Assembly (NCBI GenBank): GCA_034171505.1
Contig: JAXFGC010000004.1
Span: 15,269-79,268 of the forward strand
From: Candidatus Enteromonas sp.
GTDB taxonomy: Bacteria > Bacillota_I > Bacilli_A > RFN20 > CAG-826
Reading direction: 5' to 3'
Length of the DNA: 64,000 nt
Part shown: positions 1 through 64,000 of the stretch, one piece after another
Layout: the number at the start of each line of letters is the position of its first letter
How positions within the stretch are numbered: the stretch's first letter is position 1
The notes under the pieces: generated by a model
What the model was told of the DNA's origin: nothing
Databases searched by the model: none
The model's input: only the letters and a program-made list of their open reading frames with translations
Program-made: the position numbers and the translations under genes

Positions 1-453
1 CTCTTTTGGACTCCGGGTGATGACGGATTGCATCGAGCCATAGGGGACGTTGACCGCGGTGTAGGAGATGGACCAGATGCAATAGAGGACCAAGAACATG
101 ATGATCTTCCATACCATCGGGATTTGAGGGACGAAGATGAAGAGGGCGACGGAGGAGAGGAGCAAGGGGATGGAGGCCCACTTGATCCACGTTTTGAATT
201 TGCCGCCTTTCTTCGGATGGGAGGCGTCCACCATCGAACCGATGATGGGGTCGTTGATCGCGTCGAAGATTTTCACGACGAGAATGAGAATGGCGTAGAC
301 CGAGGGATCGATTCCCATACAGGTGACGAAAAAGAGCATCAAGTAGCTGTTGATGAAGGCAAAGCTCATGTTGCACCCAAAATCGCCGAACATGTAACCG
401 ATTCGGTCCGACCACCCAAAAGGCTTTTGGGCTTTGTGTTTCGCTTCCATAAA
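1..453 (-). CDS. MFS/GPH-family cation symporter, N-terminal part (gene runs off window start)
   Basis: Minus-strand translation from the ATG at 451-453 gives MEAKHKAQKPFGWSDRIGYMFGDFGCNMSFAFINSYLMLFFVTCMGIDPS.. Hydrophobic TM helices fit GPH/MFS sugar permeases. The track ORF 28..483 (+) is the low-complexity antisense frame. Confidence 0.6.
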
Positions 454-710
454 AAGAATCCTTTCTTGTTGAGGGTTTTATGAAGGTTGGTAGGGTTATC
501 TTAACCGAAGTTCGGCCCAAGAAGTAGGACTTTTTCAACAAGGTGTTGTTTTATGTTCGTTTCTCCGGCATTTTTGCCGATTTTGTTGTTATTTTTCCGC
601 TGTTTTGGCTTCTTTTATCGTATTTCTTTTTATCAAAGAAAAAAGTGGAACACCATTTTTCAATGTGTGGTATTCTAATGACATCAGCCACCCTAAATAG
701 GAACCTGCTT

Positions 711-1562
711 ATGGATTATTTATTCTACAATGAACTCTCCGACGGCGGCCGTGGAAAAGAGGATGCGGAAGGCATTCTCGAAGGCCTCCGTCAATATTTC
801 CCGAGCCTCCAAATCCAATCCGTCACTTCGGTGAACCCGAAGGAATTCATCGCCTCCGCGAAGAAGGATGACAACATCATCATCGCGGGAGGAGACGGCA
901 CCCTCAACCATTTGGTGAACCTCATTGACACCACCTCGATTCCCTGCCGTCTGTATCTTTATCCCTTTGGAACCGGGAACGACTTTTTAAACGACATCAA
1001 AGAGAAGCAAGACCCCGTCACCAAACTTGTCCCGCTGAACGATTACGTCGTGAACCTTCCCTACGTTGAAGTCAAAGGCAAAACCTACCGTTTCCTCAAC
1101 GGCATCGGCTTTGGAATCGACGGGGAATGCTGCGTGGTCGCCGAAAAGATGAAGGCCGAAGGAAAGACCAACATCTCCTATAGCGGCGTCACCATTAAGT
1201 TATTGTTCACCTCCTTCCGTCCAAGAAAAGCCACCGTCAAGGTCGACGGCAAGGAAGTTGCCTATGGCAAGGTCTACCTCGCCTCGGCGATGAATGGCCG
1301 TTATTACGGGGGAGGCATGAACATCGCCCCCTCCCAAGTCCGCGGATCCAATTCCCTTACGAGCGTGGTCATTAACGGAACCTCCCGCCTTGGCACCTTG
1401 TTTGCTTTCCCGGGCATCACCAAGGGAAACCACGTCGGCAAGAAATACGCCCACGTCGTATCCGGCAAGGAAATCGAAGTCACCTTCGATACCCCGTGCG
1501 GACTTCAAATCGACGGGGAAGTCGTGGAAGGCGTCACCAGTTACCGCGCGTACGTGAAATGA
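711..1562 (+). CDS. Diacylglycerol-kinase-family lipid kinase (YegS/BmrU-like)
   Basis: DAGK_cat hallmark IIIAGGDGTLNHLVN plus GTGNDF. Start chosen at ATG 711 with AGGA about 10 nt upstream; ATG 663 is an alternative. The TGA stop overlaps the next start (ATGA). Confidence 0.8.
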   Translation: MDYLFYNELSDGGRGKEDAEGILEGLRQYFPSLQIQSVTSVNPKEFIASAKKDDNIIIAGGDGTLNHLVNLIDTTSIPCRLYLYPFGTGNDFLNDIKEKQDPVTKLVPLNDYVVNLPYVEVKGKTYRFLNGIGFGIDGECCVVAEKMKAEGKTNISYSGVTIKLLFTSFRPRKATVKVDGKEVAYGKVYLASAMNGRYYGGGMNIAPSQVRGSNSLTSVVINGTSRLGTLFAFPGITKGNHVGKKYAHVVSGKEIEVTFDTPCGLQIDGEVVEGVTSYRAYVK

Positions 1563-2269
1563 AAAAAGAAGCACTCCATCCCCTTGTCTACAAAGGCATT
1601 GCCCATCGAGGGCTCCATGACGCAACGACCATGGAGAATTCTTTGGGCGCTTTTGCCAAGGCCGTCGAAGCGGGGATGGCCATTGAACTCGATATCCATT
1701 TGACCAAGGACAAACGGCTGGTCGTCTGCCACGATTCCTCCCTCCTCCGCGTCACGGGAAGAGAAGGGAGAATTGAGGATTTGACCTTGGAGGAAATCCA
1801 AGGGGGATACCGTTTGCTGGATGGCCAAAAGATCCCGTCCTTCGAGGAAGTCTTACGCCTTGTGGATGAACGCGTCCCCATCGTCGTGGAACTTAAGGCC
1901 ACGAACAAGACCTGTTTTGCGGTCGGAAGGGCCGCGCGTCGCGCTTTGGCGGGCAAAGACCCCAAGAATTTCTGTTTCATCTCCTTTGATCCGCGTGCCA
2001 TTTTGGTCCCCGGGAGATTCCCCCGCGGATTACTTGTTTGCAAAGAACGGCAAGACATGTTCATGTTCCGGAGCCTCTTTGAGTTCCTCGACGTTGAGGA
2101 TTGTTTGGTGGAGGATCCTCGCGTCGTCTCCTTCCGAAAAAGAGGCCTAGTCAATGTGTGGACCATCCGCGAAGAACAGAACCTTCAACGCGTGTTGCCA
2201 TATGTCGACATGGTGACCTTCGAACATTTGTCCCCAAGCCTTGTCAAAGAAACCTTGAAAGATCGTTAA
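1559..2269 (+). CDS. Glycerophosphodiester phosphodiesterase (GDPD family)
   Basis: HRGLHDATTMENSLGAFAKAVEAGMAIELDIHLTKDKRLVVCHDSSL matches the GDPD catalytic region. Start is coupled to the upstream stop. Confidence 0.8.
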   Translation: MKKEALHPLVYKGIAHRGLHDATTMENSLGAFAKAVEAGMAIELDIHLTKDKRLVVCHDSSLLRVTGREGRIEDLTLEEIQGGYRLLDGQKIPSFEEVLRLVDERVPIVVELKATNKTCFAVGRAARRALAGKDPKNFCFISFDPRAILVPGRFPRGLLVCKERQDMFMFRSLFEFLDVEDCLVEDPRVVSFRKRGLVNVWTIREEQNLQRVLPYVDMVTFEHLSPSLVKETLKDR

Positions 2270-2279
2270 CGATTTCCCT

Positions 2280-2996
2280 ATGGATAACGCATCCATCCGT
2301 CGGATTCTATCTTCCTCCCGCCTCACCGCCTTTTTGGGCGGGGCGGGGGTTTCAACGTCCTCGGGGATCCCCGATTTCCGTTCCCCTAGCGGCCTCGCCT
2401 CTTTGCAAAAACAATATGGCGTCCCCTACGAAACGATCCTTTCGCATTCCTATTTCCTCGCCCATCCCGAAAAGTTCTATTCCTTTTATTGGGACAACAT
2501 GGTCTACGAAGGGGCTTCCCCTTGCTTGGCCCATGAAGTTCTTGCGCGTTATGAAAAGGAGCATCCTTTGGTGGTCATCACCCAAAACATCGATGGCCTC
2601 CATGAACGGGCGGGCAGCCAAAGGGTTTTGCCCCTCCACGGCTCGGTTGCCTCCTATTCCTGCATGAGGTGCCACCGTACTTATCGCTTGGGGGATTTTC
2701 CCAAGAAAGACGTCCCTCATTGTACTTGCGGGGGCATCATCCGTCCCGAGGTGACCTTGTACGAGGAAGGGCTCAATACCGATATCCTATATGAAGCGGT
2801 GGACGTCGTTTCCAAGGCGGATGTCCTAATCGTGGGAGGAACCTCCTTACGGGTATCCCCCGCGAATATGTTGCCCCGTTATTTCCAAGGCAAATTATCG
2901 ATTCTCATCAACAACGAACCGACCCCGATGGACGAGTTTTTCGACGTCGTGATTCGAAAAGATGTGGGTACCGTTTTGCTTGAGTTGCTAGGATAA
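2280..2996 (+). CDS. cobB: NAD-dependent protein deacylase, Sir2 family
   Basis: Sirtuin Rossmann motif GAGVSTSSGIPDFRS, QNIDGLH, and a Zn-ribbon C-x-x-C ... C-x-C-G. Confidence 0.85.
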   Translation: MDNASIRRILSSSRLTAFLGGAGVSTSSGIPDFRSPSGLASLQKQYGVPYETILSHSYFLAHPEKFYSFYWDNMVYEGASPCLAHEVLARYEKEHPLVVITQNIDGLHERAGSQRVLPLHGSVASYSCMRCHRTYRLGDFPKKDVPHCTCGGIIRPEVTLYEEGLNTDILYEAVDVVSKADVLIVGGTSLRVSPANMLPRYFQGKLSILINNEPTPMDEFFDVVIRKDVGTVLLELLG

Positions 2997-3003
2997 TGGA
3001 TAT

Positions 3004-3612
3004 ATGTCTCGCTTCTTTTCCCACTTACGCCTCGTATTGCGTCATCGTCATCGTGTCATCGCCAACGCCTCCCATTGCGGGATTTTTTGGCATTCGCTCC
3101 GCCATGACTTGAGCAAGTTCTCCCCGACCGAGCTTTTTCCAAGCGCCCATTTTTATGCTGGGGACCATAGTCCCGTCTACGAGCAAAGATTGCGAAACGG
3201 ATATTTCTCCACGGTCTGCCAACACCACACCAAACGAAATAAGCATCATTGGGAATATTGGACGGACTTTTTCGCGGGACGGATCATCGTCAAATCCATG
3301 CCTTGGAAATACGCGATGGAATACGTCTGCGATATGCTTTCCGCCTCTTATTGCTACCACCCCGAAAACTTCAAAAGAGAGACCCCGTTGGCTTATTTTC
3401 GGCATTATCGTCCTGCGTATCACATGACCGAACGCACCGCGACCTTCATTGAGTGGTGCTTAGAACGCTACGCGGAGATGGGCTTCGCGGGATTGAAGAA
3501 AAAGGACACGAAGAGGAAGTATGGGGAAATCGCCCTTTTGACCCCGGAAGTGGAGGTGGAAGAAGAGCTCCATCCCTTTGCCTCCTTGCCCGAAGTAAAA
3601 CCCGATATATAA
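3004..3612 (+). CDS. Hypothetical His/Trp/Cys-rich cytoplasmic protein
   Basis: Clean 202-aa ORF tightly packed between cobB and trkA, with coding-like codon usage. No family recognised. Confidence 0.45.
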   Translation: MSRFFSHLRLVLRHRHRVIANASHCGIFWHSLRHDLSKFSPTELFPSAHFYAGDHSPVYEQRLRNGYFSTVCQHHTKRNKHHWEYWTDFFAGRIIVKSMPWKYAMEYVCDMLSASYCYHPENFKRETPLAYFRHYRPAYHMTERTATFIEWCLERYAEMGFAGLKKKDTKRKYGEIALLTPEVEVEEELHPFASLPEVKPDI

Positions 3613-3626
3613 TATCGGCCATAAAG

Positions 3627-4043
3627 ATGAGAAACAAAACCATTATCCTAGGGTGTGGAAGGCTTGGCGCTTCCATCGCCAACGAGAACTCCCTCAAGGG
3701 GGAGGACGTCATCGTCATGGACGCGGACAAAAGCGCGTTAACCCGTCTCAATGACTCTTTTTCGGGCATTCAACTGGTCGGGGATGCCACATCCCCCGAA
3801 GACCTCGAGGAGGCTGGGATCGAAGACGCCTCCGAAGTCGTCATCTGCACGGGGGACGACAACATCAACCTTTTCTTGACTTACCTCTGCGCCAAGAAAT
3901 ACTCGGTTCCCCATATCTTCGTCCGTTTCGGCGATCCCGACAAAGGATTGCTCGTCCAAGGGATGCCCGTCCGCCCGATTTACCCTTTCTCGTTGTCCCG
4001 TTCCCGATATAACGCCTACAAAACCGGAGGAAAGGAAGAATGA
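3627..4043 (+). CDS. TrkA-N (NAD-binding) domain protein, K+ uptake regulatory subunit fragment
   Basis: MRNKTIILGCGRLGASIANE.. Rossmann GxGxxG motif. Its stop overlaps the next start (ATGA), and GGAGGAAAGGAAGA lies upstream of the next gene. Confidence 0.7.
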   Translation: MRNKTIILGCGRLGASIANENSLKGEDVIVMDADKSALTRLNDSFSGIQLVGDATSPEDLEEAGIEDASEVVICTGDDNINLFLTYLCAKKYSVPHIFVRFGDPDKGLLVQGMPVRPIYPFSLSRSRYNAYKTGGKEE

Positions 4044-4765
4044 AAATCGTCGTTGCCGGCGGGGATTCTTCCGCCGAATTCATCGTTTCGATGTTTTCCG
4101 GCAAAGGAAACGAACTGGTCGTGGTCAATGGCGACCGCCAAATCGCCGAACTTTTGTTAAAGCGTTGCCGCGTCCCCGTAACCCATGGCGACCCCTCCCG
4201 GAAATACATCCTCGAGGAAGCGGGGGCGTATGATGCGGACGTCTTCATCTCCCTCTGCGCGAAAGACACGGACAACTTCGCCGTCTGCCTTTTGGCCAAG
4301 AAGGTCTTCAACGCCAAAAAGGTCATCTGTGTGGTCAATAACCCCAAAAACGTCGACCTGTATAAGGAACTTGGCATCGATTCGGTGCTTTCCTCCACCT
4401 ACTTGCTCGCGGAGTCCATCCAAAGCGAATCCTCCGTCGAGTCCTTGGTCAAAACCCTTTCCATCGATAACAACAAAATCGCCGTCACGGAGTTTACGGT
4501 CTTAAGCAAACACCGCGTCGCCCACAAAAAGATTCGCGACATCAAATTCCCGACCGCGATCGCATCCATCGCCGCCATCAAACGGAACTTCGAGGTCATC
4601 ATCCCCAACGGTGAAGTCGAACTCCTCCCGATGGACGTCCTCCTTTTCGTCTGCTCTCCCAAGAACGCTTCGAAAGTCACCTCTTTCTTGAAGAAAGAAG
4701 TGGATCCTTCCAGCTTGGGAGCCCTCGCGAAAGGAAAACGCCCCAGCAAGAAAAAGGAAGATTAA
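4040..4765 (+). CDS. ktrA: Trk/Ktr K+ uptake peripheral subunit (TrkA-N plus TrkA-C)
   Basis: MKIVVAGGDSSAEFIV.. Rossmann region followed by a TrkA-C-like C-terminal part. Confidence 0.75.
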   Translation: MKIVVAGGDSSAEFIVSMFSGKGNELVVVNGDRQIAELLLKRCRVPVTHGDPSRKYILEEAGAYDADVFISLCAKDTDNFAVCLLAKKVFNAKKVICVVNNPKNVDLYKELGIDSVLSSTYLLAESIQSESSVESLVKTLSIDNNKIAVTEFTVLSKHRVAHKKIRDIKFPTAIASIAAIKRNFEVIIPNGEVELLPMDVLLFVCSPKNASKVTSFLKKEVDPSSLGALAKGKRPSKKKED

Positions 4766-4768
4766 CCC

Positions 4769-6484
4769 ATGAAAAAAGAAGTGTCCGGGGTCAGAATGGT
4801 TTTGGGATACTTCGGTATTTTCCTCGTGCTCGTGGGCATCATCACGGCCGTGCCGATGGTCATGATGGTGTATCCCGGGGAGAGCAAATGCTATATTGAC
4901 TTCCTCATTCCCGTGACCATCGACATCGTCCTGGGACTCATTCTTTATTTTGTTTTCCTTTGTGGGCGAAAGCGCGCGAAGTTCTTGCGCCACCAAGATT
5001 CCGTCTTGCTCGTGGCCGTATGGCTCGCCGCGATCGTCTCGGGTGCCGCCCCGATGTTCATCGCGGGCATTCGAGGGGAAATGGAGATGACCTTCAGCGA
5101 GGCCATCTTCGAAACCACCTCCGCGTATTCGACGACCGGATTAAACGTCTTCAAGGATTTCTTGGATTCCCCGGACGCCTTTTGTCCCCATGTATTCACC
5201 TTTTTACGGTCCTGGATGCAGTTCATTGGGGGCGTCGGATTCGTCCTTATCCTTGCCTCCATCTTAGGGGGGAACACCTCCATGAGCCTCTACCAAGGGG
5301 AGGGGCACAACGACCGAATCCTCGCTTCATTACGGAAAACGGCCCAAGTGATTCTGGGTATTTATAGTGCGTATATGGTGGTGGGCGCGTTGGCCCTCTT
5401 CTTAAGCGGGTTGCCCTTATTTGACGCATTTAACATCTCCATGTGTGCCCTTTCGGGCGGGGGACTCTCCCTCCGTTCCTCGAATATCGCTTTCTACGAA
5501 GCTTATGAAGGGGAGATTCTCAATTACCACTTTGAAAACGGCGTGAAGGTCATGGAAGTCGGGAACGGGGCTTTCTTCCCCGTCAACTTCGTGGCGATTG
5601 AGATCATCATGATGGTCCTCGTCACCTTAAGCGCGGTCAGTTTTGTCCTCCATACCTTCGTCTTGACCGGGAAATGGAAGAAGTTCTTGCTGGATGAAGA
5701 AACCCGATTCGGGATAATCTCTTTCTTCCTCCTTTTCGCCTTCTCTTATGGTGGATACTTAACGGTTGCCTTATCCGCGACGAGCGTAGATACCGAGGAC
5801 CTTGGGAAAGCCGCGATGGATTGCGCTTTCTACATCGTCGGAAGCGCCACGACGAGCGGATTCTCCAACACGGATTTGCCTCGTTTCCTCTCCTTGGGGG
5901 AACCCCTCTTCTTCGCCTCGATCCTCGCGATGTTCATGGGTGGTGGAGTTGGCTCCACGGGCGGTGGTATGAAGCAATACCGCGTCGTTACCTGCCTGAA
6001 ATCCCTCTATTATTCCCTCCGTTACCGCTTCTTAAGCGCCCACTCGTTCCGTCCGAAGACCATCTACCGTTATGGCAAGATGCAGGAACTCGACGACGAC
6101 ACGGTTTCGGAAGCTTATCATTACGGCCTTCTCTTCCTCGCCATGGTGGTCATCTCCGTCTTGATTGGGTGCATCGCCCCCAATGGCGACGAACCCTATA
6201 CCCAGATGGATTTGCCTTCCGTTCTCTATAACGTCGTGAGCGCATCCTCCAACACGGGATATGGCGTCAGCGATTTCCTCGCTTACCGACGGATCTTCGG
6301 CGCCTCCTCTTGGGGATATAACCTGACCTTGTGGGTCTTGACCATCGACATGTTCCTCGGACGTTTGGAGATCATCCCCTTGTTCTACGCCTTAAGCAAC
6401 ATACCCAAAGAAATCAAATACCGTGCGAGCCTCCGCAAAGCCGAGCGCAGCGGAATCCTCGCCGAGAAAGGAGCGGAATCATGA
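4769..6484 (+). CDS. trkH: Trk/Ktr-family K+ transporter membrane subunit
   Basis: 571 aa, polytopic, with repeated M1-P-M2 selectivity-filter-like segments (..STTGLN.., ..TSGFS.., ..NTGYG..). Confidence 0.85.
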   Translation: MKKEVSGVRMVLGYFGIFLVLVGIITAVPMVMMVYPGESKCYIDFLIPVTIDIVLGLILYFVFLCGRKRAKFLRHQDSVLLVAVWLAAIVSGAAPMFIAGIRGEMEMTFSEAIFETTSAYSTTGLNVFKDFLDSPDAFCPHVFTFLRSWMQFIGGVGFVLILASILGGNTSMSLYQGEGHNDRILASLRKTAQVILGIYSAYMVVGALALFLSGLPLFDAFNISMCALSGGGLSLRSSNIAFYEAYEGEILNYHFENGVKVMEVGNGAFFPVNFVAIEIIMMVLVTLSAVSFVLHTFVLTGKWKKFLLDEETRFGIISFFLLFAFSYGGYLTVALSATSVDTEDLGKAAMDCAFYIVGSATTSGFSNTDLPRFLSLGEPLFFASILAMFMGGGVGSTGGGMKQYRVVTCLKSLYYSLRYRFLSAHSFRPKTIYRYGKMQELDDDTVSEAYHYGLLFLAMVVISVLIGCIAPNGDEPYTQMDLPSVLYNVVSASSNTGYGVSDFLAYRRIFGASSWGYNLTLWVLTIDMFLGRLEIIPLFYALSNIPKEIKYRASLRKAERSGILAEKGAES

Positions 6485-6897
6485 TCATCGATTCCATTAA
6501 GAAAGCCAAAATCGAGGCGATGAAACGCCACGACGAGGTGTTAAAAGGAGCCTATTCCATCCTCATCGCCCGTTACCAGGAGGCGTTAACCTCGGGTTCT
6601 GGGAAACCCGTTGGAGACCCCGAAGTCATCCGAATCATCCAAAAGTTCGCCAAAGAACTCGAGGAAGAGGAAAAGGGGTATTTGACCGCGGGAAGAGAAA
6701 CCGAGGCCAAGGAAATCGCCCTTCAAAAGGAAGCCGTCTCCGCCTTCTTGCCGAAAATGCTCTCCGAAGAAGAGATCCGCGCGATCGTCACGACCCTTCC
6801 CGACACCTCTTTGCCCGCGATCATGAAGCACTTCAAGGCCAATTACGACGGTAAGGTCGATATGGGCCTCGTGAACAAAGTCGCCCGCAGTCTTTAA
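6481..6897 (+). CDS. GatB/YqeY-domain protein
   Basis: MIIDSIKKAKIEAMKRHDEVLKGAYSILIARYQ.. is typical of the YqeY family. Start overlaps the trkH stop. Confidence 0.75.
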   Translation: MIIDSIKKAKIEAMKRHDEVLKGAYSILIARYQEALTSGSGKPVGDPEVIRIIQKFAKELEEEEKGYLTAGRETEAKEIALQKEAVSAFLPKMLSEEEIRAIVTTLPDTSLPAIMKHFKANYDGKVDMGLVNKVARSL

Positions 6898-6902
6898 TCT
6901 TT

Positions 6903-6932
6903 TCTCTCCCCGGGTCAACCCCCGGGGAGAGA
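6903..6932 (+). terminator. GC-rich 12-bp-stem hairpin downstream of the GatB/YqeY gene (weak U-tract)
   Basis: tctctccccggg-tcaacc-cccggggagaga forms a perfect stem, followed by aattccc. Confidence 0.35.
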
Positions 6933-6941
6933 AATTCCCAG

Positions 6942-6970
6942 TTGTGAAAGGGGAATTTCCCCACTATAAT
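6942..6970 (+). promoter_or_regulatory. Sigma-70-type promoter for tRNA-Trp
   Basis: TTGTGA at 6942-6947, a 17-nt spacer, then TATAAT at 6965-6970, about 38 nt before the mature tRNA 5' end. Confidence 0.5.
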
Positions 6971-7008
6971 TCACTTTGCTGTCCTTCACCTGGACGGCGA
7001 ACATCCCT

Positions 7009-7082
7009 AGGGGCATGGTTCAATGGTAGAACAGCGGTCTCCAAAACCGTTAATGAGGGTTCGATTCCTTCTGCCCCTGCCA
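7009..7082 (+). tRNA. trnW: tRNA-Trp (anticodon CCA)
   Basis: Cloverleaf folds by hand: acceptor AGGGGCA/TGCCCCT, D-stem GTTC/GAAC, anticodon stem GCGGT/ACCGT with loop CTCCAAA, T-arm GAGGG-TTCGATT-CCTTC, discriminator G and an encoded CCA. Confidence 0.9.
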
Positions 7083-7095
7083 TCGATAAACTATT

Positions 7096-7132
7096 GCATT
7101 TTGCACCACCAAACCGGGCAAAATGCTTTTTT
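7096..7132 (+). terminator. Rho-independent terminator after tRNA-Trp
   Basis: gcattttgc ... gcaaaatgc is a 9-bp stem, followed by TTTTTT. Confidence 0.6.
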
Positions 7133-7408
7133 ACAACCATATTTTGACCGCCTTTATCAATTCTAAGCGGGTCTAGGGGAGCGGACTGCCGCTAACGGGA
7201 AACGGAAAGTGGAAACAGATTATGTGATTGATCTATCTTTCATACGTGAAAGGCTTTGAAGACAGCGAGAAAAGATACATCATAGCAATAGAAAAAGGCA
7301 TTTTCCCGATGGGAACGATGGAGTCGTCGATAACAAGCTTTTGGATAGAAGGTTTGAGATTGCGTGAAATAGCTCCCTGAATCAATTGGTAGAGATTTCA
7401 ACAAAAAA

Positions 7409-7624
7409 GTGGGACGTGCAATAATCGTGGCAAGAAAAGGGGCGTTCGAGATAAGACAAGAGGTTGCTGAAATCATAGGAATCTGTCAAGAAACGCTCAA
7501 GGTATACGAGCAAGGAACAAGAACTCTACCATTTGATGTTTTCTATAAATCGGTTCAGTTCTTAGGATGGTTGTGGTTATTTCGCTTCGGTGTTAAAAGT
7601 AGCAATAACGTAATTGTTATGTAA
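7409..7624 (+). CDS. Small XRE-family (Cro/CI-like) HTH regulator
   Basis: ..RQEVAEIIGICQETLKVYEQGTRTLPFDVFYKSVQFLG fits the HTH_XRE pattern. Sits in an AT-rich accessory region. Confidence 0.4.
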   Translation: MGRAIIVARKGAFEIRQEVAEIIGICQETLKVYEQGTRTLPFDVFYKSVQFLGWLWLFRFGVKSSNNVIVM

Positions 7625-8299
7625 TAATATAGTTGTCAAAAGGGAAACCTCTTGATAGATATGGTCTGAGGGTAAGACCTAATAAAGAAATCCCAAACGA
7701 AGTTGCTTGGTTATTCCAAGCCTTTTTTATATATGGCAAAACTTGTTGAACTGAGAAAATTATCGGCTCTGTAACTTCTAGCGTGGTTTCATGTGGTTTC
7801 TGAAAATAAATCGCCGAAAACTGTAAACTCGATGTGGGGGTTCCCGAAGGCGGTTCAGGAGTGTGACCTTTATCCGTTGATTGGACCCTATTTTGTCCCA
7901 ATGCAGTTAACGGTCGATCGGAGCGGCCCCTCGGTCCGGCCGAAAACACCGTCGCCAATTTCAAGGAAAGCAAAAATGCGTTAGAATCCATGTAGGTCTC
8001 CTTTCGTTAGTTATGTGACCAACAAAATCATAACAAAGGAGGCCGTTTTTATTGGCAAAAACAGGCCAAAACTGCAACCGACAATGGGGGATGCGAAAAA
8101 TTCATACCACATTAGAAGCAACAGAGGTTTTCATTTCTTGTTCACATTCGGGGTATGTTCGGGACATTTTCATCAACGAATGTCTTGAATTGATTCGACG
8201 GCGGCAGGAGAGAAGGATGACTTACCGGACGAACTATTTCGTTTCACCGCGGTAAAGTGATCTAAATTTTTGACGCCGGATAAGATGCGTAATTATTGA

Positions 8300-8539
8300 T
8301 ATGATAAGATAAATGATAAAATAAATGATAAGATAAATGATAAGATAAATGCCATTGATGAAAAGATCATTTTCGAGATAAGAAAGAACAAATACGTAAC
8401 GATTTCTGAGCTAGCGACAACGCTTGGCAAATCGGAACAAACCATCTATCGACACATTAAATCTTTGGTGGCGAAGGGACTTGTTCGAAGAATGGAATCA
8501 AGAAAATCAGGCTATTGGGAAATCCTAGGGAATGATTGA
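8300..8539 (+). pseudogene. Winged-helix DNA-binding protein ORF lacking any in-frame ATG/GTG/TTG start
   Basis: The frame reads YDKINDKINDKINDKINAIDEKIIFEIRKNKYVTISELATTLGKSEQTIYRHIKSLVAKGLVRRMESRKSGYWEILGND*. The wHTH core is intact. The frame opens directly after a TGA at 8297 with no canonical start codon. Confidence 0.4.
8301..8348. repeat. 12-bp tandem repeat atgataagataa, four copies (one variant atgataaaataa)
   Basis: Direct reading at 8301-8348. In frame 0 each unit is a 3-codon mini-ORF (MIR*/MIK*). In the wHTH frame it encodes (DKIN)n. Confidence 0.85.
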
Positions 8540-8879
8540 TTCTATTTCCGTTCCATCTTTCCCGCGGACGAACCTTTGAATTCTCAATGAAATACAAGGA
8601 CGATAGAGGTATTCGGCATCTCACGTCATTTGATGGGCTATGTCGGTAAAAATCCTTCTACACGAATAATGAACGAAGCATGTCTTTATGCCTCTATAAA
8701 TAAAGGGAAGATGATTCGGTTCTATTGAGATGTTTTGGGGTTTGAAACCAAAAGAAGACGAATCCACGAATAACGTCCATTTGGTGAAAGACCATACTTT
8801 GTTTTTGCTTTATGGCCGTAAGGACTTCGAGAATCTTACGAGCAAAAGATAAGAATACCTTTTCGGAGTCAACGCCCAT

Positions 8880-9043
8880 TCGGAGATGGCCCTTTACGTG
8901 GATGCTTAGAGGTGAATAAAGAGTTCAAAAACGCCGCCGAAAAAGGGGTTACTCCGCTTCTAGAACCCACCACCGAGCCCTGGGGGCAACGGACCTGCCT
9001 TATCGCCGATCCCGAGGGCAATATCATTGAAATCGGCTCCTGA
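8880..9043 (+). pseudogene. C-terminal remnant of a glyoxalase/VOC-family protein
   Basis: ..LEVNKEFKNAAEKGVTPLLEPTTEPWGQRTCLIADPEGNIIEIGS* matches the VOC C-terminal beta-alpha-beta module. Upstream, ALYVDA* sits in another frame, so the gene is frameshifted or truncated. No M-start ORF of 60 aa or more exists here. Confidence 0.4.
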
Positions 9044-9236
9044 AATAAGCCTTACGAAGAAAAGGATTTGGAATCCTAATTATCTATATTCCTATATACG
9101 CGCGCATAAACGATATAGAGATAAGATCCTTTGACTCTTTCGCGTCCATTTTCCCAAAAGGAAATGGAAATATGAGAAATTGTTGATGGGAACCTCGATT
9201 TCGTTGTATCGTGGGCGTAACAAAGGAGGGATTTTT

Positions 9237-11090
9237 ATGAAGAAAACTCCCATCTCCCGTGCCTTCATCGCCATCGCCAGTTTCTTTATTGCGATGCCGC
9301 TTGTGGCTTGCGCATCGGACTTACCGAGTGGCATTTCAAGCGTGGAAGACACCCACATCAGCAGTTTCGTGGAGGACGTTTCGTATTCGGTATCCATTGA
9401 AGGAGGCGTCGAAGAAGGAACGACCGTAAAAGCCGACGAACTAACGGACGGCCAAAGGGAAGCGGCGCTTGACCTCATCGCCGAAGAAAACGTCGATACC
9501 GGTTCGGACACCTATGTCTTTGATATTTCCCTTTTCAAGGATGGAGTGGAAGTCCAACCGAGCGGCAAAGTCAAAGTGACCATCGCCATCCCGGGGATCG
9601 ACCTCGCGAAATCCTATACCGTCTTCCACATCAAAGACGGCGGGACCTATGAGAAAATCACCCCGGTCGTGGAAGAAGGCAAAGTCACATTTGAGACGAG
9701 CGGGTTTTCCACGTTTATCATCGCCCCGAACGCGGGAGGAAGCGAGGAAAGCTCCTCGAGCCTACCCCCGAAAGCCGAAGTCCTCGTCAGCATCAACATC
9801 CTCCCCCTCGCCGAATGCGGGACCCTCAAGGTCAACGGGGTCGTGATGGAAGGGGCCGCGAGCTACAAGACGACCCATTACGAGGGCGATGTCCTCACCG
9901 TCGAAGCCCTCCCAGCTTCCGGCAAACATTTCAAGCATTGGGCGGACGACAATGTCATCTCCAAGGACATCGTCTACGAATTCACCGTCGGGACGAAGGA
10001 CATCGCCTTCAGCGCCGTTTTCACCAAAGGGCATGAAGTCTCCTATATCGACATCACCGAAGAAGGGCACACTGAGAAATGCGATTATTGCTCCTATTCG
10101 GTCACCGTCCCCCACACCTATTCCATCGAAACGATCGAAGAAGAGGCCACTTGCTTGAAAGAAGGCTGGAAAGAGCTTGCCTGCGTTTGCGGGAAAGCCG
10201 TTTCTGAATCCATCCCTTTGGCCGACCACGCCTGGGAAGATGGGGCTTGTTCCGTTTGCGGGGAAATCCAGAATTACCTCCGTTGTGACATCACCGGCGT
10301 CGCCAACCCCGAGGGCGCTTATATCAAAATGGGCAAAATCTTCGCGGACAAAGTCTCAGACAGGAGCGTTTTGGCGAATTTGGAGATGATGCGCGACAAC
10401 CCGTGGCTTTCAAACTTCGAAGGATGGACCCCATTTGACTTCGGCGCCGGGGACACCGATTCCACCTATTACCGCGATTTCGTTTACCAAAACCAACGTT
10501 ACCGCTGCGTCTGCATCAAATCCTACCGTTTGGACAACGACGGCAAGCAATCCGCGAATTACTACGATTATTCTGAGACGTATTGGTTCTCGGAAAGAAG
10601 CGCCATGTGGCGGATCATCCGGGTCAACGATGGCAAAGCGTATTTGGTTTCCAAGAACATTTGGATTTCCCAGCGCTTCGCCGAATCCGACACCGGGGAA
10701 CTCACCTACCAAAATAGCTGGATCCGTTCTTGGATCCAAACTTGGCAATACGAATTGCTGAATGAGTCCCAAAGAGCCCTCTTGCAGCCAAACGAGGACT
10801 GCTTTGGAGACAAAATCTTCATCCCGAGCTCAGAGGAAATCAGCATCAACAACCCCATCGGATACGGCGGATTCCGTTATCCGGCTTGCCTTGGGGCTTT
10901 CTATGACAGCCTCCAAGGATACGGGGAAACTTATGGCCCGTATTGGCTCCGCGACCTTATCTCCGTCGGGGAGGATGGCAAGAATTACGTCGACTGCGTC
11001 AGTTCTCGTCCCCCTTTTGATGAAACGGCCAAATACTTAGCCAACAAGACTTATGTTGGGGTCGTTCCGGGCATCATCATCCAGCTGTAA
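9237..11090 (+). CDS. Surface lipoprotein with Cys-rich repeats and a DUF6273-like C-terminal domain
   Basis: AGGAGG lies 8 nt before ATG 9237. Signal peptide plus lipobox MKKTPISRAFIAIASFFIAMPLVAC. Four C-x-x-C pairs (CDYC..CLKE..CVCG..CSVCG). The C-terminal region (..IFIPSSEEI..YWLRD..VGVVPGIIIQL) recalls DUF6273. Confidence 0.75.
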   Translation: MKKTPISRAFIAIASFFIAMPLVACASDLPSGISSVEDTHISSFVEDVSYSVSIEGGVEEGTTVKADELTDGQREAALDLIAEENVDTGSDTYVFDISLFKDGVEVQPSGKVKVTIAIPGIDLAKSYTVFHIKDGGTYEKITPVVEEGKVTFETSGFSTFIIAPNAGGSEESSSSLPPKAEVLVSINILPLAECGTLKVNGVVMEGAASYKTTHYEGDVLTVEALPASGKHFKHWADDNVISKDIVYEFTVGTKDIAFSAVFTKGHEVSYIDITEEGHTEKCDYCSYSVTVPHTYSIETIEEEATCLKEGWKELACVCGKAVSESIPLADHAWEDGACSVCGEIQNYLRCDITGVANPEGAYIKMGKIFADKVSDRSVLANLEMMRDNPWLSNFEGWTPFDFGAGDTDSTYYRDFVYQNQRYRCVCIKSYRLDNDGKQSANYYDYSETYWFSERSAMWRIIRVNDGKAYLVSKNIWISQRFAESDTGELTYQNSWIRSWIQTWQYELLNESQRALLQPNEDCFGDKIFIPSSEEISINNPIGYGGFRYPACLGAFYDSLQGYGETYGPYWLRDLISVGEDGKNYVDCVSSRPPFDETAKYLANKTYVGVVPGIIIQL

Positions 11091-11197
11091 TCGTTAACAC
11101 ATCGAATTGGGCCGAGGCATTCGGCCCATTTCTTTTCTTTGCTGCTTGCCCGCCCAAAAGTTCTAAATATTAAGGATTACATCAGGTACTTGGCTAT

Positions 11198-11464
11198 TTG
11201 CTTTATCCTCGGGAAAAGAAGGTGGTAGACCTTTCTTTGCTTTCGGAATTTGATCCATACCTCACGGATTACGTCTATGGGAAACTCTATTCTGAACTTT
11301 CCAATCACGAGCAAACGATATTGCGTTCATTCCAAACTAGCGGGCCCGTCAAGATATCCGATTCGGTCCATCGATGCGGCTTAAACAACAAGTCCATTGG
11401 GGTTTACCGCGATCGTTTGATCAAGAAAAGGGTCGTATTCGCCTCATTTGACTTCCGCGTTTGA
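11198..11464 (+). CDS. Possible HTH DNA-binding fragment (sigma-70 region-4/LuxR-like)
   Basis: LSNHEQTILRSFQTSGPVKISDSVHRCGLNNKSIGVYRDRLIKK resembles an HTH. Short and isolated, so it may be a remnant. Confidence 0.3.
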   Translation: MLYPREKKVVDLSLLSEFDPYLTDYVYGKLYSELSNHEQTILRSFQTSGPVKISDSVHRCGLNNKSIGVYRDRLIKKRVVFASFDFRV

Positions 11465-11523
11465 ACGATTCGAAATAGCCTAGGAAATAAAAATGCGGGT
11501 ACCCGCAAAAAAATTTTCCTAGA

Positions 11524-11929
11524 AAGGCAAACGATGGAAATTCGAAGAGACGCATACCTAAATAAGCTAATCGCCAAAAAGAACAATCGGTTGATCAAAA
11601 TCCGAAAGCATAACGAAATCGATTTCGTCTGCAACCGCTGATCCAAACGTTATTGCATCCAATCCGCTTTGCAGCTTCATGACGAGAATAAAAAGCGCCA
11701 AGAAGAACGGCCGTTATTGTTAACCAAAGACGGATTCAAGCAGGTCATTATCACAAAGGACGCCTTGACCCCTCTTTATAACGAAGAGGGAATCCTCGTT
11801 ATGAATGTGTTTGATTTCCCGATGGATGAGGCGAGCCTTGATTATGGAACGGCGAATCTCGGAAGACGAGACACATGGTCAAATGTTTTTAATGAATTCA
11901 CATTTATACTAAATTTATACAAACTGTGA
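11524..11929 (+). pseudogene. Degraded AAA-ATPase (DUF4143-type) gene
   Basis: MEIRRDAYLNKLIAKKNNRLIKI.. is the characteristic N-terminus but stops after 34 aa. The C-terminal-like piece (..ILVMNVFDF..) is in a separate ORF at 11669..11929. The Walker region is missing. Confidence 0.35.
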
Positions 11930-12000
11930 GAATTCACTCTACTTTTATAGACAAGGCTTCCAAATTGAGCTTGGGGGTCAGAATGGAAAGAATTACTCAA

Positions 12001-12057
12001 CTTGTACAGGACAAGTACTGGTCAAGTAGTGAACAAGTCACTGGACAAGTAAAAACC
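12001..12057. repeat. Direct repeat copy 1 (cttgtacaggacaagtactgGtcaagtagtgaAcaagtCactggacaagtaaaa)
   Basis: About 55-bp unit containing the palindromes TGTACA and AGTACT. The second copy is at 12142-12221. Confidence 0.7.
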
Positions 12058-12141
12058 ATTATATTTGAGAAATTATTTCTAATTTGGCATCAAAAAGGCA
12101 AAAAATTAAAGTTTTTCGACAAAAATGAAAGCAAACAAGGA

Positions 12142-12221
12142 ACTTGTACAGGACAAGTACTGATCAAGTAGTGATCAAGTAGTGATCAAGTAGTGGACAA
12201 GTAACTGGACAAGTAAAACCC
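12142..12221. repeat. Direct repeat copy 2, with an internal triplication of the 11-bp unit gatcaagtagt
   Basis: acttgtacaggacaagtactgatcaagtagtgatcaagtagtgatcaagtagtggacaagtaactggacaagtaaaacc. Confidence 0.7.
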
Positions 12222-12373
12222 CTTTTTTCATATAAGGGCGGACATGACTGACTTTTCGCGAATAAAAGGAAAGAAGCCGTTTTCCGAAACCGTAAAGGCG
12301 GCGTAACAAAATTACCCGTGGACGTTTTTCGATGGCCTATATCCTAGCCGCATAACGGGAAAGGGAAACAATC

Positions 12374-12660
12374 ATGAAAACAAAACCTACCAAATTCGCC
12401 GCTTTCCTGCTTTTGTCTTTGCCGCTCGCCTCTTGCGCGGCGGGCGGTGAAGTCCCTGATGGCGGTACCCCCCTCTTCAGAATCTAGCAGCGCCCCGGCG
12501 GTGCGGCTCGTCCCGACCTTCGACTCGTTCGGGGAAGGACTCGCGTTAAGCGCCGCCATCGCCCATTATTACGATTTCGGAATGGGGCGAGTATAACAGC
12601 GGCCGCGTCGACCCAGATGTCGTATACAATGAAGCAAGGTGGGCAATTCCTTTGTTCTAC
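12374..12660 (+). pseudogene. Frameshifted lipoprotein gene remnant
   Basis: AAGGGA RBS, then MKTKPTKFAAFLLLSLPLASCAAGGEVPDGGTPLFRI*. The continuation SSSAPAVRLVPTFDSFGEGLALSAAIAHYYDFGMGRV* is in another frame. Confidence 0.45.
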
Positions 12661-12862
12661 CAAGAAACATAATTCCTCCTTTTAGATGAAAAATTATTCA
12701 CTGAAAAATAATTCATCTTAATTAAATATTGTTTTTATCGCTTCACAACGAATGAAAAGGAGATATGGGGAAACCCGATTCATCCGTTTGCAATCAATGG
12801 AAAACGGTTTTTGGATTACGACCCGAAATCAGGTATTTTCCGTTTGGGGCGGAAACGTCGCT

Positions 12863-14041
12863 TTATTTTGTGAGGTATTTCTGAAGGTCTTTGAGGTATC
12901 GGTCTTGGGATAGGTGTTCGAAATAATAATCGCGCCCATTCCGCCCGAATTCGGAATAATCCCCTTCGGCGAACTCGGTGATGATGCGGGCCAAACCGGC
13001 GGAATCTTCCGCTTCCACAACCATCCCAGCCCCGCATTCGCGGATGAAATTCGCACAGGATCCGGAAATCGCCCCGATGATGGGTTTGCCGCAGGCTAGG
13101 TAACTTTGGACTTTTCCTGGAATGGTCATCCTCGCGTAAGGCTTGTCTTCCAAAGTGACGAGCATCGCGTCGGCGAGGGAATAGAACTCCACCATTTTCT
13201 CTAACGGCTGCCGCCCGTGGAATATGACGTTGTCTAAACCGTAGTCGGCGACGAGTTTCTTCAGCTTCGGGCAAGCGGTCCCATCCCCGATGAAATGGAA
13301 GAGGAAACGCTTGTCGCCCTTTAGGATTCTCGCGGCTTCCACGATCGTGTCGCAGGATTGGGCGAGGCCGATGTTGCTCGCGAACATCAAATCGATGACC
13401 CCGTTGTCGACTTTCGGAAAAAGGGTTTGCTCGAAAATCGGGTCGGCGCATTGGGGCAGGTAATGGATGCTCAAATCCTTGCATCCCGGAAGGGAATGGA
13501 TGGCCTCTTTATGCTCTTTGGTCGATACCAAAATCTCGTCGCATCCGGAATAAATCTTCGCGGAGACTTTCTCGTAGTGCTTGTAAATCCAAGATTTCGG
13601 TGAAATCCCGCCCGCCAGAAGGCTCCCTGGCCAAAGGTCCATTTCGTACATCACGCAACGAACTTTGTTCTTTTTCGCGTATTTGATTCCCGGAATCGCC
13701 CCAAGTATCGGGGAGAGTTCGTTGATGAGAACGACGTCGAAATCCTTGTCGAGCTTTTTGGCGAGCTTCGAGGCAAAGAAAGGGAAGGAGTAGTAATTGA
13801 GCAATCGGAAAAAGACGTTGCGCCTGCGCCCAATCAATTTGGCTCGTACGATCTTGACCCCGTTTCGTTCCTGGACCCTGTTTTTGCCATGGCGGTATTC
13901 GGGGTAAATGGTCCCCTGGGGGTAATTGGGGAGCCCCGTGAGGACGGTGACGTCGTGGCCCCGCTCCACCAGCGTCTCGGCAATGTCGGTGATGCGAAAG
14001 TTTTCGGGCCAGTAGAATTGAGAGACGACGAGGATTTTCAT
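12863..14041 (-). CDS. Glycosyltransferase family 4 (WcaI-like)
   Basis: MKILVVSQFYWPENFRITDIAETLVERGHDVTVLTGLPNYPQG.. and C-terminal ..FIGDG..E(x7)E GT4 features. The track start is TTG at 14047; ATG 14041 is preferred. Confidence 0.8.
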   Translation of the reverse strand: MKILVVSQFYWPENFRITDIAETLVERGHDVTVLTGLPNYPQGTIYPEYRHGKNRVQERNGVKIVRAKLIGRRRNVFFRLLNYYSFPFFASKLAKKLDKDFDVVLINELSPILGAIPGIKYAKKNKVRCVMYEMDLWPGSLLAGGISPKSWIYKHYEKVSAKIYSGCDEILVSTKEHKEAIHSLPGCKDLSIHYLPQCADPIFEQTLFPKVDNGVIDLMFASNIGLAQSCDTIVEAARILKGDKRFLFHFIGDGTACPKLKKLVADYGLDNVIFHGRQPLEKMVEFYSLADAMLVTLEDKPYARMTIPGKVQSYLACGKPIIGAISGSCANFIRECGAGMVVEAEDSAGLARIITEFAEGDYSEFGRNGRDYYFEHLSQDRYLKDLQKYLTK

Positions 14042-14136
14042 AGCCAAAGAAGATTGTTATTACTATGGCACAAAACGCGCGTATGCGAAATGTGGGGAAG
14101 CGATTTTCCCATACTTTTTTCGCTTTCGGGAGTCCT

Positions 14137-16038
14137 TTATCGGGAATAGGAGGTTTTAAACTCCTCCCACGTCTTTTGGAGGAATTCCCCCAAAGCCTTG
14201 TCTTCGCAATAAATGAAACAGCCTTTGATGCCGCGGGTGAGGAGGATTTTATAGGCGTTTCGGATGAACGTCTCCGCTTTTTTGAGGTTCTCGGGGGTGC
14301 GACGGAATCCCGCGTTCATGTAGGTGTGGTCGCTTTCCGCGTGGTTCTCCACGTGGACGCGGGGTTTGGAAGAGGCGGCATCGAACATCAAATCTTTTCC
14401 GATGATGACCCCGATGTAATCGAATTCCACCCCTTGGGCAGAGAAGACGCATCCGCATTCATCGATGGAGTCCATTCGGGTCGCCCAAGTCTTGGTGTCC
14501 CTGTTCCAAGGCAATCCAACAGGCGTGACCACGGGATCGGAATTGTGTTCCCATTCGTAGCAATAGCCAGCGACGACTCTCGCTTTCTCTTCCCCGTTAT
14601 TGTGGCGTAAGACCTCTTGGTACATTTCTTTGGCATCCTCGTAAAAACGGAGGTCGTATTGGAAATGGAGGTGTTGGGTGTCGGGCTTTTTGCCGTGAAT
14701 CACGTAGTCCACGAAGGCGATGAACCCATCGCTTCCGTTGCAACGGAACTGGGTCTCCAAGGTGAATTCGGGTTTTTCGATAATCTCCGAGTGGTGACGT
14801 TCCGCGGATTCCTTAATGGCGGATATCGTTCCCGCATCCTTGTAGGTGACGAATTGTCCTTCGTCAATGAAGAACACGCTCACGAGGGCGGAATGGATGA
14901 TTTCGTCGAGGATTACTTTCCCGGCGACCGCCCCTTGGGTGGATTTGGTCAGTCGATGGGCCTCGTCGACCAGGACGCACTCGATTTCGTTTTCTTCTTT
15001 CGCGGTGGCGCTTTTGACCCAATTTCCGGAATAGGCGAGCAAAGAATCCACGCCTTTTGCGTCTTTATTTTGGCGGATTGCTTCCGCAAAAGCGTGCCGT
15101 ACGGAGGAGTTTTGCGCGAGATAAAAGGCTTTCCCGAGCTTTTTACAATAGATGGTTCCTAAGGCCTTTAACGCAACCAACGACTTCCCGGTTCCAGGTC
15201 CTCCGTTAATGATAAACGTGGCTTTTTTACGGGTGTGAATGCATTCTTGAATCTTCGCCATGATCGCGTTAAACACCACTTGTTGGGCGTCGAACAAGGC
15301 GAGGGAATCGTTATGGAGGATGAGGGAATTGACGTTATCCACCAACTGTTTGGTGGGGGCAATCGTGCTCGAATCCAAGCATTCGAAAATGGTCCCATCA
15401 TCGGGCTTCCTTAAGTAGGTCGTCACGAAATCCCGGAGGCGGCGGTTGTCCGTTTTGAGGAACGTTGGGGAAACGTCGAGCAACCCTTGGAAACGGGAAT
15501 CCGTTAAGGGATTGCCCTTTTCATCAAGGAAGTTATGGAGGAAAGAACAGGTGTGGATGTGGATGGGGTTATCCGCGACCACCGTATAGAAGTTCTCGAA
15601 CAATCTCCGATACCCCATCGCTTGTTCGGAGGGGTGAATGGTTTCCCGGACACACCCTTTGGCCACCAAAGCATCGAGATAAGTGATGTTCTCCGAGTTT
15701 TGGATTAAGGAGACGTTCCCGTTGGACCATTGCTTGAGTTCGATGATCACGAGGTTTTGGATACCCTCCTCATCGTATCCCGAAAGCATGAAGTCGATTC
15801 GGCATTTGTTGGAGGCGAAGATCACGTATTCAATCGCGCAGTAAAGATTTTGGTCGATGCGTCCCTCTCCAAACACGTTGGAGACCCGTTCCAAGGATTG
15901 GGAAAAGGCCCGGTCCTGACTGTCGCTGACGCCGATACCTTTCGCCAGGAGGTTTTGTCGCAGGATGGCGTTTAACACCCCGCGGTCCACGTGATCATTA
16001 AAAGTCGATAGCCTTTCGCAATAAACGAGATCTCTCAT
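14137..16038 (-). CDS. DUF2075-family nuclease/SF1-like ATPase (Nhi-like, putative anti-phage defense protein)
   Basis: N-terminal PD-(D/E)xK-like block RIDFMLSGYDEEGIQNLVIIELKQW. P-loop FIINGGPGTGKSLVA. Walker B VLVDEAHR. C-terminal motif-VI-like VFSAQGVEFDYIGVII. Total 633 aa. Confidence 0.75.
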   Translation of the reverse strand: MRDLVYCERLSTFNDHVDRGVLNAILRQNLLAKGIGVSDSQDRAFSQSLERVSNVFGEGRIDQNLYCAIEYVIFASNKCRIDFMLSGYDEEGIQNLVIIELKQWSNGNVSLIQNSENITYLDALVAKGCVRETIHPSEQAMGYRRLFENFYTVVADNPIHIHTCSFLHNFLDEKGNPLTDSRFQGLLDVSPTFLKTDNRRLRDFVTTYLRKPDDGTIFECLDSSTIAPTKQLVDNVNSLILHNDSLALFDAQQVVFNAIMAKIQECIHTRKKATFIINGGPGTGKSLVALKALGTIYCKKLGKAFYLAQNSSVRHAFAEAIRQNKDAKGVDSLLAYSGNWVKSATAKEENEIECVLVDEAHRLTKSTQGAVAGKVILDEIIHSALVSVFFIDEGQFVTYKDAGTISAIKESAERHHSEIIEKPEFTLETQFRCNGSDGFIAFVDYVIHGKKPDTQHLHFQYDLRFYEDAKEMYQEVLRHNNGEEKARVVAGYCYEWEHNSDPVVTPVGLPWNRDTKTWATRMDSIDECGCVFSAQGVEFDYIGVIIGKDLMFDAASSKPRVHVENHAESDHTYMNAGFRRTPENLKKAETFIRNAYKILLTRGIKGCFIYCEDKALGEFLQKTWEEFKTSYSR

Positions 16039-16200
16039 ATGCCCCTCAATCTAGAATCCAATCGTCTTGGATTCGATATAACACAAGTATAACACTTAAC
16101 TTGTTTTCTGTCGAAGAAATGGGGATTCTTGTGGATAAGAAAATGGGCAGGTCTAGCGCTTCCTGCCCTTATTCGAAATCGCGATTGGCTGGGGTGCCCC

Positions 16201-17247
16201 TTATTTTCGGTAATAGCGAATGCTGGAAGACTGCCCGATTTTGATGACTTTCCCGTCTTTTACCATTTTTGACAATACGAGTTCCACCGTTGAAGGCGAT
16301 ATGTCCGGTAGGATGTCGCAAACCTCTTTTTTCGAGATTGGCACGAGGGAATTGAGCACCGTGGCTTCGATCCTTCCGGCCTTATTGATTTTCTTGGAAT
16401 TGACCGTGGCGAACCGCTTATCGAGTTCCCGGTAGCAAGATAACAAAGTCATAAGGAAATTGGAGACAAAGAAAAAATAATCGTTTTTGTTTTCGTGCCA
16501 CCCAATGGAGGACTTCCGCAAGGCCTCATAATACAATCCCTTGTTCTTATTGATTTGTTCCTCGAAAGAAATGTATTTGCCGGCATCAAAGCCGTTCTTG
16601 TACAAAAGAAGCAAGGACAATAGTCTAGACATTCTGCCGTTTCCGTCGCTGAAAGGGTGGATGCACAAGAAATCGAGAATGACGCACGGGATTAAGAGAA
16701 GCGGATTGATTCCGGAATCATCCCGGGCATCCAAATACGCCAAAAGAAGCTGCCCCATCGCTTTTTCTGTTTCTGCTGCGGAAATCGGCTCAAAACGAAC
16801 GCGTCTTGTGCCGTCCGGACGAACCTCCATTATCACGTTATCATCGATTTTATAGTGGCCGGCAGCGTTTGGCTTCGATTGAAGCAGAAGGGTTTTGTGC
16901 AAATCCAAAATCGTCCTTTCGTCAAACGAAAGTCGATCGAATGCCCCGTGAATGAGATGGAGTGCATCTCGGTATCCGGCGATTTCTTGTTCGTTGTGAT
17001 TGAGGGGAGCGCTGTTCTCGTTGACGATTGCGCGAATTCTTTCATCGGTTGTGAGAATTCCCTCGATGGCGTTGCTCCCCCTTACGGATTGCACTATGGC
17101 GATCTTTTCAAGCTCTGAATAGACGTTGGCGAAATCTTTCTTCCGAGAGGCGTCTCTTTCCTTTAACGAATAGATGCCCGCGAATAGGTCAACGAAAGTC
17201 GCGGGGACGTTTCCGAATTTTAGAAAAGAGTAATCGAATGTTTTCAT
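16201..17247 (-). CDS. fic: Fic-family protein (class II, with N-terminal inhibitory motif and C-terminal wHTH)
   Basis: Canonical Fic motif HPFSDGNGRMSRLL. The (S/T)xxxE(G/N) inhibitory motif is present as SNAIEG around aa 60. C-terminal ..KKEVCDILPDISPSTVELVLSKMVKDGKVIK is wHTH-like. Confidence 0.85.
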   Translation of the reverse strand: MKTFDYSFLKFGNVPATFVDLFAGIYSLKERDASRKKDFANVYSELEKIAIVQSVRGSNAIEGILTTDERIRAIVNENSAPLNHNEQEIAGYRDALHLIHGAFDRLSFDERTILDLHKTLLLQSKPNAAGHYKIDDNVIMEVRPDGTRRVRFEPISAAETEKAMGQLLLAYLDARDDSGINPLLLIPCVILDFLCIHPFSDGNGRMSRLLSLLLLYKNGFDAGKYISFEEQINKNKGLYYEALRKSSIGWHENKNDYFFFVSNFLMTLLSCYRELDKRFATVNSKKINKAGRIEATVLNSLVPISKKEVCDILPDISPSTVELVLSKMVKDGKVIKIGQSSSIRYYRK

Positions 17248-17267
17248 AAAGGTGGTTGCCCTTTCTT

Positions 17268-17351
17268 CTCTGCATAAATTTTATGATATTTTATGCAAAG
17301 ATTCAATTTGTTTGTGCAATCCTCTGCATAATTTTTAGGATATTTTATGCA
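17268..17351. promoter_or_regulatory. Two 30-bp direct repeats, each bounded by the 8-bp inverted repeat TGCATAAA/TTTATGCA, in the fic promoter
   Basis: 17268-17297 is ctctgcataaattttatgatattttatgca. 17322-17351 is ctctgcataatttttaggatattttatgca (2 mismatches). They lie 20-105 bp upstream of the fic start on the minus strand. Confidence 0.6.
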
Positions 17352-17566
17352 GTGATGATGATGCGTATCCAATTATTGATTGGCCCTATTCCTTTACGTT
17401 TCGGGCGGATTGAACAATCTGTTGTTCGATCGTTCTCTTGCCGGAAGTCGATGAATAATGCGCGTTCAATTGTTGCAACTATAATTTTTTGTGCACGAAA
17501 ACGAATATACGCCCCCTCTATTTTTGAAAAAGAAAACCCCGTGGCGGATTGCCTCGGGGCGAAGAG

Positions 17567-18436
17567 TTATCGGACGGGCACGAATTCGATGTATCCGCGT
17601 TTTCCGATGGGTTCAAGCTGGATTCGCGGGTTAGAGGGGTCAAATTCCACCCCGAATAGGCTGGGGTCGCAATCTTTTTCCGCCTTCCACACTTCTTGAA
17701 TCGCCGCTTCGAAGTCCTCTTCCTCGAAGGGCTCCCCTTGGAACATTAGGTATTTACACTCGGGTAGTTCGATGAGGTCGAATCCTTCGGGGATGGGCCC
17801 GGAGTAGTCTAAGGGGACTTCCGCCCCTTGGACGTATACGCTCGTGCCTTCCGTCACGTATTGTTCGGGCAGCCAAAGGCAAACGGGTTCTCCCGAAATG
17901 GATTTGATGGAGGCGAGGATGCCCCAAACATCGCATCCGACTTCTTGGCAATAGGTCCAGTATTCGGTCGCTTGGATGCCCCGTTTGATGATGACTTTCC
18001 GTTCCGGCTTGTTGACCAAGGACAAATGAACCGGTTGGTTTTTCATTTCTTTTTTCTCCTTTCTTGGGTATTGGGTCACGATGTCGTAGGAGATAAACAA
18101 AGGAATCGGGAAGGGGGACAAGGCGTATTCCTTGGGGTTGCAGCCGTATTCCTTGTAAAAGGCGCGAGTGAAACCGTCCACGCTTTCAAAGCCCCAATTG
18201 GAGGCGACGTCGATGATCTTGACCTCGTTGTCCCTTAGTTCCAAGGCAGCCATCTTGAGCTTGGTTTTTCGGACGAACTCCGCGGGTGTCACGCCCAAAT
18301 ACTCAAGGAAAATGCGCCTGGAATACCAAAGGGAAAAGCAAGATACGGAAGACAAGTCGCGCAGGGAAATGGGTTCGCGGATGTGCGATAGGATGTAACG
18401 CTGCATCTTGGAAACGGCTTCGAGCTTTTGATCCAC
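17567..18436 (-). CDS. AraC-family transcriptional regulator with a GyrI-like effector-binding C-terminal domain
   Basis: N-terminal HTH_AraC (..LRDLSSVSCFSLWYSRRIFLEYLGVTPAEFVRKTKLKMAALEL..). The C-terminal half is GyrI-like. Confidence 0.75.
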   Translation of the reverse strand: MDQKLEAVSKMQRYILSHIREPISLRDLSSVSCFSLWYSRRIFLEYLGVTPAEFVRKTKLKMAALELRDNEVKIIDVASNWGFESVDGFTRAFYKEYGCNPKEYALSPFPIPLFISYDIVTQYPRKEKKEMKNQPVHLSLVNKPERKVIIKRGIQATEYWTYCQEVGCDVWGILASIKSISGEPVCLWLPEQYVTEGTSVYVQGAEVPLDYSGPIPEGFDLIELPECKYLMFQGEPFEEEDFEAAIQEVWKAEKDCDPSLFGVEFDPSNPRIQLEPIGKRGYIEFVPVR

Positions 18437-18755
18437 GCTGATACCTCTTTTCGACGAACAAAGAATACTAGGACGTCCTAAGCGAATTCTCGACTATTTT
18501 TGCTTTTTGATAAATAGGCAAAACAAAAAACGCGGCGAACCGCGTTTTGAGAATCGGAGAAGTTTTAAGCGGCTTTCTTATTCTTTTTCAAAAACAGCAG
18601 GAGAAGGAGGACGCTTATCCCCGCGGTGAGGAATTCGGCGATGACGAAACTCCACATGGGTCTTACGTTATCGAAGGATAACCACGCATCAGCCGATGAA
18701 TCTTACCCCGTTTGGGCTTGGTTTTTAAAAGGGAGAACTCGCAACAATCGGGGAT

Positions 18756-19556
18756 TTAGTTCACAGGAGTTTGCGGAACTTCTTGTTTGCTTTTGATCTT
18801 TTGGACGATGAATCGGACCAAGGTCGAAATCCCGGAAGGAAGCAAGCCAAGGATATAGAAGGAGACTAAGAAGATGATGTAATAAACAACAAAGGGGACG
18901 TAGGGCTTAATCATCATGTCGATGATGGGGAAGGTCGCGGGGCAATCGGGATGGAGATAGAAAAGCCAAAGGGGAGAGTTCGGGTCCACCGCGTGGGCAA
19001 TCAAGTTCGCTGAAACCGCGATGAGGGAGCAGAAGATGAAAGCGACATAGCCAAAGGAGACGCCGCGGAAGCCCCGTTTCCCATCGAATCGGTAGCTCGT
19101 GAGGATGAAGGCACCTACTCCGCAGATGATGCAATGGTAGAATCCCGAATGCAAAGAGAGGAAGATGTGCAAAGTCTTCACCATCGCGCTCGGATTGACA
19201 AAATAGGCGATCCCGGAGAAGAGGACGACGGAAGAACAAAGACCTAACGCGGTTTCTTTGACCCACCCTTTCTTCATGAGGGGAAGGAAGGGGAGAACGT
19301 AAAGGGGTAGGGAACAGATTTGGAAGGGAATCAAAGCGATGGTTCCTTCTCCCACGGCAATCGTGTAAATGATTTTGATGATTTCAAGACCCACGAGGCC
19401 TATTCCAATGTAAGAGAGGATTCTGGCGCGTTTGGCCTCGTATTTCTCATCGGAGAAGCGGCTCCCGAAAATGCATGATGCCACGAGGACCAGTACCACT
19501 AGGGCAATGAAGATGATATGAAGTGTCCCAAACTTCTTCGGATAATCGTTCCACAT
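18756..19556 (-). CDS. Polytopic integral membrane protein, unknown function
   Basis: 266 aa with about 7 predicted TM helices. No family recognised. Confidence 0.6.
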   Translation of the reverse strand: MWNDYPKKFGTLHIIFIALVVLVLVASCIFGSRFSDEKYEAKRARILSYIGIGLVGLEIIKIIYTIAVGEGTIALIPFQICSLPLYVLPFLPLMKKGWVKETALGLCSSVVLFSGIAYFVNPSAMVKTLHIFLSLHSGFYHCIICGVGAFILTSYRFDGKRGFRGVSFGYVAFIFCSLIAVSANLIAHAVDPNSPLWLFYLHPDCPATFPIIDMMIKPYVPFVVYYIIFLVSFYILGLLPSGISTLVRFIVQKIKSKQEVPQTPVN

Positions 19557-19924
19557 AATGTTTTGCTTGCAAATTTATCCTATTTAATCATAGAAAAATG
19601 GAAAGTACTACCCAAATTTTCAACACATCGTTATTCCTTGTTCAACAATGTGTTGAAAATTGGAAAATCGGGAAAACATGAAGCCCTTCTCCAAAAGGCG
19701 GATACCCCAAGTTCAATCAAGCGGGAACTCCATTTCGCGTCCAAAGAAAGAAACCCAATCTTTTTTTCAACAAAAAAGACTTATGCCACCTGATGTTGTC
19801 GCCTGCTTAGTCAACCACATGGAAGTTACAGTTTCCGTCTGTTTCATTTTTGGAAACTGGTAATACGAAAATAGCGAAAGAAAAGGGCGCGGTTTTTCGC
19901 GCCCAAGGAAATGGTGTAGAAGGA

Positions 19925-22327
19925 TTAGGGGGTGACCAACGCGGCCGCGTTGATGACGGATTGGAGGGTCATCTTGGTGAGAGAATCGGGATAAGAATTG
20001 TCATCAATTAAGCCCGCGGCGATGAGCTGGTAGATGGTCGCGTTTTGGATGGCGGTGCGGGTGGCGCTGCCTTCAAGGTCCACGACGCGGGTGGTGGATT
20101 CGGTGTAGACGATACCGCGTCCGTTACTCGAATCGACGGTGACGTCGTAGGCGAACAAGGACCAGACGCTCGAGTTGGTGGAAATGTAATAGACTTCACC
20201 GGTCGCGGAGGGATCGTAAGTGTAGACCGTTTTGCCGTCTCCGTTGACGGATTTGACGTATTTGTCGTGACGGCTGGAGTTGTCGGTGGTGGAGAAGACG
20301 TTTCCGCCGTAAACCTTATACAAAGTGAGGTCGTTGACGGTCGATCCGAGTTCGCCGAGGGTGCAATCCGAATCGATGAGGGCGTCCACAATCGCGGAGG
20401 GGTTCGAAGGATCCTTGGTCAAGACGGTGGAAATCTTGATTTTCGTCATGTCGAAGGAATTCAGAGATCCGACGGTAATCTTTTCGGGAGTATCGATCGC
20501 TGGGTCGTTAATGGCATCGAGCAAGCAATCGTAGAGGCCTTCGTTTCCCGTGTAAGGAAGGACGGTGGTGAGCCCGATGTTATCGGTATTGATGCCAGTG
20601 GAGAGATTGCTCAAGGTGATGTTCTCGTAGGTCAAACCGGTCATCTGCTCGAGCATGGTACGGAGGGTGCTATCCGCGGCAAGGTTGAGGACGGTCGAGA
20701 GTTTGATGGAGTCGGTGGAGAAGGTGGAAAGATCGGTGAGGGTGATTTCTTCCCAGGATTTGCCGGTGCCTTGGCTCAAGATGTCCTTGATTTCCGCGGA
20801 GGGGCTCGTCATGACAGTGGCTAAGTGGACGAGGTCGATATTGAAGGCGGTTTCGCCGGAGAGTTGGCCAAGGGTGATTTGGGCGAACGAGGCGTCGTAA
20901 TCGCTGGTATCTCCACCCGTGGCTTCAACGAGGACTTTGACGACGATCGAGTTCGGGTTCGAAATGATGCTGTTGAGGTGGACGTTGGTTAAATTGATGT
21001 CTTTGATGTCCGCGACGGTGATTTCATTCCAGGTTTTCGGGGCACGGAGGTCTTCGAGGACGTCTTTGAGGGCACCCGCTTCGCTCTCCTTGATGATGGA
21101 ACTGATCGGGGTGGATTCCAAATCCGCGTCATTGATGTGACCCAAGGTTAAGGTTTCCCAAGTGACGGATGGATCCGAGTCTTTGCACGCTCCAACGAGG
21201 ACGTCGTAGAGCATTTCGTTGTCCACGGTTTTATCGCCGAGGATGGATTTGAGTTTGATGCGATCCATGTCGATGTTTTTGATATCGCCAAGGGTCAAAT
21301 CTTCGGGGCTTCCTTCGGATTTGCCGGAGGCGTCAAAGAGAACATCGTAGGTCGCTTTGTTGGAAGCATAATCGCCGAGAATGACGGTGAGTTTGACGTT
21401 GTCGGGGTTCAAACCATCGAGGTCACCGACGGTGATGTTGTCCTTCGTGAGGCCTTTCGCGGGATCGGTCGCGCCGAGAATGATGTCGTACATGTTTTCG
21501 TTACCGGCGTAGGGGAAGACGTCGATGAGTCGAATGCTTTTCGCGATTTCATTGGCGTTGATCGAACCAAGGTCGGCGATTGTGTGGTCGCCCAAGATGG
21601 TGCGGATGATACTGTCGCTTTCAACCGGGGTGATGGATTCGATGAGGTTGATGGCTTTGTTCTGGACCAAACGGGTTCCGATGATTTGGAAGAGGTCGAG
21701 GACATTTACATCCTTCAAAGCCGGGTAGTACCAATCTTTATCCGCGGCTTCCGGGACCATCATACCCTCTTTGTCGAAGACGCGAGCATAGACGTTATTG
21801 CCTCCTTCCGAGGAGACGCAGTAGTAATAAAGTTCAGGGAGGAAAGAAGAAGAGGTCGGATCGACGGCTTCTTTTTGTTCGACGGTGAGCAAATCCCAGT
21901 TGTTCATGACGGAGATTTTGCCCAAATCACCGAGGGCGTCACCGAGTTCCAAAGAATTGATGGTCGCGGTGACTTGGATTGAACTCATAAGGACTTCGCC
22001 AACGTTGGAGAAATCGTTGAAACGGATGCCTTCGAGGGTTTCCCAATCGACCGTGAAGTATTTCTCGAGGTCGTTTTCTTCCATGACCTTTTTGAGCAAG
22101 TCGGTCACAAAGGGGACATCGCTGACGCCATAATTGCTGTAGTTGGTCAAAATGGAAAGAAGGCTTTGATTTTGCAGTTCCGGGGAAATGTAGTCGTCCT
22201 TGTTATCGACGTTGAAGTAGGTTCCAACGGGGACCACGCCGATGGCGACAAATCCGGCGACTCCGATGAGGATAAACGAGGATACAAATCCAAAGAGCCA
22301 CCAGAGGAAATTCTTTAATGCTTTCAT
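19925..22327 (-). CDS. Membrane-anchored surface protein built from ~10 degenerate ~40-aa repeats
   Basis: N-terminal TM anchor MKALKNFLWWLFGFVSSFILIGVAGFVAIGVV. Repeats share the pattern W-x-x-ITLGDL(x)n-I-x-L-x-(S/T)VL (WETLTLGHINDADL.., WNEITVADIKDINL.., WEEITLTDLSTFST.., YENITLSNLSTGIN.., PEKITVGSLNSFDM..). Confidence 0.7.
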   Translation of the reverse strand: MKALKNFLWWLFGFVSSFILIGVAGFVAIGVVPVGTYFNVDNKDDYISPELQNQSLLSILTNYSNYGVSDVPFVTDLLKKVMEENDLEKYFTVDWETLEGIRFNDFSNVGEVLMSSIQVTATINSLELGDALGDLGKISVMNNWDLLTVEQKEAVDPTSSSFLPELYYYCVSSEGGNNVYARVFDKEGMMVPEAADKDWYYPALKDVNVLDLFQIIGTRLVQNKAINLIESITPVESDSIIRTILGDHTIADLGSINANEIAKSIRLIDVFPYAGNENMYDIILGATDPAKGLTKDNITVGDLDGLNPDNVKLTVILGDYASNKATYDVLFDASGKSEGSPEDLTLGDIKNIDMDRIKLKSILGDKTVDNEMLYDVLVGACKDSDPSVTWETLTLGHINDADLESTPISSIIKESEAGALKDVLEDLRAPKTWNEITVADIKDINLTNVHLNSIISNPNSIVVKVLVEATGGDTSDYDASFAQITLGQLSGETAFNIDLVHLATVMTSPSAEIKDILSQGTGKSWEEITLTDLSTFSTDSIKLSTVLNLAADSTLRTMLEQMTGLTYENITLSNLSTGINTDNIGLTTVLPYTGNEGLYDCLLDAINDPAIDTPEKITVGSLNSFDMTKIKISTVLTKDPSNPSAIVDALIDSDCTLGELGSTVNDLTLYKVYGGNVFSTTDNSSRHDKYVKSVNGDGKTVYTYDPSATGEVYYISTNSSVWSLFAYDVTVDSSNGRGIVYTESTTRVVDLEGSATRTAIQNATIYQLIAAGLIDDNSYPDSLTKMTLQSVINAAALVTP

Positions 22328-22764
22328 TGAGGGTTACCTCCACCGTTACATTATCCGCAAAAACCTCCGTTCCGAAAATAATCTTTCTGTTTTTTTCACT
22401 ATTAAAGAACATGCGCCCGTGAGATTGAGGGCAAAATCAAAGAAAAAGGGGGTGAATTACCAACGTTTGAAAGGTAAGCATTGCAACAATCGAACGGTCG
22501 TATTGAGCCCACCAAATGTTGCGTTTTGGTTGTCCGTTCATCGGAATATGAATACCGTTCTCCTCTCTTTTTGTTTCAAAAGCGATGAATTGTTGCGATG
22601 TGGAAGAATTGTTTCGAAATTATTGTTTTCGTTTGGAATTCATTCACGGCAATCTGAGAGACGCTTTTCTTCTATATGCCAATCCCGATTCGGTTGAGGT
22701 ATTTACCATTTGATTATGTCGGGAATCACCTTGATGAAATTCGCTGAAAAATCTGAATGGATCT

Positions 22765-22794
22765 GCTTGCCTTTTGGAGCCAAACCTTCTAGTA
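22765..22794 (+). promoter_or_regulatory. Candidate sigma-70 promoter of the metK leader
   Basis: TTGCCT, a 17-nt spacer, then TAGTAT. Confidence 0.35.
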
Positions 22795-22963
22795 TTTCGA
22801 CACCGACGAAAGAAGGGACATCAAGAAGCGCCTTCGCAGCTTAGGGCGCTAGCAACTCCGAGGGAAAAGGCCTCGGTAAGTGCTCGCTGCAGCCTCTCCC
22901 CACAAGAGGAACGATGTCGCCTGGTGAAGAAGAGGTTCTCCTTCCCCATTGTGGGAAGGTTTT
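22790..22963 (+). ncRNA. Putative SAM-responsive riboswitch (S-box/SAM-I-like) leader of metK
   Basis: Conserved-looking blocks in the canonical order: GAAGGGAC, then a GCGCC..GGGCGC hairpin (P3-like), AGCAAC, GGUAAGUGC, CUGCAGC, a CCUCU-CCCCACA-AGAGG hairpin (P4-like), then an intrinsic terminator. The aptamer was not matched position-by-position. Confidence 0.4.
22939..22963 (+). terminator. Intrinsic terminator/attenuator 25 nt upstream of the metK start
   Basis: CCTTCCC-CATTGT-GGGAAGG stem followed by TTTTT, inside the 5' leader. Confidence 0.65.
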
Positions 22964-22988
22964 TCGTCGAAGCACGAAAGGAACATCC

Positions 22989-24173
22989 ATGAAAAAAGAA
23001 AAAATCTTGTTCACCAGTGAATCCGTCTCGGAAGGTCACCCCGACAAAGTCGCCGATCAAATCGCCGACGCCGTTCTCGACGCCTGCTTGGCGTTAGATC
23101 CGGACGCCCACGTCGCCTGTGAAGTCTTCACCACCACCGAATTCGTTTTGATTGGCGGAGAAATCTCCTGCAAAGGCAAAGTCGATTACGAAGGCATCGC
23201 CCGCAAAGTGTTACGCGATATCGGCTATACCTCCCCAGAACTTGGTATTGGCGCGGATACCTGCGAAGTCAAAGTCGTCGTGAAAGAACAATCCGCGGAT
23301 ATCGCCCGAGGCGTTGTCCGGGGAGACATCCTTGAACAGGGTGCGGGGGACCAAGGCATTATGTTTGGCTATGCGACCAACGAATCCGCGGGATACATGC
23401 CCCTTCCGATTTCCATCGCCCATAAACTCGTCCGTACCGCGACTACCCTCCGCAAAGAAGGAAAGTTCCCGGGCGCCCGGCCGGACATGAAGTCCCAAGT
23501 TACCATCGATTACACCGATCCCAAGAATATCCGTATCCAAACCGTTTTAATGTCCATTCAGCACGATCCCGATGTGGACATGGATGCCTTCAAGGCTTTT
23601 GTTCACGAGAACATCATGGTTCCCGTCGCGAAGAGTTTTGGCCTCAACTCCGATTTCGAGGTTCTCATCAACCCAACCGGACGTTTCGTCATCGGGGGAC
23701 CGGATGGAGATACGGGATTAACGGGTCGTAAGCTCATCGTCGATACTTATGGTGGCAGCGCTCGACATGGGGGTGGCGCCTTCTCTGGCAAAGACCCCTC
23801 GAAAGTCGATCGCAGCGCTTCCTACTACGCCCGCTACATCGCCAAGAACTTGGTGGCCGCGGGAGCCGCGGATCGCTTGGAAGTCCAACTTTCCTACGCG
23901 ATCGGCGTGGCCAAACCCCTTTCGATCTCTTTGTCCACTTTCCACACCGCCCATTACCCCGATGAAGTGATTTTGGAAGCCATCGATACCTTCTTCGACG
24001 CCCGTCCCGGGGCGATCATCTCGGGATTTGGAATGACGCGCCCAACCTGGAAATACGCGGACACCTGCAATTACGGAGTCTATGGACGCCCCGATATCGA
24101 CGTTCCTTGGGAAAAACTCGATAAAGTGGAAGAACTCCGCGCGTTCCTTGCAACTCGTGAAGCCTTGAAATAA
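22989..24173 (+). CDS. metK: S-adenosylmethionine synthetase
   Basis: MKKEKILFTSESVSEGHPDKVADQIADAVLDA.. and GGGAFSGKDPSKVDRSASYYARYIAKNLVAAG are MAT signatures. Confidence 0.95.
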   Translation: MKKEKILFTSESVSEGHPDKVADQIADAVLDACLALDPDAHVACEVFTTTEFVLIGGEISCKGKVDYEGIARKVLRDIGYTSPELGIGADTCEVKVVVKEQSADIARGVVRGDILEQGAGDQGIMFGYATNESAGYMPLPISIAHKLVRTATTLRKEGKFPGARPDMKSQVTIDYTDPKNIRIQTVLMSIQHDPDVDMDAFKAFVHENIMVPVAKSFGLNSDFEVLINPTGRFVIGGPDGDTGLTGRKLIVDTYGGSARHGGGAFSGKDPSKVDRSASYYARYIAKNLVAAGAADRLEVQLSYAIGVAKPLSISLSTFHTAHYPDEVILEAIDTFFDARPGAIISGFGMTRPTWKYADTCNYGVYGRPDIDVPWEKLDKVEELRAFLATREALK

Positions 24174-24374
24174 ACAAGTTTCAACGCATAGTAATTCCCA
24201 AAATTTTAGACATTGTATAAAGGGTTCGTTTCCGAAATCTAGGCCATTTATCGAAGGAATTGATTTCTGAATTCCCTCAAGGCTTGAAACCGCTTACATT
24301 TTCGGAAATGTCAACCCTTTTTCTTTCTTGTTTTCCGCATACAATAAGAGTGTGGTCCTAGGAGGACAATGTAG

Positions 24375-24923
24375 ATGAAATACCAAATCATTGGCAAGAA
24401 CATCGAAGTGACCGAAGCCATCCGCGATGACATTCAGCGCAAGCTCCATCGCATGGACAAGTACTTCGTGATCAACGATGATGTCCTTTGCCGCGCCGTC
24501 GTTCGTAGTTACACCGTCGGCGCCAAAGTGGAAATCACCATCTTCACCAAACAGATGGATTTCCGAGCGGAGGTCAAAAACGACGACCTCTATGCCGCCG
24601 TCGATTTAGCGATCGACAAACTCGAAGGTCAGATGCGCAAACTCAAGACGCGCATGGACCGTGCCAAAGAATCCGATTCCCTTGGCCGAGCGTTGGCCAT
24701 GGAAAATATCCGGGAATACGAAGAAGAAGAACCTGATGAAATCGTCCGCACCAAATCGATTCGCCTCGAACCGATGAGCATCGACGAAGCCATCACCCGC
24801 ATGGAGGCCCTCGGCCATTCCTTCTTCATGTATCTCGATGAGGAAGACGACCAAATTGCCGTGGTCTATGCCCGTATCGATGGCGGTTATGGCGTCATCG
24901 AAGCGGAGAACCGCCTCGCCTAA
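24375..24923 (+). CDS. hpf: Ribosome hibernation-promoting factor (long form)
   Basis: MKYQIIGKNIEVTEAIRDDIQRKLHRMDKYF.. with a C-terminal dimerisation domain. GGAGGA RBS. Confidence 0.9.
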   Translation: MKYQIIGKNIEVTEAIRDDIQRKLHRMDKYFVINDDVLCRAVVRSYTVGAKVEITIFTKQMDFRAEVKNDDLYAAVDLAIDKLEGQMRKLKTRMDRAKESDSLGRALAMENIREYEEEEPDEIVRTKSIRLEPMSIDEAITRMEALGHSFFMYLDEEDDQIAVVYARIDGGYGVIEAENRLA

Positions 24924-24935
24924 TTCGCCTTATCC

Positions 24936-24967
24936 GAGCCAAGGGAGCAATCCTTTGGCTCTTTTTT
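24936..24967 (+). terminator. Rho-independent terminator after hpf
   Basis: gagccaaggg-agcaat-cctttggctc stem followed by TTTTTT. Confidence 0.6.
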
Positions 24968-25014
24968 CTTCTCTTGGGTGAATTTTCCTCCATCTCGGAG
25001 TATATTCATTCCAT

Positions 25015-25902
25015 ATGAGCGGTAAAGTCTTAGTCACCGACCTCGACGGAACCCTTTTCTTCCCGAAGTCGCACGTTCAAATGATTCCGAAGCAGAACGT
25101 GGAATTCCTGAAGAAATGGACCGCCGACGGAAACCTCCTGGTCCTCAATTCCAGCCGTGGGGAATACTATGCCAAGAAGATTTACGATCGTTTTGGCATC
25201 CCCTTCGATTTCATTGGATGCGACGGGGCCTATGTCCGGGCGGATGGTAAGGTCATTAAGGAAGCTACTTTTGAACCGGAACCCTTCAAGAAACTTCTCA
25301 TGGTCCTCAAGAGGGATTTCAAACCCTCTTTGTTCATCGGCTCCACCAAGGATTACCCAATTCTCCAATCCAAAGCCCACAACACCTTCTTCGGCACGTT
25401 GTTCTACAGCCTCTACTCCATGGTCCAGTTCGTTTATCACGAACCCTGCATCCGAAGCGATACCTTCTTCTACAACGAAATCGAGAAGAACCGCATGAGC
25501 AAGATGATGGTTTGCATCGGCTTAACGAAAAAGAAGCAACGCCTCGCTTACCACCTGACCCAAGTCCTCTCCCGCCACTACCCCGAATTCCGCTTTTTCT
25601 GGATGAACCAATTTATCGAAATCACCCCTAAGGGGTGCGATAAAGGCTCTGGACTAGAGTTTTATCTTGACTATCGGGGCATATCAAAAGAAAATGTTAC
25701 GGTTATCGGGGATTCCGGTAATGACATTCCGATGTTCGACGCGTTCTATGAGCAGAGCTACTGCATGGAACATGGGCCCAAAGAAGTCCAAGTCCACGCC
25801 AAGCACGTCATCAAGCGCGTCAGCGACCTCGTAAAACTGCTATACCCGTCTGAGGATAGCAAAATCCCCGCTCCCAGAAGAAAGAAAGAAGAAAAACGAT
25901 GA
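25015..25902 (+). CDS. Cof-type HAD-IIB hydrolase
   Basis: DxD motif VTDLDGTLF at the N-terminus. C-terminal GDSGND. Confidence 0.8.
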   Translation: MSGKVLVTDLDGTLFFPKSHVQMIPKQNVEFLKKWTADGNLLVLNSSRGEYYAKKIYDRFGIPFDFIGCDGAYVRADGKVIKEATFEPEPFKKLLMVLKRDFKPSLFIGSTKDYPILQSKAHNTFFGTLFYSLYSMVQFVYHEPCIRSDTFFYNEIEKNRMSKMMVCIGLTKKKQRLAYHLTQVLSRHYPEFRFFWMNQFIEITPKGCDKGSGLEFYLDYRGISKENVTVIGDSGNDIPMFDAFYEQSYCMEHGPKEVQVHAKHVIKRVSDLVKLLYPSEDSKIPAPRRKKEEKR

Positions 25903-26789
25903 ATCAAAACACCGAAACCGTCGTCACCCTCATCCACTACAACGTGGCCGTTCGTGACACTTTGGAGTATTGCCTCCAAAAGAACGCCTATGACGTGAAT
26001 CTCTTCGGCGCGAAGAAGAACACCCTTCTCTCCGAAGTCGATAACCCGACCCCCCTCAAATCCATCTTGGATCACTCGGGCGACAACGGCAAAAAGATGG
26101 ACGAAGCCATCCGCGCCATGGTCGAAGAAGTTTATGGCGAGAAATCCACCATCTGCAAAGTCTCCGGTGGCAACCTCGTGGTCGACCACGCCCAACACCT
26201 TGCCATCTTTGCCCACGTCCTTCCCATCCACGACAACATCACCGCGATGATCCGCGGCGTCATTGCCGATGGGGAAGCCAAAGCCGCCCAGGCCAAGAGC
26301 GAAGAAGAAAAAGCCGCCCTTTCGATGGCGGAGGCCCGCAAACTCTGGGCTGCCGAAGACGCCATGTTCCGCGCCGTTGCCTTCCTCACCCTCGTCAACG
26401 AGCTCAACAAACTCTTCAACGACTACAATATCGCCCGTAACGAAGCCCATGGGGAAAACACCCCGGCTTCCAACTTCATCGGTCAAGACATCCAAAAAGT
26501 CATCGGTTACATCAATGGCTGCCGTCAAAACGCCCTTGCCACCAACTTGGTCTACAAGTCCATGGAAGACAAGATCAACGCCCTTGTGGAAAACTGCATC
26601 GGCCGTCGTGACCTCCCCGCCGGCAAGCGTTTCCCGGATGTCCAACGCGAAGTCCTCGAGACCATCAACCTCTATCTCCGTGACGCCGAAGCGGCCATGA
26701 ACGCCATCTACCCCGACATGGTCAAAGGCCTTATCGAACAAGTGAAGGCCGACCAAGCCAAGGCCGAACAAGCCAAAGCGCAAGCCTAA
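25899..26789 (+). CDS. Hypothetical cytoplasmic protein (296 aa) with an Ala/Gln/Lys-rich coiled-coil tail
   Basis: Start overlaps the Cof stop (ATGA). Ends ..KADQAKAEQAKAQA. No family recognised. Confidence 0.55.
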   Translation: MNQNTETVVTLIHYNVAVRDTLEYCLQKNAYDVNLFGAKKNTLLSEVDNPTPLKSILDHSGDNGKKMDEAIRAMVEEVYGEKSTICKVSGGNLVVDHAQHLAIFAHVLPIHDNITAMIRGVIADGEAKAAQAKSEEEKAALSMAEARKLWAAEDAMFRAVAFLTLVNELNKLFNDYNIARNEAHGENTPASNFIGQDIQKVIGYINGCRQNALATNLVYKSMEDKINALVENCIGRRDLPAGKRFPDVQREVLETINLYLRDAEAAMNAIYPDMVKGLIEQVKADQAKAEQAKAQA

Positions 26790-26801
26790 GGAAGATAATC
26801 C

Positions 26802-27164
26802 ATGAGCAAGAAGAACCATTCTGCACGCAAAGAGCGCTTCTGGTACATATTGGGCGGATTCTTGGCATTTGCCGGTTTGGTCTTCCTGATCTTCGGGATC
26901 ATCGGCGACCATATGCCGGTGAAGGCCAGTGACAACTGGGTGATCTATTCCCAAGACATGTGGCTCACCAATTGGAGCGGCATGGGATACCGTTACTGGG
27001 GCCTCATCTTGTTGGGTGTGGGAACCCTCATCGCCGTCATTGCCCTCACCTATTTCGCGAGCAGCGGCGACCGTGACTCCGAACGCGCGGCCCGTCGTGC
27101 CCAACGTCTCGCCCTCGAAAGCGAAGAGGCCGAGGTCGTCGAAGAAACTCCTTCCGCGAACTAA
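26802..27164 (+). CDS. Small membrane protein (2 TM) with an acidic C-terminus
   Basis: AAGGAAG RBS. Two hydrophobic helices, then ..ESEEAEVVEETPSAN. Confidence 0.5.
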   Translation: MSKKNHSARKERFWYILGGFLAFAGLVFLIFGIIGDHMPVKASDNWVIYSQDMWLTNWSGMGYRYWGLILLGVGTLIAVIALTYFASSGDRDSERAARRAQRLALESEEAEVVEETPSAN

Positions 27165-27182
27165 GCTGTTTCCTCCAATATC

Positions 27183-27208
27183 GCCACCTCCTTCCGAGGT
27201 GGCTTTTT
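27183..27208 (+). terminator. Rho-independent terminator
   Basis: gccacctc-cttcc-gaggtggc stem followed by TTTTT. Confidence 0.55.
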
Positions 27209-27328
27209 CATCCCCTTATCCGATAGTAAAGAGGGGAGAACACCCGTAAGGAAATGTTGCCTGTCAAGCCTTGAATTTGGGTTTTTGGGCGGTATATTTT
27301 CCATGTTTCGAAAGGAGTGCATTCGTTT

Positions 27329-27811
27329 ATGGCGAAAAAACACAAAATCAACAACAACCTCATCTACGCGATTGTCATGCTCATCCTTGGCATCCTCTTG
27401 ATCGTCGGGGGAGCCGGATTTGCCCAGAACGCCCTCGGGATCCTCATCACGGTCCTCGGCGCCGTCTTGGTGGTCTATGGTATCCTCGACCTCGTGGCGA
27501 AGAACTTTGCAAACGGGGTGATCTATCTCCTCTTTGGCATCCTTCTCATCGTCTTTGCCTGGACCATCGCTTGGGTCGCGTTCGTGGTCCTTGGCGCCGT
27601 CTTGCTCCTCGCGGGCATCATCAACATCGTCCACGACAAGAAGAAAAACCTCGTGAAGAACATCTTGAGCTTGGTCCTTGGCGTCCTCGCGTTATTGCTC
27701 GCGTTTGGGGTACATGGTGCTTGGGCGTTCGTCAACATTATCTTCTACATCCTCGGGGGTCTTTGCATCCTCGAAGGTCTTGTCGTTCTCCTCTACGCGA
27801 TGAAGCGATAA
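27329..27811 (+). CDS. Four-TM small membrane protein, unknown function
   Basis: AGGAG lies 12 nt before ATG 27329. MAKKHKINNNLIYAIVMLILGILLIVGG.. Confidence 0.6.
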   Translation: MAKKHKINNNLIYAIVMLILGILLIVGGAGFAQNALGILITVLGAVLVVYGILDLVAKNFANGVIYLLFGILLIVFAWTIAWVAFVVLGAVLLLAGIINIVHDKKKNLVKNILSLVLGVLALLLAFGVHGAWAFVNIIFYILGGLCILEGLVVLLYAMKR

Positions 27812-27830
27812 GGAAAACCTTTCTTTCTTT

Positions 27831-27857
27831 GGGGCCGGAATTCCGGCCCTTTTTTAT
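27831..27857 (+). terminator. Rho-independent terminator
   Basis: ggggccggaattccggcccc palindromic stem followed by TTTTTT. Confidence 0.65.
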
Positions 27858-27957
27858 ATATAAAAGGATAAGGGGAGATAGGAATTGTTCGGCAAACGAA
27901 ACGTAAGTGATATTTGCTTTTGCTAATTTGAGGGAAACCAAGTAACCTAATGGAAGC

Positions 27958-30870
27958 ATGAAAACAACGATTGGCATCTTCCTAACGTCTCTATTCTTCT
28001 TAACGGGGTGCTCCTCCGCCTCTTTGATTTCCGTTCAACCCAAAGGGGCCTATGCCTCCACCTCCGTGAGCGACGGGCAAATCATCGATCTCAATCCCGT
28101 CAGCGAAGAGGACATCCGTTCCTATTATTCTTCTTTAAACTCCCTATCCGCGGAAGAACGTTCGGGGACGAATCTGCTCAAGAACCTAAAGCCAATCCTC
28201 TCGAACAATCAGAAGTACTATAGCTACGACTCCGGCTCCTCCAACAACCCCAACCCCTTATGGAAGATGTATGAAATCACCGATCGCGATTGGGATTTGT
28301 CCCCCGCGAGCGAGCTTTCGACTTACGATGCATCGACCAATACCATCCAAGGTTATACTTATTCGGCCTCAAATCCTTCTCTCCATGTTTTGTATATCGA
28401 CCGAAACATTCCAAACCAAGTCATCAGCGGATCCGCTTACCATAACACGGGTTCCTGGGACTATAACCGGGAACACATTTGGATGAAGAGCTATGGGATG
28501 CAGGAAAGCACTTCCCCCGTTTCCGCCGGAGCGGGCGGTCGAGGCGATCCCCATCACCTCTGGCCAAGCGCGGGCATCATCAACACCGCCACCCATAACG
28601 ACGCGGTTTATGGATACGTCGTGGATTCGGCACGCGTTGACAAAGATCCGGAGAATAACCCCCAATACAACGGGAACTACCGTGGCGCCAGCCGTACCCT
28701 CGGGGGAACCAAAGACGTCTTCGAACCTCAGGATTCCGATAAAGGGGACATCGCCCGCGCCCTCTTTTACATGGCCGCCCGTTATAACTCTTACGCGGGG
28801 GCGGATTCCGATGAGTTCAACATCAACAACCCGAACCTTTTCTTAAGCGACGTGGTCGCCCCCTCCGCGGGATACAGCACCTCCACGGATGCCTTTACGG
28901 TCGGCATCCTCCACGATTTGCTTGAATGGAATCGCCTCGATCCTCCCGATGAATTCGAAATCCACCGGAACGATTTGGTGTATTTGAACTACACGAATAA
29001 CCGCAACCCCTTTATCGATTTCCCCTCTTGGGCGGAAGACATTTGGGGCAAGGCCGTTGAGGGGACTTTGGATTATGAACCCACCGGCAAAGCCGCTTCC
29101 CCGTTAAACGATACCATCTCCGCTTTTTCCGCGGAGGTCACCCCTTCCATTGAGGTATCCTCCTCTTCCCTTTCCGTTACAAGTGGAAGTAGCCTCACCG
29201 TCAGTGCCACCAACAACGTTTCCGGTTCGATGTCTTGGAGCGTCGCGGATCCCTCCATCGCGACCTTATCCGCCTCTTCTTCCAGTAGTGGCGAAGAAAT
29301 CACGGTCACGGGGGTAGCCCCTGGAACCACCACCGTCACGGTTTCCTTGACCGTGAATGAAGTGGTTTATTCCGCCGAAATCGAAGTGAAAGTCGTTTCG
29401 GAGAAGAAGGACACGTTGACCAAGGAAACCACGGTTTCCGCCGGGGCGGGAGGATCCTATAAGGATTGGACCTACGATAGTCCCGTCCTTGGAAACACTT
29501 ATGTAGGGAATACGATTGCCGCGGTGGATTACATCCAAATGCGTTCGGATAATAGCAATTCCGGCATCGTCATCAGCAAGTCCTCCTGCAACATCCATCA
29601 AATCGATATCGAGTTCAACGCCAAGACGGCCGAAGGAAGGGTTCTTAACGTCTATGGCAGCAATACCGCATATATGTCCCCCGCGGATTTGTATTCCGAA
29701 AACACCCAAGGCACCCTTTTGGGCAGCATTACCTATACCGCGGGATCCCCCATGGGGTCCTTGCTCCTCGATACGGATTATCCCTATATCGGCATCCGTT
29801 CCAAAAGCGGTGCCCTCTACTTAACTTCCGTATCCTTCACCCCCGGGGAAGCGGCGGAAGAAGAACCGGTCGCGACCTCCATCACCGCGACCTGTGAGAA
29901 GGAATTTCGTCCCGGAGACACCATCTCCAAGGAGGATATCGCCGTCAAAGATAACCTCGGGAACGTCCTTGTTGATTATGAATTCACGGGGGAGGGGTAC
30001 TTGTTTACCTACGAAGATACCCTCGAAAACGGGGTCGGTTCCGTTAAGAAGTTCACCGTTTCTAGCGGGGATCTCCTCACGGAAGTCGAAGTGAACGTGA
30101 AACGGAATGTCTACGTTGCCCCGGAAGGTGGGGAACTCGTGATCGATTCCACCTTCTTATCGGGACATGGCATCCCCACCTCTTCCTCCACCGCGGGAAA
30201 TGGAACGTTCACCGACTCCACCACGGGAGTGAGCTTCGCCTATGCGGGAACCTATCTATACACTTCCTCGGGCAGTACGTACCTCTCGTTTGGGAAGTCC
30301 AACGCGGGGGAATTCCATAATACGTCCCCCTTATCTTTACCGATCTCCGCGGTTGCCCTGTCCTATCGCTTGGGATCTCCGGAAGGGAACCTCCGGGTAT
30401 CCAAAGACGGAACGACCTACGTCCTTGTTTCGGAAGCGGACCTCGCGGGGGAATCCTATTATTACTTCAAGGTGGATTACGAAGGAATCGAAGTCAGCGC
30501 CTATACCAACATCGCCTCCATCACCTTGTCCCTTCGCGGGAAGGAGAGCCTCGTTAACCTCGTGAATTACCTCATGGAATCCGATACGGAAGGACAATGC
30601 GAGGGTAAACTCGCGAAAGCCCTTCAAATCTATGACTCCTTATCCGCGACCGAACAAAACGAATTCGATTCGAGCCTCGATTATTGCGTTTCCAAGGCCC
30701 GGGAACGCCTTTCCGCGTGGAAAGTTGCCCCCAAAGGCGGGACGTCCCTGCAAGGGTTCCCGAGCCTTCCTTCCCTGGACTACTTGCCCATCGTCCTGGT
30801 TGTCGGATGCTTCTTGCTGGGAATCGGAGGGTATTGTTTCCTCCAAATATCGACAAAAAAGAGACATTAA
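27958..30870 (+). CDS. Surface lipoprotein with an N-terminal extracellular endonuclease-I-family nuclease domain, Ig-like (Big_2-like) repeats and a C-terminal TM anchor
   Basis: Lipobox LTGCSS. Endonuclease_1-like blocks HIWMKSYG..DPHHLWPS..EPQDSDKGDIARALFYMAARY. Big_2-like ..GVAPGTTTVTVSLTV.. C-terminal hydrophobic anchor LPIVLVVGCFLLGIGGYCFL. Confidence 0.75.
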   Translation: MKTTIGIFLTSLFFLTGCSSASLISVQPKGAYASTSVSDGQIIDLNPVSEEDIRSYYSSLNSLSAEERSGTNLLKNLKPILSNNQKYYSYDSGSSNNPNPLWKMYEITDRDWDLSPASELSTYDASTNTIQGYTYSASNPSLHVLYIDRNIPNQVISGSAYHNTGSWDYNREHIWMKSYGMQESTSPVSAGAGGRGDPHHLWPSAGIINTATHNDAVYGYVVDSARVDKDPENNPQYNGNYRGASRTLGGTKDVFEPQDSDKGDIARALFYMAARYNSYAGADSDEFNINNPNLFLSDVVAPSAGYSTSTDAFTVGILHDLLEWNRLDPPDEFEIHRNDLVYLNYTNNRNPFIDFPSWAEDIWGKAVEGTLDYEPTGKAASPLNDTISAFSAEVTPSIEVSSSSLSVTSGSSLTVSATNNVSGSMSWSVADPSIATLSASSSSSGEEITVTGVAPGTTTVTVSLTVNEVVYSAEIEVKVVSEKKDTLTKETTVSAGAGGSYKDWTYDSPVLGNTYVGNTIAAVDYIQMRSDNSNSGIVISKSSCNIHQIDIEFNAKTAEGRVLNVYGSNTAYMSPADLYSENTQGTLLGSITYTAGSPMGSLLLDTDYPYIGIRSKSGALYLTSVSFTPGEAAEEEPVATSITATCEKEFRPGDTISKEDIAVKDNLGNVLVDYEFTGEGYLFTYEDTLENGVGSVKKFTVSSGDLLTEVEVNVKRNVYVAPEGGELVIDSTFLSGHGIPTSSSTAGNGTFTDSTTGVSFAYAGTYLYTSSGSTYLSFGKSNAGEFHNTSPLSLPISAVALSYRLGSPEGNLRVSKDGTTYVLVSEADLAGESYYYFKVDYEGIEVSAYTNIASITLSLRGKESLVNLVNYLMESDTEGQCEGKLAKALQIYDSLSATEQNEFDSSLDYCVSKARERLSAWKVAPKGGTSLQGFPSLPSLDYLPIVLVVGCFLLGIGGYCFLQISTKKRH

Positions 30871-30910
30871 TGTCCTAGCATTCTTCTTTTCCCTGAAGTA
30901 GAGTGTTGGC

Positions 30911-32470
30911 ATGAGGAAAAAGAAGAAACGCATTCACAAGTTCAAGCGTTTGTCGCGCCGCTTCATCATCGCCCTGATGCTCGTCCTCCAGGTGCTTCTT
31001 TTGGTGCTCATCGGGTATTTATCCACCGCCCAAAAGGATCAAGGATGGGTGTTCTGGACGTTCTATGTCTTCGTCAGCATCCTAAACGCCGCCGCGCTCG
31101 TCCACATCGTATATGTCCATGGGGACCCTGCCTTTAAGGTGCCCTGGATCATCGCCCTTTTGGCATTGCCGGGAGTCGGCGTCCTCATTTACCTCGTGTT
31201 CCGTACCCATCCATTGCCGAAGGACACCCAACTGTTACTCCGCGAAACCGGGGAAAAGGCATCGCGGTATTTCCCTCCCGCGGAGGCGAAGGAAAAGGCG
31301 AAGAAAGACCCTTACTTCAATGCGTTCGCCTTAATCGAATCCTCTTCCTTTTTCCGCCTGAGCGAAGGCAACCGTTTCAAGTACTACAAAAACGGGGAGA
31401 CCTTCTTCCCCGAATTCATCGAACGCCTCAAAAGCGCGAAGGAATTCATCTTCTTAGAATTCTTCATCGTCGCGGATGGCATCATTTTCGACCAAATCCA
31501 TGACATCCTGGTCCAAAAGGCCCAAGAAGGGGTGGATGTCCGTTTCGTCTACGATGACGTCGGGTGCTTCACGACCGTCTCGGTGGATTTCTACAAGCAA
31601 CTCCAAAAGGAGGGGATCAAGTGTTATCCCTTCAATAAAGTGGGTTTCTTGCTCCTTGGTTTCTACAACAACCGTTCCCACCGGAAAATCGCGGTCATCG
31701 ACCACGATTACGCCTATACGGGCGGGATGAACCTCGCGGATGAATATGCGAACGCGGAAGAACGCTTCGGCTATTGGAAGGATTCCATGATCCAAATGGA
31801 GGGGCCCATCATCTCCACGATGATCGCCATCTTCCTTTCGGATTACGACATCGCGCGGAGAAAAGTCGATTCCTCCGAATACGACCGCTTCTTGGACCAT
31901 GTTTACCCAACCTACGAAGATGGGGGATATGCCCTCGCCTTTGGAACGGGGCCCGAAAACTTCTATCCCCTGCGGCTAGGGGAACTCAATTTTACCGAGA
32001 TGATCCACGCCGCGAAGGAAACCATCGACATCTGCACCCCGTATTTCATCCCATCCGACGAACTCCTCCACGCGATCGAACAGGTGGCCTTGCGAGGGGT
32101 CCGCGTCCGTTTGTTCTTGCCCCAAATCCCGGATAAGAAGATCCCCTATCTCATCGCCAAATACCATATCCCCTACTTGAACAAAGTCGGGGTGCAGGTG
32201 TATTTCTTCACCCCGGGATTCAACCACGAAAAGACGATGATCGTCGATGGCAAACTCGCGTTCGTCGGCTCCATCAACATGGACTATCGAAGCCTCGTCC
32301 ACCACTTTGAAAACGGCATCACCATCTATGGGGGTGAGGTCATGGGTGACATCCAAGAGGACTTCAACGAAATGGCGGAAGCTTCCACGCGCGTCCCGAA
32401 CTCGTTTTCCCTCACCGCTTGGCAAAAGATCCTCGTGGCCCTCTTAAGCGTCTTCTTCCCCCTCCTATAA
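30911..32470 (+). CDS. cls: Cardiolipin synthase (PLD superfamily)
   Basis: N-terminal TM helices. Two HKD motifs: HRKIAVIDHDYAYTGGMNL and HEKTMIVDGKLAFVGSINMD. Confidence 0.9.
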   Translation: MRKKKKRIHKFKRLSRRFIIALMLVLQVLLLVLIGYLSTAQKDQGWVFWTFYVFVSILNAAALVHIVYVHGDPAFKVPWIIALLALPGVGVLIYLVFRTHPLPKDTQLLLRETGEKASRYFPPAEAKEKAKKDPYFNAFALIESSSFFRLSEGNRFKYYKNGETFFPEFIERLKSAKEFIFLEFFIVADGIIFDQIHDILVQKAQEGVDVRFVYDDVGCFTTVSVDFYKQLQKEGIKCYPFNKVGFLLLGFYNNRSHRKIAVIDHDYAYTGGMNLADEYANAEERFGYWKDSMIQMEGPIISTMIAIFLSDYDIARRKVDSSEYDRFLDHVYPTYEDGGYALAFGTGPENFYPLRLGELNFTEMIHAAKETIDICTPYFIPSDELLHAIEQVALRGVRVRLFLPQIPDKKIPYLIAKYHIPYLNKVGVQVYFFTPGFNHEKTMIVDGKLAFVGSINMDYRSLVHHFENGITIYGGEVMGDIQEDFNEMAEASTRVPNSFSLTAWQKILVALLSVFFPLL

Positions 32471-32600
32471 ATTTTGGAAACTCAATAATGGTTTTCCCAT
32501 GAAAGGGCTTTCGTGGAAGCCTTGGCGATTTTTCCGATTTTATCGATTGAAAGATTTGTTTTCGTGCACTATATTTCTTGCGCGAAAAGAGAAACTGACC

Positions 32601-33173
32601 ATGTACCGCAATGACCTACGACCCACGATCGTGACCTCCTTCATCGAAGAATTCAATCTCCATGGACCCAAACTCACTTTGGACAAAGTGGCCTCCCGCA
32701 TCCATATTTCCAAGAAAACCATCTATCGTTTTTTCCGCAGCAAAGACGATATCTACGCCTATCTTCTAAACGAAGCCTGCACGATGATTCACCGCGAACA
32801 AAGCGCAATCGCCGCGGATCCGAACCGTTCCACCCGACAAAAGATCATCGATATCCTCACGATCCCAAGCGTCTATGAAACCCGGATGGATATCTCGAAG
32901 CTCCCGATGCTGGAAACCGAATCCCCCGCGATCTTCAAAAACTTCCTCCACGCGTTTGAAATCTCCTGGAACGACGTTTCTTCCTTGCTTCTCCAAGGGC
33001 AGGAAGAGGGAATCGTGAAGAAGGACATCAACGTCCCCCTCGCGGTGGGTTACCTCGAAGGATGCCTCCAACATCTCTTCATCACCCCGTTGCTCAAAAC
33101 CGCGAAACTGACCTACACGGAAGCGATCCACCAACTCGTGGACACCTTCCTCTTCGGGGCATTCGTCGAATAA
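32601..33173 (+). CDS. TetR/AcrR-family transcriptional regulator
   Basis: N-terminal HTH ..LTLDKVASRIHISKKTIYRFFRSKDDIY.. Start at ATG 32601 is preferred over the upstream track start. Confidence 0.7.
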   Translation: MYRNDLRPTIVTSFIEEFNLHGPKLTLDKVASRIHISKKTIYRFFRSKDDIYAYLLNEACTMIHREQSAIAADPNRSTRQKIIDILTIPSVYETRMDISKLPMLETESPAIFKNFLHAFEISWNDVSSLLLQGQEEGIVKKDINVPLAVGYLEGCLQHLFITPLLKTAKLTYTEAIHQLVDTFLFGAFVE

Positions 33174-33180
33174 AACGAAA

Positions 33181-33208
33181 ACAGGATGGTCGGAACCATC
33201 CTGTTTTT
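33181..33208. terminator. Bidirectional terminator between the TetR gene (+) and apt (-)
   Basis: acaggatggt-cgga-accatcctgt stem followed by TTTTT on the plus strand. Confidence 0.6.
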
Positions 33209-33224
33209 CGTTATTTTTAAACTT

Positions 33225-33746
33225 TCAATGGGAATCGCTTAAGACCATCAAGGTCTCGCAGGGGAGTCCCATGGTTTCTTCCCCGTGCAACTCCTCCAAG
33301 GTGATGAGGGTCAATGCCGCGACGGGAACCCCTCCCGCCTCGACGACGATCCTCTTTAAGGCATCGAAGGTTCCTCCCGTGGCCATTAGGTCATCCACGA
33401 GCAAGACCTTTGCCCCTTCGGGAATCACCCCTTCGGGGATTTCGATGCTCGCGGTGCCGTATTCTAAGGCGTAACTGGCTTTTATGGTTTTCCCCGGCAA
33501 CTTGCCCGCTTTCCGGCCCATGATGAATCCCTTACCGAGTTTATACGCAAGGGCGGCCCCGAAGATGAATCCCCGGGATTCGGCCCCGATGATGTAATCG
33601 GGGGAATATTTTTCGGCGAGCTTGGCCAGGTCGTCGATGACGCTTTGGAAGGCCGGGCCGTTTGCCACAAGAGGGGAGATGTCCTTAAAGGAGATTCCCT
33701 TCTTGGGGAAGTCCGGGTAAACGCCGATATGCTTTTCGTAGTCCAT
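33225..33746 (-). CDS. apt: Adenine phosphoribosyltransferase
   Basis: PRPP-binding motif VLLVDDLMATGGT. The N-terminus is typical of APRT. Confidence 0.9.
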   Translation of the reverse strand: MDYEKHIGVYPDFPKKGISFKDISPLVANGPAFQSVIDDLAKLAEKYSPDYIIGAESRGFIFGAALAYKLGKGFIMGRKAGKLPGKTIKASYALEYGTASIEIPEGVIPEGAKVLLVDDLMATGGTFDALKRIVVEAGGVPVAALTLITLEELHGEETMGLPCETLMVLSDSH

Positions 33747-33854
33747 GGAATGGTTGCCTCTCTAACGGAATAATTCTAATGGGAATCCATAAATACACAA
33801 GAAGAAAGCCCCTCTAAGAGGATGCTTAAAGGGGCAGGGATACAATATTTTTGA

Positions 33855-35402
33855 TTACGCCAACTTGGTCGCGTACTTGACGATGAAGAGGATGACGAAG
33901 GCGAGGGCGCATCCCGCGACCACGATATCGCTCTTCTTGAATTTGCCGGAAGCGGCCTTCATGACGGAGTAGAAGAGGAATCCCGCGGCGATGCCATCGG
34001 AGATGGAGTAGCTGACGGTCATGAACAAGACGGTCAAGAAGCCCGAACCGACGGCAATCCAATCGTGCCAATCAAGGTCCTTTAAGCCCGAGAACATGCA
34101 GACGCCGACGTAGACGAGGGCAAGTCCCGTGACCGCGGGGGTCGAGAACATCGATAAGGCGGGATAGATGAGGAGCGATAGGGCGAAGAGGAGGCCCGTG
34201 GTCACCGCCGCTAAGCCGGTGCGGGCACCCGCGGAGACACCGGTCGTGGATTCCACGAACGAGGTGACGGTGGAAGTGCCGCAGACGGCGCCAAAGCAGG
34301 TACCAATCGCGTCGCATACCATCGCGCCGCGGTCGGAGACTTTCATGTTGCCATCCTCATCGATCATGCCGGTTCCTTGTTCCACACCCACCAAGGTGCC
34401 GGTGGTGTCGAAGAAGTCGGTGAAAAGGAGGGCGAAGATGAGCGCATAGCTTTCCGGACGGGCAAAGCAAGTGAAGCCATGGAACACGCTGCCGAAGATT
34501 TTGCCGAAGTTGCCTACGCTCGAAATGTGGTAGCTCGAATCATAGAACGGGGCGAAGCCTTCCACCCCCGAACTGCCGAGGATGCCGCAAACCACACCCA
34601 TGACGAGAATCGAAATGATGACGCCGAACTTCTTGATCCAGAAGATGACGCGGTTTTTCTCGGGGAGAGAGGAGATGGCGACGATGAGGATGATGCCGAT
34701 GAGGCCCACGAGGACGGTCGGATCGGCAAAGCTGCCAAGGGCGACTTTGGTGGCGCTGTTCTCCACGATGATGCCCATGTTTTGGAGACCGATGAAGCCG
34801 ATGAAGAAGCCGATGCCGGCGGAAATGGCGATTTTGAGCGACTTGGGGATGGAGCGGACGATCCAAGCGCGAAGCGGGGTGATGGAAATGATCAAGAAGA
34901 GAATGCCATCGACGAGGACGACCATCATCGCTTCCGCGAAGTTGTAGCCCATCGTGAGAAGGACGGTGAAGGCGATGAGGGCGTTGAGGCCAAGTCCCGA
35001 GGCCAAACCGATCGGGAGTTTGCCAACGATGCCCATCAAGATGGTGGAGACCGCGGCCGAGATGGCGGTGGCGGCGAAGACGGCGGCGTTGAGCTCGGCG
35101 ACCGTTGCCCAGACATCTCCGTAGATTAAGACATAGACGACGTCCCCGACGAGTTTCATGTTCCCGTTGGCAACCCCGAGGCCCGCCGTTCCGACGTTGG
35201 CCCAGTTGCCCGAGAGCATTCCCGCGTTGAGGGGCAGGATGTAGAACATCGCCAAGAAGATGACGAGTCCGCCGAGTAATTCGCGAAGGATGTTCGATCC
35301 CCGCTCGCCGATATGGAAATACCGGTCCAGGAAAGAGCCGAATTTGGTCTTGGGCTTCCAAGAGGGTTCGGGGGTTTCCACGATTCTTTCTTCTGCTTCC
35401 AT
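33855..35402 (-). CDS. NCS2-family nucleobase permease (guanine/hypoxanthine-type)
   Basis: Polytopic, AzgA/PbuG-like. Perfect AAGGAGG RBS 7 nt before ATG 35402; the track ORF extends 26 codons further upstream. Confidence 0.85.
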   Translation of the reverse strand: MEAEERIVETPEPSWKPKTKFGSFLDRYFHIGERGSNILRELLGGLVIFLAMFYILPLNAGMLSGNWANVGTAGLGVANGNMKLVGDVVYVLIYGDVWATVAELNAAVFAATAISAAVSTILMGIVGKLPIGLASGLGLNALIAFTVLLTMGYNFAEAMMVVLVDGILFLIISITPLRAWIVRSIPKSLKIAISAGIGFFIGFIGLQNMGIIVENSATKVALGSFADPTVLVGLIGIILIVAISSLPEKNRVIFWIKKFGVIISILVMGVVCGILGSSGVEGFAPFYDSSYHISSVGNFGKIFGSVFHGFTCFARPESYALIFALLFTDFFDTTGTLVGVEQGTGMIDEDGNMKVSDRGAMVCDAIGTCFGAVCGTSTVTSFVESTTGVSAGARTGLAAVTTGLLFALSLLIYPALSMFSTPAVTGLALVYVGVCMFSGLKDLDWHDWIAVGSGFLTVLFMTVSYSISDGIAAGFLFYSVMKAASGKFKKSDIVVAGCALAFVILFIVKYATKLA

Positions 35403-35636
35403 TTTTTCCTCCTTATTCGGATAACAGGTCGACGTCTCTTGGAAAAAAGAAAAAATACCGCTCCGAGGATCTTTTTTCACTTTTCAAAGAGTTTTGGTTT
35501 CGACACAACACTATAGGCCTCTTTCTTTGCATTATTCCACCTTCGGTTGCCTGAAAGCGTTTTCGTCCAACCGACCCTTTTTTTGCCAAAAAGAGTTGGC
35601 TATCATATACGGAAAGGTAAAGTTTGGAGGACCCCC

Positions 35637-36284
35637 ATGGAAATCAACAAAATGCCGTCCGTTCACGTTTTGGACCATCCTTTGCTTCTGCACAAAATCT
35701 CGCAGATTCGCAAAGTGAGCACCCAAACCAACGAATTCCGTCAACTCGTCAAGGAGATCGCCGTCATCGAAGGGCTCGAAGCCTTCCGCGATCTGCCGAC
35801 CCAACTTGTCAAAATCCAAACCCCGTTAGAAGAAACCGTCCAACCCGTCATCGATCCGGATTCCCTCTGCTTCGTCCCGATCCTCCGCGCGGGTCTTGGA
35901 ATGGTCGACGGCCTCTTGGACCTCATCCCCGGGGCCCACGTCGGGCACATTGGGATGTACCGCAACGAAGAGACCCACATGCCCGTGGAATACTTCTGCA
36001 AACTCCCGAAGAACATCGCCGACCTCGACGTCTATCTCATCGACCCGATGCTCGCCACCGGGGGAAGCGCCATCGACGCGGTGGAAGCCCTCTATAAACG
36101 CGGGGTCAAGAAACTCCATTTCCTCTGCATCATCGCCGCTCCCGAAGGGGTGAAAGCCTTCTATGATAAGTACCCCGAAGTCCCCCTCTTCATCGGGGCG
36201 CTCGACCGGCAGCTCAACGAAAACGCCTACATCTGCCCAGGACTTGGGGATGCGGGCGATCGAATCTTCGGCACCATCCAATAA
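35637..36284 (+). CDS. upp: Uracil phosphoribosyltransferase
   Basis: ..VLDHPLLLHKISQIRK.. and the PRPP motif YLIDPMLATGGS. GGAGG lies before ATG 35637; ATG 35652 is an alternative start. Confidence 0.9.
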   Translation: MEINKMPSVHVLDHPLLLHKISQIRKVSTQTNEFRQLVKEIAVIEGLEAFRDLPTQLVKIQTPLEETVQPVIDPDSLCFVPILRAGLGMVDGLLDLIPGAHVGHIGMYRNEETHMPVEYFCKLPKNIADLDVYLIDPMLATGGSAIDAVEALYKRGVKKLHFLCIIAAPEGVKAFYDKYPEVPLFIGALDRQLNENAYICPGLGDAGDRIFGTIQ

Positions 36285-36291
36285 GCAAAAA

Positions 36292-36318
36292 GGGAACGGA
36301 CGACCCGTTCCCTTTTTT
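36292..36318. terminator. Bidirectional terminator between upp (+) and hpt (-)
   Basis: gggaacgg-acga-cccgttccc stem flanked by A-run and T-run. Confidence 0.65.
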
Positions 36319-36326
36319 GATGCCAA

Positions 36327-36887
36327 TTATCGTTTCTTGTCGACTTCCATTCTCTCGATGTCTTCCCCCGCGGCGCTATAGACGTAAGGGATGTGACGGT
36401 CGAGCTCGTCGTAATCGAGCCCATACCCCATCAAGAACAGGGAATCGTTGATTTCCTTGCCGACGAAATCGACGTCCACTTCGAGTTGTCGGAGGGGACG
36501 CTTGTTGAAGAGGGCGCAGACGAGAATCTGCTTGGGTTTGTATTTTTGGTAGATGTATTCCTTGAGGTAATACATGGTAAGTCCCGTGTCGACGACGTCT
36601 TCCACGAGGACGACGGTCCTTCCCTCAAGATTCGTGTGGATGTCGTTCTCCAAATTGATCTTGCCGGTGGATTTTTTGCCAACGTAGGAACGGACTTTGA
36701 TGTAATCGATGTAGATCGGGCATTTGATCTGCCGCGTCACGTCCGCGAAAAAGTAGAGGGCGCCCTTCATGACCGCGATGACCACGGGGATTTTTTCTTC
36801 GCTCTTGAGGCGCGCGGTTAACTGACGCCCCAAACGGCGGTTGATGGTTTGAATCTGCTCACTCGTCAAAACGACTTCGTCTCGCAT
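36327..36887 (-). CDS. hpt: Hypoxanthine-guanine phosphoribosyltransferase
   Basis: PRPP motif VVLVEDVVDTGLT. Confidence 0.9.
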   Translation of the reverse strand: MRDEVVLTSEQIQTINRRLGRQLTARLKSEEKIPVVIAVMKGALYFFADVTRQIKCPIYIDYIKVRSYVGKKSTGKINLENDIHTNLEGRTVVLVEDVVDTGLTMYYLKEYIYQKYKPKQILVCALFNKRPLRQLEVDVDFVGKEINDSLFLMGYGLDYDELDRHIPYVYSAAGEDIERMEVDKKR

Positions 36888-37022
36888 GGATATCTCTCCC
36901 TTGTATTAGCTTAGTTTATTCGTTGACGAATCGGGAAATCAACCAACCGGGCCATGAAAGCGCTATCTTACTAGGGTATTTCGCCCCTTTCCGTTGTAGT
37001 ATATAGAAAAGTGGAGGTTCCC

Positions 37023-38141
37023 ATGAAACTATCTTCCCCTCGTTTGGCGCTTACCTACGATGATTTGCTTTTGGTTCCCAAGCATTCGGAGGTGATTCCG
37101 AATGAAGTGGACGTTTCCACTCGTTTATGCCGCGGGATTACCCTGAAATGCCCGATTTTATCCGCGGCGATGGACACCGTATCCGAATCCTCTTTGGCCA
37201 TCGCCCTCGCCCGTGTGGGTGGGCTCGCGATCATCCATAAGAACATGAACATCGAGGACCAGGCAAAGGAAGTCCGAAAGGTCAAAGAAGCCAGTCCATT
37301 GCGCCCATCCGCTTCCGTTGACGAATCCGGACGCTTGCTTGTCGGGGCGGCCCTTGGGGCCAACCCCGAGATGCTGGATCGCGCGAAGGCGTTAATTGAA
37401 TCCGGCGTGGATGTTCTTTGCCTTGATTCCGCGCATGGGGATTCCCAAAACGTGATCGATAAGGTCGCCTTACTCCGTCAAACCTATCCTAGCATCCCCA
37501 TCATCGCGGGCAACATCGTGACTCCGGGGGCCGCGAAGCGTTTGGCGGAAGCGGGCGCGGACGTGGTCAAGGTCGGGATTGGCCCCGGATCCATCTGCAC
37601 CACCCGCGTGGTCGCGGGGGTTGGGGTTCCCCAAGCCACCGCGGTGGATGACGTGGTCCAAGTCGCCAAAGAACTCGGGGTTGGGGTCATCGCCGATGGG
37701 GGAATCCGTTATTCGGGGGACATCGTGAAGGCCCTCGCCTTAGGCGCGAACGCCGTCATGCTGGGTTCCATGCTTGCCCGGGCGGAGGAAGCCCCGGGAG
37801 AAGTCACCGAAATCAACGGGAAGAAGTACAAATCCTATCGCGGCATGGGCTCGTTAAAGGCCATGACCAAAGGAAGCGCGGACCGTTACTTCCAAAGTTC
37901 CAAGGGGAAACTCGTTCCAGAAGGGGTGGAAGCCCTCGTCCCCGTGGAGGGAAGCGTCGAAGACATCATCTACCAAATCGTCGGGGGACTCCGTTCGGGG
38001 ATGGGGTATTGTGGCGCCTCCTCCTTGATGGAACTCGCAGAAAAAGCGGAGTTCGTCCAAATCACCGCCTCGGGGGAAATCGAATCTCATCCCCATGACG
38101 TGACGATGGAACGTTCCGCGCCGAATTACGCGAAAAAGTGA
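37023..38141 (+). CDS. guaB: IMP dehydrogenase lacking the CBS (Bateman) subdomain
   Basis: Catalytic loop [16 protein letters not shown] flap [24 protein letters not shown] (absent in GMP reductase). 372 aa with no CBS pair between ..[19 protein letters not shown] and ..[16 protein letters not shown]. Confidence 0.8.
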
Positions 38142-38259
38142 TCGCTATTGAGGGGAATCTCATCATGGACTCCCCTTTTTTGTTGCCGTGAAAATTCCTA
38201 AAAGACCTATCTTTTATTTCGTAAAAATTATGAGAAGATAATGGGTGGAGGTATCTCGA

Positions 38260-38469
38260 ATGGTATTTCCAAACTTTGCGCACCCGGTCCGCAGGCGCGG
38301 AAGGGGACCCATGCGGTTTCTTTCTATGGCGATCAACTTCGTGTTATTCGTGTTGGTCGTCAAAAAAGTATTGGACAAATTCTTCCGTAGGTGCACGGAG
38401 GGGGTCGCCCCAAACGGCGCATTCCGAGCCGAAAGGCAAAGGAAAAGGCCGCCAAGGCGGCCCCACTAA
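38260..38469 (+). CDS. Possible small membrane protein at the start of the GC-rich foreign block
   Basis: GGTGGAGG lies 8 nt before ATG 38260. One hydrophobic helix MRFLSMAINFVLFVLVV. The 3' end runs into repeat copy A. Speculative. Confidence 0.25.
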   Translation: MVFPNFAHPVRRRGRGPMRFLSMAINFVLFVLVVKKVLDKFFRRCTEGVAPNGAFRAERQRKRPPRRPH

Positions 38470-38508
38470 CATCACTTACAATATAGTCTAATACCTTGCG
38501 TCTGTCAA
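38431..38508. repeat. ~78-bp direct repeat copy A with embedded palindrome GGCCGCCAAGGCGGCC
   Basis: gaaaggcaaaggaaaaggccgccaaggcggccccactaacatcacttacaatatagtctaataccttgcgtctgtcaa. About 90% identical to copy B. Confidence 0.75.
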
Positions 38509-38659
38509 CCGGGGAGAGGGCGGGGCCGTCCCCCGAGGCGACCCTGCCCGCGCATTGTTGGGGGAGAGGGATCCATTTCGTTTTCGCGGGTCGGTCCCGC
38601 AGGCTTTCCGAAGGGGAGGCGCCCTTTCGCGCGCCCCGGCCACAGCGCCCGTTCAAGAT

Positions 38660-38739
38660 GAAAGGCAAAGGAAAAGGCCGCCAAGGCGGCCCTCCCGTAA
38701 CATCACTTATAATATAGCCTAGTACCTTGCGTCTGTCAA
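38660..38739. repeat. ~80-bp direct repeat copy B
   Basis: gaaaggcaaaggaaaaggccgccaaggcggccctcccgtaacatcacttataatatagcctagtaccttgcgtctgtcaa. Confidence 0.75.
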
Positions 38740-38860
38740 TTCAAAAACAAGAAAAAAGCCGTCAAGTGTAACTTGACATGATGATTGCAACAAATGGCGG
38801 ATTGCCCCCGCCTTTTCCTATAATGGGGTCCCCCGCCGCCGGAAAGGAGGACAAACAAAC

Positions 38861-39592
38861 ATGGAAAAGAAAAAGAAAAAGGCGAGGATCAACCGCGACC
38901 AACGCGCCAACATCCAAGCCGCGATCGCCATGGGGAAGACCCTGGCCGAGACCGCGGCCATCATCCGAAGGCCCAGGTCCACCGTCTACCGGGAGGTCTT
39001 GGGCAACGCGGAGGCGAGGGACGGCTCCCATTCCTGCTCGTCCTGCTCCAAGGGGTGCCCGCCGGAGCGCCGCCGCCGCTTCTTCCGGGGGAAATGCCCG
39101 GACTACGAGCAGCGGGACTGCGAGAGGTGGAGCCGCTGGCCCCACGTCTGCAACGGCTGCCCGAAATCCGGCCGCTGCCACCGCCCCAAGAGGTACTACG
39201 ACTGCGTCTCCGCCGACGCCTCCTCGACGGCGAAGCGCTCCGCCGGGCGCTCCCACGGGGCCCTCTCGCCCGAGAAGGTCGCCGAACTCGACGAGAGGGT
39301 CTCGCCCCGGATCAAGAAGGGGCAGTCGATCCACCACATCTACGCGACCGACCCGGCCCTCGGGGCCATCTGCTGCGAGAGGACGGTCCGCCGCTACGTC
39401 TACAAAGGGGCCCTCACGGCGAAGTGCCACGAGCTCGTCCGCTACGTCCGCTTCAAGCGGCAATACGGCCCGGCCAAAGGCCGGAAAAGCGCGGAGGACC
39501 GCAAGAGGTTCCGCGCGGAAAGGGTCCTCGGGAGGACGTTCAGCGACTACCTGGACTGGGTCGCGGACAACCCCCTCGCGAGCCGCTGGCAG
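38861..39592 (+). pseudogene. IS30-family transposase, N-terminal 244 codons (HTH region), truncated by the IS21 insertion
   Basis: RINRDQRANIQAAIAMGKTLAETAAIIRRPRSTVYREVLGN matches the IS30 N-terminal HTH. The frame ends ..SRWQ* exactly at the IS21 boundary. Confidence 0.7.
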
Positions 39593-39688
39593 TGATTATG
39601 GCAAGATAAAAAGCGCCAATTCGGGCAATATAACATTTACCAGTTTTGGCAATGGGCGATAATGTCCCTCCGAAAGGAGGCTTCAGAC

Positions 39689-40897
39689 ATGTCGCTCGAA
39701 TCACACCTTAGGTTCCTGAAGCAAATGAACATCAAGCCAAACTACTCCGCGCTGTCCCGGGAGTTCAAGATGGACAGACACACGATCAAGAAGAAGATGG
39801 AGGGGCTCGACGCCCCTCCAAAGGAGAGAAGGCCTAGGCCTTCGGCGCTCGACCCGCTGGCCGGCGAGATCGCCGCAACCCTCGAGCAGAAAGGCGTCAG
39901 CATCGCGGCCGCCTATTGGTACTTCAAAAACGAGAAGGGGGTGACGTGCTCCTACTCGAACTTCAAGCACTACGCCAGATCCAGGGGGCTTGCCGACGGC
40001 AAGGCGGACCCGACCCCGCATCCGCTGTACGAGACCGCGCCGGGCGAGGTCCTGCAGTGCGACTGGGTCGAGTCGATCACCCTCAAATTGTCCGACGGGA
40101 GCGCGGCGCAGTTCAACCTGTTCTCCGCCACGCTGGCCTACTCGCGGCTCCATTACTTCGAGTTCACGGAGACGAAGACCGAAGGCGCGTTCAAACGCTG
40201 CCTCTGCCATTGCCTCGAATGGCTCGGAGGGGCCCCGAGGAAGGTCCTCACCGACAACATGTCCGCCTTGGTCTCCGTCAACAAAGGCAGGAGATCCGTC
40301 CACCCGACGGTCAGGCAGTTCGCGGCCGACATCGGGGTCGACATAAGGTTCTGCAGGGTGAGGACGCCGCAGACGAAGGGCAAGGACGAGTGCTCCAACA
40401 AATTCGCCAAATGGCTGCTCGCCTACGACGGGAAGCTCGCGTCGACGGAGGAGATAGCCGCTTTGGTCAAAAGGCTCGTCGCCGACGTCAACAACGAGAA
40501 GAACCAGGCCATCGGGGTCCCGCCCTCGATCGCCTTCGGCAAAGAAAAAGAACACCTGTCGCCGCTTCCGCCCGCGAGGATACTGAGGGAATACGAGAGC
40601 TGGTCGCACAGCTGCAAGGTCCCCCAGACGCAGTTGGTCTACTTCCGCAGCGCCAGGTATTCGGTGCCACCAAATCTTATCACGAAAACCGTCCAAATCG
40701 AAGAGGAGGGCGGGATCGTCTACATCTACCACGCCGGGGCGGTCGTCGCCAGGCACGAATCCGTCGCCAAAGGCGTCGCCTACCAGGAGGGCCACCTCAG
40801 GGCCGCGCTCGCCGCGACCTGCGTCGACGAATCGCGCATCGACGCCTACATCGAGACGACGCTCTCCAGGTTCAAGGAGCTGGGAGGCGGGGCATGA
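39689..40897 (+). CDS. istA: IS21-family transposase IstA
   Basis: DDE region (..LQCDW.., ..TDNMSA.., ..TKGKDE..). AAAGGAGG lies 8 nt before ATG 39689; the track start 39662 sits inside the RBS. Confidence 0.85.
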   Translation: MSLESHLRFLKQMNIKPNYSALSREFKMDRHTIKKKMEGLDAPPKERRPRPSALDPLAGEIAATLEQKGVSIAAAYWYFKNEKGVTCSYSNFKHYARSRGLADGKADPTPHPLYETAPGEVLQCDWVESITLKLSDGSAAQFNLFSATLAYSRLHYFEFTETKTEGAFKRCLCHCLEWLGGAPRKVLTDNMSALVSVNKGRRSVHPTVRQFAADIGVDIRFCRVRTPQTKGKDECSNKFAKWLLAYDGKLASTEEIAALVKRLVADVNNEKNQAIGVPPSIAFGKEKEHLSPLPPARILREYESWSHSCKVPQTQLVYFRSARYSVPPNLITKTVQIEEEGGIVYIYHAGAVVARHESVAKGVAYQEGHLRAALAATCVDESRIDAYIETTLSRFKELGGGA

Positions 40898-41646
40898 GCA
40901 CAAACTACGTCAAGCTGCTGAACGCCCTGGACGCGCTGGGCCTCCCCGAGTTCAAGGCGGGGCTCGACAGGGCCGTCGACTCCGTCAGCTCCGGCGCGAT
41001 GACCGTCGTCGACGCGCTTTGGTCGCTCTCGTCGAAGGAGCTCGAGGCCCGGCAGCGGAGGATCGACGACACCATGGTCAAGGTGTCGCACTTCCCGTTT
41101 TGGAAGACGGTCGACGACTACGACTTCTCCTTCCAGCCGCAGCTGAACAGGGACGAGATACTGGCCCTGACCGACCTGAGGTTCATCGAAAGCGCCGGGA
41201 ACGTCGTGTTCCTGGGGACGCCGGGGACCGGCAAGACCCATCTGGCCGTCGCCATCGGGATGGTCGCCGCCAAAAGCAGGTACAGGACCTACTTCATCAC
41301 GTGCAACGACCTGATCGCGGAGCTGAAGAAGGCGAAATCCGAGGGCCTATTGGCCAAGAAGCTGAAATACTACCAATCCTACAGCCTCATGATCATCGAC
41401 GAAGTCGGGTTCCTCCCGATAGAGAAGGGGGACTCGGACCTGCTCTTCCAGCTGATCTCGATGCGCTACGAGAAGAAGAGCACGATCATGACGAGCAACA
41501 AAGGGTTCAACCACTGGGGCGAGGTCTTCGGAGATCCAGCCCTCGCCAACGCCATGGTCGACCGGATTCTGCATCACTGCAAGGTCATCCAGATAGTCGG
41601 CCCATCCTACAGAATGAAAGGAAAGGAGGACCTCTTCAAAGAGTGA
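40894..41646 (+). CDS. istB: IS21-family helper ATPase IstB
   Basis: Walker A FLGTPGTGKTHLAVAIG, Walker B ..LMIIDEVGF... Start overlaps the istA stop (ATGA). Confidence 0.85.
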   Translation: MSTNYVKLLNALDALGLPEFKAGLDRAVDSVSSGAMTVVDALWSLSSKELEARQRRIDDTMVKVSHFPFWKTVDDYDFSFQPQLNRDEILALTDLRFIESAGNVVFLGTPGTGKTHLAVAIGMVAAKSRYRTYFITCNDLIAELKKAKSEGLLAKKLKYYQSYSLMIIDEVGFLPIEKGDSDLLFQLISMRYEKKSTIMTSNKGFNHWGEVFGDPALANAMVDRILHHCKVIQIVGPSYRMKGKEDLFKE

Positions 41647-41706
41647 TTACCGAAACTGGTGAAAAATAAATTGCCCAAAACGGTAAAAATTATCTTGCCT
41701 TTATCA

Positions 41707-42248
41707 GCTGGCAGCTGGACTCCGTCGTCGGCGGGCCCGGCTGCGGGAAGGCGATACTGACGGTGACCAACCCCGAGACGAGGTTCCAGTTCGGAACGCT
41801 CATCCGGTTCGGGAGGGCCGCCGACGTCGACGCGGCCCTCGCCCGGCTGAGGGGCGCCTTGGGCGCCGAGCGCTTCGCCGACGCGTTCGCCTGCTGCCTG
41901 GCCGACAACGGCAGCGAGTTCGCCACCCTCTACGCGGCGGAGGAGATGGGGATCCGGGTGTTCTACACCAACCCCTACAAGTCGACCGACAAAGCCGCCT
42001 GCGAGAGGAACCACGAAATACTAAGGTACGTCATCCCCAAAGGGGGCGACCTGGATTCCCTGACCCAGGCGGACGTGGACTTGGTGTTCTCCCACATCAA
42101 TTCCTACGTCAGGGAATCCAACAAGGACAAAACCCCGTACGATCTCCTGGCCGAGAAGTTCGGGGAGGACTTCCCGGGTCTGCTCGGGGTCAGCCGCGTC
42201 GAAGCGAGCGACGTGACGCTTAAGCCCGAGCTCCTCAAGAAGCCCTAA
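41707..42248 (+). pseudogene. IS30-family transposase, C-terminal DDE part
   Basis: ..CLADNGSEFA.. and ..ACERNHEILRYVIPKG.. are the IS30 D and E regions. The frame is open from the IS21 boundary: ..SWQLDSVVGGPGCGKAILTV.. Confidence 0.7.
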
Positions 42249-42337
42249 AACGCCGCTAGGGCGGCGGGGGAATCCGCAACCGCGGGCCGTTGCAACGACA
42301 TAGTCAAACGCGGCATCGGCCAACTTTCGCGGCGCCC

Positions 42338-42405
42338 AAAATGTACCCCTTCCGGGCGGAAAACTCAACCGAAACGGGGCCCACTGAGCCCGGAAGGGGT
42401 ACATT
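42338..42405. repeat. Perfect 18-bp inverted repeat forming a long stem-loop
   Basis: aatgtaccccttccgggc, a 29-nt loop, then gcccggaaggggtacatt. Confidence 0.65.
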
Positions 42406-42899
42406 CCCGCCCCAAAAAAACCGAAAAAATCAAAACAATCCTAAATTGGAACTATTTTGTTGCATTTTGTCTGTCACTTAACATGAGTTTCGCTTCCCCG
42501 TCCGAACTCGTCCCCCGGGAGGGGAATTTCGAGGCGTCGCTTCCGTCCCCTCCCGGGAAATACGCGGCGACCGAGGACCCTTCGAGGTTCCCCGCGTGGG
42601 CGAGGTGACTTACGAACCAGGCCGCGGAAAAAGAGACTCCAAAGCGAGAGTCCCTAGGAGGGAGATGCCTCCTAGGACGAGGAGATATCGGTTGTGGCAG
42701 GTCATTCCTCTTCGTTTCATGGGCAACATTTCCCCTCCCAACTTGGCGAAATACCGATTCTTTGAAAAATTCTTTTATCTTTTCTTTTCGTTTTAAAATC
42801 AAAAAGAAAGGGGGCATATATGCGAATTCATCCCCCTTTCGATTCGAAAACCCTCCATTTTATCCCTGACTATGTAAAAAGGACTCCCGAAGGAATCCT

Positions 42900-43574
42900 T
42901 TAGTTGATCGCGGGGGCCGCTTCTTCTTCGGGGGCGAAATCGGAAACGACGTTGACGGCGCTAGAGAGGGCAAACACCCCAATCATGATGCGGCTCGAGG
43001 CGTAGGAGAACCAATAGGTGAAGTCCCCCGAATGGGAATAGGCGGAGAGGATGGAATACGAGTTATCCCCCGCCGCGGCGAAGTAGCCAAGAACCAAGGC
43101 GACGATCAAGAAGATCCAATACATCGTGAGGTTATCCCCGTCTAACGCCTTCTTGAAGTAGAAGATGCCGGCGATGAGGCTCGCGACGAAGGAACCGAGG
43201 TAGATGAGCCCGGTCAGGATATGGACCGAACCCTTCCCGAAGCATTCGACGCTTCTCGAGGCGTAATAGGCAAGCGTCCAAACCACTCCGATTTCCACTA
43301 GCAGGATGTGGGAGGATTTTTTGCGCAACAACAAGTCGCAGAAGAGGGCGATGAAGAAAACCAAGGAGCCGATGAGGAAGATGAGGTGGATGATGGCTTC
43401 GCTCGTGTGGAGGTAAGCGTCCACCGCTTCTCCGGGTTTGAGGTAATCAAGTCGCCAGTTATAGGCCGCGGGATTCCCAAGTGCCACGAAATACATGATA
43501 AGGGCGTATAACCCGAGGGCGAACAAGAGGGTGATCGCGACGTAGAACCAATTGATGTGGAATTTCTTTTTCAT
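42900..43574 (-). CDS. Polytopic membrane protein encoded as the last gene of the opp operon
   Basis: MKKKFHINWFYVAITLLFALGLYALIMYF.. Start ATG 43574 overlaps the oppF stop (ATGA). Confidence 0.55.
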   Translation of the reverse strand: MKKKFHINWFYVAITLLFALGLYALIMYFVALGNPAAYNWRLDYLKPGEAVDAYLHTSEAIIHLIFLIGSLVFFIALFCDLLLRKKSSHILLVEIGVVWTLAYYASRSVECFGKGSVHILTGLIYLGSFVASLIAGIFYFKKALDGDNLTMYWIFLIVALVLGYFAAAGDNSYSILSAYSHSGDFTYWFSYASSRIMIGVFALSSAVNVVSDFAPEEEAAPAIN

Positions 43575-44782
43575 TTGGCTTCCCCTCCTTCCATTTGGGC
43601 TTTGTAGGCCGCTTCTTCTTCGTCGTTGCAAAGGACGAAGTGCCCCGGGGCGATCTCGCGGAACGTCGGCTTTTGCTTCGAGTAGTCGTGGTCGCTTTCG
43701 GGGTGATAGACCAAGCGGACCCGCGACTTTTCGCTTTCAGGGTCGGGCTTGGGGATCGCGCTTAAGAGGGCTTTGGTGTAGGGGTGCAAGGGATGGGCGA
43801 ATAGCTCATCGGAGGTGGCAAGCTCCACCATATTGCCGAAGTACATGACCGCGATGCGATCGCAGAAGTATTTGACGACCGAGAGGTCGTGGGCGATGAA
43901 GAGCATCGTGAGGTTCATCTCCTCCTTGACTTCGTTGAGGAGATTGAGGACCTGAGCGCGAATCGATACGTCAAGCGCCGAAATCGGCTCGTCGCAAATG
44001 AGGACGCGCGGATTCATAACCAAGGCGCGGGCGATGCCGATGCGCTGACGTTGGCCCCCGGAGAATTCATGGGGATAACGGGAGGCGTATTCGGGAATGA
44101 GGCCGACCTTGGAGAGGATTTGGCTCACCACTTCCCGGTTTTTGGCTTGGTTGTATTGGCCTTGGATGTGGAGGCCTTCCGCGATGATGTCTTCGACGGT
44201 CATGCGGGGGTCAAGGGAATCGATCGGGTCTTGGAAGATCATCTGGATCTCTTGGCGGAGTTTCTTCGGCGAATGCTTGTTGTCGTAAGCGATTCGCTTG
44301 AGCTTTTCCTTCACCTCGGCGATGTGCTTTTCAAGGTCCTTCTTGATGGAGTCGATTTCGCCGAGGTAACGCGCCTTGATGGCGGTGGCGTCTTCCGCGC
44401 TGCTCGCGTCGCTAAGATCCTCCTGCATTTGCTTGCGGAGTTCGGCGATCTTTTCCTTCGCGTGGATACGGCTCCACTTGATCTCTTTCTCGTAGTAACG
44501 GGTTCCCGCGGCGATGCGGTATCCCTTGTAATAGATGGCTCCGCTCGTGGGCTTGTATAGGCCGATCACGGAACGTCCGGTCGTGGTTTTTCCGCATCCG
44601 GATTCCCCGACGAGCCCAAAGCATTCGCCTTCCTTGACGTCAAAGGAAACGTCATGGACCGCTTTGGTCTTGTAATCGCCTTGGGCGAAGTATTCTTTGA
44701 GGTGGCGGACCGAAAGGATCACGTGGTTGTCCACGAGGCTTTGGTCAAAGGTCACCGAGGGGGTCTTCTTCTGCTTATTCAT
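43571..44782 (-). CDS. oppF: Oligopeptide ABC transporter ATP-binding protein OppF with a ~100-aa coiled-coil insertion
   Basis: Walker A GESGCGKTT. ABC signature LSGGQRQR. Walker B ICDEPISALD. The charged insert lies between the Walker A and the signature. Confidence 0.85.
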   Translation of the reverse strand: MNKQKKTPSVTFDQSLVDNHVILSVRHLKEYFAQGDYKTKAVHDVSFDVKEGECFGLVGESGCGKTTTGRSVIGLYKPTSGAIYYKGYRIAAGTRYYEKEIKWSRIHAKEKIAELRKQMQEDLSDASSAEDATAIKARYLGEIDSIKKDLEKHIAEVKEKLKRIAYDNKHSPKKLRQEIQMIFQDPIDSLDPRMTVEDIIAEGLHIQGQYNQAKNREVVSQILSKVGLIPEYASRYPHEFSGGQRQRIGIARALVMNPRVLICDEPISALDVSIRAQVLNLLNEVKEEMNLTMLFIAHDLSVVKYFCDRIAVMYFGNMVELATSDELFAHPLHPYTKALLSAIPKPDPESEKSRVRLVYHPESDHDYSKQKPTFREIAPGHFVLCNDEEEAAYKAQMEGGEAK

Positions 44783-46352
44783 GGTGGGCCTCCTTTGCGC
44801 GGGCTAAGGAATTGGCGATGCGGGTGGAGACGATTTTGGGCATCGTCGCCTTCGGGGCGCGGTCATCGCAAAGCCAAGTCGAGGCGTAATGGGTGGGGCT
44901 TAATTGATACATCGGGGGCTCTTTCTTGAAGTCGATGCCCATCGCGTATTTGCTGCGGAGGGCAAAGGCATCCCCCACGGGCGGGAAGAGCATATTGGGC
45001 GGGGTTCCCGGGATGGCTTCGAGTTTTTCTTTGCTATCGACGTCGGGAATCGAGGAAAGGAGGGCCCAGGTGTAGGGGTGGGCCGGGGAATAGAATACGT
45101 CACGCGCGGTGCCGTATTCGACGATTTTGCCCGCGTACATCACCGCGACGCGGTCCGCCATATTGGCGACGACGCCGAGGTCGTGGGTAATGAAGATGAC
45201 CGACATGTGGTGGTCCTTCTTCAGCCGGTTGATGAGTTCCAAAATCTGGGCTTGGATGGTGACGTCAAGCGCGGTGGTCGGTTCATCGCAAATAAGGACG
45301 TCGGGTTCGGCGGTCAAAGCGATCGCGATGACGATGCGTTGACGCATGCCGCCCGAGAACTCAAAGGGATATTGGTTGAAACGCCTTTCGGGTTCGGGGA
45401 TACCGACTTCCGCCATAATCTTGAGGGCGCGTTCTTTGGCTTCACGGTGGGTGACGCGGATTTCGCTTAAGTAGCGGCGGTGTTCCGCGATGAACTCCCC
45501 GTAAAGTTCCTTGAAGTCCTTAAATAGAGGGAAGACGAGGCGGCCGTCCACTTTGGAAGGCAAGAAAGCGTAAAAAAGCTTATGGAGTATCGGCTTCCGT
45601 TTTTCCCGGTGGCGGAGTTCGATGTCGTCGCGCTTGGCTTTGACCTTGACCTTGGCTTCCTTTTTGGCCGCATTCAGGGTGGCGCGTTTTTCCTGCACTT
45701 TCCTAGAAAGGCGCGTCACTTCCGTTTCATGCTTTTCTTGGCGGGCGGAGAATTCCTTTTCGAGGGAAGCGAGAAGTTCTTCTTTTTTGGCCTTCTTCGC
45801 CTCTTTCACCTTCTCAGCGAACGCTTTCTTGAAACGCTTGAACTCCGCTTTTTCGAGTTCGAGGAGACGGAGGGTGTTCTTGTAATCGATGAACGGCTCG
45901 TTGATCAAGTCGTTGAAGTAACGTTTCAGGTGGTTGCCGTTGATGATCATGACCTCGGTCATCTGCTTGCCGATTTTCATGATGGGGTTGAGGGAGGACA
46001 AGGGATCTTGGAAGATCATGCCGATCTTCGTGCCGCGGATGCGGTGGAACTCATCTTCGGAGACCTTGGTCAAGTCCTCGCCTTGGTAGATGACTTCCCC
46101 GGAGTCGATGTGGGCGTTCTTCGGGAGGATGCCCATGATGGTTTTGTTGGTGACGGATTTTCCGGATCCGGATTCCCCGACGATGCAGAGGGTCTCTTCC
46201 TTGAACAAGTCAAAGGCCACCCCGCGTACGGCGTGGACGTTTCCCCCGTCCGTCGAGAAGGAGATGCTCAAATTTCGGACGGAAAGGACGACTTCCTTGT
46301 TTTCGGGATTTTCCCCGGTGCAGAAAGGGTAATTAATCGTGGTGTAAGACAT
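44775..46352 (-). CDS. oppD: Oligopeptide ABC transporter ATP-binding protein OppD with a ~190-aa Lys/Glu-rich insertion
   Basis: Walker A GESGSGKS. Signature FSGGMRQR. Walker B ICDEPTTALD. Overlaps oppF by 8 bp. Confidence 0.85.
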   Translation of the reverse strand: MSYTTINYPFCTGENPENKEVVLSVRNLSISFSTDGGNVHAVRGVAFDLFKEETLCIVGESGSGKSVTNKTIMGILPKNAHIDSGEVIYQGEDLTKVSEDEFHRIRGTKIGMIFQDPLSSLNPIMKIGKQMTEVMIINGNHLKRYFNDLINEPFIDYKNTLRLLELEKAEFKRFKKAFAEKVKEAKKAKKEELLASLEKEFSARQEKHETEVTRLSRKVQEKRATLNAAKKEAKVKVKAKRDDIELRHREKRKPILHKLFYAFLPSKVDGRLVFPLFKDFKELYGEFIAEHRRYLSEIRVTHREAKERALKIMAEVGIPEPERRFNQYPFEFSGGMRQRIVIAIALTAEPDVLICDEPTTALDVTIQAQILELINRLKKDHHMSVIFITHDLGVVANMADRVAVMYAGKIVEYGTARDVFYSPAHPYTWALLSSIPDVDSKEKLEAIPGTPPNMLFPPVGDAFALRSKYAMGIDFKKEPPMYQLSPTHYASTWLCDDRAPKATMPKIVSTRIANSLARAKEAHHE

Positions 46353-46353
46353 A

Positions 46354-48501
46354 TTAGTTATCCGCTCCTTTTAGCGACGGGTTGAGCGCGTCGCGCAAAC
46401 CGTTCCCGAAGAGGTTGAAGCAAATCATGATGAGGACCATGACGATGGAGGCGCTCACAATCATGTAGGGATAGTTGGTCAAATAGGCTTGGGCATCCGA
46501 CAAGGTGATACCAAAACTCACCACCCCGCCTTGGTATTGGAGGATGCCAGGCAAGAGGTAGGCGATGTTGGCTTCGGTGAAGATGACCGAGGGGATCATC
46601 AAGACGGCGCCTGTGACGATCGTTCCGATGCCGTTTGGCAAGATGTGGCGGAAGATGAGCCGCATGTCGCTCGCCCCCAAAGTACGGGAGGCAAGGACGT
46701 ATTCTCGACCCTTAAATCGGTAGAACTGACTTCGCGTGGTATGGGCGATTCCCATCCATCCAGTCAAACAGAGGGCAAGCAACAAAGTCCAGAAACTCGA
46801 GCCCATGAGCAAGACGATCAAGGTCATCATGACAATCCAGGGCATACCGCCGAGGATTTCGGTGAAACGTTCCATGATAATGTCGGTCCATCCGCCGAAA
46901 TAGCCGGAAATGGCGCCCCAGACAAGGCCAATGAAGATGTTGATGACCGCGCTTAAGCAGCCAAGTCCCAAGGAGGTGAGCAATCCGGAGAAGACGATCT
47001 TAAAGAAATCCATGCCGTTGTTGTTCGTGCCGAAAAGGTAATGGGGCATCGAACAACTTCCCAAGGCCCCTTCGTAGTAGTAATAACGGTAAAGCGAAAG
47101 GGTGCACTTGATGTTGCCGGTGGTTAGGCCGTCGCTTGTGGTGCGCTTGGTGTAGGACTCAATCGAGAGAATCGGGCAATGGACGGAATCCAAAATCGTG
47201 TACTTGTCTTCGCTTAAGGTCGCGTATTTGGGGGTGTAGACCCCATCGATAACTTCGATTCCGGTGTTGGGCAAACCCTCCCAGTCGATGTCGATGAAAC
47301 CCTTCGCGACAAAGTCGGTGAGGTAGATACCCGAGAGTTCGTAGTTCTCCTCCTCCCCAAACGCCGCTTCGTAGGGGTCGTAACGGAAGGTGCCGACCGT
47401 CGTTTCGCTTTGGGCGAGGGAACGGTTGACCGCCCCATAGTAATAGGTGTTGGTCCCATCGTCTTTTTGGATGTAGGAGGAATCCTCCTTCAAAGCGTTC
47501 TCCTTAAAGGCGTTCTCTTTCTTTAGTTGGGCCGTCGCGTCGGTAAAGACGAGGTTCTCAAACGGATTGACTTCTTTCGAAGAAGTCGCGGTGATTGCGC
47601 TTAAGAAGCAGGAATTCGAGCTTCCCGCGAGGGTGTCGCTATAAACGACCGTGTCAAACTTAACGGTTTGATAAGGGGCGCCAAGTTCGGCGACTTTCGC
47701 GGAGAATTCGGCGTTGTCAAAGGGTTTGACGACCACTTTCTCGGTTTCCGCGAGGTCCACCTTTTCGGCGAGGACGTAACGAAGCGCCTCTTCTTCCGAT
47801 TCGGGGTTGTCCTTTTGGATTTCTAAAACGATGTCGACGAACAAAGAAGTGTCTTCCGCGAGCAAGCGGAGGTAATAATCCTCGTCGAAATGGAAGGTCA
47901 AGGAGGCGTCGACGTCGTCCGCGTAAAGGTTCGCGGAGGCGGTTTTCCGTCCCGCTTCGGAAGCGACGAAGGTGCCTTGTTCTTCCACCCCGCCGGTCCT
48001 GAGGCGGATCGCCCCGCCCTTGCCGTATTTGAGAATCGAATCGGTCATACCGTCGATCTTCGTGGTACGTTTACTGATGGCGTCCAAGGCGGTTTGGCCT
48101 TCCTTCTTGATGATGGCCCTTTCCTTATATAAAGAGGGGTCGGGAAGACCGGTCACGGGGTCGAGGACCGCGTCGGTGATGGCCTTGGTGCCATCGAGGA
48201 ATCCCGCGTCATTGACCCCAAACCACTTCGGGGGAAGGTATTTGAGGGCGCTTTGGGGGACGGAGATGTTGTTTTGGTCCGCCATCGGAACAACGATGGC
48301 CATGCCGATGATGACGGCCAAAATGCAGGCCGCCACAACGGAGGATTTGTTCTTGACGAAACGACGCATCGCATCCTTGAAGAAGGTGGTCGGTTTCGTC
48401 TTGAACTTGACGTCGTGGATCGAGGCGTCTTGTTGGACGAAAGTGAAGTCGGAATCGAGGATTTCCACTTCGTCGGTCAAATGAAGTTCTTCTTTTGCCA
48501 T
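46354..48501 (-). CDS. oppC: Oligopeptide ABC transporter permease OppC with a large N-terminal extracytoplasmic extension
   Basis: 715 aa. BPD_transp_1 core at the C-terminus, with a ~400-aa extra loop. AGGAGG RBS. Confidence 0.85.
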   Translation of the reverse strand: MAKEELHLTDEVEILDSDFTFVQQDASIHDVKFKTKPTTFFKDAMRRFVKNKSSVVAACILAVIIGMAIVVPMADQNNISVPQSALKYLPPKWFGVNDAGFLDGTKAITDAVLDPVTGLPDPSLYKERAIIKKEGQTALDAISKRTTKIDGMTDSILKYGKGGAIRLRTGGVEEQGTFVASEAGRKTASANLYADDVDASLTFHFDEDYYLRLLAEDTSLFVDIVLEIQKDNPESEEEALRYVLAEKVDLAETEKVVVKPFDNAEFSAKVAELGAPYQTVKFDTVVYSDTLAGSSNSCFLSAITATSSKEVNPFENLVFTDATAQLKKENAFKENALKEDSSYIQKDDGTNTYYYGAVNRSLAQSETTVGTFRYDPYEAAFGEEENYELSGIYLTDFVAKGFIDIDWEGLPNTGIEVIDGVYTPKYATLSEDKYTILDSVHCPILSIESYTKRTTSDGLTTGNIKCTLSLYRYYYYEGALGSCSMPHYLFGTNNNGMDFFKIVFSGLLTSLGLGCLSAVINIFIGLVWGAISGYFGGWTDIIMERFTEILGGMPWIVMMTLIVLLMGSSFWTLLLALCLTGWMGIAHTTRSQFYRFKGREYVLASRTLGASDMRLIFRHILPNGIGTIVTGAVLMIPSVIFTEANIAYLLPGILQYQGGVVSFGITLSDAQAYLTNYPYMIVSASIVMVLIMICFNLFGNGLRDALNPSLKGADN

Positions 48502-48516
48502 GGGTCTCCTCCTTCC

Positions 48517-49578
48517 TTACTTCTTCGCGCCCATGCGGATGCGCGGGTCAACGATGCCATAGCTTAAGTCGACGATGAGGGTCGCGAATAAGCCAATCAA
48601 GGTATAAATCGCCATGTCGATCATGACGACGGGGTAGTCTTTGTTGGTAATGCCTTCGACGAAGAGTCGCCCAATGCCGGGGATACCGTAAATCTGTTCG
48701 AGGACCATGGAACCCGAGAGGATGCCGATGAATTCGGAGATGATCATCGGGACGATGGGGACCATGGAGTTGCGGAGGGCGTGACGGACGACGGATTGTC
48801 CTTTCGTCAAGCCTTTGGTACGGGCGAGTAGCAAGAACTCGCTGCTCATGACTTCGGTGAGCTCGGCGCGGGTATAACGGGCGAAGGAGCAAATCGAGCC
48901 GAAGCAGAGGGCCATGACCGGAATGATGTAGGCCTGGAAGGCGAGGATCGGGGATGCCGCCGCCTGGGAATCGCTCGGCCACTGGGTCGGGAAGCCCGGA
49001 ATCTGACGGAACATCAAGAGCAAAAAGGAAATGAGAACGAAACTCGGGACCGAGATGAAGACCATGATGATCGTCGAGATCGTGTGGTCGACCCAGGTGT
49101 TCTTCTTGAGGGCCGCGAGAATCCCAAGGCCAAGGCCGAGGGGAATGGAGAAGAAAATGGAGATGATGTTGAGCCGCATGGAATAAGGCAAGCGGTTCAT
49201 CATGATGGAAACGACGTCTTGGTTGAGACCGATGCTCGAGGTACTGGTGCCCCAGTCCCAACGGGTGAAGATGTTCTTGAGCCAGTTGAGGTAACGGGTC
49301 AAAACCGGGTAGAGGCGGAAGTAATAATCGCGCCCGGTGAAGTTGACGGTGATGACGCCCGTCTTATCCGTTAACGCCGCGTATTCCTCAAAGGTGAACT
49401 CTTGGCAAAAGCCGAGTTCCACTTGATGGGACCAGAACCGGTAACGTTCAGAGTTTTGGCTGCTCATCGGTTCGATGGGCAACAGCTGCAGCAAAATGTA
49501 AGTGAGGGAGAGAATAATGAAAGCCGTTAGGAAAATAAACAGAATTCTCTCGATTACGTATTTGGTTGTGTCTTTCAT
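48517..49578 (-). CDS. oppB: Oligopeptide ABC transporter permease OppB
   Basis: BPD_transp_1 membrane domain. Start chosen at MKDTTKYV (ATG 49578). Confidence 0.85.
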   Translation of the reverse strand: MKDTTKYVIERILFIFLTAFIILSLTYILLQLLPIEPMSSQNSERYRFWSHQVELGFCQEFTFEEYAALTDKTGVITVNFTGRDYYFRLYPVLTRYLNWLKNIFTRWDWGTSTSSIGLNQDVVSIMMNRLPYSMRLNIISIFFSIPLGLGLGILAALKKNTWVDHTISTIIMVFISVPSFVLISFLLLMFRQIPGFPTQWPSDSQAAASPILAFQAYIIPVMALCFGSICSFARYTRAELTEVMSSEFLLLARTKGLTKGQSVVRHALRNSMVPIVPMIISEFIGILSGSMVLEQIYGIPGIGRLFVEGITNKDYPVVMIDMAIYTLIGLFATLIVDLSYGIVDPRIRMGAKK

Positions 49579-49685
49579 TGGCCTTCTTTCCCCCAAATTA
49601 CGGGATAAATCGAATGTATCTATCTACGCGAATAGAGCCGGCCTTCCGCGAGAAGATCCGGCTCTATCGAATTGTCGGTGAATCG

Positions 49686-52454
49686 TTAGATCGACTTCGG
49701 GGCGATCGGTTCGAGGCCGATGCTCTCCAAAGTGGTTTCCGAGACGACGATCATCTGCTTGATGAGTTCGTTGGGTTGACCCGGGAAAATCGTGTAGGTC
49801 AAGTAGAACTGAACCGTGAAGCGGGTGACGGAACGCTTGATGGAGTCCGCGATGGATTGGCAATTGCTCTTCACGTCGCCCAAAGGCATCGAGATGGCGA
49901 TGTAACCATTCATTTCCGAGCCCGGGACGAGTTTGCCGCTGCGGAAATAGTATCCGCCTTGGGAAGTGCCCGCGTCATCGTTGGGGAGGATCGCCATTTC
50001 TTCGAGGGAGTCGAAGGAATAATAGCAGTCGCCGTTCTCGTCGAAGGCACCGTCCGGCATATCCATAATGAAGAGGATTTCGTCGTCCTTGGCGGTCTTC
50101 ATCGTATTGTCGTCGGTTTGGCCCGGACCAATGAAGCGTTGATTGGCGCCAAGTTCGGTGGTTTCGCCGTTTTCAACGACGCAGAAGCCTTGGGAGGCCG
50201 TCCACAAAGCGTCGAAGGACCAGTGGAGTTCGCCGTATTCTTGTCCGTCTTCGGCAACCGGGGTGTAGACCGCGGGTTTGCTGCCCAAGAGGTTCGTCGG
50301 GTGGCCCCAGTTCAGGTTGAAGCCTTGGTTGAGGGACGCTGAGGAGGAACAGGTGGACATGAAGTTGAGGGGATCGAGGACGTTACCCGTGACGGCACCT
50401 TCCGCGAAGTCGAATTCGCCGTGATCCATGATCGTGTAGGTATCGGTGTAGCTCGTTCCGCCAATCTTGAGTTGGATGTCGAGGGTGAGGCCGTATTCGG
50501 CGCAGGCCTTGTTGAAGATGTCGGCGACGTCTTTCTTGATGTAGTTGCCGAGGTTATCGATGGTGGATTGGTAACGGTAGAAACCTTCGATGGTGATTTC
50601 TTCGTTCTCCCATCCCGCGTCGTGGAGGGTCTTTCCGCAGCGCTTGAAGTATTGGGAGGCGAGGTCGGGGTTGTAGCAGAATTTGTTGCCCGCGTCCATT
50701 TCGTAGGCGGCGACGACCGATTTGGCGGCGTCGGAATTGCGATACGCTTGCTTACCGGTCGGGTCGATCATGTAAGCGTTGGAGAGGTAAGTGGTGGCGG
50801 GGTTGCGCCCGGCGGTCTTGGCGAGGTCTTCGCGGTTAACGGCGAAGAAGAAGCCACGGAGGAAGTCTTGGTTGGACATGATGTCCTTGACGCCGTTCCA
50901 TTTGCCATTGCCTTTGGTGGCAATGGTCGGGTCGGTGTGCTTGTAGACCTTGCCTTCGGGTCCGAAGAAGTAATTCCATTCATCCAAGGTGGTGGTGTTC
51001 AAATTGATCTTGATGATCGTGGAGCCTTGGGTGTGGTAGGTTTTGCCGTAGGATTCGCCTTTGACGAGGGCGGAAACCGGGATGGTGCATTGGTCGAGTT
51101 TGTTCTCTTTGAAGTCGGCCCAAGCGAGTTCGTCGGCTTTGTCGGAAGTGTAGACCTTTTCGACGTAACCATTGAAGGAATAACGGGCGGCGTCGTGGTA
51201 GTCCTCATTCTTCTTGTAGATGAGTTCCTTTTGTTCTTGCCATTCGACGGGGATGTAAGCGCCGAAGCAAAGGAAGTTGTCGAAACGGTTGTTCTCGGTC
51301 GATCCGCGGACCCCGTAGTTGGCCGCCCCGCCGATGGCGGTGAGGAAGGAAGAGGGGATCGGGGAGTAGAGGGAGGAAGAAAGGGCCGTACGGGCCGTGG
51401 TCGCGGCGTGCGGGGAGATGAAACGGAAGTCGATGACGCCGTAATCCTCGGTGCAGAGGTCCTCACGGACGACGATACCGACGGTGGAGTTCCAGGCTTC
51501 CATGGTGGAGCTGCTGCCGTAACGGTAGTTGGAGGCGCCATAGAATCCGCTGGAATCGGTCATGAGTTCGGTGGCACGGACCATGCCGTTGTCGAGCATG
51601 GTCTTGAACGGGGTGATGTAGTCTTCGATCACGACGTTGCGTCCATCGTAAGTCGGGTCGTTTTCCCACTTGGAGCCGGGGACGGCTTTGTAGGAATATC
51701 CTTCACCCACGTGGAGGTAGACCCGCCAATAAACGCCGGTTTTGTCGACGTTGGGGTCGTTTTCGTCGGTGATATAGGTCTCTTTGAAACGGGTGGCGTC
51801 GTCGCCATCGTCAAAGAAGTCACGTCCGGAATTGAGCTCGAGCATGACGGGGTAGGCGGTCTTGGAGAGTTCGCCTTTCCAAGTGTAGCCGTTAAGGTTC
51901 TCGTTCATTTCGACGCCGAAATAGCCCGAGGTGATCATGGACATACGATCGGAGACGTCACTGCCCGTGGCGTTCCAGCCGTTGAAGGTGCCGGAGTCGG
52001 TGTTGGTGTATCCGTGGAAGTAGGAACGGTATTCCTCACGGGGTTCGACGATCGTGGAATCGCTATACATGTAGCCATTCGGATCGAGGGTGCCCTCCAT
52101 AACGCCGAAACCGTAGTTGGTGATATAGGTTTCGCTCTTGGGGTTCACGCGTTGGGAGAAGGCTTCGGAGGAGGAGTCATCGTAAAGGGGGATGCCCGCC
52201 GTGAAGTTGTCCATCGCGTATTTTTCAAGGGCCGCGGTGATTTTGGTTTTTTCTTGCCAATCGTAACTGGAGAAGTCAAAAGAGCCTTGCGCCGCCAAAG
52301 GATCATCGACGGTTCCCGTGGTTTCGGAGGAGGTGGGAGTGGATGAATCGGGCTTTGAGGTGGACGAAGGGTTGTCTCCGCAAGAAGCTAAGGTCATTGC
52401 GGATCCAGCAAGGAACAAACCCAGTAACGCACGAAGTGTTTTCGCTGAATTCAT
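49686..52454 (-). CDS. oppA: Oligopeptide-binding lipoprotein OppA (large, 922 aa)
   Basis: Signal peptide plus lipobox MNSAKTLRALLGLFLAGSAMTLASCGD. SBP_bac_5-like core with large insertions. Confidence 0.8.
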   Translation of the reverse strand: MNSAKTLRALLGLFLAGSAMTLASCGDNPSSTSKPDSSTPTSSETTGTVDDPLAAQGSFDFSSYDWQEKTKITAALEKYAMDNFTAGIPLYDDSSSEAFSQRVNPKSETYITNYGFGVMEGTLDPNGYMYSDSTIVEPREEYRSYFHGYTNTDSGTFNGWNATGSDVSDRMSMITSGYFGVEMNENLNGYTWKGELSKTAYPVMLELNSGRDFFDDGDDATRFKETYITDENDPNVDKTGVYWRVYLHVGEGYSYKAVPGSKWENDPTYDGRNVVIEDYITPFKTMLDNGMVRATELMTDSSGFYGASNYRYGSSSTMEAWNSTVGIVVREDLCTEDYGVIDFRFISPHAATTARTALSSSLYSPIPSSFLTAIGGAANYGVRGSTENNRFDNFLCFGAYIPVEWQEQKELIYKKNEDYHDAARYSFNGYVEKVYTSDKADELAWADFKENKLDQCTIPVSALVKGESYGKTYHTQGSTIIKINLNTTTLDEWNYFFGPEGKVYKHTDPTIATKGNGKWNGVKDIMSNQDFLRGFFFAVNREDLAKTAGRNPATTYLSNAYMIDPTGKQAYRNSDAAKSVVAAYEMDAGNKFCYNPDLASQYFKRCGKTLHDAGWENEEITIEGFYRYQSTIDNLGNYIKKDVADIFNKACAEYGLTLDIQLKIGGTSYTDTYTIMDHGEFDFAEGAVTGNVLDPLNFMSTCSSSASLNQGFNLNWGHPTNLLGSKPAVYTPVAEDGQEYGELHWSFDALWTASQGFCVVENGETTELGANQRFIGPGQTDDNTMKTAKDDEILFIMDMPDGAFDENGDCYYSFDSLEEMAILPNDDAGTSQGGYYFRSGKLVPGSEMNGYIAISMPLGDVKSNCQSIADSIKRSVTRFTVQFYLTYTIFPGQPNELIKQMIVVSETTLESIGLEPIAPKSI

Positions 52455-52674
52455 ACGTAGTTTCCTTTCTGCATTAGTTGCTAAATCGTTGTTCGTTTTC
52501 GCCTATGCACGTGTCACGCGTAAACGCAAACGTGTAATAAGTAAAATACGCGTACGATTTTTTGCAATAGTTTTTTGGAAAATTTATCGATTAGTGGACA
52601 CCAAAAGTTTATACATTGTACAAATCGTTTCTATGTCCTTATTTATATAATAGGAATTCGTCAACGAATCGAGG

Positions 52675-53070
52675 TTAGACGAGCAAAGCGAAGACAATCG
52701 CGAGAACCAACTCAATTCCCCCGAGAACCAAATACACCCAATAAGAAAACGGCTTATTTTGGCGCTTTTTCTTTTTGGCAATCGAATAGTCACCCGCATT
52801 TTCATACCGTTCATCTTTGTTGTGAGTGAATTGTTCCACGAGGCGTTTCATGCCGTATCCCAAAACGTCAAAAGTTCCCATTCGCCCAATAAAGGCGAGA
52901 CCGGCGATGCCGAGGAGAACCGCGCCTGAAGAGAGGAAAGCGTCGGACAAGCCGATGTAGTTCATCATGCCACGGAGGAAAAACACCAAGCAAAACACGC
53001 CGGCCCCGAGGACGAGAGCGATGATGCTATGGCGGATAAGAGAGATTGTCTTGGGTTTCATTTCGCGCAC
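52675..53070 (-). CDS. Small membrane protein (DUF3899-like)
   Basis: Three hydrophobic helices plus ..YSIAKKKKRQNKPFSYW.. Confidence 0.5.
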   Translation of the reverse strand: MREMKPKTISLIRHSIIALVLGAGVFCLVFFLRGMMNYIGLSDAFLSSGAVLLGIAGLAFIGRMGTFDVLGYGMKRLVEQFTHNKDERYENAGDYSIAKKKKRQNKPFSYWVYLVLGGIELVLAIVFALLV

Positions 53071-53172
53071 ATTCTACGGCCGCGGGGAAGAATTGCAAGC
53101 GCGCGTGCGTTTTCGCTTGCAAAAATTTAACGCGCGTGTATGTTAAAGCGGAACGAAAGAAAGGAGAGACAA

Positions 53173-55341
53173 ATGCAAAACAAGAAAATCGCTCTCTTCG
53201 CCCTCGCGACGATGGGTCTGGTGGCCTTGGCGTCCTGCGGTCCGAGCAACCCCGTATCCTCTGAATCGGGCGGAACCGAGGATTCCAGCGAAATCGCTTC
53301 GAGCAACGCCTCGACCACCCGTCACGCCGAAATGACGCTCAAGAATTCTTCGATTCGCGCCGGCATGACCTTCATCGACGGGGCCGTCCCTTCCACGGTC
53401 TACTTCCCCGGGGATGGCAGCAGCGAAGACTACGGCACCAGCGGCATCGTCACGATCACGAATCAATCCACTGAAGAAGTCTACGATGCCGATGAGCCCT
53501 TACCCGCGGGTTCCTACCAAGTCAAAAATAAGTTGATCGTCGAAGGCGGACGCAGCGTCATCGCTTACGCCGACCTCGCCGTCACCGAAGGAACCATCGA
53601 CCAAGACAAAGGCGTCAACAAAGACGTCGATCCCGCGTCGATGGCGAACTACAAGTTCATGAACTACGCCGGCATCGACACCCTCGGAGGCAACTCCACG
53701 GTCGGTCAAGGTTGCATGCCTTCCACCGGGGAATCCCGCGTCCTCGTCATCCCGGTCGTCTTCAAGAACACCAAGTTCGGAAACGGCACCGCGAAAGACA
53801 ACGATGCGGCCCGCGAAATCCTGCGCGAAGCCTTCTTCGCCAAGAACGACAAGACCGCGGAGCCCGGAGCCGATGGCAAAATCCCCGACACCACCCCGTG
53901 GGAATCCCTTGCGAGCTATTACGACAAAGCGTCGAACGGCAAACTCGAGATCACCGGCGAAGTCACCCCCGTTTACACCTACAACGCGGATGACACCGTC
54001 CCGAGCACCGCGACGAGCGGTTTGGCCCAACGGATCGTCAAAGACGCCATCAACTACTTCAAGAATCCGTCCAACGAATCGGGTTACGTCCTCGACGCGA
54101 CCAAGTTCGATAGCGACAAGGATGGCTACATCGACGGGGTCGAGATGGTCTACGTAACGAGCCAACCCACCCCATCGAGCGGAGGAAGCGACGTCTGGTG
54201 GAATTACACCACCTACACCGATTCGAGCGCATCGCTCGCAAGCCCGACCGCGAAACGAATCTTCTTCTCGCGTTGGGACTTCCTCACCAACGGCTACTAC
54301 ACCTCCTACCAATACGACGCCTACGGCTCGCGTTGGGACGGAAAAGCCGTTGACGCGCACACGATCATCCACGAAACCGGCCACATGATGGGCGCCCCCG
54401 ACTACTACTCCTACGCCGAAAAAGAAGGCGAGAAGAACGGTCCGGCGGGATGCGTCGACATGATGGACCAGAACGTCGGCGACCACAACGCCTACACCAA
54501 GATGGCCTATGGCTGGGTCACCCCCTGGGTCGTGGACTACTCCTCCAACGACTTCGAGGTCACCCTCCCCTCCTACACCGACACGAAGAAATTCCTCATT
54601 GTCCCCGCTTCGGGCAAAACCTGGAACGGGACGCCATGGGACGAATACTTGCTCATTGAGTATTACACCCCGACCGGCGTCAATGAAGAAGACAGCGACG
54701 GCTATCCCGAATGGAACCAAGCCTCCTCGAGTGGCGATAACGCCTATGGACACGGTGGAACCTACCGTCGTCCCGGCGTCCAAATGTTCCACGTCGATAC
54801 CCGCGCCTCCTCCTTCAAGGGCGAAATCGTCGATGGCAAGAAGGTCAACGAAGTCCGGAACTACACCGACACCCCGAAAGCCAAGGAAACCGTTTCCGCG
54901 GATGGCAAGTCCTACGAAAGCGCCGCCACGAGCGTCCATAGCAACACTCCCGCGGGCAGCGCCTCGGGACGTCCGGGATCCCTCGACGGGGTCACGGGCC
55001 AAGCCTCACCCTTCCGTGAACTCGCGGCCATCTTCCCCGGAAGCGAGGCCTCCACGATGGGCACCTCCTACTACTCGACGATGGGATGCATGACCAATCT
55101 CTTCGGCCTCCAATCCTATTATGAGGCGGACAACGACGGAGACGGCGAGCCCGATGAAACCTACGGCGATAAGCCCGACTCCAAGTACGGCGGAGACTTC
55201 TACTCCCCCGCCCACCACAAGAATTGGTACGCCAACGGCACCAAATTCAATAACGGTTACTCCTTCCCCTGGACCATCCAAATCACGGAACAAACCGACG
55301 AATCGGTAACCCTCCACTTCGTCAACAACGAAGCGATCTAA
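53173..55341 (+). CDS. Secreted M6-family (immune-inhibitor-A-like) zinc metalloprotease lipoprotein
   Basis: AAAGGAGAGA RBS. Lipobox LVALASCG. Zinc site HETGHMMGAPDYY follows the InhA-type HExGHxxGxPDxY pattern. Confidence 0.7.
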   Translation: MQNKKIALFALATMGLVALASCGPSNPVSSESGGTEDSSEIASSNASTTRHAEMTLKNSSIRAGMTFIDGAVPSTVYFPGDGSSEDYGTSGIVTITNQSTEEVYDADEPLPAGSYQVKNKLIVEGGRSVIAYADLAVTEGTIDQDKGVNKDVDPASMANYKFMNYAGIDTLGGNSTVGQGCMPSTGESRVLVIPVVFKNTKFGNGTAKDNDAAREILREAFFAKNDKTAEPGADGKIPDTTPWESLASYYDKASNGKLEITGEVTPVYTYNADDTVPSTATSGLAQRIVKDAINYFKNPSNESGYVLDATKFDSDKDGYIDGVEMVYVTSQPTPSSGGSDVWWNYTTYTDSSASLASPTAKRIFFSRWDFLTNGYYTSYQYDAYGSRWDGKAVDAHTIIHETGHMMGAPDYYSYAEKEGEKNGPAGCVDMMDQNVGDHNAYTKMAYGWVTPWVVDYSSNDFEVTLPSYTDTKKFLIVPASGKTWNGTPWDEYLLIEYYTPTGVNEEDSDGYPEWNQASSSGDNAYGHGGTYRRPGVQMFHVDTRASSFKGEIVDGKKVNEVRNYTDTPKAKETVSADGKSYESAATSVHSNTPAGSASGRPGSLDGVTGQASPFRELAAIFPGSEASTMGTSYYSTMGCMTNLFGLQSYYEADNDGDGEPDETYGDKPDSKYGGDFYSPAHHKNWYANGTKFNNGYSFPWTIQITEQTDESVTLHFVNNEAI

Positions 55342-55364
55342 TAGCAAAGAAAGGCAAAACAACC

Positions 55365-57299
55365 ATGAAAAAGAAAAACCTCTTGGTGATGAGCCTCGCC
55401 CTCCTCTGCGGAGCGGCCCTCACCGCCTGCGGTGGAGACCCCGTCACCTCTCCCAACGAACCCGAAGAAAGCTATGTCGAGGACACCCGTCGCTTCAACA
55501 TCTACTTCGACGAAGAATTGACCACCCAAATCGCGAGTGGCAACATCGAGCTCGAAGTCGGCAAGCGTTTCCTCCTCTGGCAACACATCTCCGTCCCGGG
55601 CGGAACCTACACCCTCGAAGCCCTCACCGACAACATTGAGATCGACGGCCACGTCATCGTCGCCAAGGCCTATGGACCCTTCAAGGTCAAGATTGCCGCC
55701 GCCGAAGACGGCACCACCAAGACCGTCAACAAGTCCATCTCCGGCAACGTCGTTTCCAGTGGCAAAATCGCCTTCAACAACCTCTGGAACGCCGCTTCGG
55801 AAAACGGGAACTACACCGCGACCAACGAATACTTCGGCACCGTCCTCCACAACGAAAACTACATCGAAATGGAGATGAGCAGCGATAACAGCGGCAACCG
55901 CATCTTCACCGGCAACGTCTACGACGAAAAGAGCGGTCATTACTACACCTACGACTACAGCGAAAACGCCCCGCAAAACCTCGAATGGGGCAGCGGCTAT
56001 GGCGCGAGCATGGAAATGCTCATGACCACCAAAGGATTCGGCATCCCCTCTTCCTCCTGGGTCGAGCAATTCGATGAATCCGGCAACTCCCTCAACAAGT
56101 TCGTCCTCGAAGATACCTTTGACACCCATGGGTTCAGCTCGCTCATCGATCCGTTCATGGACAAGCTCTTCTCCATCGGAAACGGCTACTCCGTCCTCGT
56201 GAGCCGCGCCTCCGCGACCAAACTCGTCGCCACTTTGGACGAAGCGAGCAACTCCCTTATCCTCACCGCCGCCCGCGACAACGGTTCCTTGATCAAGACC
56301 TATGTTTCCGGCACCACCACCTATAACGTGGTCACAACCATCTCCGACATCGGTTTCACCGCCCACGACGAAGTCGATGCCTGGCTTGCGAACCCGGTTT
56401 ACCCTGAACAAGTCGACGTTTCGAAGTTGAAACAATTCTTCCTCGACATCGAAAAAGCCCAAAACTACACCTGCGTCCGCCAAGGATCCTGGTTTGACCT
56501 CACCAGCGGACAATTCATCGAAGCCCCGCAAAAGGCCGTCGATTCCGGATTCGCCGATTACTTGAATGCCTACACCGCCGTGGACTTCGTCGCGGACGAA
56601 GCCCTCGTCAACGTCGTCATTGCCAATACCCCGGGCATCTACAACTACATCGGGCAAGGCGGTATCGTTGAAGGATGGACCGTCCCCGAAGTCGGCAGTG
56701 TCCGCACCTACTTCGCCAACGAATACGGATTGAGCGGAGCCGCCGGTACCATGGATGAGGAGACTGGCGTGGTCACTTACGACGCCGCCCAAAGCCTGAA
56801 TTCCTCCGTCACCTCCATCTGGGGTCACGCGAAGAGTGAAACCGGCTGGTCGGTCCCCCTCGTCCACGAAGGCCTCGCCGACATCATCGACCTCATGTCC
56901 TTCTCCAGGCACTCCGTCGACGCGGGACTCGATCTTTACTACTTCGGCACCACCGGCGATGACTGCAACCCGAACGCCGAGGACAACCGCGTCCTCTTCT
57001 ACTGGGGCGATGAGAAAGCCCCCGAGAGCATCTTCGGCGGATTCGAAAGCTTCGTGAGCTACCTCTCCCCGGATGGCCTCGACACCAACACCAACGTCAT
57101 GGCGAACATCCTCTTCGGCCGTACCGGCATGGAATACTACTACAGCCGCTTCTTCGTCTTGGAGAAAGGCCACCTCGAAATGGATTCGATACTTCTCTAC
57201 GACTCCAAGACCGCTTACGTCACCACGATCTCCTGGCAAGACGTCGGCACCACCGAACTTGACTCGGGCACCCTCTCCCTCATCGGAAAGGCCGCCTAA
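55365..57299 (+). CDS. Lipoprotein, unknown function
   Basis: MKKKNLLVMSLALLCGAALTACGG. 644 aa. No family recognised. Confidence 0.7.
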   Translation: MKKKNLLVMSLALLCGAALTACGGDPVTSPNEPEESYVEDTRRFNIYFDEELTTQIASGNIELEVGKRFLLWQHISVPGGTYTLEALTDNIEIDGHVIVAKAYGPFKVKIAAAEDGTTKTVNKSISGNVVSSGKIAFNNLWNAASENGNYTATNEYFGTVLHNENYIEMEMSSDNSGNRIFTGNVYDEKSGHYYTYDYSENAPQNLEWGSGYGASMEMLMTTKGFGIPSSSWVEQFDESGNSLNKFVLEDTFDTHGFSSLIDPFMDKLFSIGNGYSVLVSRASATKLVATLDEASNSLILTAARDNGSLIKTYVSGTTTYNVVTTISDIGFTAHDEVDAWLANPVYPEQVDVSKLKQFFLDIEKAQNYTCVRQGSWFDLTSGQFIEAPQKAVDSGFADYLNAYTAVDFVADEALVNVVIANTPGIYNYIGQGGIVEGWTVPEVGSVRTYFANEYGLSGAAGTMDEETGVVTYDAAQSLNSSVTSIWGHAKSETGWSVPLVHEGLADIIDLMSFSRHSVDAGLDLYYFGTTGDDCNPNAEDNRVLFYWGDEKAPESIFGGFESFVSYLSPDGLDTNTNVMANILFGRTGMEYYYSRFFVLEKGHLEMDSILLYDSKTAYVTTISWQDVGTTELDSGTLSLIGKAA

Positions 57300-57316
57300 G
57301 GCAAAAAACCAATCCT

Positions 57317-57345
57317 CCGCCCGGGCTTCCGGGCGGTTTTCTTTT
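57317..57345 (+). terminator. Rho-independent terminator
   Basis: ccgcccggg-ctt-cccgggcgg stem followed by TTTTCTTTT. Confidence 0.55.
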
Positions 57346-57452
57346 GCACTTTTTAGTGTAAAATAACCAAAAATAAGGGGGACGTATATTCAAATTCCTC
57401 TTGTTTTAAGGTAAAAGAAAAACCCGCGAAGAAGTTCTTGCGGGTTAAGGGT

Positions 57453-59036
57453 TTAGTTGTTCACGAAGATCGCGACGTATTCGGGAACGGAGCAATAGAC
57501 GTGTAAGACGACCGTCCCGGCGTATCCGTCGTTTCCTTGGGTCATCTCCACGTTGACCCCGATGCCATAGGAGCTCGTGGACGAGGAATAGGAATAACCG
57601 ACTTCGTTGTCGTTCGCGAGGCTTAATTCCCCGAGGTCCGCGTATCCCGCCTCCGTTAAGGAAGCAAGGTAAGAGGAGACGAAGTTGCCCGCTTCGCTTA
57701 CGTCCTCGATTTCTAAGACCACCACGTAGGCGGCGAGGAGATAAGGATTCACCCCATTGGAGAGGTAATAATCGTTTAGGTACTCCGTGTCATCTTCATA
57801 ACGGACTCCGGAGATGGCGCTAGAAGAGGGGAGCAAGGGCAAGGGGCATCCCAGATTATGGGAGGTGTTATAGATTCCTTCGTTCCAGGAAGTGAAGAAG
57901 GCATTGACCTCCCCCACCCCTTTATAGGTCACCGACGGGGTGACGAGGATATAGCTGCAGCCAGAGACGTAGGAGATTTGGACCCGTAAGGAGGATTCGC
58001 GGTAGGTATCCCCTTCTCCTCCTTTGGTTTCATGGATGTAGTAGGTCGAGAATCCCGTGGAGGTGCTTTCCCGTTTCATGGTGAATCCATTCGCGACGAG
58101 TAACGTTACGTAATCCGAATAGAGGTTCACCCCATCCACCGAAATCTGCAGTACCCCGTAGCGGAGGAGTTCTTTGTATTGGACGGTGGAAACACTCGGG
58201 AAAGGAAGCGCGTTTTCTTGTCCCGGGATCGAAGAAAGGAAGTTCGAGGCGGTTTCTCCCCAAGTCGAAGGAATCGGGAGAGGGGTCGGGTTTGTGATGG
58301 CTTCTTTGAGTTCTCCCTTAGCTTCCAAACTTCCCAGGAGGGTCAGCTCCGCCTTCATCTTGGTGGTGATGGGGTTCCCCGACTCCTGCTCGAGGATCGT
58401 GAATACCGCGGTGACGGAAGTCCCTTCTTCGTTTAGGGCGAAGTTCGCCTTCGTGACGGTGGAGGAATCATCGAGTTCCACCCCCATCACGGAGAACCAG
58501 GCGGACGCGGCGAGTGGGACGTTCTTCTCCATCTTGGAGGAATAGGAAAGGGAGTCCTTGCCTCGGGAATAAAGGTTTTCATCCGCGAGTTCTTCCAGCA
58601 GATGGATGTCCGCGTCCTTAAGGGTCGTTCCCACTCCGAGGGGATCCCCAAGAGTAAAGGAACCATCTTCCCCGAGGTAATAGGAGAATAACCCTTGGTC
58701 GGCGTAAACCATGACGCCTTGGTCGGTTAAGGTCTCCCCGTAATAAGAATCGTAGATTTCCTTGAGGTATTCCCCGTTGGTTTGGTAAGCGCAGGTATCC
58801 GAATAAAAATCAAAGGCGATGTAGTCTTTGTATTCTCCGTTATCTTCTAGGAAGGTTTGGATGCGTCCCACGTTGCTTTTCGCATTGTTTAGGAACGCCT
58901 GAAAAGGGGCTTCGTCCACCACTTCCGAGGAAGAGGGGAAAGAAGGTTCGCTGACGTTTGGGGAGGATTCCGAAGAAGTGCCCCCGCAAGAAGCGAGCAA
59001 GAGGGACAAAGTGAGGGGAATCAGGTATTTTTTCAT
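57453..59036 (-). CDS. Lipoprotein, unknown function
   Basis: GGAGG lies 7 nt before ATG 59036. MKKYLIPLTLSLLLASCGG. Confidence 0.7.
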   Translation of the reverse strand: MKKYLIPLTLSLLLASCGGTSSESSPNVSEPSFPSSSEVVDEAPFQAFLNNAKSNVGRIQTFLEDNGEYKDYIAFDFYSDTCAYQTNGEYLKEIYDSYYGETLTDQGVMVYADQGLFSYYLGEDGSFTLGDPLGVGTTLKDADIHLLEELADENLYSRGKDSLSYSSKMEKNVPLAASAWFSVMGVELDDSSTVTKANFALNEEGTSVTAVFTILEQESGNPITTKMKAELTLLGSLEAKGELKEAITNPTPLPIPSTWGETASNFLSSIPGQENALPFPSVSTVQYKELLRYGVLQISVDGVNLYSDYVTLLVANGFTMKRESTSTGFSTYYIHETKGGEGDTYRESSLRVQISYVSGCSYILVTPSVTYKGVGEVNAFFTSWNEGIYNTSHNLGCPLPLLPSSSAISGVRYEDDTEYLNDYYLSNGVNPYLLAAYVVVLEIEDVSEAGNFVSSYLASLTEAGYADLGELSLANDNEVGYSYSSSTSSYGIGVNVEMTQGNDGYAGTVVLHVYCSVPEYVAIFVNN

Positions 59037-59154
59037 GGGCAAACCTCCGTTTTCCTTAAGGAAAATCTCCTAATTATGTCAGCAGAATCCATTTCTTTCA
59101 ACACATAGGGAACATCCCTTGTTTTTTGTTTGGTTGTCGAAATGAAAAACAACG

Positions 59155-59182
59155 AAAAAGCGCGACTTTTTACGGTCGCGCT
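59155..59182 (-). terminator. Rho-independent terminator of the rubrerythrin gene
   Basis: On the minus strand, agcgcgacc-gtaaaaa-gtcgcgct followed by TTTTT. Confidence 0.5.
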
Positions 59183-59198
59183 GAATGGAATTTCCGAA

Positions 59199-59738
59199 TT
59201 AGTAATTCTTGACGGAAAGTTCGAAGTAGCTTTGCGGATGGTTGCAAACCGGGCAAACCTTCGGGGCGTATTTGCCGACGACGATGTGTCCGCAGTTGCG
59301 GCATTTCCAGACCGCGAGGTCATCTCCGACGAAGACGACTCCGCCTTTGACGTTGTCGAGGAGTTTGCGGTAGCGTTCTTCGTGGTGTTTTTCGATGGCG
59401 GCGACCATGCGGAACTTCATGGCGATTTCCTTGAAGCCTTCTTCTTCGGCGATCTTGGCGAACTCGTCGTACATTTCGGTCCACTCATAGTTTTCCCCAT
59501 CGGCGGCGGCCGCGAGGTTGGTCATCGTGTCGTGGATTTCGCCACCTTCAAGGTATTTAAACCAAAGTTTGGCGTGTTCTTTTTCGTTCTCGGCGGTTTC
59601 AAGGAAGATGGCAGCGATTTGTTCGTAACCCTCCTTCTTGGCCTTGGACGCAAAGTAGGTGTATTTGTTGCGGGCTTGGGATTCACCAGCGAAGGCCGCC
59701 TGCAGGCACTTCTCGGTTCTGGAACCTTTTAATTCCAT
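59199..59738 (-). CDS. rbr: Rubrerythrin
   Basis: Di-iron ferritin-like E..E..H motifs and a C-terminal rubredoxin-like C-x-x-C ... C-x-x-C (CRNCG..CPVCN). Confidence 0.9.
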
Positions 59739-59907
59739 TTGAAATCCTCCTTGGAATTTATATCAATTTTACTTGTCCTTTTCATTCTTGAAAAGGGGCA
59801 TGAAGGTAAAAAGCACACAAAAGTTAATGAATCTTTATTTCAAATTACATTCCGGTGAACCAAATTGCTTTCCGCAAAGAATTGACAAACGCAAAGAAAG
59901 GTCCACA

Positions 59908-60822
59908 ATGTCGGGTATGAAACTTCGTTTGCCTTCCGCTCTTCCCCTCTTCTGTTTCCTCCTTGCTTCGTGTGGGGAAACGCCGGTTATTCCCTCTTCG
60001 GACATTCAAAGCGAAGAGTCTATATCCGAAGAATCACCGGAAGTCATTTCCACTCTTCCTTCCGAATCGAGCGATAGTCTCGAAAGCGAAGTCACAAAAG
60101 GAAATACGCCCGAAGAAATCGAAGCTATTCTGTCTAGCATTACTTCGTTCAACCAAGAGATTGCCGCTTACGAAGGAACGGTTCAATCGACCTCCTATTC
60201 CTCAAAAACCGTCACTTCCTTTGGGGCGATTGACGGGGATCCGATCGTCATTGAAGGCATTGTCACGGGCGAAACCAAACGTTGCTACCTCGGCTCCACG
60301 AAAATTTTATGGACATTCGGAAGCGAAAATATCGAAGGGGACGTCCGCGCCTTTGAAACCCAACGCTTCATCGATGGGAACTACTTATATGAGCTCAAAC
60401 GATATGAAGACGGAGAAGGGGCAAAGGATTCGGAGTTCTATAACTCTTTATCCAAGAAGGATTACTTCAACCTCTCCTTCTCCTATCAAATCGCGGAACT
60501 CTTGACAAGTTTTAGCGCCTACGTCGGGGCGGAAAGCAGCCTCTCCACGATAACCGCGCCGGAAATCGATGGAGACGGAGATTATTCCCTCCTCTTTGAT
60601 TGGACATTATTCAATCAGGACATCATCGACCAAAAAATCGCATACGAAATCACGTTCTCGATTGCTAACTCGGTCGTTACCTCCTCCAAGGAAAGCGTGA
60701 ACAACGTCTTATACTTATTGGGAGAGCCTCACCAAAGCCTTTCCAGCGAGATCTCCAAAACCTACGTCCAAGGGGATCCCCTTCCGTTTACCGGAACCCT
60801 CTTCAACCCTCGGGAATTCTAA
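59908..60822 (+). CDS. Lipoprotein, unknown function
   Basis: MSGMKLRLPSALPLFCFLLASCGE. The track ORF starts upstream in a non-coding leader. Confidence 0.65.
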   Translation: MSGMKLRLPSALPLFCFLLASCGETPVIPSSDIQSEESISEESPEVISTLPSESSDSLESEVTKGNTPEEIEAILSSITSFNQEIAAYEGTVQSTSYSSKTVTSFGAIDGDPIVIEGIVTGETKRCYLGSTKILWTFGSENIEGDVRAFETQRFIDGNYLYELKRYEDGEGAKDSEFYNSLSKKDYFNLSFSYQIAELLTSFSAYVGAESSLSTITAPEIDGDGDYSLLFDWTLFNQDIIDQKIAYEITFSIANSVVTSSKESVNNVLYLLGEPHQSLSSEISKTYVQGDPLPFTGTLFNPREF

Positions 60823-60875
60823 AAAGAGGCGAGAACGGTACCCGAATTTGAAGGATTGATACAAAAAGAAGAGGT

Positions 60876-61670
60876 CTATTTCGCCTCTTCTTTTTTCTTC
60901 GGTAGATAACGGATGTATTCTACGTTTTCGTCTTCGCAAGACTTATCGAGCATGTACTCGTAGACCGCCTCGCGAAGCGCGTCTTTCCTCGCTGCTAACG
61001 GGAGGTCCATCTTGGGATAAATCGGTTTCCCCACATGGACGGTCATTAAGGGAGAAGCGTTTTTGAAGATCTTCCGTTGACGGTAGGTGACGCAGAAAGG
61101 GACAACGGGCACCCCCATTTCGGCGGGATAGACGAACGAGGCGTTTCCAAAGGGGCGGATCCGGGTGTAGTACGGCCAGATATGGGCTTCGGGGTAAATC
61201 ACGATCCCGTGTTTTTTCTTCACGTGATAACGGATCGCCTCCACGAACTTTTTATGCTCTTCCGGGGTTTCGGGGACAGGGACGCATCCAAGCAAGGAAA
61301 CGAGGTAACGGATTCCGGGGATGGAGGTCGCGTCTTGATTGGCGATGATCGCGCATTTCTTCGCCGTCATCGTGGTTTGGACGAGCCAAGCATCCGCAAT
61401 TTGGGTGTGGTTCCCGTAAAAGAAAACCGGCTTATGGCGGAGGGACTTTAGGTTCTTCTTCCCTTTGACGATGACCCCTTTTGAGATTTTGCCCACGATC
61501 CAAAGGATGGGGAGGGCAATGAGACGATAAACCAAAAAAGAAAGGATCCCCGAAATCGGATCCTTGTGAACGAATTTAAAGTTCTCCGGAAGCGGTTTAT
61601 GGCGGATGCCGTTGTTGGCGAAATCATCGCGAAGCAAATCTTCGTAATAGACGGTTTTCTTGATTTTCAT
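60876..61670 (-). CDS. Lysophospholipid acyltransferase (PlsC-like)
   Basis: NHxxxxD motif (..FFYGNHTQIADAW..) and ..IYPEAH... Confidence 0.75.
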   Translation of the reverse strand: MKIKKTVYYEDLLRDDFANNGIRHKPLPENFKFVHKDPISGILSFLVYRLIALPILWIVGKISKGVIVKGKKNLKSLRHKPVFFYGNHTQIADAWLVQTTMTAKKCAIIANQDATSIPGIRYLVSLLGCVPVPETPEEHKKFVEAIRYHVKKKHGIVIYPEAHIWPYYTRIRPFGNASFVYPAEMGVPVVPFCVTYRQRKIFKNASPLMTVHVGKPIYPKMDLPLAARKDALREAVYEYMLDKSCEDENVEYIRYLPKKKEEAK

Positions 61671-61674
61671 AGAA

Positions 61675-62823
61675 TCAGCGTTTCCGCGGGTGGAGGGAAG
61701 CGACTTCGATTAACATGTCTTCGGTTTTCTGCATGCAGGTATCGAAATCAAATTCTTTGGCAAAGTCGACGTAACGTTTTCCGTTTTCCTTGGCTTCTTC
61801 GGGGTGTTCGATCCAATAATCGATCTTTTGGGCGAGGTCGGTGGGGTTCTTTTCCTTGAAGAGGTTCCGTTCGGGATCGAGGGCGAAGGTCGAAATGGCC
61901 GCGCGGGGGGAATCCGAAAGGATGGGGGTGATGCCACAGGAGAGGCCTTCTAAACAAGAGATGGCTTCGAGGTCGATGATCGAAGGATGGACGTAGATGT
62001 CCGCGCAGTTATAAATCTTGACCATTTCTTCGTGGGGGTGGAATCCGAATACGGGTTGATTCTTCCACTTCTTGGTCATTCGGCGGAGTTTCTTTTCTAG
62101 CGGCCCGGATCCGGCGAGGACAAGCTGGATGCGGTCCTTGTACTTGCTCTTGTTGATCGCGCGGATTAACGTCGGTTGGTCCTTTTCTTTGCTGTAACGG
62201 GCGGAGCAAAGGATGACGATTTTATCCTTCCAGGCATCGGGCTTTTCCACGTCCATCGGATGGAATTCGGGTTTGACCCCATTGGAGATGACGTAGCAAG
62301 GGACCGTATTGCCCGTGACCTTTTGGAACAAGTCGCGGATGAAGGCGGTCGGGAAGTGGATGGCGTCCACGCGGGAATACATGTGTTTGTTTAAGAAGCG
62401 ATACACGAAGGCGTTCGCGCGTTTGGCCCCCATAAGGCCCACGTGGTTGGTGAAATTCTCCGCCTGGGCGTTGAATCCCGTCGTGACGGGGATGCCGAGT
62501 TCACGGCAAATGTCGATGGCCTTCACGCCCAAAAAGCAGGGGAAGTTCATGTGGACGATATCCGTCCCTTCGATGGCCTTGCGGAGGGTTTCCACGTCCC
62601 CCGCGGCGATATGGACGCCGTTCTTGCGGACGTAACCGTTTAAGGGTCCAAAGGAAATCGCGCGGCAAATGTAGTAACCGGGCAAACCTTCCTTGTCTTC
62701 GTCGGGGCAAACGACGCGAACTTCGTGTCCATCCTGTTTCATTTTGCGGATGACATTCATCGTGGCGATCGTCGTTCCGTTGTTCTCCTCACCGAGAACA
62801 TCGCATACAAAGGTGATAACCAT
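61675..62823 (-). CDS. GT4 glycosyltransferase resembling diacylglycerol glucosyltransferase (glycolipid synthase)
   Basis: N-terminal MVITFVCDVLGEENNGTTIATMNVIRKM.. and the C-terminal GT4 fold. Only 4 bp from the acyltransferase gene. Confidence 0.7.
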   Translation of the reverse strand: MVITFVCDVLGEENNGTTIATMNVIRKMKQDGHEVRVVCPDEDKEGLPGYYICRAISFGPLNGYVRKNGVHIAAGDVETLRKAIEGTDIVHMNFPCFLGVKAIDICRELGIPVTTGFNAQAENFTNHVGLMGAKRANAFVYRFLNKHMYSRVDAIHFPTAFIRDLFQKVTGNTVPCYVISNGVKPEFHPMDVEKPDAWKDKIVILCSARYSKEKDQPTLIRAINKSKYKDRIQLVLAGSGPLEKKLRRMTKKWKNQPVFGFHPHEEMVKIYNCADIYVHPSIIDLEAISCLEGLSCGITPILSDSPRAAISTFALDPERNLFKEKNPTDLAQKIDYWIEHPEEAKENGKRYVDFAKEFDFDTCMQKTEDMLIEVASLHPRKR

Positions 62824-62963
62824 ACGGCTATATCGTATGCAAAGAAAACTAGTTCGGCAAGCAACCCGATTTTGCTAGGCTCTCTATGATTCATAGAACG
62901 CGAATTCCCCTTTCCATTCGTCAAAAAAATAGAGGGGGCGTCTATGGATCTTCGTCATAGAAT

Positions 62964-63671
62964 TCACTTTTTGTCGACTTTGGGCAAAACGATGAATTCG
63001 GGCTTGTCGAGTATCACTTTGGTGTTGCTTCGGACCCCTTCGGTGAGGAAGACGTTCCCTCCGATGGTCACGTTATCCCCCACATCAATCGGGCCAAGGA
63101 TGGAGGCGTTCGCGTAAATCGTGACGTTGTTCCCCACGCTTGGGTGGCGTTTCATTCCCTTCATTTGGGAACCTTTCGATAAGCTTAAGGCGCCCAAAGT
63201 CACCCCTTGGTAAATCTTGACGTTCTTCCCGATTTGGGTGGTTTCCCCAATCACGATGCCCGTTCCGTGGTCGATGAAGAACGGGGCCAGGATATTCGCG
63301 CCTGGATGGATGTCGATCCCCGTCTTTTCGTGGGCAATCTCCGAAATCATCCGGGAGGGGAGCAAGTATCCGAGATTCCGTAATAAGTGGGCGAACCGGT
63401 AATAGGAAATCGCGCGGTATCCCGGATAACAGGCGACCACTTCTTCCTTGCTATCGACCGCGGGATCGCTTGCCAAGAAAAAGTCCAAATCCAAAAGGAG
63501 TTCTTGTTTTACGTTTTGGATGCCTTCCATGAATTCATCGACACGTTCTGTTCCAAACGAATCGATAAAGGCACTCCGGAGTTCCTCTTCGCTCACTTCC
63601 CCGTAATAGCAAAACCCTTCTATGACCGAGAGGAAGGAAAGAAGGCAAGGGAGGCAAACGCGCTTCACCAT
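62964..63671 (-). CDS. cysE: Serine O-acetyltransferase
   Basis: SAT N-terminal domain plus left-handed beta-helix hexapeptide repeats (..GIDIHPGANI..GTGIVIGETTQIGKNVKIYQGVTLG..). Start at ATG 63671 (MVKRV) is preferred. Confidence 0.85.
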   Translation of the reverse strand: MVKRVCLPCLLSFLSVIEGFCYYGEVSEEELRSAFIDSFGTERVDEFMEGIQNVKQELLLDLDFFLASDPAVDSKEEVVACYPGYRAISYYRFAHLLRNLGYLLPSRMISEIAHEKTGIDIHPGANILAPFFIDHGTGIVIGETTQIGKNVKIYQGVTLGALSLSKGSQMKGMKRHPSVGNNVTIYANASILGPIDVGDNVTIGGNVFLTEGVRSNTKVILDKPEFIVLPKVDKK

Positions 63672-64000
63672 TCGTAACGATCCTCCGAGTCGGGGAAAAC
63701 GACCACCGCGACGGCTTTGTGGATGTCGTTTTCCTTGAGGTAAGAGAGGCATCCCGCCATCGCCGCGCCGGAAGAGATGCCGTTATGGAATCCGTGTTTG
63801 TTGAGATACCGTGCCATCTTTATCGCATCTTCCCCCGCGACATCCACGATATCCTTGATGAGTTCACGGTCAAGAATCGAGGGGATGAAGTTCGCCCCAA
63901 GCCCTTGGATGAGATGGGGCCCAGCCACCCCTTGGGTCAGCAAGGGGCTTTCCTTGGGTTCAATGCCGATCACGTCCACGACGCGTTTTTCAAAGAATTT
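63665..64000 (-). CDS. cysK: Cysteine synthase, C-terminal part (gene continues beyond the window)
   Basis: ..GISSGAAMAGCLSYLKENDIHKAVAVVVFPDSEDRY.. is the PLP-enzyme C-terminus. Overlaps the cysE start. Confidence 0.8.
   Translation of the reverse strand, partial: KFFEKRVVDVIGIEPKESPLLTQGVAGPHLIQGLGANFIPSILDRELIKDIVDVAGEDAIKMARYLNKHGFHNGISSGAAMAGCLSYLKENDIHKAVAVVVFPDSEDRYEW

Follow-up and report, generated by a model that had tools for sequence, protein, structure and literature searches.

The locus lies in a chromosomal stretch between a tRNA-Trp gene and metK of Candidatus Enteromonas sp., which is variable and differs between species. Within the 64-kb window (the whole stretch of DNA that was analyzed), ORF calling reveals three intact minus-strand genes, encoding a GT4 glycosyltransferase, a DUF2075 protein and a Fic protein, at the places given by an earlier interpretation of the DNA, in the following referred to as the sequence-only reading. 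The 633-aa Nhi-like nuclease-helicase of the DUF2075/PF09848 family is encoded at 14137-16038 (ORF, Pfam, exact match to MDY5440684.1 of NCBI), and the 348-aa class II Fic protein (NCBI MDY5440685.1) at 16201-17247, as indicated by Pfam, the PADLOC SoFic model and PDB entry 8uqu_A. Both genes are separated by a spacer of 162 bp (16039-16200), the distance reported previously. The proposed end of the gene block, 17351, coincides with no ORF boundary; the Fic gene starts approximately 100 bp downstream of it. The third ORF was called at 12863-14047 with 394 aa from a TTG; its true start is likely the ATG at 14041, the start chosen in the near-identical contig L086, resulting in a 392-aa GT4 glycosyltransferase at 12863-14041. 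The Pfam models PF13439, PF13579, PF00534, and PF13692 (Glyco_transf_4, Glycos_transf_1, and two more GT4-type models) all exceed their gathering scores in this gene, while the WcaI subfamily model of NCBIfam reaches 111 bits, below its cutoff of 276, i.e., the product is weakly WcaI-like. The motifs quoted in the sequence-only reading are all present in the translations, and its domain calls for the three proteins (a PD-(D/E)xK block with a P-loop SF1 ATPase, a class II Fic enzyme, and a GT4) are correct.

Upstream of the Fic gene, an AraC/Cass2-type regulator is found on the minus strand at 17567-18436 (Pfam HTH_18 and a weak Cass2 match), as had been claimed, and is considered here as context only. 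The description of the surroundings as a typical defense-island context is overstated for the window itself: the AraC regulator, a TMEM164-like membrane protein, an 800-aa protein without Pfam match, and metK are not defense genes. The supposedly decayed region at 11100-12860 is ORF-poor and contains short ORFs only, two of which were searched against Pfam without any match. The Rfam scan of the whole window detected tRNA only and no match in the ORF-poor stretch at 7.1-9.1 kb. The idea of a tRNA-integrated island is unsupported because the 3' end of the tRNA-Trp has no second copy (att) in the window and no integrase is among the annotated ORFs.

The 633-aa protein combines two domains. Its residues 272-613 (14200-15225, minus strand) form an SF1B-type helicase/ATPase domain, assigned by Pfam, Foldseek and motif translation, where PF09848, the DUF2075 profile proposed for checking, matches over its entire length (positions 1-354 of 354) with an E-value of 1.3e-78 and 265 bits (cutoff 24). 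The current Pfam name of this profile is SLFN-g3_helicase, after the Schlafen helicase domain. Walker A (GGPGTGKS) occupies residues 279-286 (15181-15204) and the DEAH of Walker B residues 358-361 (14956-14967), where VDEAH was verified by translation; the later helicase motifs are QFRCNGS, SAQGVEFDYIGVII, and LLTRGIKGC. Residues 1-245 (15304-16038, minus strand) constitute the N-terminal PD-(D/E)xK nuclease domain with the invariant residues E70, D82 (15793-15795), E100-L-K102 (15733-15741), H135-P136, and Q139xxxY143. All catalytic residues, including those of Walker A and B, are conserved without exception in 66 homologues, and the window protein retains them intact. The QxxxY motif is one that we take to be typical of RecB-family nucleases. 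An AF2 model of the protein (pLDDT 86, pTM 0.81) retrieved RecD2, RecD, Dna2, nsp13, Upf1, and SLFN11/14 from the PDB by Foldseek, with E-values from 7e-11 to 1e-7. At the sequence level, no solved structure was properly matched: among the PDB sequences, the full-length profile found the P-loop region of HelD, spurious spermidine synthases and nothing else, and the profile of the N-terminal domain found none. The SF1B helicase fold is common to the Dna2/RecD2/Schlafen group III helicases and the window protein, and Dna2 likewise joins a PD-(D/E)xK nuclease to an SF1B helicase, whereas N-terminal domain and biological setting of the group differ.

The sequence-only reading equated this architecture with the staphylococcal system Nhi, which holds for the build but not for the sequence family. 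According to the preprint by Bari et al. (10.1101/776245), Nhi is SERP2475 of S. epidermidis, and both nuclease and helicase mutants (D72A/E85A and T213A/G214A/K215A, respectively) lose immunity. By motif inspection, D72/E85 and T213-K215 correspond to D82/E100 and T283/G284/K285 of the window protein. In both proteins, a single chain carries an N-terminal PD-(D/E)xK domain with the catalytic D...ExK ahead of a DUF2075/SF1 helicase in which Walker A and B are present, and both have homologues near defense genes. However, full-length homology to Nhi fails. BLASTP yields an E-value of 6e-5 over 149 aa only, which amounts to no real family membership, hhalign gives a probability of 91.5% over 85 columns, and the PADLOC Nhi model matches partially (39.7 bits, model positions 186-365 of 470). 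Nhi is reported to end in a glyoxalase/bleomycin-resistance-like domain, for which Pfam finds no counterpart in the window protein, and a MazG-like operon partner, usual in the subfamily of the window protein (see below), is not mentioned for Nhi in the consulted passages of the preprint (10.1101/776245). A second verified single-gene defense protein, Nhi-like of B. cereus FSL H8-0482 (system SG141), has a predicted N-terminal nuclease plus DUF2075 (Millman et al. 2022, 10.1101/2022.05.11.491447). A tentative colinear alignment with the window protein begins at the nuclease motifs (EY...RxD...IExK) and extends to Walker B, with only 20% identity and an E-value of 6e-8 over 332 aa when the first 399 of its 611 residues are compared; the protein belongs to another subfamily. 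The PADLOC matches of the window protein, from a search that the sequence-only reading had proposed, are low and partial; besides Nhi (40 bits), the best ones are PDC-S41 with 50 bits, the top score, and AbiO with 38 bits. PDC-S41 relatives match both ends of DUF2075-family members and also occur as tandem paralogues beside the family. Since true members of PDC-S41 score with E-values of 5e-188, the window protein does not belong among them.

Thousands of full-length homologues of the 633-aa protein were found. The DUF2075 subfamily delimited at E-values of at most 1e-30 comprises 335 clusters at 50% identity from bacteria and archaea, and its distribution is patchy, covering Bacillota, Bacteroidota, Spirochaetota, Planctomycetota, Actinomycetota, and archaeal plasmids, with some copies on viral contigs. 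Among the neighbors are BREX genes (PglZ, BrxC), a PAPS-reductase/DUF4007 protein, an ADP-ribosylglycohydrolase, and SbcCD in one locus (L081), AbiH and DUF3800 in a Lachnospiraceae MAG (L042), and a type I R-M system, a restriction endonuclease, and an ABC-three-component protein on a Priestia plasmid; the pooled neighbors of the GTDB loci include PbeA, a type IV mREase, GmrSD, Cas9, Cas3, and HEC-06. A homologue with 54% identity (L087) is placed between hrcA-dnaK-dnaJ and valS. Since the contexts vary this widely, conserved housekeeping synteny across all relatives, named beforehand as the pattern that would speak against a defense role, was not seen. We therefore consider the reading of the protein as a candidate defense gene plausible by analogy, a claim which is sustained by the homologues in defense islands and not by the neighborhood in the window itself, where no recognized defense gene other than Fic is present.

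About two thirds of the DUF2075 loci (52 of 80) share an operon partner, a small DCTPP1-like MazG pyrophosphatase. This MazG-like gene (PF12643) of approximately 110 codons directly adjoins the DUF2075 gene, on the same strand in 51 of the 52 loci and with gaps that mostly range from about -50 to +30 bp. Throughout the 64-kb window, an HMM derived from 51 of the partner proteins gives no match. PADLOC v2 contains no model for the partner, and our literature search for a paper describing the pairing retrieved only non-specific comparative genomics of jumbo phages. We interpret the 633-aa protein as a standalone representative of a large DUF2075 subfamily of Nhi-type build that has spread horizontally.

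The Fic protein matches PF02661, likewise suggested for checking, with an E-value of 6.9e-14. Its translation bears out both features emphasized in the sequence-only reading. The catalytic motif H197PFSDGNGRMSR208 (HPFSDGNGRMSR) at 16624-16659 preserves the canonical HxFx(D/E)GNGRxxR, and the inhibitory motif S58-N-A-I-E62-G63 at 17059-17076 precedes H197 by 139 residues; a C-terminal extension reaches residue ~345. The closest solved structure, 8uqu_A (1e-71 over residues 43-345), is an uncharacterized 'Fido domain-containing protein' on which a literature search gave nothing. Class II Fic proteins carry the inhibitory (S/T)xxxE(G/N) motif in the same chain (PMC12249575), and SoFic is a class II Fic protein acting as single-gene defense (Millman 2022; PMC12249575). 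The N-terminal (S/T)xxxE(G/N) helix, the canonical Fic motif, and a C-terminal domain are common to SoFic and the Fic protein of the window, which is matched nearly end to end by the PADLOC SoFic model (110 bits, 54-348 of 361). In contrast, the NCBIfam SoFic equivalog NF046030 reaches 42.6 bits, far below its cutoff of 550, and the alignment with the verified SoFic of E. coli H397 is confined to the catalytic core (32% over 71 aa). The small antitoxin ORF AS1 described in PMC12249575 has no counterpart downstream of the window gene, where no ORF is confined to the spacer.

To describe the surroundings of the Fic gene, 80 loci of homologues with 59-81% identity were collected, 43 of which extend at least 2 kb downstream. 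Neighbors include AlbA_2, AEP-TOTE, serine recombinase, JAB/ThiF, phage portal, and HipA-like proteins, no recurrent partner was found among the 80 loci, and some close homologues reside on viral contigs. This Fic subfamily is very abundant and well conserved, and its members move without a companion gene through settings of mobile elements and conflict systems.

The sequence-only reading treated the three genes as one island and left open whether Fic and DUF2075 cooperate. The comparison with relatives argues against a common unit. Another Ca. Enteromonas genome (L085) carries an intact 635-aa DUF2075 orthologue with 72% protein and 72-73% nucleotide identity in the gene order 800-aa protein, AraC, DUF2075, without Fic, GT4, and the TMEM164-like gene; its positions 613-1464 align with 18435-17583 of the window (AraC) at 72% nucleotide identity. 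A MazG gene hidden in the 102-aa ORF of L085 was considered and rejected, as this ORF encodes the Cass2 half of an AraC regulator that is split there. With AraC and DUF2075 in synteny in this second species as well, the DUF2075 gene is stably inherited within the genus. GT4 homologues are absent near DUF2075 or Fic in all 80 DUF2075 and 80 Fic loci, and the trio occurs only in contigs of at least 99% identity, i.e., in the same species. We rejected GT4 as a component of a system on account of this absence and of that from L085.

A genuine two-gene system, in which Fic would replace the usual MazG-like partner, e.g., as a sensor/toxin arm or as a regulator, appears very improbable to us. In its favor, Fic lies upstream on the same strand at the short distance given above, all five strain-level contigs of the species retain the pair, and order and strand recur in the distant Lachnospiraceae MAG L042 (Fic 43% and DUF2075 34% identical, 75-bp gap), where, as in the window, the MazG-like gene of the 52 relatives is missing. 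However, L042 is the only one of the 80 DUF2075 loci with an adjoining Fic gene, and a single additional case is about what chance yields for a common gene family, all the more as L042 is a defense island (AbiH, DUF3800) where unrelated defense genes cluster anyway. None of the 80 close Fic loci has an adjoining DUF2075 gene (MazG plus DUF2075 occur ~4.2 kb away in one of them), about 23 further DUF2075 loci that have long flanks and no MazG lack Fic, and the orthologue of L085 is intact at the same locus without it. The spacer itself contains a terminator-like hairpin directly 3' of the Fic stop codon (16135-16168, minus strand), composed of GGGCAGG, a 10-nt loop, and CCTGCCC, followed by ATTTTCTTAT, and a promoter-like site for the DUF2075 gene (16086-16114, minus strand) with TCGACA, 17 nt, and TATACT with an upstream TG (10 of 12 consensus matches), after which a GAGGGG ribosome-binding site and the ATG follow. 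The hairpin is present in the MFE and centroid folds and is weak, with a z-score of only -1.2 for the whole 81-nt stretch; the promoter-like site is a consensus match only, and such sites are not above shuffle expectation in the region. Fic probably has its own terminator and DUF2075 its own promoter, and we infer separate transcription units. As both calls are weak consensus matches, the two genes may nevertheless be co-transcribed. Very improbable, too, is a wider proposal, by which the subfamily would be the core of a modular, undescribed defense system with the DCTPP1-like MazG, and MazG would have been swapped for a Fic AMPylase in the window lineage and independently in L042, with Fic as a functional accessory arm.

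Because L085 lacks Fic, adjacency is rare, and the spacer holds the hairpin and the promoter-like site, we regard the modules as independent. The trio represents two juxtaposed single-gene candidate defense modules plus a bystander GT4. We assign a probability of roughly 65% to the explanation that two independent accessory modules stand side by side, next to an unrelated glycosyltransferase, and function as follows. By analogy with Nhi, the ATP-driven helicase of the 633-aa protein would load on and translocate along foreign (phage or plasmid) DNA or replication intermediates, which the nuclease would then cut, stopping phage DNA accumulation; the window copy, as in about 30% of the family, would work without a MazG partner. 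The Fic protein would be a class II self-inhibited AMP-transferase of SoFic-type build that AMPylates a cellular or phage target once the inhibitory glutamate is displaced. It may have inserted between AraC and DUF2075 in the window lineage or been lost from the sister lineage, and the side-by-side placement likely reflects an accident of insertion rather than a joint system. Conservation, the Nhi precedent, and the defense-rich contexts of homologues are consistent with an immune role of the two-domain protein. Several observations speak against this explanation as a whole: the two verified proteins resemble the 633-aa protein only remotely (20% identity for Nhi-like; E 6e-5 over 149 aa for Nhi), the PADLOC scores are low, L087 lies among housekeeping genes, AraC-DUF2075 synteny extends to a second species, and the order and strand of Fic followed by DUF2075 recur in L042.

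Some of these observations would also fit a host DNA-maintenance nuclease-helicase, engaged in Dna2/RecD/AddAB-like repair or replication restart and variably distributed without serving immunity, as would the best structural matches (RecD2, RecD, Dna2), the QxxxY motif, and the weak scores against defense-model libraries. We consider this unlikely, since the subfamily occurs patchily and does not follow phylogeny, with copies on plasmids, archaeal replicons, and viral contigs. Furthermore, its neighborhood is hypervariable and contains many genes of R-M, BREX, Abi, GmrSD, and Cas type, and experiments have shown this architecture to be defensive in both Nhi and Nhi-like. For the Fic protein, an alternative has to be taken more seriously and is a real possibility, if short of even odds: an addiction or regulatory AMPylase of mobile elements, toxin-like or linked to transcription by a winged-helix tail, and irrelevant to defense. 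The alignment with the verified SoFic limited to the 71-aa core, the low equivalog score, the missing AS1-like ORF, and close homologues beside recombinases, prophage genes, and HipA-like genes or on viral contigs agree with it, while the nearly full-length PADLOC match, the class II build with the canonical motif as in SoFic, and neighboring conflict systems (AEP-TOTE, JAB/ThiF, AlbA_2) argue for the SoFic-type module.

The locus adds one uncharacterized Nhi-type nuclease-helicase and one SoFic-type Fic protein to the accessory genome of Ca. Enteromonas, a poorly studied lineage of gut Bacilli, which is useful for annotation and not surprising. More useful is the by-product at the family level, a distinct DUF2075 subfamily mostly operon-coupled to a DCTPP1-like MazG. 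If true, a two-gene MazG plus DUF2075 defense candidate would link nucleotide-pool surveillance to a nuclease-helicase, and MazG-less copies such as the window protein would serve as natural controls.

The locus consists of two juxtaposed single-gene candidate defence modules, a nuclease-helicase of the Nhi type and a Fic protein of the SoFic type, together with an unrelated GT4 gene. All three open reading frames are located on the minus strand: GT4 at 12863-14047 (probable true start at the ATG at 14041, giving 392 aa as called in L086, a near-identical contig of the same species), the 633-aa DUF2075 protein at 14137-16038 and the 348-aa Fic protein at 16201-17247. Pfam model PF09848 (DUF2075, current name 'SLFN-g3_helicase') matches residues 272-613 of the 633-aa protein (E 1.3e-78), PF02661 (Fic) matches the 348-aa protein (E 6.9e-14), and four GT4-type models match the GT4 frame. 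NCBI records of a MAG of Candidatus Enteromonas sp. match two of the products exactly: MDY5440684.1 (DUF2075 domain-containing protein) the 633-aa protein, and MDY5440685.1 (Fic family protein) the 348-aa protein. The trio described in the sequence-only reading is thereby recovered, and translation of the exact coordinates reveals every motif quoted there, i.e., GGPGTGKS, DEAH, D82, E100-L-K102, HPFSDGNGRMSR, and SNAIEG. Only its upper bound, 17351, coincides with no ORF edge and takes in about 100 bp of DNA upstream of Fic.

Full-length homologues of the 633-aa protein number in the thousands and measure 615-640 aa; an exhaustive library yields 335 clusters at 50% identity with E <= 1e-30. 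The N-terminal signature is a D...ExK nuclease followed by a QxxxY motif, which we take to be the one known from RecB-family nucleases, and residues E70, R80, D82, E100, K102, W104, H135, P136, Q139, and Y143 are invariant in a 66-sequence alignment. The AlphaFold model is confident (pLDDT 86, pTM 0.81), and its PDB fold neighbours are the SF1B helicases RecD2, RecD, Dna2, nsp13, Upf1, and SLFN11/14. The proposed nuclease-ATPase architecture is correct, because the D...ExK/QxxxY residues are conserved and the fold neighbours are such helicases.

The equation of this architecture with Nhi, the nuclease-helicase immunity protein of S. epidermidis, holds for the domain build and fails for the sequence family. 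PADLOC models match weakly and partially (Nhi 40 bits, AbiO 38 bits, PDC-S41 50 bits); against the Nhi sequence from the supplement of preprint 10.1101/776245, the BLASTP alignment is limited to 149 residues that surround Walker A-B (E 6e-5), and profile comparison aligns 85 columns. The verified Nhi-like protein of B. cereus, compared through its first 399 of 611 residues, aligns colinearly over 332 aa (20% identity, E 6e-8), and Millman et al. (10.1101/2022.05.11.491447) describe Nhi-like proteins as sharing organisation with Nhi, not sequence. The 633-aa protein is thus Nhi-type by architecture and stands outside the Nhi sequence family. According to the Nhi preprint (10.1101/776245), immunity was lost in nuclease (D72A/E85A) as well as helicase (T213A/G214A/K215A) mutants; by motif inspection, D72/E85 correspond to D82/E100 and T213/G214/K215 to T283/G284/K285 in the window. 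Judged by its architecture, the 633-aa protein would act like Nhi.

The DUF2075 subfamily is scattered over many phyla and occurs on archaeal plasmids and some viral contigs. Close-clade homologues (46-58% identity) lie unmistakably in defence islands, e.g., locus L081, where PglZ, BrxC, a PAPS-reductase/DUF4007 protein, an ADP-ribosylglycohydrolase, and SbcCD are nearby. On a Priestia plasmid the copy has a type I R-M system on one side and a restriction endonuclease on the other, whereas the L087 homologue was inserted as a single gene between hrcA-dnaK-dnaJ and valS. Among the neighbours pooled over the GTDB loci are PbeA, type IV restriction enzymes, GmrSD, Cas9, Cas3, HEC-06, KAP NTPases, and recombinases. 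Housekeeping synteny in all relatives had been named as an observation that would speak against a defence gene. There is no fixed synteny of this kind among the relatives, whose contexts vary between defence islands, plasmids and viral contigs, and the objection therefore does not apply: the distribution is that of a mobile gene for defence rather than of one for housekeeping. At 4-5 loci a family member stands in tandem with another, distantly related DUF2075 paralogue, which matches PDC-S41 of PADLOC with E as low as 5e-188 (L025 4210-5994, and 3-4 further loci of the 80 DUF2075-centred loci).

In 52 of these 80 loci, taken from species representatives, a gene for a MazG-like protein of about 110 aa (PF12643) directly adjoins the DUF2075 gene, on the same strand in all but one case (51/52) and mostly with gaps of about -50 to +30 bp. 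The neighbour recurs at L081, L088, L089, and on the Priestia plasmid; examples are L002 3556-3888, L088 7672-7992, L081 7560-7880, and L189 4498-4827. Its closest solved relatives are pyrophosphatase 4qgp and the dCTP pyrophosphatase DCTPP1/RS21-C6. It matches none of the PADLOC v2 models, and our literature search found no paper linking it to DUF2075. The gene is absent throughout the 64-kb window and missing at about 23 other long-flank DUF2075 loci; standalone copies are thus common.

The Fic protein combines a canonical catalytic motif with the inhibitory motif S58xxxE62G63, and because the latter is N-terminal, it is a class II Fic as defined in PMC12249575. In build it is alike to SoFic: the PADLOC SoFic model matches nearly end to end (110 bits). 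Alignment with the verified E. coli SoFic is limited to a 71-residue core, and the score against the NCBIfam SoFic equivalog, 42.6 bits, is below the cutoff of 550. The uncharacterised structure 8uqu matches with E 1e-71. No small ORF resembling the antitoxin-type AS1 lies downstream of the window gene. The 80 loci centred on close homologues have no recurrent neighbour; AlbA_2, AEP-TOTE helicase, serine recombinase, JAB/ThiF, phage portal, and HipA-like genes are found there, and homologues occur on viral contigs. Very large IMG/VR contigs of 100-190 kb classed as viral (L174-L179) carry close homologues at about 64% identity. Defence, addiction and regulation are all candidate roles.

Cooperation between Fic and the DUF2075 protein had been considered, and their spacing of 162 bp is as reported. 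At L085, the locus of another Ca. Enteromonas genome, the DUF2075 orthologue (72% identical) occupies the same position, with the tail of an 800-aa protein gene, AraC, and DUF2075 aligning at 72-73% nucleotide identity; it lacks a TMEM164-like gene, Fic, and GT4, and an AlbA_2 gene (AlbA_2/HATPase_c_4/TrmB) takes the place of GT4 downstream. DUF2075 adjoins none of the 80 close Fic homologues (59-81% identity; 43 with at least 2 kb downstream), the sole approach being MazG plus DUF2075 about 4.2 kb from Fic at L125. Conversely, one of the 80 DUF2075-centred loci has an adjacent Fic gene: L042 of a Lachnospiraceae MAG, a defence island that also carries AbiH and DUF3800. The Fic protein there is 43% identical to that of the window, and its gene lies 75 bp upstream of DUF2075 on the same strand. 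The single recurrence at L042 is the basis for the idea that Fic replaced MazG as functional partner of the DUF2075 protein, which we regard as very improbable. Within the spacer, a hairpin with a T-rich tail directly 3' of the Fic stop codon is followed by a -35/extended -10 pair close to consensus and, ahead of the DUF2075 ATG, by a ribosome-binding site; these weak signals are consistent with separate transcription units. The orthologous locus, the adjacency counts, the lack of a recurrent Fic neighbour and, weakly, the spacer argue against a partnership and for two separate modules. GT4 is a bystander with no homologue near any related locus (80 DUF2075 and 80 Fic loci).

The stretch from tRNA-Trp (7009-7082, plus strand) to metK (22914) is not the same in the two Ca. 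Enteromonas genomes and includes ORF-poor, low-GC DNA. Besides Fic and DUF2075 it holds no recognised defence gene, and no integrase appears among the annotated ORFs; "typical defence island" was too strong, while "variable accessory region" is a fair description. About 2 kb of ORF-poor DNA (GC 0.41-0.43) follow tRNA-Trp (7009-9100); they match no Rfam family, and the 3' end of the tRNA has no second copy in the window. Also within the stretch are the genes of a 636-aa protein (9180-11090), possibly a lipoprotein, with a divergent InlB B-repeat, and of the 800-aa protein (19925-22327), which has an N-terminal membrane segment and no Pfam match and is conserved in L085. The AraC/Cass2 regulator (17567-18436) is split at L085 612-1480 into ORFs of 193 aa (HTH_18) and 102 aa (Cass2), a frameshift or assembly error. 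Elsewhere, a DUF5662 gene comes immediately after one of the Sir2 family (2280-3612), which may be either CobB of the housekeeping kind or part of a sirtuin pair of the defence type. A 970-aa protein with Endonuclease_1, Big_2, and pilus-N-like domains (27958-30870) is likely to be a nuclease, either secreted or on the cell surface, and 39000-42000 has a GC of 0.60-0.64 (about 0.52 elsewhere) with long ORFs overlapping on both strands.

The DUF2075 and Fic genes of the window belong to kinds already known and are of modest interest. The pair of DUF2075 protein and MazG-like nucleotide pyrophosphatase found in relatives may be a two-gene defence candidate as yet undescribed.

Follow-up and report, generated by a model that had tools for sequence, protein, structure and literature searches.

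The locus between 38767 and 42483 of the 64,000-nucleotide stretch analyzed here (the window) raises the question of whether two open reading frames on either side of an IS21-family element are halves of a single IS30-family transposase gene, split when that element arrived. A first-pass annotation had proposed exactly this, with an 8-bp target duplication, and the proposal is confirmed. The 8-mer GCTGGCAG abuts both ends of the insert, at 39585 to 39592 and at 41707 to 41714, and sequence reading together with a script shows that the insert begins with TGATTATGGCAAGATAA at 39593 and finishes with TTATCTTGCCTTTATCA at 41706. The composite (38767 to 42483, forward strand) totals 3717 bp, of which 1595 bp (38767 to 39592 plus 41715 to 42483) belong to the IS30 element. 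We put the probability at roughly 93% that two insertion sequences are nested here, with IS30 the earlier resident, IS21 the later arrival and the IS30 copy disabled as a result.

On the left, the reading frame at 38861 to 39595 (forward strand; 244 amino acids; NCBI MDY5440703.1) ends in ...ASRWQ, and the insert itself provides its TGA stop, as the three outermost bases of the IS21 terminus, so that the N-terminal half ends where the insert starts, as first described. This fragment carries a probable helix-turn-helix (HTH), an eight-cysteine region and a second DNA-binding region. The 3' fragment (41715 to 42248, forward strand; MDY5440706.1) is its in-frame continuation and holds the entire DDE catalytic domain, starting from LDSVV with D246, while the annotated frame runs only from a GTG at 41763 (161 amino acids). 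In-silico excision of the insert plus one duplicate, by script, joins 38861-39592 to 41715-42248 in one continuous frame of 421 codons, as had been claimed. The insertion point lies between codons Q244 and L245, one codon ahead of the catalytic D246. Both fragments are labeled "hypothetical protein" at NCBI, and the practical value of the finding is mostly one of annotation, as the two entries are one disrupted transposase gene.

It could be supposed instead that each IS30 half arose separately, as a partial copy or a decayed remnant, and that the two happen to flank IS21, with a coincidental 8-mer match. As a bare count, two occurrences of the 8-mer in 64 kb are about what chance would give; otherwise this was only ever an a priori possibility. 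The 8-mers, however, adjoin independently defined IS21 ends: because the insert ends are fixed by 10 other IS21 copies, the probability that identical 8-mers abut both of them by chance is 4^-8, or ~1.5e-5, and the 17-nt IS21 terminal repeat occurs in the window only at the two ends (expected 0.08). Moreover, intact 421-aa transposases (P0001, P0123, and P0124) are 99% identical to the joined halves over 100% of the length, and an uninterrupted 1595-bp IS30 element is present on 11 metagenome contigs (L037 to L047). These align to the window at 99.7 to 99.8% identity over exactly 38767-39592 plus 41715-42483, gap-free across the junction, with GCTGGCAG single at the corresponding place; when the two segments of the window are aligned to them, the stretch covered twice is exactly the 8-mer. 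The intact proteins and the gap-free alignments refute independent remnants, which we consider extremely improbable.

For the nested pair, the right junction of the window recurs in L003, a contig of another sample. A metagenome contig search for the left IS30/IS21 junction returned no independent contig, and since an exact look-up of the 244-aa fragment found no record, the left junction stands without independent confirmation.

The IS21-family element itself is 2114 bp long (39593 to 41706, forward strand) and has 5'-TG...CA-3' ends. Its left (39593 to 39653, forward) and right (41646 to 41706, reverse) terminal inverted repeats, with ends that read TGATTATGGCAAGATAA and TGATAAAGGCAAGATAA, are identical at 15/17 and 43/61 positions. 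Both ends carry three GGYAA motifs, placed alike at positions 8, 32, and 56, as candidate transposase-binding repeats. Upstream of istA, a consensus scan finds a putative promoter, TTTACC-16-GATAAT (39636 to 39663, forward; 9/12 matches). The istA gene (39689 to 40897, forward), for which gene callers share the start, encodes a 402-aa DDE transposase that matches NCBIfam transpos_IS21 (NF033546; 194 bits, cutoff 160) and Pfam rve and Mu-transpos_C_2. The istB gene (40894 to 41646, forward), whose start overlaps the istA stop (ATGA, 40894-40897), encodes a 250-aa AAA+ helper ATPase matching NCBIfam IS21_help_AAA (NF038214; 259 bits, cutoff 200) and Pfam IstB_IS21 (PF01695; 243 bits), with Walker A GTPGTGKT and Walker B IIDE. 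Against the IS5376 proteins, IstA aligns over residues 18-368 (PDB 8B4H; E=1.8e-29) and IstB over residues 32-244 (PDB 8Q3W; E=1.6e-57). The Pfam and NCBIfam matches support the original assignments to IS21 and, as described below, to IS30.

The same 2114-bp element is found on ten contigs (L001 to L010), 99.3 to 100% identical, with different, unrelated flanks in each, and the copy in L008 has an independent 8-bp duplication, GTGGAGGG. Because these contigs differ in their flanks and one carries its own duplication, the element has recently moved, and at least 10 flanking contexts support the earlier view of this copy as intact and possibly active. Four of the contigs (L001, L003, L004, and L007) visibly mix the left and right flanks of different sites, and one site pieced together from two samples (left flank from L003, right flank from L004) would imply a 9-bp duplication. 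No abutted junction of IS21 ends, the reactive form through which IstA and IstB of this family transpose the element, was seen in the ten contigs.

We infer the following order of events. A 1595-bp IS30 element with one 421-codon DDE transposase gene would have been resident first, and the 2114-bp IS21 element would have transposed into it. By analogy with IS21 and IS5376, the IstA DDE transposase and the IstB AAA+ ATPase would make staggered target cuts 8 bp apart, repair of which would duplicate GCTGGCAG. The IS30 transposase gene would thereby be split at Q244/L245. With the N-terminal DNA-binding portion cut off from the entire catalytic domain, this copy presumably can no longer make transposase and has lost IS30 function; its ends are intact but could serve only in trans, if at all.

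Assignment of the host gene to IS30 rests on the reconstituted 421-aa protein, which matches NCBIfam transpos_IS30 (NF033563) over residues 110-375 with 90.7 bits (cutoff 80); two relatives are named "IS30 family transposase" by JGI. In an alignment of 121 sequences, comprising the reconstituted protein and 120 relatives, D246, D308, and E341 are invariant. In an AlphaFold model (pLDDT 86.8), the C-terminal half resembles the catalytic cores of retroviral integrases (Foldseek probability 1.0, E ~1e-5), in keeping with the RNase-H-like fold of the family. Pfam rve fell below threshold on this protein, and no PDB relatives were found by sequence. Pfam HTH_38 scored 20.5 bits, under the cutoff of 27; over residues 12-49 the model forms three helices, and most relatives carry a precomputed PF13936 match. 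Eight cysteines (C59, 62, 66, 87, 97, 100, 106, and 115) are also invariant in the alignment and form an uncharacterized, probably metal-binding module in the DNA-binding half. The canonical IS30 transposase is not known to have these cysteines, and nothing relevant on a cysteine-rich subfamily of IS30 came up in a literature search. In a search with the reconstituted transposase, the best relatives in species-representative genomes are 30 to 39% identical, and the genomes searched contain no intact copy.

The ends of the IS30 element are likewise fixed by its copies, as the flanks of L037 to L047 diverge directly outside TGTAAC... and ...TTAACA. These ends lie at 38767 and 42483, so that the first-pass annotation was correct in the nesting but not in the limits of the block, which it had placed at 38771 and 42484. 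The left inverted repeat (TGTAACTTGACATGATGATTGCAACAAA; 38767 to 38794, forward) and the right one (reverse complement TGTTAAGTGACAGACAAAATGCAACAAA; 42456 to 42483, reverse) both begin with TGT and are imperfect, with 19 of 28 bp identical. Within the 1595-bp element the reading frame takes up 1266 bp, and the 3' untranslated part contains a perfect 18-nt inverted repeat with a 30-nt loop (42340 to 42405). The first-pass remark that the block is richer in GC than its neighbors is half right. The block does exceed the window in GC (IS30, 64.0%; IS21, 59.3%; window mean, 52.5%), and its GC3 is 0.87 to 0.93 versus 0.68 to 0.75 in neighboring genes; the segments cited as poorer comparators, 38500-38650 and 42500-42600, are in fact 72% and 69% GC.

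Circles of IS30 and (IS30)2 dimers contain right-end/left-end junctions with a short spacer. Two of the contigs with the uninterrupted element have such a structure: L037 (1627 bp, or 1595 + 2 + a 30-nt overlap) joins ...TTAACA-TC-TGTAAC..., and L041 (1628 bp, or 1595 + 3 + a 30-nt overlap) joins ...TTAACA-GAG-TGTAAC.... These closed contigs, with 2-bp and 3-bp spacers, have the sequence expected of a circle or tandem-dimer junction, as IS30-type transposition predicts. By-eye inspection found no convincing -35/-10 pair for a promoter spanning the abutted ends. The contigs show present or recent mobility of the IS21 and IS30 elements alike in gut metagenomes.

One feature on which the first-pass annotation was silent concerns the outer edges of the pair. 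No target duplication of 2 to 3 bp flanks the IS30 copy in the window, where the outer bases are AAG (left) and TGA (right); in L038 to L040 they are AGG and GCG. The absence of a duplication could be due to chimeric assembly or to recombination among copies; the outer context becomes less certain as a result, whereas membership in the IS30 family is unaffected. In a search for an empty IS30 site, an ABC-ATPase look-up yielded the related strain L048 (99.1% identical), whose homology to the window stops at 42483/42484, which confirms the right boundary; left of 42484 its sequence is related to neither IS30 nor the left flank in the window. A look-up with the guaB-like gene gave only L051, which stops at a repeat unit near 38461, and a metagenome contig search with the IS30 left flank found nothing. 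No known RNA family accounts for the flanking repeat units: Rfam at gathering thresholds found only a tRNA in the whole window, and its E-value mode over 38100-38870 gave only weak, chance-level matches to hairpins.

The outer context of this IS30 copy may therefore be rearranged or misjoined, and the assembly of so repeat-rich a region warrants caution. The window comes from a metagenome-assembled genome of "Candidatus Enteromonas sp.", and because both elements are in addition multicopy repeats, the chromosomal IS30 copy bearing IS21 is not provable from the assembly. At the extreme, the order guaB-like gene, IS30 left part, IS21, IS30 right part, and ABC-transporter genes would be an artifact stitched through collapsed repeats; the inner junctions would then be real somewhere in the population, with the nested element lying elsewhere or the outer flanks not truly adjacent. 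The absent 2- to 3-bp duplication, the different neighbor in L048, the breaking of same-strain metagenome contigs at the repeat unit near 38461, and the mixed flanks of several IS21 contigs all fit such an artifact. Nevertheless, we hold it to be unlikely, as the matching 8-bp duplication assigns the two inner junctions to one and the same insertion, the 83-kb contig was deposited as one piece, and recombination between two IS30 copies explains the missing duplication and the different neighbor equally well.

The nested insertion is not the only one into this IS30 element. IS21 junctions fall at four places within its 1.6 kb, corresponding to window positions 39054, 39322, 39592, and 41965, so that IS21 occupies IS30 copies at three positions beyond the site in the window, and copies of this IS30 element are also broken by an IS3-family element, at 39182 and 41814 (L052 and L053). 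Hit at four positions by IS21 and at two by an IS3-type element, the IS30 copies look like harmless landing pads. Four of at most ~15 distinct IS21 junction sites on the ten contigs lie in IS30, a share that would also fit an active preference, in which IstB or IstA recognizes a feature of IS30 DNA and the nesting is more than a random insertion tolerated because it does no harm. Nonetheless, the target sequences at the four sites (TCCAAGGG, GCAGTCGA, GCTGGCAG, and GTGTTCTA) share no motif, the sites are scattered over the whole element, the sample is small, with some contigs chimeric, and the insertions of the unrelated IS3-family element fit better with a compact genome keeping insertions that do it no harm. 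There is thus only a small probability that IS21 prefers IS30 DNA, and it is quite doubtful that IS30 is a preferred landing site through real target selection, for example by IstB recognizing transposase-bound or structurally unusual IS30 DNA.

Both elements are previously undescribed insertion sequences with exact ends and are members of known families. The reference set for IS21 is IS5376 of Geobacillus stearothermophilus (PDB 8B4H, 8Q4D, 8Q3W, and 5BQ5) and the prototype IS21 of plasmid R68.45. Like these, the element described here is ~2.1 kb long, with TG...CA termini and multiple subterminal repeats at both ends, and pairs an istA (HTH, DDE, and Mu-transposase-C-like domains) with an istB (AAA+ ATPase) whose start overlaps the istA stop. 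The family duplicates 4 to 8 bp of target, and the duplications in the window and in L008 are 8 bp. It is nevertheless a distinct element, with no close relative in the plasmid collection, where the nearest annotated DNA is ~65% identical and covers only part of istB. The host also differs from that of IS5376 and IS21, as Candidatus Enteromonas is an uncultured gut bacterium, presumably of the RF39 lineage.

Compared with the IS30 family (prototype IS30, Escherichia coli; NF033563), whose members measure 1.0 to 2.5 kb and end in inverted repeats of 20 to 30 bp, the older element has the same single long transposase frame filling the element, the same spacing of 33 positions between the second Asp and the Glu (D308 and E341), followed by an N-H-E...R-Y...P-K motif, a probable N-terminal HTH (below the HTH_38 cutoff here), imperfect terminal inverted repeats starting with TGT, and right-end/left-end junctions with 2- to 3-bp spacers. 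It differs from typical members in belonging to a divergent subfamily, as reflected in an NCBIfam score close to the cutoff and in the lack of Pfam rve and PDB matches, and the window copy lacks the flanking 2- to 3-bp duplication of the family. The nesting of IS21 in IS30 is real, cleanly documented and an ordinary event for mobile DNA, and raises no new question on transposition. Insertion sequences within insertion sequences are common in bacterial genomes, and as elsewhere a younger element lies in an older one with a clean duplication, and its excision restores the frame. There is no difference of principle from other nested pairs; the local feature is that this IS30 element has been struck repeatedly, four times by IS21 and twice by an IS3-type element.

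The left end of the IS21 element, TGATTATGGCAAGATAA, begins at 39593 and the right end, TTATCTTGCCTTTATCA, has its last base at 41706, as established by sequence reading of 38400-42800 and by script. Two copies of the octamer GCTGGCAG, at 39585-39592 and 41707-41714, directly adjoin the insert on either side. An ORF at 38861-39595 has the C terminus ...ASRWQ, its TGA stop being supplied by bases 1 to 3 of the insert, and fusion of 38861-39592 to 41715-42248 yields a single open frame of 421 codons. The first-pass annotation had proposed an IS21 insertion into an IS30 element with an 8-bp duplication, and a continuous IS30 frame upon excision of the insert plus one duplicate; the same reading and script confirm both. 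As the 8-bp duplications match, both inner junctions are attributed to one insertion event. By bare count, GCTGGCAG occurs twice in the 64 kb, which is no more than chance expectation; the chance of such octamers abutting independently defined ends is ~1.5e-5. Some details required correction. The IS30 limits had been placed 4 bases (left) and 1 base (right) away from the actual 38767 and 42483, and while the reported GC richness holds for the elements (64.0% for IS30 and 59.3% for IS21, versus 52.5% for the window), the adjoining stretches named as poorer in GC reach 72% and 69%. With these minor changes, the earlier interpretation is supported: the nested insertion is real, and the block is an ordinary nested IS insertion.

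Intact copies of the IS30 element provide a direct comparison. A database search with the reconstituted protein retrieved an intact 421-aa transposase, P0001, at 99% identity and 100% query coverage, and beyond it >1600 more relatives, the closest 56% identical. P0001 and two further intact transposases, P0123 and P0124, are encoded on eleven contigs (L037 to L047), which align gap-free to 38767-39592 plus 41707-42483 with 99.7 to 99.8% identity. In these alignments the two window pieces overlap by exactly the octamer; therefore, a single GCTGGCAG is present in the intact element and was duplicated by the insertion. Flanking sequences of the intact copies part just beyond TGTAAC... (38767) and ...TTAACA (42483), giving an element of 1595 bp with terminal inverted repeats of 19/28 identity. 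Two substitutions, W76R and L276F, set the window copy apart from all intact copies. We also note, 3' of the transposase stop, a perfect inverted repeat of 18 nt around a 30-nt loop (42340-42405), which is kept in intact copies.

The reconstituted protein scores 90.7 bits against NCBIfam transpos_IS30 (cutoff, 80); Pfam gives no rve match and HTH_38 below threshold only. Judged by sequence, the 421-aa transposase is a divergent member of the IS30 family. When the protein is aligned with 120 relatives, D246, D308, and E341 are invariant, and in an AlphaFold model of P0001 (pLDDT, 86.8) the C-terminal half resembles retroviral integrase catalytic cores. The IS21 insertion point falls between Q244 and L245, one codon ahead of D246, and thus cleanly cuts off the catalytic domain from the DNA-binding part. 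NCBI entries MDY5440703.1 (244 aa) and MDY5440706.1 (161 aa), identical to the two fragments, come from an 83-kb contig of a Candidatus Enteromonas sp. MAG, and both are annotated "hypothetical protein." Eight cysteines (C59, C62, C66, C87, C97, C100, C106, and C115) are also invariant in the 121 aligned sequences. The region that holds them, residues 59 to 115 (39035-39205), lies between the first helix-turn-helix and the remaining DNA-binding half and is probably a metal-binding module; we found no description of such an eight-cysteine module in the IS30 subfamily.

An imperfect inverted repeat of 61 nt bounds the IS21 insert (identity of 15/17 and 43/61), and GGYAA occurs at positions 8, 32, and 56 of both ends; a 17-mer of the end has no occurrence elsewhere in the window (0.08 expected). 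A promoter-like site lies immediately 5' of istA (39689-40897; 402 aa), whose product scores 194 bits with NCBIfam transpos_IS21 (cutoff, 160) and also matches Pfam rve and Mu-transpos_C_2. The downstream istB (40894-41646; 250 aa), which overlaps istA by ATGA, matches Pfam IstB_IS21 (243 bits) and NCBIfam IS21_help_AAA (259 bits) and encodes Walker A (GTPGTGKT) and Walker B (IIDE) motifs. Structures from IS5376 are recovered as relatives of both proteins (IstA versus 8B4H, E = 1.8e-29; IstB versus 8Q3W, E = 1.6e-57). An exact look-up of IstB among metagenome contigs yielded ten contigs, L001 to L010, each with the 2114-bp element at 99.3 to 100% identity. Their flanks are unrelated right from the edge of TGAT...ATCA, the copy in L008 has a separate 8-bp duplication, GTGGAGGG, and the window's right junction recurs in L003, a contig of sample SRR21357834. 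On these grounds the ends are independently defined, and the IS21 element generates 8-bp duplications and has moved recently. Beside the IS21 ends, the left flank in L003 (361-400) and the right flank in L004 (2460-2489) have TCAAAGAGA in common, which, if the two derive from the same insertion, implies a 9-bp instead of an 8-bp duplication.

The IS30 element has been hit repeatedly. IS21 lies between IS30 positions 39054 and 39322 in L001 and after 41965 in L004, and there are four such sites, the window's included, among at most ~15 distinct junction sites. Other IS30 copies, in contigs L052 and L053, carry an IS3-family element at 39182 and 41814 (L052 417-1561 and L053 1-453), which encodes a 334-aa rve transposase and ends in ...GTTGACTAGTGCA. 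Specific targeting of IS30 could account for recurrent hits, but as no motif is common to the insertion sites in IS30 and the inserted elements belong to two unrelated IS types, retention of harmless insertions is favored.

At its outer boundaries, the window IS30 copy lacks a short target duplication, being bordered by AAG to its left and TGA to its right. In L048, a contig from a 99.1%-identical strain, homology to the right flank ends exactly at 42483/42484, and the L048 sequence to the left of that point is related neither to IS30 nor to the left flank of the window. The divergence and missing duplication hint that a rearrangement or an assembly join occurred at IS30, through either IS30-IS30 recombination or joining of the MAG contig via a collapsed repeat. 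Either concerns the outer context only. The 92 bp into which L048 runs from the point of divergence (2689-2780) have no match among the sequences retrieved for comparison.

The block is preceded by a guaB-like IMP dehydrogenase gene, an identical copy of which occurs in sample SRR21357834, and followed by genes for a membrane protein and an oligopeptide-type ABC ATPase; GC3 is 0.87 to 0.93 in the IS block versus 0.68 to 0.75 in the neighboring genes. The immediate surroundings of IS30, 38509-38659 and 42484-42660, include very GC-rich stretches (72% and 69%, respectively) with many short self-complementary runs and no convincing ORF. The left one matched no RNA family; the right one was covered by the whole-window gathering-threshold search only. 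Left of IS30, a unit of ~78 bp is present twice (38431-38508 and 38660-38739). On the minus strand, it has a near-consensus promoter, TTGACA-17-TATATT (11/12 matches), followed within ~40 nt by a GC-rich hairpin and T-rich tail; Rfam gives no family match for these units. Same-strain metagenome contigs end at the unit (as in L051, which has the guaB-like gene), which suggests that it is multicopy. The first unit and a small ORF (ATG at 38260; 69 aa; good ribosome-binding site; no Pfam match) make up a 320-bp module, 38175-38494. This module recurs in L002 (285-603) at 94.7% identity, 3' of a thrS-like rather than a guaB-like gene, and may itself be repeated or mobile; the IS21 insertion point in L002 is inside the ~78-bp unit. 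Farther away, near a tRNA gene (7009-7079), 7765-8126 shares ~210 bp at 75% identity with L038 1898-2111, immediately 5' of a gene for an ISL3-family transposase, which adjoins intact IS30 in L038 and L039. There is no intact ISL3 gene at 7765-8126, which may be an IS remnant.

Close relatives of either element are absent from the plasmid collection and from species-representative genomes, and the IS21 and IS30 elements described here are new members of known families. Two of the intact IS30 contigs are self-closing, running from ...TTAACA to TGTAAC... via TC in L037 (1627 bp, or 1595 + 2 + a 30-nt assembler overlap) and via GAG in L041 (1628 bp, or 1595 + 3 + 30). The abutted ends lie at L037 1-160 and L041 1-50, from samples SRR11413592 and SRR11413589, respectively. 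In IS30, circular and tandem-dimer intermediates are characterized by ends that abut across a spacer of ~2 bp; L037 and L041 are consistent with such transposon circles or head-to-tail dimers, and because of these ends and spacers, the IS30 element appears to be active in some populations.
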